Of a DNA stretch of 64,000 nucleotides, positions 1-64,000 are shown in pieces. How positions within the stretch are numbered: the stretch's first letter is position 1; every line of letters starts with the position of its first letter. Where the stretch lies: assembly GCF_031769215.1 (NCBI RefSeq), contig NW_026781955.1, positions 1,116,001-1,180,000 of the forward strand, given 5' to 3'. The notes under the pieces were generated by a model that worked only from the letters and a program-made list of their open reading frames with translations, ran no database searches and was not told the DNA's origin. The DNA is from Ylistrum balloti (Eukaryota). The translations under genes and the position numbers were made by a program.

Positions 1-395
1 AAACGTCTACTTCTTAATAATCTTAAAAGTTTAAGGAGGTATTATTGGGGTATCGCAATGCACTTTGGGATATATTGCAAGTGTATATGTTGTGACGTCA
101 TGATATTGGTTGGTAGTAGATACGCCGGGTATCGAAAGGAATAGAGAAAATTTAATTCGCGACAATTTCATGTATGTCAAATCAAATTTTGAAGTAAGTC
201 AAACAAATTTAGGAAAGCGAATATGCTGTCATAGTACTTTCCATTTGCACTAGCCTCAGGTAGTGAGGAGCACCTATGCTTTACGTCTTTCCACTTCCGC
301 AAGATTTTTTTCAATTTCTGTTGTGTAGACGAAATGTCTCATATATGTTACAGGTATTAAAATCCACTTTTATAAATTGAGGTCAAACATAAATG

Positions 396-735
396 TGTAA
401 CAGAGGTCATTATTTATTTCAAGGCCAAGTTGTCTCTAGCTGAGTGGTATATTGCGGCTAATATTATACCAGGGTTACATACTCCCTCCTCCAGGAAATA
501 ACTCGTCCTCGAGTTTCCAGGGGATACAGCGATGCTGGTGGGGCATGGCTAAGTACTATTCGCGGGTCCTTACGTGGGCGCCAATGTAACACAGGTCATT
601 ATTTATTTCAAGACCTCCGCTAGCAATCGAACCTGGAACCACTGGCTTACTAGTCTGACGCTCAACCAATCGGGCTAAAGAGAAGTTCTCTCTAGCCGAA
701 TGGTATATTACGGCTAGTATTTTACCAGGGTTACA
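396..735 (-). mobile_element. Complete non-autonomous LTR element (TRIM) with a tRNA-like cassette in its LTR; Helenus-type architecture
   Basis: Two direct repeats with TGTAAC...GTTACA termini (585-735 and 396-479; 8 mismatches over 84 shared bp). 4-bp TSD aatg at 392-395 and 736-739. On the - strand, PBS TGGCGCCCACGTAAGGAC (583-566) lies 1 nt after the 5' LTR and resembles tRNA-Lys PBSs; PPT GGAGGAGGGAGTA abuts the 3' LTR. Confidence 0.88.
612..680 (-). other. tRNA-Thr(AGT)-like sequence with Pol III A and B boxes inside the 5' LTR (not a canonical tRNA gene)
   Basis: The - strand reads TAGCCCGATTGGTTGAGCGTCAGACTAGTAAGCCAGTGGTTCCAGGTTCGATTGCTAGCGGAGG: A-box-like TAGCCCGATTGG, anticodon loop CTAGTAA and B-box GGTTCGATT. 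Similarity to eukaryotic tRNA-Thr(AGT) was judged from memory; the stems are imperfect. Confidence 0.7.
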
Positions 736-2584
736 AATGTGCCACATTCCAAAAACCAGTGACAAATCACTTAATTATATGTTTCATAAACTACAAGGTC
801 AAAAGACTATATGTATCGAGCACCTGTTGTGTTTTTAGTATCTTTCTTTGGTCTCTTAAAATTTGAATTGGGTAGGTTGATGCTCGAATGATTTTCAGTC
901 TTCACTTAACTTTTAGTTTTTATCTATGTATTGAGATATATATTGCCCTGGTACACCCCATAAATTCCGCGTAATTCTCTCAACACCTCATTTAGCTATG
1001 AGCAAATTATTATATATTGACACAGTTCAATGATTCTCGTTGTTGTCTCTTCAGTTTGTCTGAATTTCTTTTTTAACATTCCGACAACCAGTGTTACTGG
1101 CAGAGAGTGATAACCTACTTACATATTTTGTATTAAACTTCAGTTTTATTGCTCGCGAAATGATCTTTTCAACAAAGCACTCAAAACCATGATTAAGATA
1201 ACAAAAATTCAATTTCTGTTTAAAACACATCCCCACTAAAAGTATATGTCACTTACTGTTTCAATAAAGATGGTTGCAGGATAGTTTAAGCGGTAGAGCG
1301 TTGACCCGAGCTACCACTGATGAAGATCCGGGGCGGTTTGTGTTTCATTCCTTCATTCATTATTTAACTGTGTTTTACAACACATCGGAGAGAACGTGAC
1401 AGCCAAGTGGAGTAATGGTTGTGTCTTTGAGAAAGACACTTCATTTCAATTACTCTGGATAGAATGCGACGGGACTTCCATATGTGTTTCAGCGAGGTAG
1501 TGACCAGTTACTATTTCTCGAAGTTTTCATGTGTTAGTCCATTCCCTAACAATTATTTCCACAAGAGACGAATTTATGTATTGAAATATGACTTTTCCCC
1601 CTAGCTCAGTGACCACAACCTTGTTCCAATTTTCTGATCTGAGACCAACATACAATGTTTGTACATTGTCACATTCTTTCACCCTGCTCATTCGTGACGG
1701 AGTGTCTCATTACACAGAATTGATTTTCATGTTCACATGCTAAAGGAAAGAATGAACTAGATGCAATAATACATGTACCAGCTATTCTCATAACACTTCG
1801 AATTAAATTTCATAGAAAACAAACCTAAAAGTTTATTCTTCCGTTAAAAAATACAACGACCTTTGTGATCCCGTTTTAAGGTATATGGGAATCCCTCTCG
1901 GTGTTCAGGTTCATGCGGGAAGACACTTTCCCCGGAAAATATGTAATGTTATATGAGGCAATGGACGAAGTTATGAAAAACTTTTTCTGTAAGGAAAAGA
2001 AAGAAAGAAATATGTTTTAATGTAGTTTCAATCAGAATATATATTCATCGAAGTCACATAGGAAAGGAACTCTACTTTTATAACGTAGAAAAAGTTAATA
2101 TCCCATCCATGTAGGAGCAAACTTCACCGTCCATAATTATCCCCACGTAAATCTATATACGAAATGTGCATAGACATTAAGTTTTGCCTAATTATAATTT
2201 ATGTACTTGATTTGATTTTTCGATATGGGTTTTAGTCATTATTTGCCTTCAAAATTGTTTGTATCACCGTTTATATAGGATATACTTGAATGGTCCCGGC
2301 ATTCCCTTAATAGGCATGACACAGACTTCATTTCATTGTTGATGTTCAAGAAACCATCGTAACAATCATACGATTTCGTGACAAACACTAAATGGGCGTA
2401 ACCTGTGTGTAATGAACACCATACCCAGCACTGATTACAGGGGACTGCTTACTAACACTCTCACAATGTGTTGTATACGCTCCATCCTCAATACGAGCGA
2501 CAGTGTTTGACTAAAACTTCCTTCATTGTCTCCAGTCAAAAGTATCTTTGTCCGTTTTTCCATGTATTTTTTTACCGAACTCAA

Positions 2585-2781
2585 TACTGCGGAGGCTGTG
2601 TAATTCGGGGGTTCATATTTTTGCAACACAACTGCCGTACATTGCATTTTCCACATATATACTTTAATGAATAATAGTTTACACATTCACTTTATTTCTT
2701 AAACATTAATTTTCGCGAATTTCTTCCAAAATGGTGGAAAGCAGAACCCTTCGAAAAAAGAATGTGAAAATCTTGACAGTA
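2585..2781. mobile_element. Decayed MITE (TACTG...CAGTA family)
   Basis: Starts tactg at 2585, ends cagta at 2781, and contains attaattttcgcgaatt, the motif shared with the copies at 19116 and 42033. Confidence 0.4.
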
Positions 2782-3762
2782 CTGTATGTTGCCCTCGCTA
2801 TATGATTTCGTTGCGGTGTGGATGAACTAGTCAGTAGAAGTAGTGTTACAAAATATATTGAAAGGGAGGCGCTGATTCATATTAATCTGAGCGTGAAAGT
2901 AATGCGAGTACTTCCAGAGGGTTACACTTGTAACACAAGCCTCTAGTCGCCACGGTTTCACTCACTCCTATTAAAGTATGCTATTTCGGCTCGTTGTTTG
3001 ATGCAAGTTAACTATTGTGAATAGCTGCGCATAGTAAGGAAATATCTAAGCCATATATACACCGACAGGGTTGATATCCTTTCCCCCATAACAATACACA
3101 ATCATTATGGGTATACCTACATGTAAACGAGGTTGAAATGTCTGGTCTTGAGAAAGTGTGCTAACACCTACGTAAACTATTATAAGTAACTTCAGGATCT
3201 GTTCTTCATCCCAGGATCTTGCACCTGGGCCTCGAAATGAGAACGGCTAAGATCTCCACCCTATTACAATATATTCTATAACTGGATGTAAAACGTCGTG
3301 CCGTGTAGTTTATTATTATCTGATAGAATTAATTTTTAACGTTGAGTATGAAGTCTTAATCCATGGTAAATCAACGTTTTGATACTGGTAGTGAATAAGG
3401 ATATAAAGAAAGGCTTCATGGTGTTATAGACGAAAATGGATATTGACCAGACCAACTTGAACGTTAGTTTAACAAGGAAATAAGTCATTGTTTTACAATG
3501 TTCAGCTATATCAAGTGTTATAGAAAAGGGTTGCTAGACCATTTCTATCGAATGACGCACAGGACGGCAAGCGGGGGCTGAGCTTACTCCATTTCGAGTT
3601 CTACCCTGTACTTGTTTTAACGCATCACTGGTTTAAGGAAGTTGATAACAAAAGAACTATACATTTAGGTAAATAAACCCATACTCCTGTCAAGTAGCAC
3701 ACTACATGACTTCATCTAACATCATATATGTCGTAATGTGACACTGAAAGTTCATGTTGACC

Positions 3763-4090
3763 CATGGCATCACACATGTTGTCTCATGACATCACACATT
3801 GTCACATGGAATCAAACAAGTTGTCTCATTGCATCACACATGATGTCTCATGGCATAACGCATGTTGTCTCATGGCATCACACATGTTGACAAATGACAT
3901 CACACATGTTGGCAAATGCCATCACACATTGTCACATGGAATCATATAAGTTGTCTCATAGCATCACACGTGATGTCTCATGGCATAACGCATGTTGTCT
4001 CATGGCATCACACATGTTGACAAATGACAACACACATGTTGTCTCATGACATCACACATGTTGACAAATGACAACACACATGTTGTCTCA
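3763..4090. repeat. ~22-bp minisatellite (cacacatgttgtctcatggcat) with a ~130-bp higher-order duplication
   Basis: About 15 degenerate monomers; the variant block catcacacattgtcacatggaatca recurs at 3790 and 3920. Confidence 0.9.
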
Positions 4091-4915
4091 TTCTTATTAT
4101 AATTACAATCTTAACGGCCCGTCAACACATAAAAGGCCATTAGGACCATCAACTGTTAAAACACACAGCGATCTAAAAAAGGAAATAACATCAAACAAAA
4201 TAAAAGGTAAAAGACAAATGCTAAAAATCTTAAATAGTTATATTATCACAAAATATTTAAATAGTAAGTTATAGTCTGTAATATAGACTTGTAACGTTAC
4301 GATAAAAAAGTTCGCGGTCAATGCATTCCAGTGAAAATGTTTCGCGGTGAATAGCTTATTACATCCTATCCACCGAGGATCAGCTTCGCCTTTCAACATA
4401 TAGGAATGTTTAAGGTCTGTATGGCCCATCCGAAGACGGGCATGGACAACTTCGTCTCGTTGATTGTCTTTCTAGCATGGAGACCATTCACCGATAATAG
4501 GTTTCAAGGAATGCAATTTATTATCGGTATATAGATTCCATTCCTCCTGCCACTGAGCTGTTCAAAAATGTTTGATAAATGGTTTGAAATAAGTAAAATG
4601 AAGTTTAAACCAACAGGTGGTAGCGATAAAGCTTCCTTTGCGGCGCGGTCTGCTTTTTTATTGTCTGGTATTAGCATGTGCACAGAAACCCAGCAAAAAG
4701 CAATTAAAGGCAAGTTCATGATACAGTATTAATGTATAACGAATGAAAACATCATCGATATTTCTTTTGCTAAAACTTTGTAGTACAGAAAGAGAGACTG
4801 AAGAGATAACAGCTCTCTTTACTTTATTGTTTGAATATGTTAAAGGGCAAGGTAGGTAGCTTGCGCTTCCGCCGAGAATATTGAGGCGTTGTTCAGTAGC
4901 TGACATCCATCGTTG
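4090..4915 (-). mobile_element. Decayed 3' part of an RNase H-containing non-LTR retrotransposon (I/Nimb/Ingi-like)
   Basis: Frameshifted peptides: VISSVSLSVLQSF (from SDSLS), CWVSVHMLIPDNKKADRAAKEALSL (RNase H WVPSHxGIxGNExAD) and RLRMGHTDLKHSYMLKGEADPRWIGCNKLFTAKHF (RLRIGH motif plus decayed CCHC region). A 3' tail (…atggcc…tgttgacgggccgttaag…taattataataag) follows. Confidence 0.8.
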
Positions 4916-5941
4916 ACTTTAACTATTTAACCATTTCATGAAGTGGAAAGTCAATTCAGGTGAATGAAAGAGTCAGGATGGAATTTCTATCGTTCCTAAC
5001 AAACAAACAAACAAAAAAAACAGCTATTTTATTTGACTCAATCATCAATGCAATGTTTACCTATATGAAACATCTATATTGAATTTGAAAAGAAAACGAA
5101 CAGAAAAGTACTAATACTGACCAGTAATGGAAATACTTGTGACGTATTATAGACCTAATCTTTTGTAAATATTAGCACTTAATATAAAGATTCCCTAGAA
5201 ATTATCTTTAAGAGCAGTTTCCTCATTGGGCTGTATTAGATAATTTCTAATATTTGACCCTTGTATTTGTTTCCGCGTAAATGTAAATAAAACGTTTTCC
5301 TTATGCAAGATTTGTAGATGTGATATTCTTATTAAGATTTATAGCTATGGGTTTTTTATGGTCAAGGTTTATAGATAATTGAGTTTTAATAACTGAAACA
5401 CGTTTTCCCTTAGGTATCGTATTAAATATATACAGTTACGTAATTGCTTTTTAATTCTGTACAGTTACCTAGTTACTTTAATTGCCCGCAGTTATCTGGA
5501 TTAAGTTTGATATATACTTATGCTATGAAGATGTGTATTGATGGGACAAACAGATTACTTTCAAAGTTTTTTTCCCAGGGCTAAATTAAAATTGCACAAA
5601 ATCGATTCCTAAAAACGTTCATTGATAAAATGATTGATCTGCCATTGCACCACTTCAGTTAAAGTTTTTGTAAAATCGTGGAAATTTGAATTATCAAAAA
5701 TTAGATCAGAAATTAACCAGTGATTTCTATAAACAGAAATGTTTCAGTTTACACGGAAAAGCCTTATTGTCGGCATCACATCCTCTTAGTAACAATGTTT
5801 ACTGAAGAACTTTTCACGCTAGGCTGGCTTTGCCGGGTATTATTTATGCCAACACTCTAAAATTACTGTACACGTCATCATCTTGTCGTGTATGTCTATA
5901 TTAGATCCAACGATTCGAATTATTTTTCATCTTTTTTATAG

Positions 5942-8900
5942 ATGGACAATTGATACGAAGGTCATCCCCCGTCTACGCTGATGGGGTATACCACATGGCA
6001 GGACAAAGCAGACCAAATCCGTTCGACATCAGTCGCATAGCCCACAGCGGTGCCGCTGGACTCCCATCGTTGAGGGGACGAAACGCAATGTTGGTGTACT
6101 TCGGTAAGTCAATTTGACAAACAGTCGATATTTTTTTCTTTAATGATGAGTTGTTATACTTAAAGATATGATTTTATGTAATCATCATTTCCATATTTCT
6201 GTTTAATGATATTCATAATTCCTAATTTCGATATCTGCTATGGTCTTCGCGCTTACCAATAGGCCAACAGGTTGTCGAAGAGGTTCTTGATTCTCAGCGA
6301 CCCGGATGTCCTCGGGAGTTTGAGAATGTGCCTATCCCTAAAGACCATCCGTTTAACCCGGAAGGGAAGGACAACCTCGCCATGCCATTTCTAAGGACCA
6401 GATATGATGCTAGTACGGGGTATTCCCCTAACAACCCACGACAACAGGTAACTACATGTATATGTATTGGTCAAACACCTCCAGTGTTTTACACCATCAT
6501 CTCCAAATAGGAATAGAAAAGAATCTTTTGCAGAATGGCGTTTTTTTTTATTAAAAAAGGAAAATTAATTATACATTTATGTTGTCGTTGTTTTTCAAAC
6601 ACATATATGTTGATAAGTTATGTTTTTGCTTAGTTAGTTTTTGTGCAATTGACGAAGATGAAGCAGAAAACGCTAATTTACACTTCTGAATCATCTGGTC
6701 TTATTTTTCTTGTACTTTTTTATGGATCTCCGTATAAATCTTAAATGGGGGCCACACGCAGTAGGACTTCTTTATCGGGGTCAGTGGAGACATGCGGTTT
6801 TCTTTAAAGAATACAGTGTCAACGTTAACGATATTCGAGCTACATGGTTATTTCTTTACTTGAAACGACTTATGTATTTCTCATATTGATTTAATTTCAA
6901 CGGCATATGTATTTAGCCATTTGACTCCATCTTCGAAAATAGAATTTCTCAAAAATATGATATTTATAGCATATTGTTCTTTTGAATTAGCTAAATGAGA
7001 TCACGCCATATATAGATGGTACGTTGATCTATGGACCTGCTAGAGCATGGACAGATGCTATCAGATCTTTTAAAGATGGTAAACTGAAAGCAAGAGATCC
7101 AAACGCACCGATAAAGGACAGTTTTCCAGCTGAGAACACCATCCGACTTCCATTTGCTAACCCTCCAGCACCTCGACAGCACATACTGCGACCTGTGTCT
7201 AGATTTCTAGGTGTGTAAAGTTAAGATTAATTTTATTGTTAAACTTCATTCTAGAGTAAAACGCAACGTATGGAATGAGTGTCGTGTCTTCTTATATGTG
7301 TTTCAATTTTCTTTAAAATTTCATTTTTACTTTTTTTGTTCTTTGATGTCACCAGTCACCAGATGAATTTTTGTTTCAGCTATCGGTAACCCAAGAGGTA
7401 ACGAAAATCCAATGCTGTTGACATTTGCAATACTCTTCTTCCGCTGGCACAACAAGATAGCCGAGGACCTGAAAAATGCGCATCCTTCTTGGGAGGACGA
7501 AGCCTTGTTCGAAGAGGCCCGGAAACTAGTCATAGCACACCATCAGGTAAGGAAAAAAGAAACTGACAGTAGCATACCATCAAATAAAGCGGTTAGAAGG
7601 AGCAGAATCTGGTCATAACACACAATCAGGTTAGTAGATTGATAACTGGTCAAAATAAACCATTAGGTAAGGAGACACAGAGAAACAAAATGAGGTAAGG
7701 AGTTATGTAAATGGTCATATCATGAGTGATCGTATAAAGCAGTAAAAGCACACATTGATATCGCACCATCTGGTCTGGTCGATATTGAACTATTTTCAAC
7801 AAAAACAAAAAGTGTCAAAAGTTGAAATTAAGATTCCTTTTCTAATGGATAATATGTGTAGGAGAAGTATTGCAAAAATAAATCTGACACTTTTGGTAAT
7901 CTTTTTGGAATAACGGACTTCGATAATTACGTGGCGTAATGACACTCCAATGTTTTGGATCACGTGGATGTTGATTTCCGATCTTTGTTAGAGGAAGACT
8001 ATTCTTGCTTAGAATTGTGATATTTCTTATGATGTAGCCTTTGGACCACTTGCAAATGGTACATTTTTTTTTTTGAATGTTAAGTGGTTTCTAATGTTGC
8101 TTCATTTTGCTGAAATGATTCGGCCAACCGTGATCAGAAATGATGTAATCACGCCATATTGATGAAACCATCATGTAGGATATTGTTTTCAATGACGCAT
8201 TAATGGTCCTGTATTGGTATCTTTATAGAATATAGTGATGTACCAGTGGCTACCGTTATGGTTGGAGATTTCAGATGTCGGCACACCTCTACAGATACCA
8301 CCGTATAACTCGAATGGTATGTAAGACAGAAACTATGCTGATATGAGAGAGGTATAGAAAGGTAGAAATGGGAGATGATTTTCTTGTATCAGGAAAGTGA
8401 AAGGAGGAAAGTTACATGTATACAGGTATGAGAGAAGTATTGAAATGTAGAAATGAAATGGAGAATGAGATAAGTGCAGTACAAGGAGGAATATTATTTC
8501 AACTAGATATGTTTTTATAGCCTTTCAATAGCGTAATGTCGTTTTCACTGACTGTCATAATGTCGTTTGGTACTTGTAACTTCTTAAAGTTCCTTTTATA
8601 AATTCGTTGGGGTAAGACATGTCGGTGAACATAGGATCCGGAATAAAACAAAGGTGACTTGCATTATACTACAACTAATATTTTTAAGTTGGTCAATGAT
8701 CATTATTCTTTTTTTTTTCAAGTCTGTACTACCGGATTTTGCGGTTTCAATGGTTACAGTTCTGAAATACATCCAGGTATTACGCAAGAATTTCAAACAG
8801 CCGCCATGAGATTTGGACATACCTTGGTGACACCTGGACTCTGGTTAAGGTAAGTTTATTAATCTTTTACATCACCAAGATTTCGAATATTTCTAGTGCT

Positions 8901-11900
8901 GAAATGTTAAATCACACAAGTCATGATGTAAGACAGATCACACGAAACGAAGAAGCTATCTGAAACACAGAAGGATATCTTGAGATTTTATGAAAATGAT
9001 TGGGAATTTGATATGCGTTTGCAGAGGACCCCTCCAGAATGGAGATTGTAACTGGAAACCCGTCAAAGTAAACATACAAGGACAACCTGACGAGGTTCAC
9101 GCTCTTCGTTTGTGTAACGCATATTGGAACTCTCAGGTAAGGTAGATTTCATCTTAAAATGATAATGACTTCCTGATTCTCACTCCCACATCTGTACACA
9201 TCGTGACGGGAAAGTATTGGTACAACTGCTTTACACACCTACATAGACTGTTTAGACTGTGAAATATAAGTAGAAGAAAACCACAAGCAAAAGAAAAATG
9301 GAAATAAAATGAAATGAAAATGAATAATAGAAAAAAAATCCTTTACGAATAGTCTAGCGGTCAACTGATGATGAATTTTAATTGGTTCATAAGATGGGAT
9401 AATATGTCGTGATGTGGATACAGCTGTATAATATATAGTAATTAAACATAAGTGAATGTTTACAAACCATCCTGAACCTTGTTGAGTGCTGTTTTTTAGG
9501 TTCAGGTTGAAATTAGCCAAATAAGTAATTGTATGGGTTTTCTTTTGTCTCTACATTGGACCATTTTGTCGAATCATCTGTAAAGCATGCACAAAACAAA
9601 TGAAGTGATTTATTAGCTCAATTGATTTATTATTTCCGATACAAAATGTTTACTACATTTCAAATAACTTGCATCTAAATCTGTCTTTACACTCTTTTCT
9701 TTCATTTTCATTTTATTTTATTACTTAATCACCATAAATGATATATATATGTATGAGTGTATGTATGTTATTATGTGTTTTCAGTGATTTTATTAAATCT
9801 TTTCTAATACTCTTGTTTTATAACGAAAGAAATGCTTTGAAAAGATTCAGATTTTTTTTTTACATTTCTCTTGATCACTTTAGATTTTGCTCTTTCGCCG
9901 CCAAGGTTTCAAAATTTAGGCCCTTTACATCACTGATGAGTTCTAGAAAGACGGAACATCTGTATGATGCAGTTTAATTGATTATTTGGCTTTACTGTTT
10001 TGTATTTGTATTGAAAGATTCTATACGATTGTTTGTCTTTTGTATTACCATAACATTTATCAGTTTATATCTGTTTTTTGTTTCATTAGTTTTTGGCACG
10101 AATCTTTAAAAAATAATTCAAGAAACCAATGCTATCACCCAAGGTTGAGATAGCAAGGTATCACGTGACATCAAAGACCGGTATTACAAACAGTATATAA
10201 TACAGAAGACTGTCAGTGTCGATATAATAAATATTCTTATCCTTAACGCTCTCTTCAATATTGCACGACAGGGTAAATGATATAAGGTCACTAAATTTAT
10301 CTTTTTATCATTTATTAATAGAACAATAAATTTTAGTCAGTGATATTCTCGACTGTATCTGATTTTAAATGCTAATCAATTATGGGTTTCATTACAACCC
10401 TCTCTTTGCAATCTCGAAAGTTTGTATAAGGTATAATAGGGGCATGCCTTTTCTATTTCGACATACGTTCTATAATATCACAGCTTGAAGTACAGTGTAC
10501 ACGATATAATCTATGAACACTCTGAGATCTTAACGTCAAGGATTTAGTTAAATTGAAACCCCGAGATCCAGCGTGACTGATATGTCAAAGAAACAGATGT
10601 ATGTTACTAATGACCCTTTATAAATTACTACTGAAAATTGATAATGCGAGTTTTGTGTATATTATTTGTTTGAATTGTATTTCTTATTTGACAGGAAACA
10701 GTGGAACCCCAATTAGACGATCTTGTTCGTGGTATGACTTCAACCTTAGCCGAGCAAGAGGACCATATTATGGTACCGGATTTGCGGGGTAAGTAAAAAC
10801 CAAAAAACACTGATAGTAGTTGTAATTTGATTTTTAATTGGGAGGTTTAGACTACGGGATGTTTGAGATAATAAAGATGATGAAACCGCATTGACTTTTC
10901 ACTGCATCTTGCAAATTCTTTATACAATATTTTTCTCGGAATGTCATTTATGTTATCCACAACATCAAAATATTTTTCTGTTAAGTGACACCCTACAGAA
11001 GTGCTTTATATGTGGAAATCAAATTTCGCCAATGAAACGATGAAGTGCGTTGATGATAATAAAACAGTGAAATAATCTGCTATCTAAATTACAATTTAAT
11101 ATCATAAATATGTTGAATCCAAGGAAATATGTTAAATAAAATTATACGCTTTAGGTTGTATTCTTTATTTCTCAGGAGGAAGCCTGAGCGGTATGATAAG
11201 CTTGTTAATATCGATTTCTCTAACATGTATTTTCAGTGTCTAGATCATGTTATCCCTGCTTACATATCGCAGTTGATTATAAATTCAAGGTCTTGTTCTA
11301 ATTATCACATCTTTGTAAAAGGATGACGACAACTGACGGATAAACTTACTACACATGGATTAGAGAAATACTGGTTGATGATCTCATTTGGAAATATTAC
11401 ATTTCCTTGTATGTTAAACAGTCAAATGTTTTTGATGTCCGATGATGCCTGTTTATTTCATATTTGTAAACCTCGTTCTCGTTTGAGAACGTGACATTAC
11501 AACAGGGATTGAGCAAGACATTGGTCAGTGTTATTGACAAAGTAAAACTCCTGGTCTTATTCTCCTTTTACTTCTTTAAAGATCTCCGGTCAAATCTTTC
11601 TTTCGTTTATGTTTTGCTTTACGTTAATCTCGTTTCTAGGTTAAACTTTTGTTAACAATATTTTCTTTTTTGTCTTCTTAGCCATGGTTGTAGCACATTG
11701 GTTGATGACAACTGTTTTATATTTCTGCGTGTGTTTCAGATCACGTTTTTGGCCCTTTGGATTTTTCTCGTCGTGATCTCGGTGCGATAAATATACAGCG
11801 CGGTCGAGATCACGGGATTGCGGGTTATAACGCAGTTCGACTGGCCTACGGTCTCGAGGAGAAAGAAAACTGGAGGGATATAAACCCGACTTTGGAAGAT

Positions 11901-14900
11901 AATCTCAAGGTGAGTATTGAATAGAAAATGAAGTACACTGTATATCCAATGGTACATGTTGAGCGTGTCAAACAAGATGTAATTGATTGACAAGATCTTG
12001 TTACATTTAACCGCATTTCAGAAAATAATAGAAAATTGAAAACTGAAATACATGTATTCAGGAATTGACACATGTAAACTGCAGCATTATATGATGCACA
12101 TGTATATATTTTCCGAAGGTATTGACAAACCTTCAGAACCTCTACGGCAACACGACTAAACCTGACGAGCTTGACATTTTCACCGGTGGACTTCTGGAAA
12201 CTACACCGGATGGTCCAGGAGAATTGTTTAAAGCTATAATGCTAGAACAGTTTCTCAGGATCAGACACGGAGATCGCTTTTGGTTCGAGAACACAGACAC
12301 CAGGTAAGTGAAACAAGTGAATGAAGGATTCTGACTAAATGTGTCGACAGAAGCCCATCTTTATCTGTGATTTACAGACCTATATATTGGACAAACAAAG
12401 CTATATAACAAATCATCAAAAGGTTTACAATTTAATCATCAGATTTATAATGAAAGGCTTTAGTTACTAATTCTACAAAAAACGGATACAAGGTCAAATA
12501 TCGTATAAGATACACGATGCTCCATGACTTCAGACAGCTTTTTTTCTAAAGCAATTTCTATGGAAACTAATATAGACATCATTTTGGCTTGATTAGTGAC
12601 ACTTGGTCAAATACTGGTAGATAATATAAGAAGAACTCACAACAAACACTATATTTTCAAATATTTTGTCATCAGATTTCGAAGATTTAGCGACAGCGAA
12701 ATAGATGATATAAAAAAGATCACACTCCGTGATATCATTCTCAACGTAACCGGCGTTCTGGACTCGGAGATATCCAGCAATGTTTTCCTGTTCAATGCAA
12801 GATCAGGTAAGTTAAGAGTGATAGAATTACACGCGGGTAATGTTAGAGACATGGTTTACTCTTACATAATACATAAGCATATTTCGAATTTCAATATTTG
12901 TATTGTGGTTTGAAGCAACACCAATCAGTTGTGGTGTGTTGAATACTTTTTGGGACATTAACTCACAAAATAGGACATCATCATGGAATGATATTTTGAA
13001 AACATGTTTATGGTTCTGTGTCGTCTGTGTCGATTTCATTTCAGTTGTGCTGACATTTTTCAGCTTAACTTTTTTAATAGATACTAATCTTGTCCTCGTA
13101 TCATTACGAGTCTTCCTGTCGTTGACTGTTATGGCCTCATGGAAAAATTGATCTAAAAAAAAAATTTCCTTACAGATCCTTGTCCTCAGCCTGAACCGTT
13201 AGCAGCTGACAGCAATAATCAACGAGATGGGATGTTTGTTATAGAGAACTGTACCACACTCCAACACTATGATTACTTCTATGGGAGTGAAGCTTCCTTT
13301 GCCTTGAGCTTTCTGTTTTTGGGACTCTGTGTTCCTGGTAAGTTTTATTTGGTCATACTTTAAATATTACTTTAATTGGTTTTTCAAAATTTTCATTTTA
13401 TATATCGAAAAGAAAAATTGATGGAGGATTTGTTATCTACGTTGTCAAAATGAACTTTAAACCAGGTTAGATTGTCTAAAATGTATAAAGAGGAACACTT
13501 TATTGAAGGCTACGTACATGTTGAATGCTGTAAAAAGACAGTTTTCCAGAAAACAATCTTTCCCACTTAAACGATGAGGGCGAAAACATTTCCAAAAATG
13601 TCTATGCAGAAGCATCTTGTTTACATTAGTGACTAATGTTTTTTTTCATCAAATTATACCTTCAAATATATTTTTTGTGATAGTGTACAATAAGTGAATA
13701 TTTAACATGTTGTAGAAGTCTTTACGATACATGTGCAGTTTGCAAGATTTGTGACAAAGAAAAACAATGTCCTGATTGTTTAGCGATGCAAGTATTTATT
13801 TGTATACAGGGACGATCGGTATCATGTTATTCATGGTAAAATTACGTCAGAAACGGATCCAAGAGGCCAGGAAGTTAATGGCGCCAAAGCAAAGGGCCAA
13901 AAGTAATGACCCTAACTCATTCGAAGGTAATGATAATGATTAAGAATACTAAATAAACAACTAACTTAGTTACTAACATTTATTTTGCTGCAATTATGAA
14001 ACAATTGATATCAAACGCTTATGTCCGTCCGGATGAAAGGGTACATCGTAACTATGTAAAACTTAAATTCCCGAAGGAAACCGACGTGAAACCTATTAAA
14101 AGTGACTCAAATTGATAAAGATATATATATAAGTTGACGTGAATGCCACGGCGTACCAGACGTGGAGCTGGCACAACTTCCTTGTATGATACCATGATAT
14201 TATGATGTCACCACGGCTCATGTGTTTAACGAATTGTAGGTTAATTCATCGTGAATATAATGTATTCCCTGTTGGAATTTTAATGCGGTAAATAGATAAA
14301 CTGTAACTTTGCTAACATAGATGCAATGAAGGATTCGTTTGAGTATAAACTTGTGATAAATAAGATTGGCGAATTACCCTCCCTCAGATACTTTAAATGA
14401 CGATTTCCGGTCAGTAGTGGTTTCTCTCGTTATAATAACAATAATCACATTCTTGGTTATCTCAGATAGCCAGGTGTTTCTTCCCCTGTGTTGCCATCTT
14501 TCCTCGTCAATGCCATTAACATCGAGATACATTTGTATTTGTCATTTTGAAGACCTTTCATAATACTCTACTTTTCTGATGGAATTATATTTTGTATTTT
14601 GTCTAACTGGTGCTGACTATCAGCGACTGCAATTTTGACATTATCTTGGTTGTCTTTACGAAATCCTTGTGGTCTTGTCCTATTAAACCTACTGCAAAGT
14701 ATTCTCTAAACGAAGCTGGTGGCAATGGTAGACTCACAAGTCCACAGGAATACCATGCTGAAGTCCATTGCAAAATATTCTGGTCAGTAAAGAATTATGA
14801 AAATGAGTGAAAACTGTAACTACAATTAATTGCTTTTGACACATATGCAAAATATAGAATCATTCATAGCCTTCGCTCTGTTGTAGATTATATAAGACAT

Positions 14901-17900
14901 TGTTTATAAAAGGAAAATTTAAATCGTGATTTTAAATACAGAAGAATATCGTGTTTATTAAGTGACATGCTATGTTTACAATGTATATATAATGATACAT
15001 TGTTTATGGAATTGATCTGCTGTGAATGTTTATATAATTTTTATGGAATGGTTTACCAATTGTATACCGTGTTCATTGGAATGTAGCGTGTGTAGAAATT
15101 ATGATTTCTATATTAACATTTAACAAGTTCTGTTTTAAAAGATCCATCTATTACATCATGAAATGCCTACAAACGATTGCTTTCTTAATTGAATATGACT
15201 GCTGGTAAACAAACAATCACATTTGTTCGTGAGATAATCATATTCTTATTTCGCTAATATCAACTTGAACTGATATGATATTTTAATTGTTTTTGCCAAA
15301 TTAAAAAAAAAAAACTATTTATTATTATTAAATTATTTGATTTGTTTCGAATTACTCATATACATTTATGAACTCCGTAAGTCCGTAATTTTGACCACTG
15401 AGGACTTTCCCCTTGGTCATGAGGTAAAAAAAGACCGACTTCGGAATAAAATGATAATCGTTTTACATACACTGTTTTTAGGACCTGATTCGCATTGTTA
15501 TTGAATTCCTACCGTGAACCCTTTATGATTTTAATTATTGATTTTAATGTATCACATATTGTATTCCATATATATGTTAAATATAAATGTTACTGATTTA
15601 AACAAATTAACAGATGGGCGTAGTTATGTCGAGACAGTCCCAAATACCAGACAGATGAGGATAGATGATTGATTACGGTTGACATAAAATGATTTCTTGG
15701 TGAGGTTTTGAACAATATTTCACAACTATGACTTTACACACCAAGATACATTCTTAATAACAAATGAATGTTGTGCTGTCACACATGTAATGTATTAAAT
15801 CGGAATTACTTCTAAAGGCCGCGGTGGCCGAGGGGTTAAAGAGAAAGACCGTATTTATCACTAGCCCTCCACCTCTGGGTCTCAAGTCCAAGTTCTTCGT
15901 GGGGCAATCGCAAGGTCTTGGCCGTAAGTCGGCAGTTTTTTCCCCAGAAACGCCGGCTTTCATCCGCCACTTAAACCTAGCTCATCCTTAAATGGCTGTT
16001 AGGATGTAAAGCAACAAAAAACCTTAGATATACGATATTTTCAGTGCCTTAAGTGCTGTTTGTTTGTTTGTTCACAGTTATTGAATGGATGGGGCCAACA
16101 ATGGGAGACAGAAGAGTCAAAGTCAAGTTCGACAGTGAACGGAAAAAAATACATGTTACTGATACCAGGAGGAAGCCGCTTCGTATGCTGGATCTCCGTA
16201 AAATATCCGGAAAGATTCATTTCCGAGTTTCCCGTGACAGACAAAAAAATATCATGTCTGTCCGATTTCCTAATGAAATCGATTTGGTAGGGATTTCCTA
16301 GTGACATTTGATAAAAAAATTACTTTATTTTTGTCTAAATCGAAGTGCGTCTCATTTCTTTCAATTCGAAATCGTGTCACCAATATACATACATATAGTT
16401 TGATAGATCATTGCTTGCTTAAATGCTCCGTTCGATAACAATTCATTCCTGTTTTGGAATTCATGTTTATTTTTTAAACGTACGAGATAAACACTTTCAC
16501 ACAGCTCTTGTTACGTATCTTTTTACTTTGTCAAACAACTGGATCATGATTTATTGTAATAAAGTACTAAACAGTCAATAAATATTTCTACTATTCTTCA
16601 CTCAGATATGCTATACTTTCAGAATGTCAAATCTTCGAAAACCATTTTAGTTGGTATTTATTAAAATTGTTTTCTACAGGTTTTACGCTTTCTGGATGAA
16701 GAAGAACGCAACTCATTCATCAATCAGTTAGATGCCTTTCTTCTGGAGATGGGCGTCAATAGGGAGAGACATGAACTCGAAGAGAAAAGCGTCATTGATT
16801 TAGCTGAGACAAAGGAAGAAAGGCAGAAAATTCTCGATACGTTCTTTCGCGTAATATGTGTGCAGGTAAGTAACACGTGACCCATAATTACTGATTATAA
16901 AGTTAATGTATGTATTGAAGAATAACTACTAGGGATTCAAATAATGGATATGATTTCTCTTACCCTGGGTAGGAATATCAACACATTAGTGGTATAAATT
17001 TTCTTTGTCTCATCTCAGGATTGAGACGGGGGATTCTCTTATGACATCACATAAATAATGCATAGCTTTAGATAATACATATACAAGAAAGCTAACGGCA
17101 TAAGAGAAATAATTATCCAAGACCTTGATGAGATATGGAAGCTCAACCATCGGGTCATGATTATTAAGTTGTAAACACTTGGCAAGCACTACCATATGTT
17201 GGCAATTTACCAACATTCGCCTTCGAGTTGAGTTCTCTCTATCTCATCACCAAGGGGATTATAGATTCAACCAATCAAGTAGATCGTTGCTTTAAAAAAA
17301 CACAGGTGTGCAATACGAATTCAAAACAGAAAAATGTCATAGAAATTGATAATGTATTAGTAACCAATGACAGTAAAAAGAGGAATCCTATCACGGTATA
17401 TATAATGGAAACATAATAACTCTTGAATAGTTAGTTAAAATGTATTTTGATTCAATTAAAAAAGAACAAGTGTACCGGAAATTTTTAAAGAGGATACGTA
17501 TCAACTCTCGATATCTTATATAATATCTGTCTGCCAGCAACAATATATTATATAATGATATAATTCAATTAATGCTTTTTAGTCTATTTACACTTTTTAT
17601 TATCAAATATTTTTATCATATCTGAAATTTCTCAAGTAAATTAATCATCAGAAAACTCTTATTCATAGAACATCGCTAATACCGGAAAAATGGAACGCAT
17701 TCTGCTGTAATTATTCACTTTCTTTTACTATAATGATAATCACACTGACAAGGAGATCTTAGTAATTCAAGGGGTACCTCCATATTTCCTTTTCTTTCGA
17801 AAGGCATTTGACCGGACACCAGGACAGATGAATATTGCTAACTTAAGCGGGGACGATATCAACAAGGTGCAGAAAATACAGCTGACCAGAACAGAATTCG

Positions 17901-20900
17901 CTGAGGCTCTTGGGTTAAAGCCTACCTCTGTGTTTGTACGGAATATGTTTCTATTGGTGGATGCCGATAACAGCGGAACTGTCAGCTTTCAGGAGTTCCT
18001 CGATATGTTTGTCGTGATGTCATCTGGTAGGTATTAGCAACAGCGTTATCTATGTATAAAAGTAATTACATGATGAACCAAAGTAGATTTTAGTATCATT
18101 TTTTTTTTGTTTCATATAACGTCAAAGGATGATATTATTTTCTCACTACATGTACAGTAGCTTACAACAAAACGTCTTGTACTGTTTCTGAACTTACTAA
18201 AATCTCACAATATTGATTTACTCCGGTGATTATTGCTTTTAGAAAAAAAATGTGCTACAACGAATTCGTATTTTCTATTTGGCTGTTATCTTGTCTCATT
18301 GGGTCAGGAAAAACAAATTATTTTAAATGTTAAAAATACGACAATCTTGTACACCTAGGCGATGCCGATGACAAAGCAATGCTCATGTTTAACATGTATG
18401 ATCTACGAAGGAGAGGATACCTGACAAGGGCAGAATTCTTGAAAATGATCAAGTAAGAAATGCGAATTAGCTTTATACTGCTATACCGCTATAATGGTTT
18501 TCGAAAGTTGCCTGTTTTAATCACAAACCAAAGCATGACATATAACAGAACTTTCGTAAAGAGAAAGAATTTGACATTTTTTCCTATTTTGTTGGCCAAT
18601 ATATACTTGAGGACAATAGCCCTGTGGGTTCAATTCTCAGAAATAAACATCCTTTTCTGGATGAATGAGGTTCATATTCTGCATAGGAATGAATATAAAC
18701 CTGGTATTATTTTCGGGATTGCCTCCTCCATTGTTTCCGAGATCGATATGCTCTCATTTAATTGAAAAAAGACGTTTTCCATTATATTTCCTATACCTGC
18801 TGTGTTGTCTAATAATTCTTTGTACGTGCATTGACGATGCAATGAGTCCGATGACCTTGTGTATGTCATTATTTTTTTTTTTTATTTCTTCCCCAGGTCT
18901 CTATTGGACCTATCCGACCAGTCGATCGACGATGGCGAGATAAACACACTTATTGACACCATGTTTCAGACAGCTGGCATCTCAAGCGATCAGAACATCG
19001 ACCTGGCTGCTTTCAAGCGTATCTTTGCCTCAGAAGAACATAAACATACACTGGAGAACGCCAGTCTCGGGATAGGAAGTACGAACAATTACTGTTGATT
19101 GTCTGAATGATACACTACTGTAAAATCATTAATTTTCGTGGGTGATTCATTTTCGTGGAATTCTAAGGGTACCTGAGATCCATGAATTTATATGCCCACG
19201 AAATTTGTTAGCAAGGTTAATCCACGAAAACAAGTACCAACGAATATGTGTATTTTTGTAAAACCAAAAACTTTGAGCCCGCGGGAATATATTATTTTAC
19301 TATGTTTAGTATGGTATCACACATAAACGTTATCTTTCGTGATTTATAAATTTTCTTTTAAAGTTTTGATTAGTCTGCAATAAATATTAAATGAACATAC
19401 TTAAAAAAAAAATTTGTTTGTTTGCATCGGTTGACTTAATATACACCGTATCATTTCCATCTTCAGATTTTACACCAAGATATATTTTATAACTTCTTTC
19501 AATTTTTTCTCCTTGACTAGTATTAATATTCATCTAAATAGATTATTATTTGAACTTTTTAATCACTTGTCATCATCACCGTTTATCTAGATTTTATATC
19601 TTGTTTCAATGTTTCCTTCTTAGCCATTTTGTTTGGTGATATAGTTTTATCTAGATAAATTTGCTGTCTTATTCCACTTTTCCCTATTAATTGTTTTACA
19701 TCCGAAATGGAACATGACATAAATCAGGTACATTGTCATGGTATACATGTGTAAATTATTGAGAGCTTTTTGCTATATTTGCAAAGATGTCCTGGCTATG
19801 TGATACATAACACATTTAATCAGTAAATAATTGCCTTCGATACTATCAACTTTTTGTTTCTTTCAAATGTTTTGAAATGACTCTAATAGTATCTGTTTTG
19901 TATGATTTACATAAAACCCAATAGTGTTATCATATTTTCTATACCATCGAATGTTTGTTTTTCCAGCAATCGAAAAACCGCGAACAGCAGCCAAAGGGAA
20001 ACGACACGACCACAGGAAGACTTTCTTACAAAGCTACAAGTAAGTAATTTGCATTTTAAGTAAAACTCATATCCACACGAATGGTATTCATGCACTGTTA
20101 ATCATTATTCAACCACGAGAAACCAAAGCCTTGCTTTAAACCGCTACACTTTTGTTTGTACAAAAGAAACACGAGCAAATGGCTACTTTTATAGCAAATT
20201 TATAATTAGATACAGTAGAGCTAAATTATTATTTATAAACCGCATCTTACCGTTGTTTCGTTCTTCTAGGACTCGTCAGTGTTGAGATGGGCCTAAATTT
20301 TGAAGCCTAGGGCTCGGCTGAAGAAAATTCAATGTGAATGAAAGCCATATCAAAGTCTAAATGGGAAGGTGCACTGATACGTTTTTTTAATAATGTCAAG
20401 TACATATGAAACAGCAGTGATCTTAATGTAAGGACGGGTTTCTGGACACCTATCATACCTGAATGGTTGTATGGTTTTGAAATTATTTAATACGATATAA
20501 GCAGAACCAGTATTATTTGGTTTTATGGTAATCTGAATATCTCTCATGTAAGTACCACACAAATAGCTTCCGGAGTACATCTCGAGTACGGTTTGATGTA
20601 AGTACAGTTTAGCAGTAACTTATACACGGAAAATATGTGTCTGCTGTTCATCAAAAATGCTACAACAAAATACATGTTTGTGGTGTCTGCTTCAGTTGCG
20701 ATTGATTACTAAATATTTAAAACATGAGGATTCGGTGCGTTGCGTTCCAAAATGGAGTCATTGTCTGGAAACACTAAAAAACTTATTACATATGGACTAA
20801 GATACATTATGAGAGGGTATTGTCTATATATGAAAACATATTTCGGAGTGCAAAATTAGCTATATAGCCCATGCTCCAAACTAACTTTGTCATCTAAAGA

Positions 20901-23043
20901 ATGGGCTTCAATTGTAAATATTTACATTTCATAATAAACATGAAAGTTTTTTTGTTCTTTTTCAAAACAATGTATTGTCTGGCATCATTTCGATGTTTTC
21001 TACACTTCTCATGTACCTTTAGGCATTTACAATGTATCTATTTTAGCAATAACCGAGTCATGAGGTTTGGTACTGATTATACTGACTACCGAGTAAGTAC
21101 ATGTGTTTCACACAGGGGTTAATTGCAATTACTATGATGTAATTTTTTCAGAATGGGAAGGAACGCTCAAAATAACGGGTAAGAATTGGCGCGGACCAAT
21201 CTAAATTACTTTACCGGCGTGTTGTGATTTGTTTTAATTAATTGGTTTCAGGGTTCTTTATTAAAAATGATCGCAACATGAAACTTACAAAATACAATAA
21301 AAATTATCTGTTTTCAACGTATTAAAATGTATCAACCATTCAGCACAGTTAGAAAAATACATCATTTATAACATTGTGAAATCATTACAAAAAAAAGTTT
21401 ATATTTTATACCATACTTGCATAAAGTAAATAACATGACACAATTTCCGAGACAATATTTAGACATATTTTAACCTCCGCTTGCTGGTATTTTAAAGATG
21501 TACTGGTGATCATTAAAAATCTCGAAAACATCTAACAATTGTCTGATATTTCCTGCTTTGTACAGTAAATATATATCACATGGATACAATATTCTACAAC
21601 TACGTCGACAACCGTTCACGCAGTATCAGTATACAACAGGATATGCATTATCTCTTACTACTCTATATGTGGGCAGTGAATTTTTGGAATAAGGCATCAA
21701 ATATTTCAAATCATGATCAACTCAACTCATGTAATTCCGACAAGAGTGACAGACGTGATCAGGCCTGATGACCAACATAGCTGTGCAGCTAAATACCTCC
21801 CACATTCAAATGATTAATGTTCTGTCTGTTTTATGCCACAGATGACTTACTTCATACTAAAGAATGCTTGCGTCCTTTCATTTACTTTTCTCACTCTCTT
21901 TCATTTCTTTTTTGCTTGACTGGATCTCGCACAAAAAAGCTTAAAAATAATAAGGAAGATAACCTAAAGAAATCACAGAACTAGAAAATAATCCTGACCA
22001 GTCTCATCTTAACAGCTAAATGAATAAACCAAGGTGAAAACCAACAAAATATTTTGTGAGTTAGAATCGAGGAATTTTACCAATAAAATTACATCAAAAA
22101 TAATTACCGAGAACTATATCTGACCAATGGGATTTTTTTTAAAGAAACTGAAAAATGCTATGAGAAATTATTTAGAAAAAAAATCCGATCATCAGGATTG
22201 TAGTTTAGAGAAGTACCAAAGTTATCTCCATTTGATTATGAAATGCTAGAGGGACCTATCACATATTCTGAAATGGTAGCAACCACAAAAATGAAAAACA
22301 AAGTTCCAGTTCAGATGGTTATACTGTTTTTCATTTTTTTACCGAATGACTAGAGAGACTCAATGTGATATACAGTAGGGATATACTAAATTTAACTTAT
22401 TAGGTATTGACTATGATGTTGACTTACACAGAATAACTAGAATAAACTTTGACAATACAGCTTTGATAATAAAATTAAAAGTTTTGATTAAATCATGGAG
22501 TAGAGGAATTTTCACCTCTATAGGCAAAATAACTATTATAAAAACGTTACTTATCTCTCAATTAAATCATGTATAGCCCTTCCCAATCCAGATGATAACT
22601 ACATTATAACTATCAATACTTTACAATATGAATTCCTATGGAAAGTAAAACCTGATAGAATTAAAAGAGAAGTTCTTAGTTTTGAGGAATTTAGGCAAAA
22701 AATATTACGTAAAGATAGAATTTCTCACATTCCATGGCCTAAAAAGTTCAATAAAAACTTTGGTACTGAAAATCAATTTTCTTCCATTTCCACAACTCAA
22801 AATAATCTTCAAAGTATACGTATAAACTTATAATTATTGTTAAAAAGTCCTAAGGGGATGGGTGATATAAATATGGTCCTCACCAGAAATAAAAGCAAAA
22901 ATTACGTATCTGTTCAAAAATCATGCTTATTGTGACACACTTTAAAACGGAGTGTCGAAAATATACAATCGTAGCCTAGAAGAACCTGACAGACGTAAAC
23001 AAGTGCGAACGAAAGAGCTAGATGTGCTGTTTGCCATCTTTCT

Positions 23044-23091
<48 letters not shown>

Positions 23092-26000
23092 TTTTAAATA
23101 GATTTTTTTTCATCTCGTGTAATTGAATGTTATTGTGTAGTTACTGTGGTTGGTTTTCACTATTTCAGATTTCAGGTAAGTAGCCATTCTCCTTTCCTTC
23201 ACTTTCGATTTCTTTCGAAGTCGACTTCGCGTGGATTCAACATCTCACTTACCACATGTTTTTAATTGATATCATGAAGAATACTTTCATTGTGTTTATG
23301 AATTTGCAAGTTTAAAAATAATATCCTGTTAGTACCGTGCGTATTGTCTTTTCTTATAATTTTGTATTCTTTTCTTTGCATTGGAACTGTAAAAAATGCC
23401 TTACAATTGCATTGGAACTGTTAAAAATGCCTTACAATACAATTTTCCTGACTGCTTTCAGCGACATTCATATACAGTATTACTATGTAAATGTCTGCTA
23501 ATAATAGATAGTATCGCTATTTAATATAAGCATTGCTTAACTGGAAGCTTTACATCAGTTAAAATAATCGAACTTAAGTTGTGAAAAGTCGCCAATTGGT
23601 GAAGCCTTTATAGTAAAACGCATTGTTTGTATACTTTTTCTTTGTCACAATGATTATATATTTCTGTGGATGGCAAAATGTTGTGGATCGTCTTTTGTAT
23701 GCATTGCTCATTTTGTTATATTTAACCATACCGTTGAAAGTTTAGCTGCTCTTCACACCACTTATTTACTTTCCATTTCAGTAACTAATATAAGTCTATC
23801 AGTTATAGCGGGCTCATCAAAAAATAGGAAATCATATCCATAGTAATAGAATTATTGACATTTTAATTGATTCCGGCAACTTACTCATTTGAAAAGGACA
23901 GTTATTAAATGACATCTGTTAATTATCATTCTCGTAAGATAACTGAGATAAAAGATGTTTATAAGAAACGATATTGTCTGTTTTATAGATCTGGACCGTT
24001 GTCGCGTACAAAATCCATGGTGAGAGTGAAAACAGTCGAAAAGGAAATACCACCTACACGAACCAAGCAGAAGCTGAACGAAATCATACGCTATATTGAG
24101 AACTACAAACGTCAGATCTTCTGGGTGACATTATACACTCTGGTCTTAATCGGGGTCTTTGGAGAGAGAGCGTACTGTAAGTTTCGGTTGACACAAATTC
24201 ATTCATAATTACGGATGTTGATCAGTCAAGAAATTTTCATTTATCTACTCGGAAATCGTATAAAAAGTATGATGCAAATGGAATATTTGTCGTAATGTTT
24301 CCATGATTTTAAATATTTTTTCAGTTTTCATAATCTTAAAATGTCATTCTTCAATTTTTTAAGTAACAAATAATTTATGGTGATATATTATCGTTTTTCT
24401 GGCAGACTACTCGGTGGAACGAGAGCATGGTGGTCTTAGACGTATAGCCGGATATGGCGTCACGGTAACACGTGGTGCAGCTAGTGCCATGATGTTCACG
24501 TATTCGAGCTTACTGGTGACCATGAGCAGGAATGTGATCACCTTTTTGAGAGAGACCTTCCTACACACTTACATACCATTTGATTCTGCTGTCGACTTCC
24601 ATAAGCTCATTGCAGCCTATGCGCTGTTTTTTACAGGTTTGTAAGCTACAAATATTTTCCTGATTTTTGGCGTTAGACACTTTCTGTTTTCAGTCGTGAA
24701 TTCATGGAGATCCCCTCATTTAGATGACTACTCAAACTCTAATATGATTTTATTGACATTTCTAATTTTGACGTGGTGTTTTACATTCAAATTGAAACGT
24801 CAGATTTTAAATCATGATAGCGGTGTTCCCTCTTGCTGATAAAAATCAAGAAATTCCCTTTTTTAAAATCAAGCACCGTCGCGAATTTCACACCATATTC
24901 GTGATAAGCAGACAATTTGTATCATAAATAATAACACATAGATTATACATTGCTATTTTAGAATTGTCAATACGTGCTACATATTTTTCAATGTTTGCAT
25001 TAAAAAACTGTCATGGTATTCGAGACGTATCTTTCGATTGATTTAACTTAAAGTATGGATATTCCATCAACCTAACGAGAATTGGTATTATAGGTATTGT
25101 AAAAAGACACAAATTCAATATTAGATAGAGTATGTGATGTATCATTTCAGTGATGCATTGTGTTGGACACGGTTTAAACCTTTACCACATCAGTACTCAG
25201 GCGTCAACAGACCTCAACTGTGTTTTCCGCGAGTACTTCAGAGCGTAAGTACACTGTGCTCTATTTGATCATTCATTAATCCAAAGTTGTATTCTACATC
25301 TTCCCTTTAATGATTTCGTATTTTTTTGTTACATCCTATCACTCCACTGGTGCTATTTGCGGTGGAAGAATTATCACTATTTCCGGTTACCACGGAAACT
25401 GATAAGAAACAAATGTGCAAATATACAAATTTCACAGTTTTCGGGGCATTACAAGAAGAATGACGTGAAACCTTAAACACTTTGATACTGATACATCATA
25501 GGCTTTTCAATTTTATTGGTTAGTCTCTTTTTACACGTCTTAATAAAATTTGTATCAAGGGTTATGTAATAATTGTTTTGAATGGTACCACACCATACTT
25601 AAAAATGTCAACGGTAGAAGATAATATATATCAAAATATCAGTAACAGTATTTTATGTTATATGATTGTATATCTTTCTTTAAAACAGCAAGGCGCGGGA
25701 ATAATGTCACATTTTGCGTTATCGTGTTATAAATTCATAATCAATTTGATTATGCTGTTTTAAGCAATTTCACTTTTTATTGTTTCAGAACTGACATTCT
25801 TGCTTCATTTCATTATTGGGCCTACGAAACTATCACTGGTAAATATAAAACCGCTTTGAATTTCGAATGGTTTTAACTAAATTGTCTTTTTTCTTCTTCA
25901 AGTACTTTTGAGTATTGTTAGTTACCCCTTTGCTAAGTGTAAAATGCTTATTTAACATAATGTACTGACATCTTCCGTTAACTTTTTACCAGATATTGTC

Positions 26001-29000
26001 TACCTTAATCAGATTTACGTAATAAATAATCAGATGATTGTTGCACGGAAGAGTTAGATGTGAACTTTTACCTTAGTTTAAATCTTCTATTATAAAATTA
26101 TTTTTTATAATGACCCATTTTTACTTTATTTGCAGGATTTACTGGAATCCTTCTTACCCTCATTATCATCATAATGTATGTGTTTGCCGTCCCGTACGCA
26201 CGTCGGCACCTCTTCAACGCCTTTTGGTTCACCCATAATTTTTACATACTCCTCTACATCTTCCTAGTCCTCCATGGCAGTGGGCGGCTCGTGCAGAATC
26301 CGCTCTTCCAAAACTTCTTCTATGGTCCACTTATTATATATGTCATCGACAAACTCATCAGCGTAAGCCGAAAAAAGCGAGAAATATCTGTTATTCAGGC
26401 CGATCTGCTACCATCAGGTAACAATATCCGGTTATCTCATTTTTCACGTATAAGCGTAACGTTATATTTCAAATCACTTTTGTATTTTGTCCCTTATTTC
26501 ACAATGTCTTGTTATATTACCACTCCCTATGGTAACTAATGATGGTATGTTTGTCCCTTCATTTTCTTTGTAGTATATACTCCACGTCAATTGGCATCAT
26601 GGTAAGCTAACTCATCTGATGTCGGCGTTGTGGATATTGATATCAATTTGTTGTGTTTATGATGTATATTGACGATATGATGTTTTATTCCTGTTTAAAA
26701 TTCTTCCTGCATGTTTGTGTTGATATTGTTGTTAGTTAACCTAATGCATGTTGACGTTTGTCTATCAGTTCACGTAACCAAAATCGATGAAACTCACTCA
26801 AATGTATATATTATGATAATAGTAACAGATTTATTTGACAAAAATTTCCAACCTTTCTTCTTGAAAAGATAAAACATAAAATGATTGAAATCTGAGTGTT
26901 AAAATTATACTTGTATTTATGATATTGACCTTCACCGTTGTAATTATGTCATTCAATTTGTTTACAGATGTCACAGGCTTGAAATTCAAACGTCCACTGG
27001 ACTTTGATTACAAATCTGGACAGTGGGTTAGAATAGCGTGTCTAGACCTCGGAGAAGATGAATACCATCCGTTCACGCTGACGTCAGCACCTCACGAGGA
27101 TTTCCTAAGTCTCCACATCCGAGCCGTGGGTCCATGGACTATCAACCTCCGGAATACGTATGATCCTAATAATCTTGGAGACCGTATACCACCGAAGGTA
27201 CGGTAAAAAACATTAGTTCAAGTGTCTAGTAGATAAACAAATCTTGTTCTCGTTTAGATTTACTAGATAGTGATAGGGTGTTTACATTTTAGGAAAAAAG
27301 AAGAAGAAACAAACAAACATCAAAAAATGATCTCAATAAATTTGAACTTGTGTGATAAACAAAAAAAACCTAAAATTTGATTAATTTATGTACATAGATG
27401 GGCCGTTTGGGGAGGGATTATTAGGATGTGATTCACGACCATTTGATAGTGACACGTGTGTTTATGGACTGTCTGGGGAGGTGATACCAATTGTCCTATC
27501 ACAAAGACTTGACAGTGCTGTACAATAAGTTGGATTTGTTTGTACATGTGTACATAAACGTATTAAATAGATTATTTTAATTGAAAATAAGAATTAGATA
27601 GATAAGAGCCAAAGGGACGATATTACCAGATTTTGTTTTCACTAAGACTCGATTGTTGTACAGGTGTACGTAGACGGACCGTTTGGTGAAGGACACCAGG
27701 ACTGGTACAAATATCCGGTTTCCGTCCTTGTCGGTGGAGGTATTGGAGTCACGCCGTTTGCTTCCATTTTAAAAGATATAGTTCATCGTTCTCAAATTGA
27801 TAATCAGCGTATGACTTGCCAAAAGGTAAGACCACCGCAACTTTATACTGGCAACTATTTCCACTTTCAAAATAAATACAAATGATCCAATCTTGGAATG
27901 CAATCGGACAGGATAACTATATATCGAAACTTAACTTCATGCCATACTTTGTATTATTCTTTATATAATTTGATTTGCTGATTATGATATCTCGTGACAC
28001 TAGTTAGGGTGGTGAAATGCTATCTTATTATTTCATAAGGTATACTTCATGTGGGTGACTCGCACCCAGAAACAGTTTGAATGGCTAACCGATATTATCC
28101 GGGATGTGGAGAATGCCGACAAACAGGAACTGGTCGCTGTCCATATCTTCATCACACAGTTCCAACAGAAGTTTGACTTGAGGACTACAATGCTGGTGCG
28201 TACTATATTCATTCTCATAATGCCTTTAGAACTTTCACGTTATATTGTTAATCGTGTTTTAAAACATCAGTTTTACATCTTTGCAAATGCCGCACACATA
28301 AAATGATGAACTTACTGAAACAAATGTCCGTTGCTATATACAATGGAGTCCGCTGGGAAAGATTTGCGCATCCTTATGCTAATATCATTTCAGAGATAAT
28401 ATAAAAATGATGTTTAAGAAAAAGCTTAAAAAAATCATAATTATCGATGGTAATTTTACTCAAATGTAACTTATTATTTATTAACTTTAATGAAAACTTC
28501 CGACGAATCTTTGACCGACTTATAGTATTACCATAATGGCAAAATTTAGAAATAAACTAAATTTTACGTGCAAAATACAAGCTTGATTTTGGTAGAATTC
28601 ATATTGCAAAATTCAGCATTCAAAGAGTAGTAATTTATATGGAAACGTTCTAGTTTTCATGGAAATATTAATACTTTGTGGTCTCTATATCTGTACCAAC
28701 AGTACATTTGTGAGCGCCACTTCCACAAGGTAGCCGGTAAGAGTCTGTTTACTGGATTATCTGCCACCACTCACTTTGGACGGCCTCAGTTTCAGGACTT
28801 TCTTACTTCACTTCATCTGGAACACCCCACGGTAAGGCAGGAGTTCCGGTAAACTTTTTACGTCACTTTCACCGTTTATCAATAATGCCAAAAAGGAAAA
28901 TGAAACAATCATGGTGGTTAGATTCAACAAAAAGATTTCTTCTCAATAGAATAAACAAAATTGCTGGCAAACATTTCATTTCTTGCGCTCTGAGAAATTC

Positions 29001-29238
29001 TACGAAATAAAAAAAAATATTTTAGAATGACTTGTTTTAGATTTGCAAAATACATCGTTATGGTATTATTTGGTAAAACCCGTGTTTTAATATCTATGAA
29101 TTATGATTTCAGGTGAAACAAGTGGGTGTGTTTAGCTGTGGACCTCCTCCAATGACTCTGAAAGTAGACAGAGCATGCACAGAATTGAATAAAAATATCC
29201 GCTTGCCGACCTATAGTCATCACTTTGAGAATTTCTAG
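5942..29238 (+). CDS. DUOX: Dual oxidase (peroxidase-like domain, TM, EF-hands, 6-TM ferric reductase domain, FAD/NADPH-binding domains); spliced, 5'-incomplete in this window
   Basis: Hand-traced GT-AG exons, all phase-compatible: 5942-6103, 6263-6447, 6991-7210, 7380-7546, 8229-8316, 8723-8849, 9025-9136, 10695-10788, 11740-11909, 12119-12303, 12676-12806, 13176-13337, 13810-13926, 16078-16286, 16680-16865, 17804-18026, 18359-18452, 18897-19078, 19967-20039, (optional 21152-21178), 23989-24176, 24406-24636, 25151-25244, 25789-25838, 26136-26417, 26968-27197, 27664-27825, 28040-28195, 28703-28831, 29113-29238 (TAG). Motifs: [46 protein letters not shown]-hand [22 protein letters not shown], heme His pairs (DFHK..MHCVGH; THNF..VLHG), [25 protein letters not shown]-terminal HHFENF. 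Confidence 0.96.
15817..16022 (+). mobile_element. tRNA-derived SINE
   Basis: Head GGCCGCGGTGGCCGAGGGGTTAAAG (A-box), decayed B-box (gggtctcaagtcc), central ggcagttttttccccagaaacgccggctttcatccgcc resembling the GGTTTTCTCCGGGTACTCCGGTTTCCTCC core of many invertebrate SINEs, and an A-rich tail gatgtaaagcaacaaaaaac. Confidence 0.65.
19116..19304. mobile_element. MITE with imperfect terminal inverted repeats (Tc1/mariner-like TA ends)
   Basis: 5' tactgtaaaatcattaattttcgtggg versus 3' cccgcgggaatatattattttactatg, with internal ccacgaa/ttcgtgg repeats. Related fragments lie at about 37960-38115, 39700-39826 and 41590-41650. Confidence 0.65.
22060..22760 (+). mobile_element. Decayed, internally deleted L1/Tx1-like LINE ORF2 fragment
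   Basis: Peptides [26 protein letters not shown] (pre-RT), then KFNLLGIDY...[31 protein letters not shown] / ALPNPDD...[16 protein letters not shown] (post-RT). Stops and frameshifts are present. Confidence 0.75.
23049..23088. repeat. (GT)n microsatellite
   Basis: About 20 consecutive GT units. Confidence 0.95.
27388..27505 (+). pseudogene. Intronic relic copies of the start of the DUOX NADPH-binding exon (YIDGPFGEG)
   Basis: 27389-27417 matches 27665-27693 at 24/29 nt. A second, more decayed copy (atggactgtctggggaggtgatacca) starts at about 27464. No acceptor AG. Confidence 0.6.
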
Positions 29239-30837
29239 ATATGCTCGAAAACATTACATTTAATATGGGAATGTTGACTATACGGTTATCTTCAAAGACA
29301 TGAAATAGTAGCATATATATATTAGATATGTATATAATTAAATTAGATTGTAACTTTACACCTGTATTGTCAATATTACAAAATATTAATATGTACTTTC
29401 AATTATGAATGCCACAGATCTATACATTTATATAGTATATCATACAAGTCGATTGACTAGGTATACTATGCTGTTCTGCCAGCAATCGTTTATGTTAGCT
29501 TTCACGTAAATAAAGTCCGTATTTTCTTACCTCCATGTGCAACAAAGAAGCATGGAAATTACATTTAGACTCTCAACCAAAATATTTGCTTACGATACAT
29601 TTTGATTTAGTGTAAAAATTCTGAACAAAAAGTGTTGGAATTTAATTCATGATTGTTTAGAAACTCCATTGAAACTAGAAATATATCCATGTACTCCTTA
29701 AAATTCAAATGAAATATCTCTCGTGTAAGGATTTTATTTAGGATTCCATTAAGGACCATTTTAATATTTTTTTTAATATGATGTTTTGAATCTCCGTTTT
29801 TCCCGAATTTCGTTTGCGTAAATAGTACATTAACTACTCCAATTTTAATCTGCTCAACATAAACATGAACAAACTTAAAAAGTCGGGAGTTAACAACAGG
29901 AAACACGAAATGCCAACAATAAATTATACGTCTATCAAATCTATAATAGAATATAGAAAAATCAATAACTGTGTGGTCAACAACAGTCTTCAAATGCACG
30001 GCGATTGTTATTGTAGCAGAACAAACGAATATCATGAAAAATTTTCATGTAAATATATATATAGTTCATATTGGTTAAAATCTATTTGTGTAAATAAAAT
30101 GTCCATGTAAGCTCTGTTAATATAACTTCTTCCTGATAACCTAGAGGCTAATTGCAGTCTAAGCTACATATGTATACGGTGTTATGCTCATTTTTTGTCA
30201 TCCGGAAGAATGGTGACTTGGAATAAAAAGAGCGAGTGTACTAAGTACATATATTGTAAATAAATATTTGCAGCAAGTCATCTTCCTTTAACAAATTAGT
30301 GTGCCATTCAGTTTGTCAGTTTTATACCAGGAATGAGGAACAAATGTACCAAACGATATTACAAACATGTACTTATTTTTCATAGTTTACTTTCACGATG
30401 TATTCAAAGTTCCATGTGTCAGAAACGCTCTTAAATAGAATAATAGTATTAATTACATCACGAAAGTACTATTTTTATTTAAATCATTATTTAAAGAGTC
30501 GTTTTTTAAGTGATACATACTATAAAGTTATCGAGAAACAAAAATAAAGAATAAAATTGTCACAGAACACCTTTCTCGAATAACAAAACCAATTGAAGCA
30601 CAATTATCACAATGAAAGGTCTTTTCTAATTTCAGGATATTTGCCACTTAACATAGCAGTGGTTTGTGGATGGCGGTAATTTGAAAAGTGAAAAACATGA
30701 AATAGAATACATATGATTTAAATGCACGCATCGAAGGTTAACGGTTTACTTAAGAATGATTAAACGTGTCAAGCATTCCAGTTAGCACATCAGTTAAGTA
30801 TAAAAAGGCGATCTTACATTAAATAAATGTTAAAGTG

Positions 30838-30935
30838 GGGTTATTTCCGCCGGGGCCGGGGAGGTAACTCATCGAACCCGGACGACTCGTTGAATAGCGA
30901 GTACGTTACCACTTCGCCGCCCGACCCTGACGGGC
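30838..30935 (-). mobile_element. tRNA-derived SINE head
   Basis: On the - strand, A-box-like GGCGAAGTGGTAACG (30918-30904) and B-box CGGGTTCGAT (30880-30871) at tRNA-like spacing, without a complete cloverleaf. Confidence 0.55.
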
Positions 30936-32519
30936 ATATTTTTTTTTTAAACTTGTACTCAAAGTATGACAAACAACCACATCAAGGAATGTTGTTCAAA
31001 TCTTTTATTAACTAAATTACTGTCAAATATTAAAAAAATTATCAAGTTTATTTTCTTTTTGAAATGATTATATGGACAACAGATGTTTTTTTTATTCTCA
31101 TGTAATAAATTATAAATATATCCCATATGGTAGATAAAGACTGTGTCTTGAGCACGTGTAAGCACGTTTTGTAAAAGAACTATGGAATATTGAATTTTCT
31201 AAATAATTGTTCACTAAAACTATTCAAAGTAAAGCTTTACAATTAGATTGACAATTTGTAGAAACATAGCACATGCAATGGACTTAATACATTGTAAGAG
31301 GATCAGATAAATCGTTTGCCGAAGCTGTTTGCCATGAATTTTTTGTATGGGTGGATTTCTTTTGGTTTTTTTTTTGCGATTCTTTAGCTTTCTATAAGTA
31401 ACATGAGGTAATGAATCTTGACCTACAGGTAAGAAATTGTTTAAAATTGAAGTTCGCAGTAATACATAAAGGTCTGTAACTGAGTCCTCTACGCTGATTT
31501 AATATATTATTAAGATGTGTCCAATGCAGAAATTTATCTTCAACACCTCATACATATGAAGATTATTTCATCATGTATGGTGTTTGTATAGATGTATTGT
31601 AATCATTATATAGATAGAAAAATCACGGAATCTATTGCATTCATTTTCTTCAATCAATGTGACAAATACCAGAAAGTCGGAATGGATAACTATGTAAAAC
31701 GGAGATGTCAGATTGCCAGAGCAGAAATGGGTCCGAATGAGAATTGTACATGGCAAAACCTTGTAGTTCATGACGTTTTGTTGAAAAACTAGGAAACCTG
31801 TGCAGTAATCGATGTAGAGATTGGTTCTATAATAAAATGGACTTTAATTTTGACCGGAATTTATTTCCTTTCGATGCGTTGCGGAATAAGATTTTGACTG
31901 CCCGCGTTAAAACTGTAGCACACAATGTAAATCAATTTCAATACAAAAAAGTAACATCTGATTGCCAGCCATAGTGATTTAAAAGAATCAGAATGCCATT
32001 CCCAATGTTAATATATGAAAAAGTGTTTGTTAACATATTTGTTGTCATTTGTCAACATTATATGGTGTTTATATAATGTTTTTCACCGAAATAAAATCTT
32101 TTGTGTATTGTGTGTCTGTGCTCTGAAGTTAATCATCTTACTCGACATTTCCGGTTCTTAACTTCATTCCTTAAAGTATAACTATTGTTTATATGTTATT
32201 ACGTGAAATGTGAACAACACGTTATAAATGCTATTGTTTTGCAATTACACGTAACACAACATGTAGACAAATGACTACTGTTTGTAAATAGTTACACACT
32301 GCTGTAATCAACGATTGCAATTAATTTAAATGAAAATCTATTACTATTTGTATATATTTTTATAGCGTACATTTTCTAGCAATTTTCGAAGTCATTGCAA
32401 TACGTAAATGGAAAGATTTTAGCATTGTCACTTAAATCAAGAAAAAAGTTATCAACATTTCTTTTATTATCGCGACCTTGACTACTCTTTGTATGGTATT
32501 ATAACCACAATGGGGAGTT

Positions 32520-35032
32520 TTACACACTTTCTGACATTTCCACAGCCCTGTGTATGTTGCTAAGAGAGTCATCAGTTGCCTGTGTTTCTCCACTTCTTTC
32601 GCGTTTCAACTGATTCCTAAAGCGTCGCTCAAACGCCCTCCTCAACGTGCGACCTGTGGAGAATCCACGTTTGTTGAAGATTGCACTATTTCTTCTGCGG
32701 AGGTTAGCTTTCTTATTTGGACAGTCTTGTGAGTGATAAGAAGGTGGATGTGCTGTACTAGAGGCGCTAGATAACGTATCAGTATACATATTAGATGACA
32801 TCTCGTCGTCGTCATCGACATCTTCTTCCTCGTAATCTGCAATGGGATCGTCGTAATCGGGTTCTGGTTCGTTTTCAATGTTGATGACTCGTTGAAGCTC
32901 CATGGTTTTCATGATGATTTCTTGAATTTTATATTTCTCTGTAAACTTTTTACCGCATGACACGTCAGTTATGGAAAGAACATGAAGGATGGTCCCCCAG
33001 CGATGAGAAAGCATACCAATAAATTGAAAAACCAAAATAGTGCCAAATAATCCAAGGAAAAACATACCGAGAGGTTCAAATGTTAAATCCTTTTTCAAAG
33101 GATCGTAATGGGGAATTTTAATGAAAAGTGCAGTGTCCTTAAACTCGTCTTGTAACAGCTGCAACTGCATTGTCAGTGCAATCCATAGAGCACTTGTCAT
33201 GAAAAACCCAAACACAACATTATTCCGGAGGTTCTTTAGGTCAGCTGCGACTTTTTCTTGGTGAATTTTGTCCTCTACAATGGGATGAAGATATCTCTTT
33301 AGAAGTTGTCCCCAAAACAACATTTCTCGCTGGTCCATCCTCTTTATTGGCCCCTCCCCACACACAGAGTCCTGCAGCCATCCAGGATTCTCTGGGTCCT
33401 CATTTTTCATCCACAATGGAGTTTTATCTGTAACATCCGGTTTTGACATGAATGTTTCTGGCTTATGGCTTTGTCGTTCGTTCGAGCTTTCGTGTTTAAG
33501 CACCTTGGTGTCTGCTTTACAGGCATCTGTCATCGCTGAGAACGGCCGAGACCTCGGTGGCATTTTTGTATCACGGCTTTGTCGTAACTCGAATACGAGT
33601 TCTTCCAGAAGTTCGTCGGTTTTGGATTTAGTATCCAGTTTAGGCACTAGAGTTGCTTGGCGTAATTGTCGAAACATATCTGCTGTTTCATTCAAAAAAC
33701 TATCTAGACCTAGCCAACCTAGGATACCTTTCCTTTGACGTTTCAGTCTTTTTTCCTCCAAAGCTTTCTTCTCCTCTAGCACTTCCTCTTTAGACTTCCG
33801 CATCGGAAGTTCTCTTGTTCCCCAGGAAACTATGTGCAGATTGCATAGGTAATATATAGTAAGCACTAGGTATCCCGTTGGTATGCATATGAAATATAAC
33901 GCACCAGGGATGACGCAAGCGAATTCCTCCGGATGCATTAAGGCTGCAACGAAGAAAATGATGACAAGAATCAGAAGAAAGACGACGTTCGGACTGGTCA
34001 ACGATCCATCTATGGCTGTCCCAATGGTCCCTATCAACACAATAGTCATAATTATAGCATAACACGCGCTCATTATTGTTGCTATGGTAACTTGTGTGGT
34101 TGGCTTGGCGTATATGCATAGTACAATGAATGCGATTGGAGGGATCAAAGACAGTGCGTACGATTGGACGACACTTGTCTTGAAAACGACTGAGAACGCC
34201 CCTGCCATCATCAAAAGCACGGTGGCAGGTCCTAACAAGGTGGAGACAAGAAGAAAAAACTGGTAGAGAACATAAGGCGTGCTGATGTTATCGTTCAACC
34301 TGACTGTGTTCTTCCAGTCGCCGAGTAGGTCGATGACATTTGCCAGAGTTGATGGTCCCCACCTACGTCGCTGATTAAAGAATTCTGAAAATGTCTCAGG
34401 CGCGTGAGTCAATGCATCTGCAGCTGCGCAGTAGTCGATTCGATAGCCTTGTTGGAGCAGGAGAGTACTTAGCCAACGATCCTCGCCTACAACAGGATGG
34501 GTAGTACATCATTGGTATAATACAGATTTAGTTGATTCCTTCCTAATCTAATCAATACACTATAATGAGTATTGTTCAATTTCCTTTATAACTTTTCATA
34601 TGTTAATAGGGTCGGACAACAGGCTAGGCTTATATTAAGCCTTTTGAAATCTAGATCATGAATATAACACATAATCCTCATTAACATTATAGCGATCCAA
34701 TATTTTAAAGCAGACGAGGGGAAGTAACTCAAATTTGTTATGGAATATAAATGACTTGTTAAATTAGTATATCTGAAGTATGTTTTGAACATAATTATGC
34801 AGATAATACGAATTTATTGATAGTTTATTGAACATTGATTCAGGTATAAAAGTCCCTGTGTATACACACCTTGACCATCCACCCATTCGGTAGGTATACA
34901 ACTATGTATTTTTATGGTTAATTATAATCTAGTTTTTCCAGATGTAAATTGTTATTTTTATCTATATCGGAGTTGGTCCTCTTACTACAGCATATAGTAA
35001 GTTAAATATAAGTATATATATATATATATATA

Positions 35033-35079
<47 letters not shown>

Positions 35080-38000
35080 AAAACAATGAAAATCGGTCAA
35101 GCAACTCTCTAGGTTACAGCGCACGTGGTCCGTGTTGCATTTTTATATTGCGTTACGATGTTTTTCGGGAAAAACACAAAACGAAAAAAAATTTCAAAGT
35201 TTACTCTGCGTTTCTTTATCCCTTGAGTATATATACAATAGTATACACTACATAATGCCTACCTAGTCCAGTCAGAGTTGAAATGCACTCTTAATAAGGA
35301 TTGTTTCCATCAGGTTACATTTTGGAAATCTTTACAAAAATAAAGTACGAGGAAAGTCACACATCAAATTTATTGGTTTATTGAATGTACACAGTTGCGT
35401 TATGCAAGAGAGTAATATTAATATGTTTCACAACCATTCAGAAGAGTTTCCGAGTCAAAATGGCGATGATCTATTGGTGTTCCTATTTGTGATATGCTAT
35501 GAATCAGTTGTTCTCTATGGTCATTATATAGTGGACATTCAAATAGAAAGTGTTACACTTTTTCATTAATACATCTACAGGCTGCTGATTATTGTTTTCA
35601 TATATACTTGTTAACGATACTATAGGTTTACCCTAATCCCAATAGACTTCTCATTCCCTTATTCAGACAAGGCTACCTTGCTTTCTCTATACAACATTAA
35701 TTCTCAACATGATCACTATTTACCTTTTTTATAATAACCCCCATTACCTTGATCATACTGGACGTACTGGCCCGCTTCTGTCGTACGTATGGCGTAAGTC
35801 CGTGCGACATTATCATCCATGAGTGCTGACCCCCGAAACAAGCTGAAGCACCCTGGGGCACACAGGACACATCCAAATACATGCTCGGTGGCTTTCTGTA
35901 GCCAGTGGCCAATCGCGTACTCAAATTCCTGATACCACATAATGGGACCTTTGAGAGAGATCAAACAGGAATAAGGGTTATTTCTTTTGAACACGTGTCA
36001 ATTAAGTGAAGTAATGTATTAGATTATGTCAACCCGGTATAATGCCATCAAGCGTTGTCAGTATATGCAAAATTGCTTTTACTATTAATCAGAAAGCGGC
36101 AGATTGTACAAAAGACGCAAAGGTGAATGGCACCACTCAGTATAAATCTAAGCATTAGAATCGCAGTTCAGTCAGAACTGAAGTAAGCCATATTATTCTG
36201 TTTCTTGATCCGAACTCGCCATTGATGCTGGTTAAATGATCTTATTTCAAAACACAGCCTTTTTCTTCAACAAATATTTTTTCGGTAGAGATACATGAGC
36301 GGATAATCACCTAGCAACAACGAGTTCTTTTTAAGTTAAATGAATATGAAGCTTGCAACAATAAAAAATTACCAGATCCAACCGGATGTATGCGCCCACA
36401 TGCTGCGCCAACTTTTTTGTTTTTCTTCAGTCTGTCCACCAGTAGTCGCACAGCGTCTGGTTTGAAATCTACGTCACCGTCCAGAGTCAAAATGAAAGTA
36501 TTTTCTGCCTGAAAAAAAATGACAACAAAATCATAATCCAACTCAAATTCAATTCGATAAGATCAGAAAAAAAAGATAAATGGAACGATTTACACAAATA
36601 CTCCTGAAAAAGTACAAGGAGAATAAGATAAATTGTTACGAAAGGGGAAACATCCTCATCGCAGACAAACGCCATGTAAATCAAGATGAACGAAAATATG
36701 TTTTGAATGAGCACCTCTATGCTTTGGTTATTTTTTTTATATAAGTAGATCCCCTCATTATCTAGGATTTTGTTTTGATTCTAAAAAGCAGCGTGTTCCG
36801 CTCACTCGAGCATTAAATCAAATTTTTATTCATTTATTGATAAAAGTTTGGACATGCCTGGAAAATTCATTTTCAGTATTGCACACTTGGCTGTCACATG
36901 TTCAAATAGTGACAATTAGAGTTGTTTTTTCATCACTGTCCTAACTCTTTTTTTGTTAGCTTGACATTAATTGATTGAGATATACAAAAGGGATGCCAAC
37001 AATGAATATGAAGACAGATTTGTTATCATTTTGTGTGTATATCACGTTAAATTTCAAAAAAATATATATTTTTTTTACTTTTTTTAGAAACACATACTAA
37101 AGCATCGTGATTGTCGAGAATCTATTTTTGTTTATGAGTCAATGTATATGTTTATATCATATATCAGAATACCTGGGTATGGACCTCGTCGCTGACGTAG
37201 TTGAATATGACACTGCGCGTAAAATGTGACGATTGTCGACGTTGTCGAAGCTGTGTTTCTGTAAGTTTGACGCGATGAGTGTTGGAGTCGTTGTCTGGTG
37301 TACTCGTTGACCCCAAGACATCACGATGAATTAGGTTTTCAGGTTGTGCTAGGATCCGATATCCAAGTAAATAATACATGTACATTACCTAATGGAATAG
37401 ATAAATACATATATAACCTCTGTATTCGCCATTTATGAAAATCAGATTGATTTATTCTGTTGTGTTCAGCGAGAAACTTTTAAGTCTCATTTTGTAAACC
37501 TAACTGAAATTTTCATCAATATCTGCATATTGTAGACAGCAGACAGCCGATTGTTCTAAACAATCTGAAATCACATACATAAATCCTCCTACCGTTTCGA
37601 TAGTCATTTAAAGAAAAACTAATAATTTCCTAAGCGGTAAGCTATTGTACACGTGCATGGTATTTCTTACCTGTGACCAGCGTTTCTTGTGGCGTATCTT
37701 GTGTTTATCCTTCAGATGGACGACGAGGCGGGTGCCTCCAGGTAAACGCCAAGTCATCCGTCCTCCATAAGGGGTCGGTGTGCGCACAGGCGGGGCCAGG
37801 GTCATTTGACGCTCGTGGACGGAACTGGGAGACACAAAATAACGTATACCATTCAGACCTCAATCAACAGTGTGCGTATACTTATTATTTTCTATTTATA
37901 CTAATTCTAATAGTCATTTTATATCATTCTCCAGGATAATGTAAGATAATTAATTTTGGGACAAATTTATTTTCATTGATTTTGTGGGTGCTCTTAACCC

Positions 38001-41000
38001 ACGAATTAATATATCCACGAACAGTTATAATTAGTTTAAGCTGATGTATTAGTTATATTCATCCACACAATCAAGTGTTCATGAAACAATATCTTTTGTA
38101 GAACCACGAAAATTACGCCCCGTTTAAGCTTTTGATTTAAACTATCAAGTAGAGAATTGATTTAGGAAGGAAGTTTAGTTTATCGGATATCTCCACAATA
38201 CGAGCAAAGGAAATGTCTCGCAAAGCCGCTCTTTAAACGATGGTCAAGGTGTGTAAATAAAGTACAGTCGAACCTCATTATTTCGACGTGTGAAATTTGG
38301 CCAGGAACGACGAAAATTTCGAATTAAAAAGGATTTTAGAGTTATATGAATTTGATAAAAAGGAGGTTCGAATGTATATTTAAACATGCAACATCCTTAT
38401 TTTAAAAAACACACCAAAAAGTATATGGTACATATCTGGAATTCCAATTATGCTTCTGAAAACAAGAACAAAAACCTAGTGAGGCAAATCTGCCATCAGC
38501 CATCAGCAACTTCCGTTAGTACGTGACAATTTGCTATCAATAAGAAACTTGTTTTTAGTACAAAAAATCAAACAAGTTTTAGGGTGTACATTTAAAGGTG
38601 TATGTTTTCACACTAACCTGATAGCGTCATCAATACAATCCATGAGCTCCGCTACAAAGCTGTTCGGTATTAGTTTGTCGTCATCAGAGAGCTCCATTGC
38701 GTCATCGAAAAACACATGTGCTGTAAGATTGTACAAAAGACACAAGTCAATAGCACATTTTTAGATACAACAGAGCCAAACAATGAATTAAGTTGCATCA
38801 TCCATCCGTTTCGTCCTCTTAGGACTTGTCAGTGATGTTAATGGTCTCCTGTTTGACTGAGTAAAATCAAAAGTGACCGAAAAATATGTATCGAAATTGT
38901 GATAAGCAAAACAAACAAACAAAAAACAAAACAAAAACAAACAAAAAAAAAAAAAAACCCAAACAAAAAACAGTTGTATGAAATGGTGTGATGATTCGAC
39001 ACCTACAATACAATTAACAGCTTACCCTCAAATTCATAGTAATCCGGATCTCTTATCCCGTAAAATTTTTGAGCCAGGAAACGCGCACTGTGGTCAATAT
39101 CCATCCTAAAAACCAAGCAATTAATTCGTTGTTAACTAACAATTGCTATTACCGACGAAATCCGCCGCTGTTTCAGCATTAGAGAATCAATGATGACCTT
39201 TCTGTTTAAAGACTACAGAGACTATAAAGAGTCTGAGAAACTCATTGAGGTTTCCTTCTTGGATGTTTTATAAACGTTAAAGGACCTTAAAACAGTTTGA
39301 TAAGAATTGTCTTGACTCTAGGATGAATCTATATCAATGATACTTTGATTTATCAGTACAGCACATTTACCTAAATAAAGATTTCAGAAGCTGTGTCATT
39401 TCACACCGCGTTTCGTGCCACATAGTTGCGCATGCGTATATTTGTGGCACAACATCGTCAGCCCTATGAACTTCCTCGTCATCAGTTAGTGTGGACGCGT
39501 CATCATCAGAACTGAAAAGCGCAGAGTCGCGATCATTGGTTCGCCGACGTAGTATCAGCGACTGGTCGGTGAGAATGCCACATCGGATTGGCATTACAAA
39601 CAGCCTGTAACAGAAACGAGATTTAAAGGAGAAAAATATCAACACAAGATAAGTCACTTCCCGTAAATTCATATATTTTCTTAGGGCTCAATTTTCAAAA
39701 AATTGCTTTATCGTATTGATTTCTTGAATAGATATAGCTCAATAATTCTATCAGCACAAACTCGTGGATTAAGTGTACCCAAGAAATCAATAAAAAAAAC
39801 CCCACGAAAATTGATGATTTTACTGTTCAGAAGTCCAATCATTTTGTAAATTATGCAGGTTTTCTCATTGTATGATATAAATATTCCTTTGAAATGACAT
39901 ATAAAGGATGTATAATAGCTTAGTAAGAGCTTAGATGCTTAATATAAATATAGATTAAAAACCAAACCTGTCTATCTTGGCCATCCTGCCATTGCGGGGG
40001 AACCAGATGTGTGACGTCAGAATGATTTGTGACACCCAGAGAACTCCTAGCCACAACAGGTGGAACATTCGGATTTCTCCGGCCATTTCCGGACACAACC
40101 ATATATACAGATAGGAGGGGATGAATTTGGAATAGCATTGGACGATGATGATTCCAAGTGTTAAAGGTGTTGCCAAGAACAAAGGCAATGCGAACCCTAT
40201 AACCTGCATACATAGTTTACAAGCAAGACTGCCAAAGTAAGACAACACTGCGCTGCACAAGAGCTGAAGATACAGCGGGCCGTAACGTTCAAAGTTCCTC
40301 TTAACAGATTCCGGAAGTTGTAAATTGTAGTTGACGTCGCTACTTCCGTTGATGGTTGGAGAAGGATTTTCAATAGATGGTGAGGTCGATGGTACAGGGA
40401 GAGGTCTCGGACGAAATTTTGGTGTTCGACTTTTCAGGTTTGCATTTGTCAAATTGAGAACAGCACTCACACCGTTTAAACCGATCTGATCAGATATTGC
40501 TCTTTTCACAAGAGGAATTTTACGGCTCCCTCCCACAGGCGGCGCTCTTATCGGTGGTTTCGACGTTACAGTCACACCAGAGGCGACTGCTGCTACTGTC
40601 GTAGTGTGCCCTATCCTTGTGCCACTTGGATTTGATCCGGAAGTGGAAAATTCTATATTGAATGAAAAGCCCGGAAGTAAAAGAGCAGCGAACAGTAGCG
40701 TCCAGCCAGTCTTCCAAATTCCAACAAAAATGTACAGTCTTTCCCGGACAGAATTTAGTCGCCGTTTCCATTGAAGAAATGGTATATTTAACGTGCAAAT
40801 TGATAAATCACTTTCTACAAAATTTTCCCAATATGATACGGAAATGAATACCAAAGCCACGGGTATTTCCCACATATAGCGATTTTCAAACATAGGTGCA
40901 GGCCTTCCTACCGTATGTAGAATATCTGGGTCATAAATAACGTCTCTTTGAAGTTGGTCCCTTTCTGCTTCTTTTAAAGGGTTACTAAACATAGTAGATG

Positions 41001-44000
41001 CTGCGAGATTGCACAACTGTATAACGAAAGCGAGGCCGTTGATAAAGGTCAAAGTTAATCTCTTCACGGTTGGTCTTGATTTGTCCGTTGCTATGGTAAT
41101 TGTTTTTAAAAATGCAGGAACTGTACAAATTCCACAGAATTGAAGTAATCCTCGAGCCATGTCCATCCTTGGAAGGATGTGAAATACCATGAGACACAGT
41201 CCAAAAGAGTGAAGGAGCTCCATAAACAAAGTCTGGCAACATAAACAGGTTAAAAGGATGAGAAATCAAGCCGTTTTACAGATTTGTTAATTCACAGCTA
41301 AATATGATTCAATTTCATGTTCTAATTATGAATATATGACCAATTGGTTTGTTAGGCTACTTCATCTTGATTAATAAAGTAAGTTTAGTTGCGTTTTCCC
41401 TCCAATGAACAATCAGAGATATACTGCAAAATTATGTATATTTTTGAGGCTATAATTTTGATGAGTTATTGATTTTGGGGGGTTGGTGGTGTTTGTTTGT
41501 TTGTTTGTTTTGGTTTTGGTTTTTTGTTTTTTTTTGTTTTGTTTTTTGTGTGTGCGTTTTATTCTATCTTGCTTTAGTTGACTCTTTAATTCGTGGATAA
41601 ATAAAACTCTAAAATCAACTAATAAATAAATATTGTTTCTAACGAGTTCGCTGTTTACGTTTAACGATAAAAACGAAATAAATCAAAATAAAAGACCAGA
41701 AAACTAATGGTTTGCTAGTATAGCTACTTCCGTTTTAATTTAAATGACCTTAAAAATGAAAAGACAATAAGTTCTTTGTAAAAAGTTATATGGTAAGTCA
41801 AGTGTATGATATGAACTGCGAGGTACTTTATTTTATGCATTAAATACTTACAATGACGATAGTTTTAAAGGATGGCCAAGCGTTACTGCCAAACAGTGAC
41901 TTTGCTGAAAAGCTGAACATCCATATGATGTAAGGGAAACAGATCGTAATGACTAGCATAGTGTTTGTGGGGCTATTCGACTCTCTCAGTGCCTTCTTGT
42001 CCTGTAAACACGCATATAACACAAAAATGGAATACTGTATAAGTCATATATTTTCGCGGATTTCAATTTTCGTGATTAATAAAAAAGAAACTACAATTTC
42101 CTTGACCATTGATATTATGGATAAATAAAGTTGAATTAATCACTATAAGTTCGTGGACAAATAAATTCGTGGAGTGCCCGCGAAACAATGAAAGTAATTC
42201 GCTCACGAAAATTAATGCAGTATCATGCGGAATATTTTGATATCACTGGAAAATTTCAAAATAAAATAACTTTGATAGAACTATCATACTTATCTCTGGC
42301 GATACATTTTTTATCGCTTGTGTATCTAAGTACCCAAGAATATATTGTAAAAATCGTATTACGAAGTTTATTTGAATTCAGATATGACGGTAAATTCATT
42401 TTGAAGCTAATACGTTTCCACTAGAACCCTCAATTGCTGTTTTTTATACTTGTATAATAATTTGATTAATTTCTAATGATGTTGACGACATAATTCATAA
42501 TGAAACGTGATAGGATCTGTCAGATGCTGTTCTTTAACACCTAACCGGAATTATTCTCAGACAAAATATATTTATTCATTTTATTATGTATGCCATCAGT
42601 TAATATTGTTGACTACAGCTGTCCAAACATTGAAAACCTTGTACATGAAAGGATCGCGAACCTTTGTACAGAAATGGATTGCGAACCTTTGTAAAGGAAT
42701 GGATCGCGAACCGTTGTACATTAAATGATCGCGAACCTTTGTACAGAAATGGATAGCGAACCGTTGTACGTTAATTGATCGCGAACCTTTATACAGGAAT
42801 GGATCGAGAACCATTGTACAGAAATAGATCGCTAACCGTTGTACATTAATTGATTGCGAACCTTTATACAAGAATGGATCGCGAACCTTTGTACAGGAAT
42901 GGATCGCGTACTTTGTACAGGAATGGTTCGCGAACCTTTGTACAGAAATGGATCGCGAACCTTTGTACAGAAATGGATCGCGAACCATTGTACATTAATT
43001 GATCACGAACCTTGTACATGAATGGATCGCGAACCATTGTACATTAACTGATCGCGAACCTTTGTATATGAATGGATGAAATTAAATATAAATAGGAGAA
43101 TGATAGAACAAGAAATGTACCTTCTATTATATGTGAAATCTGCAACAATTTACCTTGAGAATACTTGACGACATGAGAAGAATACAAAGTTTACTGACGA
43201 CGGCTGATCCCAGAACCACACAAAAGAACAAGACATAACAGAAAATCTTAAATGCTCGCAGAAATGGCCGGAAGGTATCGCTGGTTGACACGCGCTCACG
43301 CGGGATCATCTGAAATCTATCCCACAGACGCCTGTAAAAATGTGAAAGAGGATACTTCAGAACAATGCTGGTGTCTGTGAATAATACAGTTGTATCACAA
43401 CTAAAACAGCGGATTGTCCCGTAGTCCATGAACGATAAAGTACCAAACTTCTCTTGCCGAAAAGAGAAAAAGAAAGAATTGAGTACTCACATGTCCAATA
43501 GCGAGTCATCCTTTCTTGGCATCTTGATGCGGACGTGACTACTTTTCTGAAAAATAAAACAGATACATGTAAACACAAAAAAAACATTAGAAAGATCAAT
43601 CACGTAATGCCACAATGTGATATCACGAACCTTTGTATCACACATCAAATATGGTTTTGTTTTGTAAGTACGTAAAAACGATTTGAATTTCTACAATAGT
43701 AAAATAAGGTTGATGTTTGTTTAGAAAGCTAATTAAAAATATCAGCAATTCTCTAGCAATTTTTTTACTTACTGTTAGAATTGCGTGTTTAAAAGTTTAA
43801 CTTTCAGTCGGGACATTTCATGTTTTAGAGATTTTTTTAACCTCTCAGTTGGGACAATACGCGTTTTACTTTCCAGTTTAGAAAGAACACATAGTCTTCC
43901 TCACTTAGGCTGATAATCATCACTGAGCCCAATCACTGAGGCCAAAATTATCGGTAGTGTCAAGTGAGACATTTGGAAGAAAAGCAGGTTTTTATGGAAA

Positions 44001-47000
44001 AAAGAAAAACGATAGATTCTAAATTTCGTCTTACTTTTGAAAACACCGGTGGCGGTGTATTGCTGTAGACAGGTGTGGGTAAAGAGACATCTGAGGTCAC
44101 GTGATCCTGTTGCTGCATCCATTCAGCCACTCTAGTGTGCGAGGATGCTGATGACGTCAAGGTATTGTTTTGTTTAGATGACGATGAATCGGCCGAGCGG
44201 ACATCTACAATTGCCTCCAATATTGGTCTTCGTTTGGTATCAATTGACACTGATGTCGCATCGTCAAGATCAACGATATCGTTATCCATCATATACGACA
44301 CATGCGCAGACGCCATCATCTGTTTTCTTTCGGCAACGATTTCCTGTAGAACGGGGCCATGCCAATGTCTAAGAAGAACCTAAAATATAAACCTTTGTAT
44401 ACATTCTGCAAGTTTCATATTCAAAGACAATGTCTGTAAATAGGGAAAGAAATCCCATAACAGATATTTGTGCCCATCGTCGCTTGATCTTTAATAGTTG
44501 TGTGTAAGTTTGGTTCCTTTGCCCTTTGGCTAGTGAAAAATTGTTGCAGTATTGGTGTCAACATCCAAGATGGCCTCCTCTCAGCCATTTTCCTAAGTTG
44601 ATATAATGGCTGATTGATTGACCATTGCTTATGCCAACCCATTGACAGGATGACAATCTAATTGATATGACACCACCTTTTCCTTCTTTCTGATCTATCT
44701 GTTGTTATAATGACATCATGAACTTACCTTGTCCAGTCAATGCCCTACCTGTTGATATTGTGACATCATGAACTCACCTTGTCCCTGTCAATGCCCTACC
44801 CGTTGATATTATGACATCATCAACTCACCTTGTCCCTTTCAATGCCCTACACGTTGTTATCATGACATCATGAACTTACCTTGTCCCTGTCAATGCCCTA
44901 CCCGTTGATATTATGACATCATCAACTTACCTTGTCCCTGTCAATGCCCTACCCGTTGTTATTATGACATCATGAACTCACCTTGTACCTGTCAATGCCC
45001 TACCCGTTGATATTATGACATCATGAACTCACCTTGTACCTGTCAATGCCCTACCCGTTGATATTATGACATCATGAACTCACCTTGTACCTGTCAATGC
45101 CCTACCCGTTGTTATTATGACATCATGAACTCACCTTGCCTTTCGCTATGGCGTATCCATTAATTCCAGCATCAGAAAGTATCCTCTCGCAAGCATCTTC
45201 TGATGACCCAACGGACACGTTCGGAGTAAAGGAAATGTCTCGAAATCTGGAAATAGTGACATAATGATATCAATTATAGTAGCTCCCTTTTCAAGAATAC
45301 ATTCCGGTCACGCAAAAAGTCACGAGGGACATTCAGCTAAAACACTGCATACATCAAGTCGCACGAGACAGATATACAACTGCCTTTCTTTCAATGCCTT
45401 GCCACGTTACACATTAGTAGACACGTGTGGATCAGATCACGTGGACACACACTTATTTCCGCTTCAAATATTTTATTGCAATGCTTGCCATTTACATCAC
45501 ACGTGCCATTGTTCTTCCCACAATTCCTTACATGAGAAATCGACTCACAGTCATTCTTACAATTCATCACTCGGGACATCGACTCCCACACTGCATCAGA
45601 TGGGATTTCCACAATCCTTCCCACAATGCATTACACGTGATTTCAACTCAATGTCTTTTCCACAGTTATTCTTTCGGGATATCGACTCTAGTCCTTCCCA
45701 CACGACAACGCACGGGAGTGCGGCCCACGACCAAAAATGCTTCTCATACTACATCACACGGGACAATGACTCACATGCCCTCCCACACTACATCATACGG
45801 GACAGCGGCCCACATGTCTTCCCACACTACATCACACAGGACAGCGGCCCGCATGTCTTCCCACACTACATCACACAGGACAGCGGCCCACATATCTTCC
45901 CACATTACATCACACGGGACAGCGGCCCACATATCTTCCCACATTACATCACACGGGACAGCGGCCCACATATCTTCCCACACTACAAGCACACGGGATA
46001 GATGCCCGCAGTTCTTCCCACATTACATCATGCGGGGCATTTCAGCTATTAATGACACCAAGCAAACCCTAAAAAACATTAATTCACCGTTCTATTTGAA
46101 ATATAGTTCTTCTGACAAGTCTTGCATATCTACCCTCTGGTTGTTACCCCTCCGTATCCCTTCAATATCTACCGAGGATGTCAAGCGAACGAGCATATCC
46201 ACGAATAAGGTGGTAGAGCACCATTTCAGCAAACAATACTAATATGATTACTGTCCACAATGTTTATTATAGCGCTACATACCTGACTTAATGTCTTCTG
46301 TATAATTATATTATGAAAAGTATATATCAGCTGTCGCTAGCTCGTGAAAGTGCAAACAATGAAGGGCAACAACGGTCACCTGGGTCGTCATCCACAAAAC
46401 GATTTTAAAATTTAATCTGGTGACAGTAAATATTTTATTTTAGCGACATAAGAGCTGACATTGCAAACCGGGTTTACTTTTTTCTAAATAATGATCGTCG
46501 GATATTTAAAGTATTTAAAGTACTAAAAAGGAACGGGCCAGTCTTAGAAATAAGTTTACATTACTTTCTTAGAATGTATTTAAGTTGGGTGGTGAACAAA
46601 CGATATATCACCCAAAGAAATATGTGTGGCATTGTAGTTTTAGATAGTCATGAACAATGCTAGATATTTCAGCAAAAGTTCTCACTATACATGTGATACC
46701 ATAGTATTACAGACAGAGATCAGAGATGAAATATATTATGTGAAATCCTGTTCCGGGGGGTGTTCAAGTGGACATGCATGGGATACATTTAAGCCTCTAG
46801 ATGTCAATAATACATTAATTTGATAACTTTGTCCTTTCGTCTTGACCCGACATATATTGAAATAATATTGAGACTTTTAAGGATGATCTCTATGTCCATG
46901 CTTATCTCGAAAACGATTCCAAAATAGTCATCCTTCATCGTGATATAGAATCACAAAAATAGAGATACCACATACGAATAAAAAAAAAGCCAGCCTCACG

Positions 47001-50000
47001 AAAACACGAAAGTGTGGAGGTAATCTATTGATGTTACTGTCAGTTCAGGGAATGCTTATCAAATCCATCAGCCAATGACACAGCGGTTACCTAGTATGAA
47101 GTGGATAAACCAAATATGAGCAGCAGAGCAAAAAGCTAAAACAGAAGCTTCAAAGATAGTATCCCCGTAGTTTATTAGTAAGAGATTTAATCTCCAAATT
47201 GTTATAAATACTTGGTCACACATCACAGAACAACGTAGAGGGGGCTTGTATTATAGAAGATTTTGATATACAAAATAAACTCTTTCAGGATACAAAAATA
47301 CTTCTAAGTGTACATTTATATATGAAATAATCCCGTCCATGCATAACATTAAACCGTGCACGATGGAGAACATTATGCAGCATACGGTACGAGCTAGGAT
47401 ACTTTGAATATTTCATAAATTATAAAACGTTCAACATCTCGCTCTGCAATTCAATTTAGAGGCTGCAGATTGTAAACTTGTTTCGATATAGGAAACTGAC
47501 AAGACAGTAAAATATAAATAAGAAATTACCATTCGTGCGATGCCGTGTTGTCAATGTATTTAAATAATAATTTCAAATTTTCATTAATTCATACGCAAAA
47601 CTTTTTCAACAAAGTTTTCAACACGAGCCACACACGCTGTCACAAATATATTTGTTCCCCATTTAACTGAAATGATGAGATAAACAGTAGCGATGATAAA
47701 CAGTTCATCCATAGTTTTATGATGCTATCTATGTTCAATCTTTTCCTTTAAATATAGACAACTGACAACCTGTGCCAAATTATATTCAAAGTATGTTACT
47801 GTACAGATGTATAATTTCTGTAAAAATTAAAAAAAAAAAAAAAAAAAGCAAAACTGCGTGTAAATAAAATGGAATTGATCATGTACGCTTCCAATAGAGA
47901 CCAAACTGATAGCGTCATTGTAATCATTACAAAACACATATACAGTTCTAGACATTTTCACTTTTTCTTATTGAGCATGATACTGATTTTTTTCTTCTTT
48001 TCCTGTTTTGATATGGTTAAATTTTTCGCGGTTCTATAAAAATTCTATGCTTTTTCACTTTCTTTTTAATTGATAATGGGTAATAATACTTTTTTAAAAT
48101 ATCTATCCCTTTTGATTTGCTCGGACGTTATGAAAAGAGTTATGGTTAAAACACCACAGAAACAACACATTTTTGTTACAGAAATCTTTTTAACAAATCA
48201 ACTTGATTACGTTTACTCTTCTTTCTCAATGTCATTTCACAAAAGAACTTAACAACATTGAACATGTTGATGTGCCAGAAGAACAATCATATGTATCGAT
48301 GGTTGTGTATTTTTTATTTGCGAAATATTCAGCTAGATTTTTTCTGCAAAGCTTTTCAAGTTTCAAATTACCTAGCATCACTGACGAGTTCTTACTGTAT
48401 GGTGCAGCTGTAAAACTTGTGCCCAATCCTGTTGCTACTTATGTGCGATAAAATATGTTTAAATCAGAAAGTTTGGTTCATTCTTTGGTTCTGTAACAAC
48501 TTTGTATAAAGTATCTACCTCTAAATTTCTAGTGAAAGGTATTAATGACGCTGGTGTCTTTTTTACTAACTTGCATCTATAGTTGTTTAAACTATACAGT
48601 GATTTGTCAACCATTTCGGGTGCTTTAATTAACAGTCAGTTATCATTAAAATTCGTTTTTGTGAAAAGAATAGTTTGTTTCTTTACAGGAACTCGTCGTT
48701 TCGAGACGGCACGAAACTATATAAAATATAAAATTAGCGATATATACGATTAAAATGGCGCAGAGAGACATGCGTTCATGTGGAAAGGATTGTAATGACA
48801 AAAGAAACAAATAACAATTATTTAAGATGGCAAATTTCATTCTGCCTTGTGAGACCTATTTATATTTTGACCTCACACGAGTCAGAAACAACCCTGTGCC
48901 TATAGACGGCGGGGTTTATACACGAGAGTTCTCCTGATCCTGTGCTCCACAACGAGGGTTGGAAACAGATGAAGTGTCAGAAAAGACCTTAATAAAAGTT
49001 AATCATTCTCGAAAAACATATGTGTCGTATGTAATATTGTTAAATATCATTACAATTACGACATGATCTTTTTAGATTAACACTATATCATAAACGAAAA
49101 GGTGATTTAGTTTTAGTTTGTCAGTAAAGAAAAATATGTTTGGCAGCGTTGAGATAATGTAACGGATATAACCAAACAGACTACTTTCCAGAAAAAGGTT
49201 ATTATGTAAATAATTAATGCTAAAAATCGAGATTTTCAGGTTGCGCCGTTTGACTAATAATCTGAGGCAAACCATTTTTTTTCTATCGCAAGTCTTATAA
49301 TGCTCTATGTTTCATGTTCTATTTTCACAATTTGATGCAATTCTCTTAATAAAAATAGATTGTTCAGATTAATTAAGATTTATTTATGAACGAAATCAAA
49401 AGTTCACGAAATTTGTAAACAAAAAGAAATTAAATTAAAAAAAATAAATAGACACACACGAACATTGAGCGGCAACAAAACATATGCTTTGGACTATGAT
49501 AGATTGTAAAAACTTGTGTTCAATTTTTTGTATATATATATACAATAAAATATGACTAAATTCAAATATAATTTAACACTATTTCATACATTAATTTCTA
49601 CAAAACAGATATTTCAAAATAAAAATGAAAATCAAGTTCACGTTCAAGTTCTTAAATAACACCAATCCCGATTATCCCCGAACGTCTATCCTAAAGGAAC
49701 GGGCAATGTTTGCCGTTATTTGTCTACATATAATTACATTTGTAAGTTTCGAAGGTCGACTTAATATCTTACCGTTATCCATTTATACAGCTAAGCTTAG
49801 TTTGTTATAATTACTAACAATATCTTTGCTAAATATTAGTATAATTTTCGATATACTATTTTTATAGCTTTTACTTTTTCATTTTAAATTTTAACACTAA
49901 TGCGATCTGACTCCATTCTCAATATGCTAAAAAATCAGATTTTACAGTAGTCGTTTACCTACTTAACATTCAAAAATATTTGTACGAGCATATATATATA

Positions 50001-53000
50001 TATATATATATATTCACTTTTTAACGTTTTTATTCACAATGCCTACATTATCGGTATGGAATTTATACACAAATTATTCGGAATATATCGTTTACTAGAT
50101 AATAGATCGTCTGCCTTACCGATAAATATTTATTGGTTATCCAATTATTAAATACTGTAAAATCATGAATATTCATGGACTCCATTTCCATGGTTGCAAA
50201 AAAAAAAAAGAAACACTTAATGATCATTCTTATTTTAAAAAGTTGGTGCACATGAATACGTGTATTAAGAGTATCCACGAAACTACGAAATTTTAAAAAT
50301 AAACCCGCTTCTACACACACTCAACGAAAATGATTCTCGGGTATTTCAAATATAAAAGTGATATAGACCTAGTGTATCCGAATTTATTCAACTACTTACA
50401 GTCCACGATTTCAATTAGTTAAATAATCCTAAAATCATTTAAAAATAATTTTACAAGTGCGTTTGCTTGTAGTCGTATTTAAACCTTGTTTATTTTGAAA
50501 ATAAATATATTGGTTGAATAGGATGCCCTTTTAATGAAATATTGCGAACAATATTACCCACTTTATATACATGTGTACTTGTACTTATATCATTTAAGAA
50601 GATTGCAACGAAAGTTGTCTATTAAATGTTCATATAAAACAGCTTTTGAAAAGTTTCAAATAATGCAGAACAATAAATAAATTTCTAGGAACAAGTTCTC
50701 ATTTAACTTGACTATAAACATCAGTTTTCTTTACTTTTTTCCATTGATTTTTTTACTGATTCTTAAACCATTATTAATCATTCTCTGTTAAGTACGTAAT
50801 CATCTTTATCTTTCACTTCCGTCAAGTCGTTTTTATGCATTGGTAATCAACATATTTTATAATTTTGGAATATTCTGTTAACAACACCTAACATGTTTTA
50901 GATAAATAATTTAATAAATTAATAAATCAACTGATTCAAATTAAGAAATGAGTGATTAGGAAGCCCCTCGCATGCCGTCCAGAGTAAACAGAGTTTAGTG
51001 TTTAGCCCAACCACTTCAGTACAGACGGGTCCTTTTTCTCAGCTTCCTCTCTTTTCATTCATATCTTTATTTCCTCCATAATTGAAGAGTACAAAAACAT
51101 AGTAAACAAGCAGTGATTTATAAAGTGGGTGTACAAAAAGAAATCAGGGTGAAATTGTAATAGAAAAAAAAGAAAGAAAATGCATCAAAGAATATAAGAG
51201 TTGTTTACATAATAATGATCAATAGAGGAGTACACAAATGAAAAAAAAAATCTTATATCAAAAGTATGGGAAAATAAAGACACTGCGTAAATTGCAAAGC
51301 ATTATAACTGTGAAAAGCGTAGCTGTATTAAAGCCTCATTGAAATGTTAATTCGGACACTTTTATAATAAATACAAAACATTCCAATCTAAATCATTGTA
51401 ATTCTACAACATTAGAGAATAACAATTACAGTTCTATAGGAACGGCCCCTAGCAGGGTTGTAATAAAACGTTAACGTTCCAAATTGTCAACAATTATATA
51501 TACAGATACCGCGTAATCATTAACAATTTTGGTGAAAAATTATCCTTTAGATCTACAATAATGGGGTGGCGACAATCGATGCAGCAGTGTGCTAAAGCAT
51601 CTTCACAGCAGCTAGCACATCTTAAACATAATAATTCACATTCTGGATTAATTGTCCAGAACTTTGCCATTTTCTGACATACCGTACCAAAACGAACATT
51701 AAGTGAGCGCCAGAGAAAAAATAGAGTGGCGAAGGTACAAGCGTAGTTTGGAGAATTTTGAATCTACTGAAGTCATTGGTAGCATTCAAACGAGATTGCC
51801 AATTGCTCTCTTCCTTTCTCAAAACTGTCGTTTTAACTATTTGTTTCCAATGAGACTTCATCGGGAACATACCCGATTTTATAAAGTCATATATATAATT
51901 TTGTAGATCGTACTTATGTAAAATAAACCATGTATTTGGGATAACACCACTTGATAATGCAATAAACGTAGTACAAATATTTGCTTAACACCACAATGTG
52001 AAGTCAAATTACATAGCGACCCCAGAAAAAATAGTTTACATTGGTCAAACCTAGCAGATATGGAAGGGAAACCTAACATTCCTAAGCAGATGTCAGATCT
52101 AGTACGTAACGGAAAACACTCAATTAATTTGACACAGAGATTTATAATCTTTTCTAAACGACTCCAATCTGAATTAGAGAGAATAAACCATAGTTCATAG
52201 CTGTAAAGTCCATGTGGTTAAATGATAAATGTATACAGCCTTAAACCAATTAAAGGGGTGATAATATCTCCTATAAGGTTAGATCCGAGAAAACCAAAAC
52301 ATAAACTTCGGAACTTATGAACTACGTCGTCTATATTAGGACATCCTAATCTTTATTTATCAATACAAAACCTTCCTAAAAGTCGTCTTTTCAGAAGAGA
52401 TGTAAATAACTTAACCATTTAACTTATCAAAGTTATGTCCGTGTAATATTTTGTGTTGTTGACATCACCAACATTGTTGTGGAAACTACACATTACGCGA
52501 ACCAAATTTTGGGAAAAAATCATGAATCAGTGTTGCGATTATTCTCTAAAATAATAATAAAAATGATAAATGCGTCACGTGTCAGTTTTTGATTGGAAAT
52601 ATGCATGAACTTCGTCTTCAGTAAATATACAAATACCGTGGCGTCGCTTTATCCAACAAATCTACACAATTACTATCAAAGGTTGATGTTTACTGTTTTT
52701 ATGATGTCGTGAGTGAAAAGAATTCGATGATAGATCAAATGTCTCATAACAGCTGGCCTCTCTCCAACATACCGATAGCAAAATTAAAAACATGTTCAAT
52801 GAAAATAAAAATTCGCTTATTTAAACACTTCTTTAGATATATTTGAGTAAGTTAGTAATATTCTTGACGTACCGAAATACAGCTGTTTTCCGCCACTGCT
52901 AAATATTGCAAATAATATGTAGACAGGTGCAGAATATAGTAGTATACATTCCTTCTTGAGAAAATAAAAAATGACGTTTTTTCTTGCATATTTGAAGCCT

Positions 53001-56000
53001 AACATGCTCGTTCATTATAATCGCGTACCTTTGGACGAAGTCTTCGACATTCATGCGAATAGAAAAGTCTTTTCTCTTGAATGGATTGATATCGATTCCA
53101 AAACGTTCACTAGATCTGGATGTTAAAGTCCCAGTTTCTGAACCGTCACCATGGTAACTGCTTCGATCAGAACTAGGCTTCATCAACCTTTAAAAATAAA
53201 TTACATAAAAAAATAGATAACATTAAAAGACAAAAAACATTGAAAACAAAAAAGAAAAAAAAACAAAGAACAAACATTAAAAATCTTAAACTCAGCACAT
53301 TTATCAAAACTCATAAAAATCATCATGAAATGCTTGTATTAGAAATCATTCAAATGACACATGCGCACAAGATTTTGAAACCGGAAGTTACGTTATAGTT
53401 TTTTTTTATCTGTGGATTGATACTCAGTATATATATCACCAAAATACGTAAAATAAGATGAAAATACAATTGGCTGGCTTATCTTTTCTACATACGTATG
53501 GAAGTACATGTTGCCTCAGGGGTCAGACACTGGTCAATTTTATTCGGACACGACATTATTACCATGTACAGTATCCAGACCACTGACAGTTGTGTACAAA
53601 CACCAACCTTCCTGTGATATCGTCCTATGTTATATTCGTCACTCTCAACAGTGAAATGTACATTATTGGAATCCGGCGTCCGTCGTCTTATTAATTCTTA
53701 CAATAACTAACAGTTCATAATAGAAAAGCGTTTTGTAATCTTGGAAAACATTTACAATCAAATTTATCATTACGTTCAACATTTGAAGCTTAATGTGTGT
53801 TGTTTAATGAGCATGCATCCTCTGACAATTAGCTCCCGTAAAATGATATTGTCCGGCACTATTCGAATAATAAGTGTCCTTTTATTATGCTTCTGTACTG
53901 GTAGGTGTATTCAGCTATCCACCAGTCTGGGTTTTTTTCTACTCGTCTTGTACAATGTAAGATTTTTTTTTTATATAATATCTTAATGTTTTGTATGTGT
54001 TATAATAACCTTTATTGTACTAGTACACTGAATGTTTTTTGTATTTAACTTTTAAACTGATAAGTTGTAAGACTTTAAGTAAATAAACATTCGGAAGGTA
54101 GCACATGTGGATAAGTCATTGACATCTAGTACAATGGAAGCTAAATCCTATATTTACATGTATTGTTAATCTAAATTTAACACTTACAGACAGCAAGCGG
54201 GATTTAGACTAAATATTCTCTCTAGAATGGGGATATTCGGAAATCGTTTCCTTATTCTGGTCCGGAAAATATGGTGTTATGAACACCATTATTTAGTCGG
54301 TTGATTATTCGAAGAATATGCACAAGATATGGTGGTCCATGATTATGATAACTGTGAAGATTCTGACTTTGTATTTAAACGTAATTTGATATTACGAAAC
54401 TCATGAATAAATAAATAAATAAATAAATAAATATAATAAAATAACAACAAATAAATAGATAAATAAATAAACAGAAATTAGATGGATATACAATATAAGA
54501 AATATTTATCATTGCTTTACATGGGAAAAGAGGTGTGTCCAATTTATATAGCATACACCCTTAATACACACGAGACGTGAACAGACGTCCCATCCACGTT
54601 TAAGGCATTACAGATGGCCTAAGTATGATGACCACTAGCCATATTGTATTATCTGATGTAGATTACGTACGTTAATTGAAATCGACAATAGAAAGATTAC
54701 CTGGAAATCCATTGTTTAGAGTCGGAAACTCTGTGAAAAAGTCCATTACGTGATTTCTGAAAGACAAAACATATTAACTTTATTGTTTGCATCCAAGGTA
54801 AATGGGGGAAATGAAGAAAGAACTCTAATCATGTTTTTTGTTCTTCAAGGAAAAAATAGTCAGCAAAACTATATTGTGACATAAATTGTTCACGTTCAAC
54901 TAACAAAAAAATTTGATTTGTAAATTCAACAGTTCAATTTGTTTGTTGGTTTTTAATTTTTATTTATTTAGTTTTTTTTTTAATTTAAAAAAATTGTGAA
55001 CATATTTATTTATTTATTCATTTATAAATTTATTTATTCTATCTTCATGCTGGGTGTACGAAGATCTGTGTGTCGGACTTTGTACAGTGACGGAAGTCTT
55101 TTCTTACTGCTGGCTTTATATGAAGTGTCCGGCTGACTTCAGACATTGACCGGAAGGCTTACCTTATTGCTGGATTTAGAAGCGGTGTCCAGCTGACTTT
55201 GGACATTAACCGGAAGTCTTACCTTACTGCTGACTTTAGGATTGGTGTCCAGCTTATTTTAGACATTGACAGGAAGTCTTACCTTACTGCTGATTTTAGG
55301 ACTGGTGTCCAGCTTACTTTAGACATTGACCGGAAGTCTTACATTACTGCTGATTTTAGGATTGGTGTCCAGCTTTCTTTAGACATTGACCGGAAGTCTA
55401 ACATTACTGCTGATTCTAGAAGCGGTGTCCAGCTGACAATGGACATTGACCGCAAGTCTTACCTTAATGCTGACTTTAGAAGCGGTGTGCAGCTGACTTT
55501 AAACATTGACCGGAAGTCTTACCTTACTGCTGGTTTTAGAAGCGGTGTCCAGCTGACTTTGGACGCTTACTGGTCGAATTTCAGCTGCAGCAACATCACT
55601 TGAAGTAAAGCAGTGAAAATTAACTAAAAAACTGAATAAAGAACTCAAAAGGGAAAGATGACAATTCGTGTGTGTGTTTTTTACCCTCATAAATTTATGA
55701 CTTCAGTAAACTTTGACATCGTTTGCGTGTTTCATATACACGTTTTTCTTAAGGTTTATGTTTAAAAGTAACTAATTATTTTCCCGTTAATTAGTTTAGT
55801 AAAAACGCTTACAGGTAAATTATCTGCCTGTTTGATATATTGTGTTAGAGTGCGGACAGCAGCCCTGAGGCTATCTGACTAATAACTGACAAATGCCTGT
55901 TCTGTCAAGGTAGGTCACGCGATTTTTATCTTACAGAGCATGTGTCCATTCACTTAACAGGAAACCAAAAGTTTCTTGTAATGGTCAGTATGGTCTATTG

Positions 56001-57030
56001 TGGTCAGATATCACACACTGATAAATATTTTGTTTCTTTTAATGACCGCTGGTCAGTTCTGACCAAACCAATAGGATGAAGATTTCGGAACTATTTGTTG
56101 TCGAATTTTTTCCGACTTCAGTTTTAATCTAGCCAAGATTATCCAAACAACATATTTAAACTGTGATTTGTATCAAGGGAAATAAGTCAAACTAGAATCA
56201 TCAGAAATGGATACCCGATGTAGTTTAATCACGACAAATCGTACTGAATGGTAAACCAATTTTATAAGGTGTTAGGTAATAGTTGATTGAGAAGAAAACC
56301 TGATGATTTCCTTGTTGTAAAATCTTGGTGTTGAAGTTTCATCTAGATCTTCATTTAATTCTTCGTCCGATGTCGCAATACTGGCACAAATTTCCTCCAA
56401 ACTTTTACGCATTTCCTCAAAGTTTTCGGACCTAAGACAGACAAGGATTATAAAAGTCTACATTTTTTTTCAAAATGTACACGTTTTCGAAATTAATTGA
56501 TTATCATGAAAAAATAACACAAACTTTCAATATTGAAAAGTTGGCTGAGAAGAATTTTTTTTAAAAATCCATTAGATAAACGTATAAAAGACACGAAACC
56601 TTCATTTAATATTTCCAGTTCGCATTTTCTGATTAAATGACCGCTTACAAATTGCGTCTGAAACGAAAGACATTTACACTTATTTCCATGTCAGTTTTCA
56701 TTTTAATGTGCCATAAAGAAGAAGAAAATAATAGTTTGTTTTAAAAGTGATGAGAATAACATTAAAATTATACTGTAGCATTGGTGTGTTATCATTTTGG
56801 TCTAAAACGCCCTCAATACATGGAATTTATCAACAACGCGATGAAATACTTAGTCCAGTAGGTGTCACCAAGCCAGAAAACAAATTCGTTTACCTGAACG
56901 TGCTCCCAAAGTCAGACGTTTGGAGAGTGTCCGTGTCTTCACTGAAATCGTTATTACGTGACGGTGCGTTGTCATGGTTACCAGATTTCTTGTCATCATC
57001 GTCTTTTAAGTCTGGTAGTTGAAAAAGTTC
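32520..57030 (-). CDS. CHS: Chitin synthase (GT2, animal type) with a vestigial myosin converter segment and an acidic N-terminus; spliced
   Basis: Hand-traced exons in transcription order, all phase-compatible: 56894-57030, 56300-56431, 55523-55598, 54701-54756, 53029-53187, 45135-45246, 44035-44379, 43491-43546, 43154-43331, 41852-42001, 39968-41232, 39371-39604, 39026-39105, 38618-38720, 37671-37824, 37173-37388, 36373-36508, 35748-35948, 32520-34486 (TAA). Motifs: CATMWHE, HVFFDDA, KIRHKKRWSQ, MYMYYLLG, LTLDGDVDF, VGAACGRIHP, WYQEFEYAIGHWLQKATEH, GCVLCAPGCFSLFR, QYDQGEDRW, QRRRW, SWGTRE and a C-terminal coiled coil. Exons from 44379 downward are very secure. The five exons above 53 kb rest mainly on splice signals plus frame continuity, and the 56300 donor AG|GTTTTC is weak. 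Confidence 0.92.
35013..35077. repeat. Compound (TA)n(TG)n microsatellite
   Basis: About 10 TA units followed by about 21 TG units. Confidence 0.95.
38263..38376. mobile_element. Short MITE with 14-bp TIRs including TA termini
   Basis: 5' tacagtcgaacctc versus 3' gaggttcgaatgta: 13/14 inverted match. Confidence 0.7.
42033..42222. mobile_element. MITE (same family as 19116-19304)
   Basis: Starts tactgtataagtcatatattttcgcgg and ends ctcacgaaaattaatgcagta. Confidence 0.55.
42634..43075. repeat. 25-bp minisatellite (gcgaacctttgtacagaaatggatc), about 17-18 copies
   Basis: 25-bp period with two interspersed monomer variants (…cagaaatggat… and …cattaattgat…). Confidence 0.92.
44701..45138. repeat. 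51-bp minisatellite whose unit contains the chitin synthase splice donor
   Basis: tgacatcat starts at 44711, 44761, 44812, 44863, 44914, 44965, 45016, 45067 and 45118; each unit reads CAAG|GT(G/A)AGT on the - strand. Confidence 0.93.
45380..46035. repeat. 39-bp minisatellite (acatcacacgggacagcggcccacatatcttcccacatt) with a decayed left flank
   Basis: Near-identical copies at about 45790-46030; increasingly diverged copies toward 45380. Confidence 0.85.
54406..54470. repeat. (AAAT)n microsatellite, imperfect
   Basis: Run of ataaataaataa… with interruptions. Confidence 0.8.
55081..55565. repeat. 60-bp minisatellite made of the exon 3' end plus intron start of chitin synthase exon 55523-55598
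   Basis: Eight consecutive 60-nt lines (55081-55560) are in register; the last unit overlaps the coding exon and its donor AAG|GTAAGA. Confidence 0.93.
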
Positions 57031-60000
57031 CTGTTTATAACAGAAATCAGACACATATCATGCACTGTGACGATGTGTAGAATCAAATTGTTATCTGTAT
57101 ATAGCTATTAATATCTATATATTTCCATAGTTAACGTCACCCCTCTGATTTTAAATATCGATATGGCGTTGTATTATATTATTAAGTATCAGACATTTAT
57201 TCAAAACTTTACACTGCAAAATTTTGTTTACGCTTTATCTTTCCTATTAGTTTGATTTAACATTGAGAAGACGTAACGGTCACATTCACAAGTCATGCTT
57301 TTGTGTTTTTCATAACCAAACACCCCATGTTCTCGTGATTTTTAAAGTGCTTGTCTTGATATAAACATGGCATTGCTGAATGTCACTTACTAAAGAAAGG
57401 TTATTTTTCCTTCCCTTGTTTACAACTTGTTGTAATACACCTATCAATGTACATGTTTTTGTTGGTCATTGATTCACGAACTGTCCTCGTGTTGACATTT
57501 TCGGTGTACTATAATTTTAGTGCCTTTCGCGTTGCCTTTCGCGTTGCCTTTGATGCGCTAGTTTACGTTAGGCAATAATTCCAGTGCTATCTGTGTTCCA
57601 AAGTCCAAGGAAAAAGTGATCGCGCACTGTTTAGGTATTAAGAACTAGCACTAGACAAAAAAACCTATATCAATGTAATGAAAGGTGCTTATATAATCGA
57701 AATTTACTGGATATGTTATTCAGTGACCATTTATAATTGGATTTACAAATCATGATATAAAAACAGTTTGGAAATCAGCGAAAAATTAAATGTTTTATAG
57801 TATACTTGATACGCTTCAATTATACAGATCAAAGTTGTCTTTCAAAATCAAAAGAACAATCAATTTGAAACGGCATTACGTCAATAGCTTGAAATAAAGT
57901 TTTAATTTTAAATATTCGTATCATTTTATGAATTGGTGAAATTCAGGAGATATATTCTAGTTTGTCTACAGTATTGTATCATTTAGAACCTTTCAATAAA
58001 TCTGAAAACCGATAAGTTCAGAAGTCTTTAGTTTTGGGGAAAAATGGAGAAAAAAATCTGGTATGTGTCTTTTATGGGATTAATGACCCGCGATTAGCCA
58101 GGGTCGTTTTGAAGCGTTTTGACAGATCAGTCCATTTTCCAGCTTTCTGAGAACACCCCATCACGGGTAGGAAACTCAGAAGGGATAGCAATAATATATT
58201 TTCTCCTTTTTGTATTACAGGATAGTTCGTATATCTTATCCGTGTTTAAGTATGAAATCTTGTTTAAACATTAGATGAACAGGAAGGTAATCTTTGATCC
58301 TGATTGTTTAAAATTTACTTTCCCGAACAAAGTTTGTTAATACAATTTTTAAATTGTGAATGCTTATTTTTTCTTAAAATTGCTTAAGTTTTCTTAACCC
58401 TTCAGAGAGTGTCTTTTATTTCCACATGAATGGAATTTTTGTAGGTCAGGATGTTTTTAACCAATCGATAATCCGTTCTGCGGAAAAGGTACCTCGAGCC
58501 ACTGTTGCCCAAGGGTGATAACACACGCGGCAGTTTGGTTTCTGTAGGGTTTTCTTTTAACACATTGAATTTCAACATTTAAAACCATAAACCAAACGCT
58601 ATTACCCAGCATGTTTGTTCATTGGGTTTGTGCCCGACCAGTTAACTACTAGAAGCTAGAGACTACCTCGATGAAGAACATATGGAAGGCCCGCCGCTTG
58701 CTATGCAAAACAATTGGGGTAAAGTTTCTTGTCCAACGACGTATTAAGAACTATGATATTTAATGGTAATTGAACAACACACCTCGGATTATCATATAAG
58801 AATATACATGGTTTATTTTAACTATGTCGTAAAATACGATAAATCTACACACTATGTGGGTTTATCCATAATTTCGTGTTATATTTGACACAAAACAATA
58901 CATAACAACATATAGGATGATAAGAGGTTAAACAGAAACATAGCATAAGATAAATTCAAATATCGATTAAAAGATAGAAAGTGTTTTATAATAGAATATT
59001 GAATTTTATTATAATAACGGCAAAAGATAAAAACAGGATCACAAATTGGTTATAAATACACAAAATACCGAACAGAAATGAGCTGGATGATCATGGCAAT
59101 TGTTTAAGATATAACTACTCTGTGTATATATCTGTACAATTTTGCATGTTAAACCCCAGATTGCAGATGAAAGAACGAGAAAGTTACATAGATATACTGA
59201 ATAAAACTTCCTTTATGTCTGGTAATAGACTCTCTATCTCTCTATTGTGTGTACTTTTAAGAACTGATGTTCTCTTGGCGCTTTATAGTGTAAAACATTA
59301 ATAATTTGTGTGTGTTTGATGTCTTGTATATTGTTTGTGTATTGTCCACTACTGTCCTAACTGACGGGCCATCAAATGTGCGAGAGCCCGATTTATATCT
59401 ATATACATGGGAATCACGGTGGCCATTTTCTGGCGTTATATAAAGTGATAGGAAAGTCTGAGATTAAATATCACACTTTCAAGAAAAAGAAGGAAAGAAA
59501 ATGTAATTTTGTACTTTTAATGTCTGTTTCATCCGGCATAATTTTTTCTTTAAGCTGATTTTAAAAGTAGCAGGAAGATAAATTGTACAATATGTTATTC
59601 GTCGGTAAAATGATAAGATCACTTAATTCTATAGTTACTACATTGTATTTTTTCATTTCTATCGCTATTATTTAAGAAACCTTACTTCACTATCGCCGCA
59701 ATTTATTTTGTACCATATTCTTTTATAATTCAGAAATCGCGCGAACACACAAGCACAAATGAACAAAAATACCAAATATGTTAACGTAATATAACATATA
59801 TGTAATTCAAAACTAAAAGCGATAAAATTAAGGCAAAATATGAACAAAATTACTCGGAAACTCGTCTAAAAGTAGACCAGATGTTACGGAAGGGTGAGCG
59901 TGTTAATTGTGATTAACGAAATTCACTCTGTACATCTTGGTCAGTCTAAATAAGTAATGTTACGTTACCAAAATGAGAACAATGTATACAACAAAGGAAC

Positions 60001-60368
60001 CAGCAGGCAAGCACATGAACATTAAACACATTAAGATCTTATGTTTTCAAATCATTTCTTTTTATTTACTTTTTAAAATACAGATCGAAATTTGATGTTG
60101 TCTTGGTATTTACTAGTCACGATGTACATCTTTGTCATTCTTTAATGAACATCTTTCGAAGTCACCAATCTCACCCCTTTTCATGAGACTTTCTATTCCA
60201 AGTTGTTATAGCAAATACATGAACAATCACACATTGAATTTAGTGCATTAGGTTTATGTTCTAAAAAGAAATATTTTGCTGGCACTCTTTCAAAGCAGCA
60301 TCACTACAATATAAAATACGGTACGGTATCTTAGGATTACGGAATAATGAGGAGTGGAGGACAATGAA

Positions 60369-60702
60369 ACAGGAACGAAATGAACAGCTAGAACACAAAA
60401 TAGGGAGAGACAGAGTAAGACATATGGGAGTTAGAACACAAAATAGGGAGAGACAGAATAAGAAATATGAAGACACATATTAACAGGAACGAAATGAACA
60501 GCTAGAACACAAAATAGGGAGAGACAGAATAAGAAATATGAAGACACATATTAACAGGAACGAAATGAACAGCTAGAACACAAAACGGGGAGAGACAGAA
60601 TAAGAAATATGAAGACACATTAACAGGAACGAAATGAACAGCTAGAACACAAAACGGGGAGAGACAGAATAAGAAATATGAAGACACATATTAACAGGAA
60701 CG
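60369..60702. repeat. ~70-bp purine-rich tandem repeat, 4-5 copies
   Basis: aacaggaacgaaatgaacagctagaacacaaaa… recurs at about 60369, 60482, 60553, 60622 and (partial) 60693. Confidence 0.9.
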
Positions 60703-60969
60703 GGAAAACAACGTGAAAAGAAAGAACGGGAAATCGGAAAACATGAATGATAAAAAGAAACAGACGCTTAACCTTACAGGAAAAGAAAATAAATAAAGAG
60801 ATAGGAAAACTACCAAGGAAGAGAGCAAAATGAGTAAAAAATCCCACCAGTTCCAGGAATTACGCAAATTTTAACAGCAAGTCTGTCATGCAGCAAATTT
60901 TAAAATCCGTCAAAAAAACGCAAAGACCACAATTATATTACAATATGAATGTATAATGTATCAAGGTAT

Positions 60970-61018
60970 AATACAATACAATACAATACAATACAATACA
61001 ATACAAAATACAATACAA
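60970..61018. repeat. (ATACA)n microsatellite
   Basis: About 9 ATACA units with one interruption. Confidence 0.9.
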
Positions 61019-62437
61019 TGATTTTATCAATTTGTCACCTGTCCATATCAGATATACACAATACATTAGAAATAAAAAAAAATACAGTTTGCATTGAAAT
61101 ACATTGCCACCCAGACAATTAGACCAATGAGACACAATAAATGAATGCGTTCTCTTAAAGGTAAGTAAAACAGGATGTTCTGTGGTACATCAAATATAGG
61201 AAGAAGCTACAAGTTTATGGTAATATTTATTTCCTTCCTATATCACACTGTATAATGGGTTAGGTATCTGTTCGTGTATATAATTAAATCACATACCTGA
61301 TTTCGCGCGTTTCTCGTAATCCAATCCATTGCTCAAAGCAAATATTCAAACATCGAGAAAATACATGATTCGAGAAGAGGAAAACGTCCTAGTCTGAATG
61401 TCAGCAGGTATACTGCCAGCTAAAACGTTTTTGTCTAAACATATATGGAATGTAGTTCGGGAAAAATGACCAGGCTGGAGACGCTCTGGTCAAGTAGCGC
61501 TAAATGACATGGTCATTTATAAATATATTGGAAAAACGTTGGCGTGGACACAACACATCACTCACCAGGTCTTCACGACATGTTCGACTAATGTGTCACG
61601 TGATTATACGTTTAGAGTCACACGTGCATGTGAATGAACGTATCGCTGAATAAACATCGATGTAAACTGTATACCATGTTCTGGAAATTTGGCAAAATAT
61701 GCACAAATATATATATATATATCTATATAAATAAACAGAAGTATGTACAGCGTTATGAGTGTTTGTCGCTTTACACTGAATATACACAGGGGCATTAGAA
61801 CTACTTCTCTACAGCTTTTTTTATGTTTGATTAATTGTGTGGTCAACACAGAAAATCTTGTGCAGTAATGTTCAGGTATGTCTGTTCTGCGTCAGCTGTC
61901 AGAGTGACACACACGGACACTCGGACACTAACTCAGTTCTGTTGTTCTGTTGACCACGTCGTTAGTGCCTTTACAATTTTTTGTCTCCATTTTTGTGACT
62001 GTCGATCTATTAATTCTCACCGATGGATACATGATAACATGGAATATGTGGTTTCACATGTCCCCGCCCCCTACTTTGGCTGAAATGTTCATAGTAACGT
62101 ACTATCTAAATAAGTTTAAATATATTCTCTCTCTCTCTAGAAGTATATACACATACCCACTTCTCGAATAGTAACGGAAAGTTTTAAAGTTCATTCTTTG
62201 CACATAAAATGGTACGACTCAAATACTGTTGAAGGCATTGCTCCTTTATACCCGGGTATGCAGTGGTTATTTTCCACATACTTCCCATTTTTTCTTAATC
62301 ACGTCGTGCCCTTAGTGAATAACATTAATAAAAAAATCACGAAAAAGTCTTGTATCTACTAAAAGTGGAAACGACCAAAATTACATTGCAAATTGAGGAA
62401 AAGTAGCGATATTCAATTCATGATATCACAGTACAAG

Positions 62438-62461
62438 TGACGTCATCAAGTCGTGACGTCA
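62438..62461. promoter_or_regulatory. Tandem pair of palindromic CRE/ATF motifs (TGACGTCA x2)
   Basis: TGACGTCA at 62438-62445 and 62454-62461; a third copy at 63235-63242 sits within the 16-bp palindrome ATTATGACGTCATAAT. Function is unproven. Confidence 0.25.
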
Positions 62462-62673
62462 TAATCAAACTGCAACAATAAAAAGGTTTTCCAACTCTAT
62501 AGTATCTCTGCCTAGATGTCATGGGATTTCCATTGAAAGATTGAATTTTTGATAAAACTGTCGATACGACATATATCATAAATACTCCTATCGCCTATGT
62601 AAGATATGACGCCTCAATGCGGAAATTTTATTTACGCAAGCAACCAAAGATGTCTGCCTGACGGATTTGATAA

Positions 62674-63093
62674 TAAAAAAGACGTGTTTTTGTAACACTA
62701 TGTCCCCGTGGCAACACAATTCTAAAGTACATTGAAACAGTACTGTGTTATGCATGTGCTAATTGCATGCACACTTTTTGAAACACTTATGTCTTCAGTT
62801 TGGTAATTAATTTTTTTTTCACTTTAAAATGTAGGTCGAAGGTCATGATCAAGGTCACATGGTCAAAAAGTCTTGTCACACATACCAAATATTAAAGTCC
62901 TACCTGTTCCGATGCAATAATTATGGCCAATGTTAAAGAAGGTCAAAGGTCACGGTCAATGTAGAATAATTTGATATCTCCGGAAATGTGTTGTTACAAG
63001 GAACAATGACGCCAAATATGAAAGCCCTACCTATTACGGTGCAATAGTTATGGGCAAGGTTAAAGTTGATCTTTCGATCCGGGGGCATAAAAT
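62674..63093 (+). mobile_element. Non-autonomous Helentron/DINE-1-like (pearl/CvA-type) element with internal tandem cores
   Basis: Subterminal inverted repeats tatgtccccg (62699-62708) and cgggggcata (63080-63089), 9/10 match. Hairpin GATC-tttc-GATC at 63068-63079. Two ~127-bp internal cores with ggtca(a)aggtcac and caaatat.aaag.cctacct. Family assignment is from recollection of bivalve repeats. Confidence 0.6.
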
Positions 63094-63482
63094 TACCTTT
63101 CAAATAAAACGTTATCGCATATCTGAAACTACCTTTAAAAACTACTCGATTTCTAAGAACTATCCTGGCACCAGTGTGATTCATGATCTCATGACGAATA
63201 CTATGGTGATGGCCGTAACGTCATAGCAATATTATGACGTCATAATCCCTAAAACTAATAATGTGTTATTATTAATTGACTAATGTCAATGGTTTGTTAA
63301 TTTACCCCAAAACTAAATATGAATTCTTAATATTTCTTCACTAGCAATGTCAATATCGGTATAGAACTGCGTTTAAGTAACTTTTTAATGCCACCTGTAG
63401 ATATTTTAAGTCGTACTCAGGTTTATGTTGCAGGTATATATCTCTGTACAGAGTTCAGTTTGATCTTCTTTCTTGACATTAC

Positions 63483-63623
63483 CTGAATCTGAAACACTGT
63501 GAGGTCCACTATCTCCTGTCTGCAGTAATCTGTTTCTTCTTGTACAAACATACCGCCATTAATTCCGAAAAAGAAATCACTTCCATTTGTACTTTCACAG
63601 TCCGAATCATGATGACCATCCAT
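63483..63623 (-). CDS. Candidate first coding exon of the chitin synthase (MDGHHDSDCESTNGSDFFFGINGG...VFQIQ)
   Basis: ATG at 63623 in the context gctATGG, with an in-frame TGA upstream. The 141-nt frame ends at CAG|GTAATG in phase 0, matching the phase-0 acceptor at 57030, and the composition resembles the following acidic exons. An alternative donor GGCG|GTATGT at about 63554 and an overlapping ORF in another frame make this uncertain. Confidence 0.45.
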
Positions 63624-64000
63624 AGCAAGATTTCCATGACCAGAGTTTGGTCCACTTTGACGAGCTCAACTCGGACCTTACTCACACTGCAGTAGGGCAT
63701 CTGGTCACCTCTACGCAAATGCCAAGTCAGGCCTAAAGGCGCAAATGGCAGTTGTGAAGTAAGGCATGAAATCGAGCTGACCATTGACGGACGATAACAG
63801 TTTTACAGTATTGGCTAACAAGTATCTATCTTTAGATGTTCCAAAGAATTACGATAAGATAAGAACGTGGATAAAATTATTTGGCTAAATGATCAAAGTT
63901 TCCAGTCTTAGACTATTTGAAGGAAAATCCTCTTTTTTTCCTCTGTGGTTACGTCAACATATGCCAAGAGCATCAAAAATCTCTGCTTGCTCTGCTGTTT

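Follow-up and report, generated by a model that had tools for sequence, protein, structure and literature searches.

A partly retained, decayed myosin motor with a well-preserved converter in the chitin synthase of the scallop Ylistrum balloti

Overview

On the minus strand of the window (the whole stretch of 64,000 nucleotides of Ylistrum balloti DNA that was analysed), a gene extending from position 63623 or so to 32523 is the Ylistrum ortholog of the lophotrochozoan myosin-chitin synthases, and its predicted product contains a motor remnant of about 270 residues, including a well-preserved converter. Enzymes of this kind are thought to link the actin cytoskeleton with chitin deposition in shell formation. 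The remnant, spread over eight exons from E0 to C, is real and maintained by selection; exon structure, homology, orthology, purifying selection, a predicted fold resembling the converter and the intactness of the synthase motifs were all established directly. The account considered probable here is that translation would start in E0, that eight relic motor exons persist in frame, that the front half of the head is gone and that the rest forms a non-motor domain.

Exon structure and gene models

A single open frame of 386 codons extends over eight minus-strand exons (E0, U5, U4, U2, U1, A, B and C), all with AG/GT sites. E0 (63483..63623), the putative first coding exon, comprises 47 codons from an ATG at 63623 to the donor CAG|gtaatg. 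U5 (56894..57030) starts in phase 0 and ends in phase 2, and is followed by U4 (56300..56431, SENFEEMRKSLEEICAS...), whose weak donor CAG|gttttc is the sole GT ahead of a stop. U2 (55523..55598) runs from phase 2 to phase 0; the intron behind it carries a 60-bp tandem array made of the amplified U2 3' end and donor. U1 (54701..54756) encodes KSRNGLFHRVSDSKQWIS(R). Exon A (53029..53187; aag|G...AG|gtacgc) is an extended version of the first exon of the sequence-only reading. It displays LMKPSS where CIKPN would be expected, then a decayed SH2/SH1-helix region that is predicted to be disordered, and finally the first converter strand and helix (KDFSIRMNVEDFVQR). Exon B (45135..45246; cag|A...AAG|gtgagt) encodes the converter core, FRDISF...ACERILSDAGINGYAIAKGK, and exon C (44035..44379; tag|G...|gtaaga) the last converter strand and the start of the lever helix, VLLRHWHGPVLQEIVAERKQ, followed by a linker with a conserved RVAEWMQQQ motif. 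The remaining exons (32523..43549) encode the transmembrane N-domain and the catalytic chitin synthase domain, up to the stop.

The three peptides originally spliced together from the sequence were recovered as exact minus-strand translations (53078-53028, 45242-45135 and 44379-44329) with canonical splice sites, and their junctions were as described: an Arg codon is divided after its second nucleotide at A|B, and B|C is in phase 0, equivalent to R627 and K664|I665 of Mytilus. The chitin synthase is likewise intact, with EDR, QRRRW and SWGTRE at model residues 1144, 1181 and 1363 and an ORF open over ~1965 codons. RefSeq model P0151 maps onto the window at 98-100% identity, and Pfam profile ChitinSynthase_IV_N was matched, as was Chitin_synth_2 (E 3.8e-14 and 1.7e-09). 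By motifs and by the Chitin_synth_2 profile, the predicted Ylistrum protein is a family-2 chitin synthase.

Current 5' ends of the scallop models (Ylistrum, Argopecten, Mizuhopecten) appear truncated or mis-started. Exons E0 to U1 are missing from both Ylistrum P0151 and Argopecten P0152; the latter begins at the exon A Met, the former in a repeat, skipping even exon A. The first exon of P0151 (45774..45971, minus strand, MWAAVPCDVMWEDMW...) lies in the A-B intron within a 39-bp tandem array, has no counterpart in the Argopecten model and probably reflects either an artefact of gene prediction or an alternative start. In Mizuhopecten, exon C is intact (L001:4376-4727), yet it lies beyond the bounds of that species' gene model. 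When the region was searched for scallop models that extend further and contain the converter, just the two known models came up. A conserved block at 56055-55840 was rejected as an exon, as it contains stops in all frames in both species; it had no Rfam match.

Orthology and correspondence with Mytilus exons

In a gene tree of the synthase part, obtained by a quick search, the scallop clade was sister to motor-bearing Mytilus (SH-aLRT 99), both being nested in a pteriomorph-gastropod-chiton clade with motor-bearing Lottia and Leptochiton. Mytilus P0155, Lottia P0010 and Leptochiton P0161 belong to the same orthogroup. The gene had been regarded as a derived paralog; according to the tree it is an ortholog of these motor-bearing genes.

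Each of the final eight exons of the Mytilus motor has its counterpart among E0, U5, U4, U2, U1 and A to C (8 versus 8). Intron phases are identical at five of the seven junctions; by position, E0|U5, U4|U2, U2|U1, U1|A, A|B and B|C agree, and U5|U4 differs. By position, U5 has its counterpart in the Mytilus exon for residues 444-497, the phases of U2 match those of the loop-2 exon (residues 537-558), and U1 equals Mytilus exon RSLSDLMNKMSDAKPWFV(R) in length and phases. Since all eight exons match in this way, the ~170 residues upstream of the converter, which had been judged not to be myosin-like, descend from motor exons. By sequence, U5, U4 and U2 have no similarity left to any myosin (U5 versus the Mytilus motor: z -0.5, i.e. 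nil), and their descent is read from position and phase only. The notion that just a converter of ~70 residues was kept was also too narrow, as five more in-frame exons (63623-54701) were found, two of which, E0 (z 5.2) and U1 (z 4.5), still resemble the Mytilus motor.

Myosin similarity of the remnant

A myosin-CHS head HMM was derived from seven heads, the closest relative being left out. The spliced N-terminus from U1 to C scored 45 bits (E 1.5e-16) and A+B alone 26 bits (E 1e-10, profile positions 653-711), so that the proposed match of the three-exon peptide to a myosin converter lies above chance. Exon B matched Mytilus in tblastn (E 5.6e-06), as U1 did P0155 and P0010. The U1-A junction reads QWISR|LMKPS versus PWFVR|CIKPN, with an identical split codon. 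The general Pfam profile Myosin_head (PF00063), which had been suggested as a check, detected nothing even at E 10 in exons A, B and C or in the N-termini of scallop models; on the equivalent region it gave 1.5e-22 for Mytilus and 2.2e-27 for Gigantopelta. PDB sequence searches yielded no match for exon B alone, and a myosin converter as best match for the Argopecten N-terminus (E 0.14).

Structure prediction, also proposed beforehand, gave a confident converter. In an AlphaFold model of the Argopecten equivalent, 10-residue block means of pLDDT were 84-94 over residues 41-110; values fell below 50 where WISR|LMKPSS is followed by a Ser/Gly-rich stretch with a Pro. The best 50 Foldseek matches in PDB were all myosin motor domains, the top 41 having ~80 aligned residues at an rmsd of 2.6-3.9 A; the alignment behind the model included true myosin-CHS sequences, which biases it towards a myosin fold. 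Converter fold and lever helix are thus retained in the scallop protein as modelled.

Exon E0 and the probable start of the protein

From its sequence, E0 is identified as what is left of an ancestral exon for switch II and the start of the relay. It retains MFVQEETDY and aligns with Mytilus P0155 residues 381-425 (tblastn E 0.054; in Smith-Waterman comparison with the Mytilus motor, none of 500 shuffles was as good). Searched against the Pinctada locus, the scallop N-terminus matched best the first coding exon of the Pinctada gene, and the VQEET[DE]Y codons display only synonymous differences across three lineages. Among four other individuals, E0 had no listed variant. No E0 homolog was found in the Argopecten locus DNA, which begins 2.3 kb upstream of U5.

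The E0 ATG is most likely the translation start. In-frame TGA and TAA codons lie 15 and 19 codons 5' of it, the TGA being eight codons above the switch II position; the latter, 5' of the E0 Met, reads PNSGHG versus DMSGFE, and the intact DIxGFE is lost. The only candidate acceptor 5' of E0 is pyrimidine-poor (caaag|T, possibly phase 2). Searches for sequencing runs yielded DNA runs only; DNA contigs of the four individuals display indel polymorphisms of 1-3 nt at 63943-63951, and coding sequence just 5' of E0 is disfavoured because of them.

P-loop (GESGAGKT) and NSSRFGK/switch I exons were absent from all six frames of the window, which ends 377 bp beyond E0. Below profile position 590 no HMM match was obtained in the window at 53-64 kb, in the Argopecten flank, whose sequence starts 2.3 kb before U5, or in the 10 kb preceding the first Pinctada exon, the latter two flanks lending indirect support to the absence; the same HMM recovered 14 motor exons in the Mytilus locus. 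The earlier observation that the window lacks P-loop, NSSRFGK and intact DIxGFE exons therefore stands, and no exon with an ATPase or actin-binding signature was detectable. The loss of both activities deduced from it is backed to that extent, but absence from the window proves little with its edge so close to E0; for the same reason we infer, rather than observe, the loss of the front half in Ylistrum. Three other candidates were discarded: 63988-63923 as NFHIFY-region exon (E 46, without usable donor and with indel polymorphisms inside) and 63678-63634 with an overlapping 97-codon ORF at 63512-63802 (other frames) were attributed to chance, and ORF 56275-56457, a switch II match at E 5.4, is now read as exon U4.

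A complete head, intact or decayed, could be encoded if exons beyond the window, including P-loop and switch I, joined E0 via caaag|T. The short distance to the window edge speaks for this, and the next noted gene, located ~24.5 kb past the window end, leaves room; DNA contigs of other individuals run unbroken for at least 3.4 kb past the window, and GPNSGHGNL before the E0 Met still aligns with ILDMSGFENL. This arrangement is nevertheless rather unlikely. The two in-frame stops and the poor acceptor context speak against it, as do the loss of the switch II Asp and Glu and the frame-breaking nature of the indel polymorphisms. Moreover, the Pinctada gene has an in-frame TAG within the ancestral exon, between the ancestral acceptor and its Met, without motor exons in the 10 kb upstream, and Myosin_head is absent from the RefSeq models of three scallops.

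Selection and conservation among scallops

Argopecten conserves the four upstream exons U5, U4, U2 and U1 in frame. Counterparts were located at L002:2288-2421 (U5), L002:2935-3052 (U4, with 82% nucleotide identity and mostly synonymous changes) and L002:4458-4513 (U1). Compared with Argopecten, dS is saturated; dN/dS was 0.17 over U5-U1, and 0.16, 0.19, 0.25 and 0.06 for U5, U4, U2 and U1 taken singly; exon C reached 0.13. The converter part (A-B) displayed a value of 0.07, i.e. strong purifying selection, which fits the function formerly suggested for this piece.

These values bear on a stricter possibility, namely that the protein begins around exon A, with a converter of ~70 residues as its sole myosin-derived part and the upstream blocks being 5' UTR or unrelated sequence. 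The 5' ends of both RefSeq models, the dissimilarity of U5, U4 and U2 to any myosin and the silence of Pfam would agree with it. However, the ratio over U5-U1 at saturated synonymous sites is not UTR-like, both species keep these exons in the reading frame of exon A, the PWFVR|CIKPN junction recurs in U1+A with its codon split at the same place, and Mytilus has as many exons in the same phases, which together make such a late start quite improbable. That the N-terminal region or the entire gene is a decaying pseudogene, as lost motor motifs and repeat arrays beside two donors might suggest, is scarcely credible given ~1965 open codons with intact catalytic motifs, low dN/dS in every N-terminal exon (0.06-0.25) and orthologs 83-89% conserved in three scallops.

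Proposed history of the motor domain

Under the favoured account, with its start at the E0 ATG, the scallop lineage and Pinctada would carry, in place of the N-terminal motor, a cytoplasmic domain that arose from it by decay and is no motor. The rear 45% of the motor, which extends from switch II exon to converter, would still have all of its eight exons, in frame and translated, and the half with P-loop and switch I would lie outside the protein. Recognisable pieces would be limited to the start of the relay helix (VQEETDY), the helix before FVRCIKPN, and the converter with the beginning of the lever helix; the L50/HYAG/loop-2 part would be overwritten and switch II destroyed, with disorder predicted for the SH1/SH2 helices. 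Such a protein should be incapable of ATP hydrolysis or movement on actin. Converter, lever stub and RVAEWMQQ linker would most likely serve as a structural or docking module beside the first transmembrane helices of the synthase.

Going further, one may tentatively suppose that converter, lever stub and VQEETDY element of the decayed head form a 'pseudo-motor' module under selection, which may predate the split of scallops and pearl oysters and may have acquired a new role. It could, for instance, dock the synthase to paralogous chitin synthases that bear a motor, or to other partners in the cytoskeleton. Exon by exon, the locus is a natural record of what was dropped from a head and what was kept once motor activity was given up: converter, lever start and a short relay motif are under strong constraint, and nucleotide- and actin-binding parts were lost or overwritten. 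This pattern points to a motor-independent role of the converter region beside the synthase membrane domain.

Comparison with known systems

Among motor-bearing relatives, the Mytilus galloprovincialis 'chitin synthase chs-2-like' protein (P0155, 2363 aa) is in the same orthogroup and 68% identical over the synthase part, and it has in common with the scallop protein the RHWHG lever start and the RVAEWMQQ linker motif. It possesses a full head detected by Pfam (PF00063), of whose motor exons the HMM found 14 (P-loop exon: E 3e-52). In the scallop, by contrast, the front half is undetectable, switch II destroyed, the L50 region unrecognisable and SH1/SH2 decayed.

The Pinctada imbricata ortholog (P0153, 1954 aa) begins in the same relic exon (MD...VQEETEY) and has kept converter and RHWH, and the decayed state of the head is common to scallops and Pinctada. 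Unlike in the scallop, the equivalents of E0, U5 and early U4 form one fused exon of 459 nt, and this first exon aligns collinearly with E0+U5 of the scallop. The genomic equivalents of U1 and A, which the deposited Pinctada model omits, are far more myosin-like than those of the scallop (PWFVR, CLTPN, LLEVSRMRCDGYAIKM).

The classic myosin-chitin synthases of bivalves are Ar-CS1 of Atrina and Mg-CS1 of Mytilus (Weiss et al. 2006, as cited in PMC3942024). Secondary loss of the myosin motor was described in lophotrochozoan chitin synthases of groups B and C (Zakrzewski et al. 2014, PMC3942024), which, like the scallop gene, are motor-less synthases inside a motor-bearing clade. The scallop gene is one more instance of the motor loss previously reported for this enzyme family. 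In the sections consulted of that study the motor domain was scored as either present or lost, whereas the loss in the scallop is partial, with ~270 residues kept under purifying selection (PMC3942024).

Fungal class VII enzymes resemble the scallop protein in that a synthase is fused to a short myosin-like domain devoid of motifs. The fungal CsmB domain is reportedly essential for function, according to the title of a cited paper. In fungi, a chitin synthase is described with a shortened myosin-like domain without P-loop, switch I/II and SH1 helix (PMC7389182), and a 'short MMD' chitin synthase domain is mentioned (PMC6813208). The fungal fusion differs from the animal one in its independent origin and in the myosin class involved (PMC3942024). 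If the supposed pseudo-motor exists, it would correspond, in an animal, to the fungal class VII domain that is short, myosin-like and motif-less but essential.

Gene layout and synthase part

The three converter peptides named in the sequence-only reading (exons A, B and C) were reproduced exactly by minus-strand translation at 53078-53028, 45242-45135 and 44379-44329, with canonical acceptors and donors at their flanks; the gene is therefore oriented from high to low coordinates. Large exons downstream of the converter matched Pfam ChitinSynthase_IV_N and Chitin_synth_2, and the RefSeq protein P0151 ('chitin synthase chs-2-like [Ylistrum balloti]', 1797 aa) could be placed on the window, 98-100% identical, between 45971 and a stop near 32523. 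This match, together with the presence of EDR, QRRRW and SWGTRE in P0151, indicates a synthase that is intact as judged by sequence, and its product is predicted to be an active chitin synthase. Animal haem peroxidase / dual oxidase (DUOX) exons were located convergently on the plus strand (about 6000-13400), and, as a sign of conserved synteny, Mizuhopecten and Argopecten have the same neighbour on the downstream side of their orthologs.

None of the annotated starts of the scallop models is trustworthy. The Mizuhopecten model (P0001) begins after exon C, which is still intact upstream of it, the Argopecten model (P0152) begins at the Met of exon A, and P0151 begins inside a 39-bp tandem array of the A-B intron (7.4 units, 45740-46030, open in both strands), which supplies its start codon together with residues 1-66; this last start is probably an annotation artefact.

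Converter similarity

The similarity to the myosin converter is real, but only if gauged against relatives. The Pfam Myosin_head profile, proposed earlier as a check, found no match in scallop N-termini, while the equivalent Mytilus segment scored 1.5e-22; the best match in a PDB sequence search was a myosin converter with an E value of only 0.14. A lineage HMM made from seven myosin-chitin synthase heads, the closest relative being left out, scored exons A+B at 26 bits (E 1e-10); with the spliced N-terminus the score rose to 45 bits (E 1.5e-16), covering profile positions 592-737. The AlphaFold model of the Argopecten equivalent displayed pLDDT values of 84-94 (10-residue blocks) over residues 41-110, arranged as strand, helix, helix, hairpin and long helix, and its best 50 Foldseek matches against PDB were all myosin motor domains (50/50), an outcome favoured towards the myosin fold by the genuine myosin-CHS sequences in the input alignment. 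The claimed converter was thus upheld by the lineage HMM and Foldseek. The class III-like affinity given in the sequence-only reading agrees with Zakrzewski et al. 2014 (PMC3942024), who place myosin-CHS heads near classes III and XVI.

Exons upstream of the converter

Introns could not be aligned between Ylistrum and the Argopecten locus, but four more blocks upstream of exon A did align, all on the minus strand: U5 (57030-56894), U4 (56431-56300), U2 (55598-55523) and U1 (54756-54701). Each displayed AG/GT sites and in-frame joins in both species; dN/dS between the two was 0.17 for U5-U1, 0.07 for A-B and 0.13 for C, with synonymous sites saturated (pS 0.6-0.75). U5 to U1 are accordingly coding exons. 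A further exon, E0, was matched at 63644-63507 (minus strand) by permissive tblastn with the Mytilus ortholog, with MFVQEETDY identical to Mytilus; it has a good donor and ends in phase 0, as needed by U5. From its ATG at 63623, in good context, a single 386-codon ORF extends over eight exons to the end of exon C. This ATG is a putative start, and the use of E0 in mRNA is likewise putative.

Tandem arrays begin at the 3' ends of two coding exons, U2 (8.2 copies of 60 bp, 55076-55564) and B (8.6 copies of 51 bp, 44701-45138). In each, the final codons and the donor site are repeated on into the intron that follows; read-through of the first U2 unit leads to a stop. Segments 59801-60200 and 62601-63200, where DNA contig depth rose about 100-fold with many joints in 4/4 runs, are high-copy repeats within the E0-U5 intron. 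In the otherwise unalignable U4-U2 intron, a block of ~215 bp (56055-55840; L002:3410-3622 in Argopecten) was ~67% identical between the two species (blastn). It has stops in every frame and no match in Rfam. TGACC/GGTCA motifs recur in it, among them the palindrome TGACCAGCGGTCA; it may have a regulatory role or be an ancient repeat.

Descent from a complete motor

In Mytilus galloprovincialis the ortholog (P0155, 2363 aa) carries a full head, whose exons were mapped. Between the switch II exon and the first exon after the converter, both included, Mytilus and scallop each have eight exons. U1 agrees exactly in length and phases with the exon RSLSDLMNKMSDAKPWFV(R) of Mytilus, the phases of U2 are those of the loop-2 exon, E0 shares its phase 0 end with its counterpart, and both species split an Arg codon at U1|A and at A|B and join B to C in phase 0; only U5|U4 differs. 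In shuffling tests, similarity to the Mytilus motor was significant for E0 (z 5.2, 0/500) and U1 (z 4.5, 1/500) and not for U5, U4 and U2. The ~170 residues previously described as non-myosin are therefore descendants of motor exons with largely overwritten sequence: the HYAG segment is lost, PNSGHG occupies the switch II position, FVRCIKPN has become WISR|LMKPS, and the SH1/SH2 region is Ser/Gly-rich with one proline and predicted to be disordered.

Only 377 bp upstream of E0 are included in the window, so the front half of the head was not directly visible; indirect evidence nevertheless points to its loss in Ylistrum. The control for the lineage HMM was the Mytilus locus, where it recovered 14 motor exons. 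Below profile position 590 it found no match in the window, in the Argopecten flank (beginning 2.3 kb upstream of U5, where E0 was not found either) or in the 10 kb that precede the Pinctada ortholog's first coding exon. That exon opens with MD...VQEETEY, is the best match to scallop E0+U5 across the whole Pinctada locus, and carries a TAG in frame in the interval from the ancestral acceptor to its Met. Ylistrum has stops before the E0 ATG, TGA at a distance of 15 codons and TAA at 19; the sole in-frame acceptor candidate there has a pyrimidine-poor context. Differences in VQEET[DE]Y among the three lineages are almost only synonymous, so the motif has been translated throughout. Among the variants listed for DNA contigs of four other individuals, none fell at 63363-63942; indels of 1-3 nt occurred at 63943-63951.

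Phylogenetic position and comparison with known systems

A tree of the synthase part, obtained by a quick search, placed the three scallop genes as sister to Mytilus, within a clade of Pinctada, Saccostrea, Dreissena, gastropods (including Lottia, with motor) and Leptochiton (with motor). The scallop gene is therefore an ortholog with secondary decay and not the derived paralog first proposed. Overall, the observation of the sequence-only reading was confirmed and its interpretation partly supported, paralog status and the non-myosin nature of the 170 residues being among the parts that did not stand.

Two models of relatives deserve mention. The deposited Pinctada imbricata model omits two well-preserved motor-derived exons (L003:14740-14964 and 16341-16550, reading …SESRPWFVR and CLTPN…LLEVSRMRCDGYAIKM…) and in their place takes an unrelated one at about 11986-12110; the model is therefore probably mis-spliced. 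The RefSeq protein of the motor-bearing Mytilus edulis ortholog (P0154, 1800 aa) begins at MNKMSDAKPWFVRCIKPN, within the U1-equivalent exon; either the model is truncated or the protein is a naturally occurring short isoform without most of the head.

The cytoplasmic N-terminus of the scallop enzyme would represent a vestigial myosin head devoid of ATPase and nucleotide-regulated actin binding. Three conserved elements, the converter, the first lever-helix turns (VLLRHWHGPVLQEI) and the RVAEWMQQ linker, sit directly before the first transmembrane segment and probably have a structural role or act in docking. The case is a partial, selectively maintained variant of an already known domain loss: Zakrzewski et al. 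2014 (PMC3942024) reported that lophotrochozoan chitin synthases have lost the myosin motor domain secondarily. Class VII enzymes of fungi also carry a short myosin-like domain without P-loop, switches and SH1 helix (PMC7389182; PMC6813208), acquired independently of the lophotrochozoan heads.
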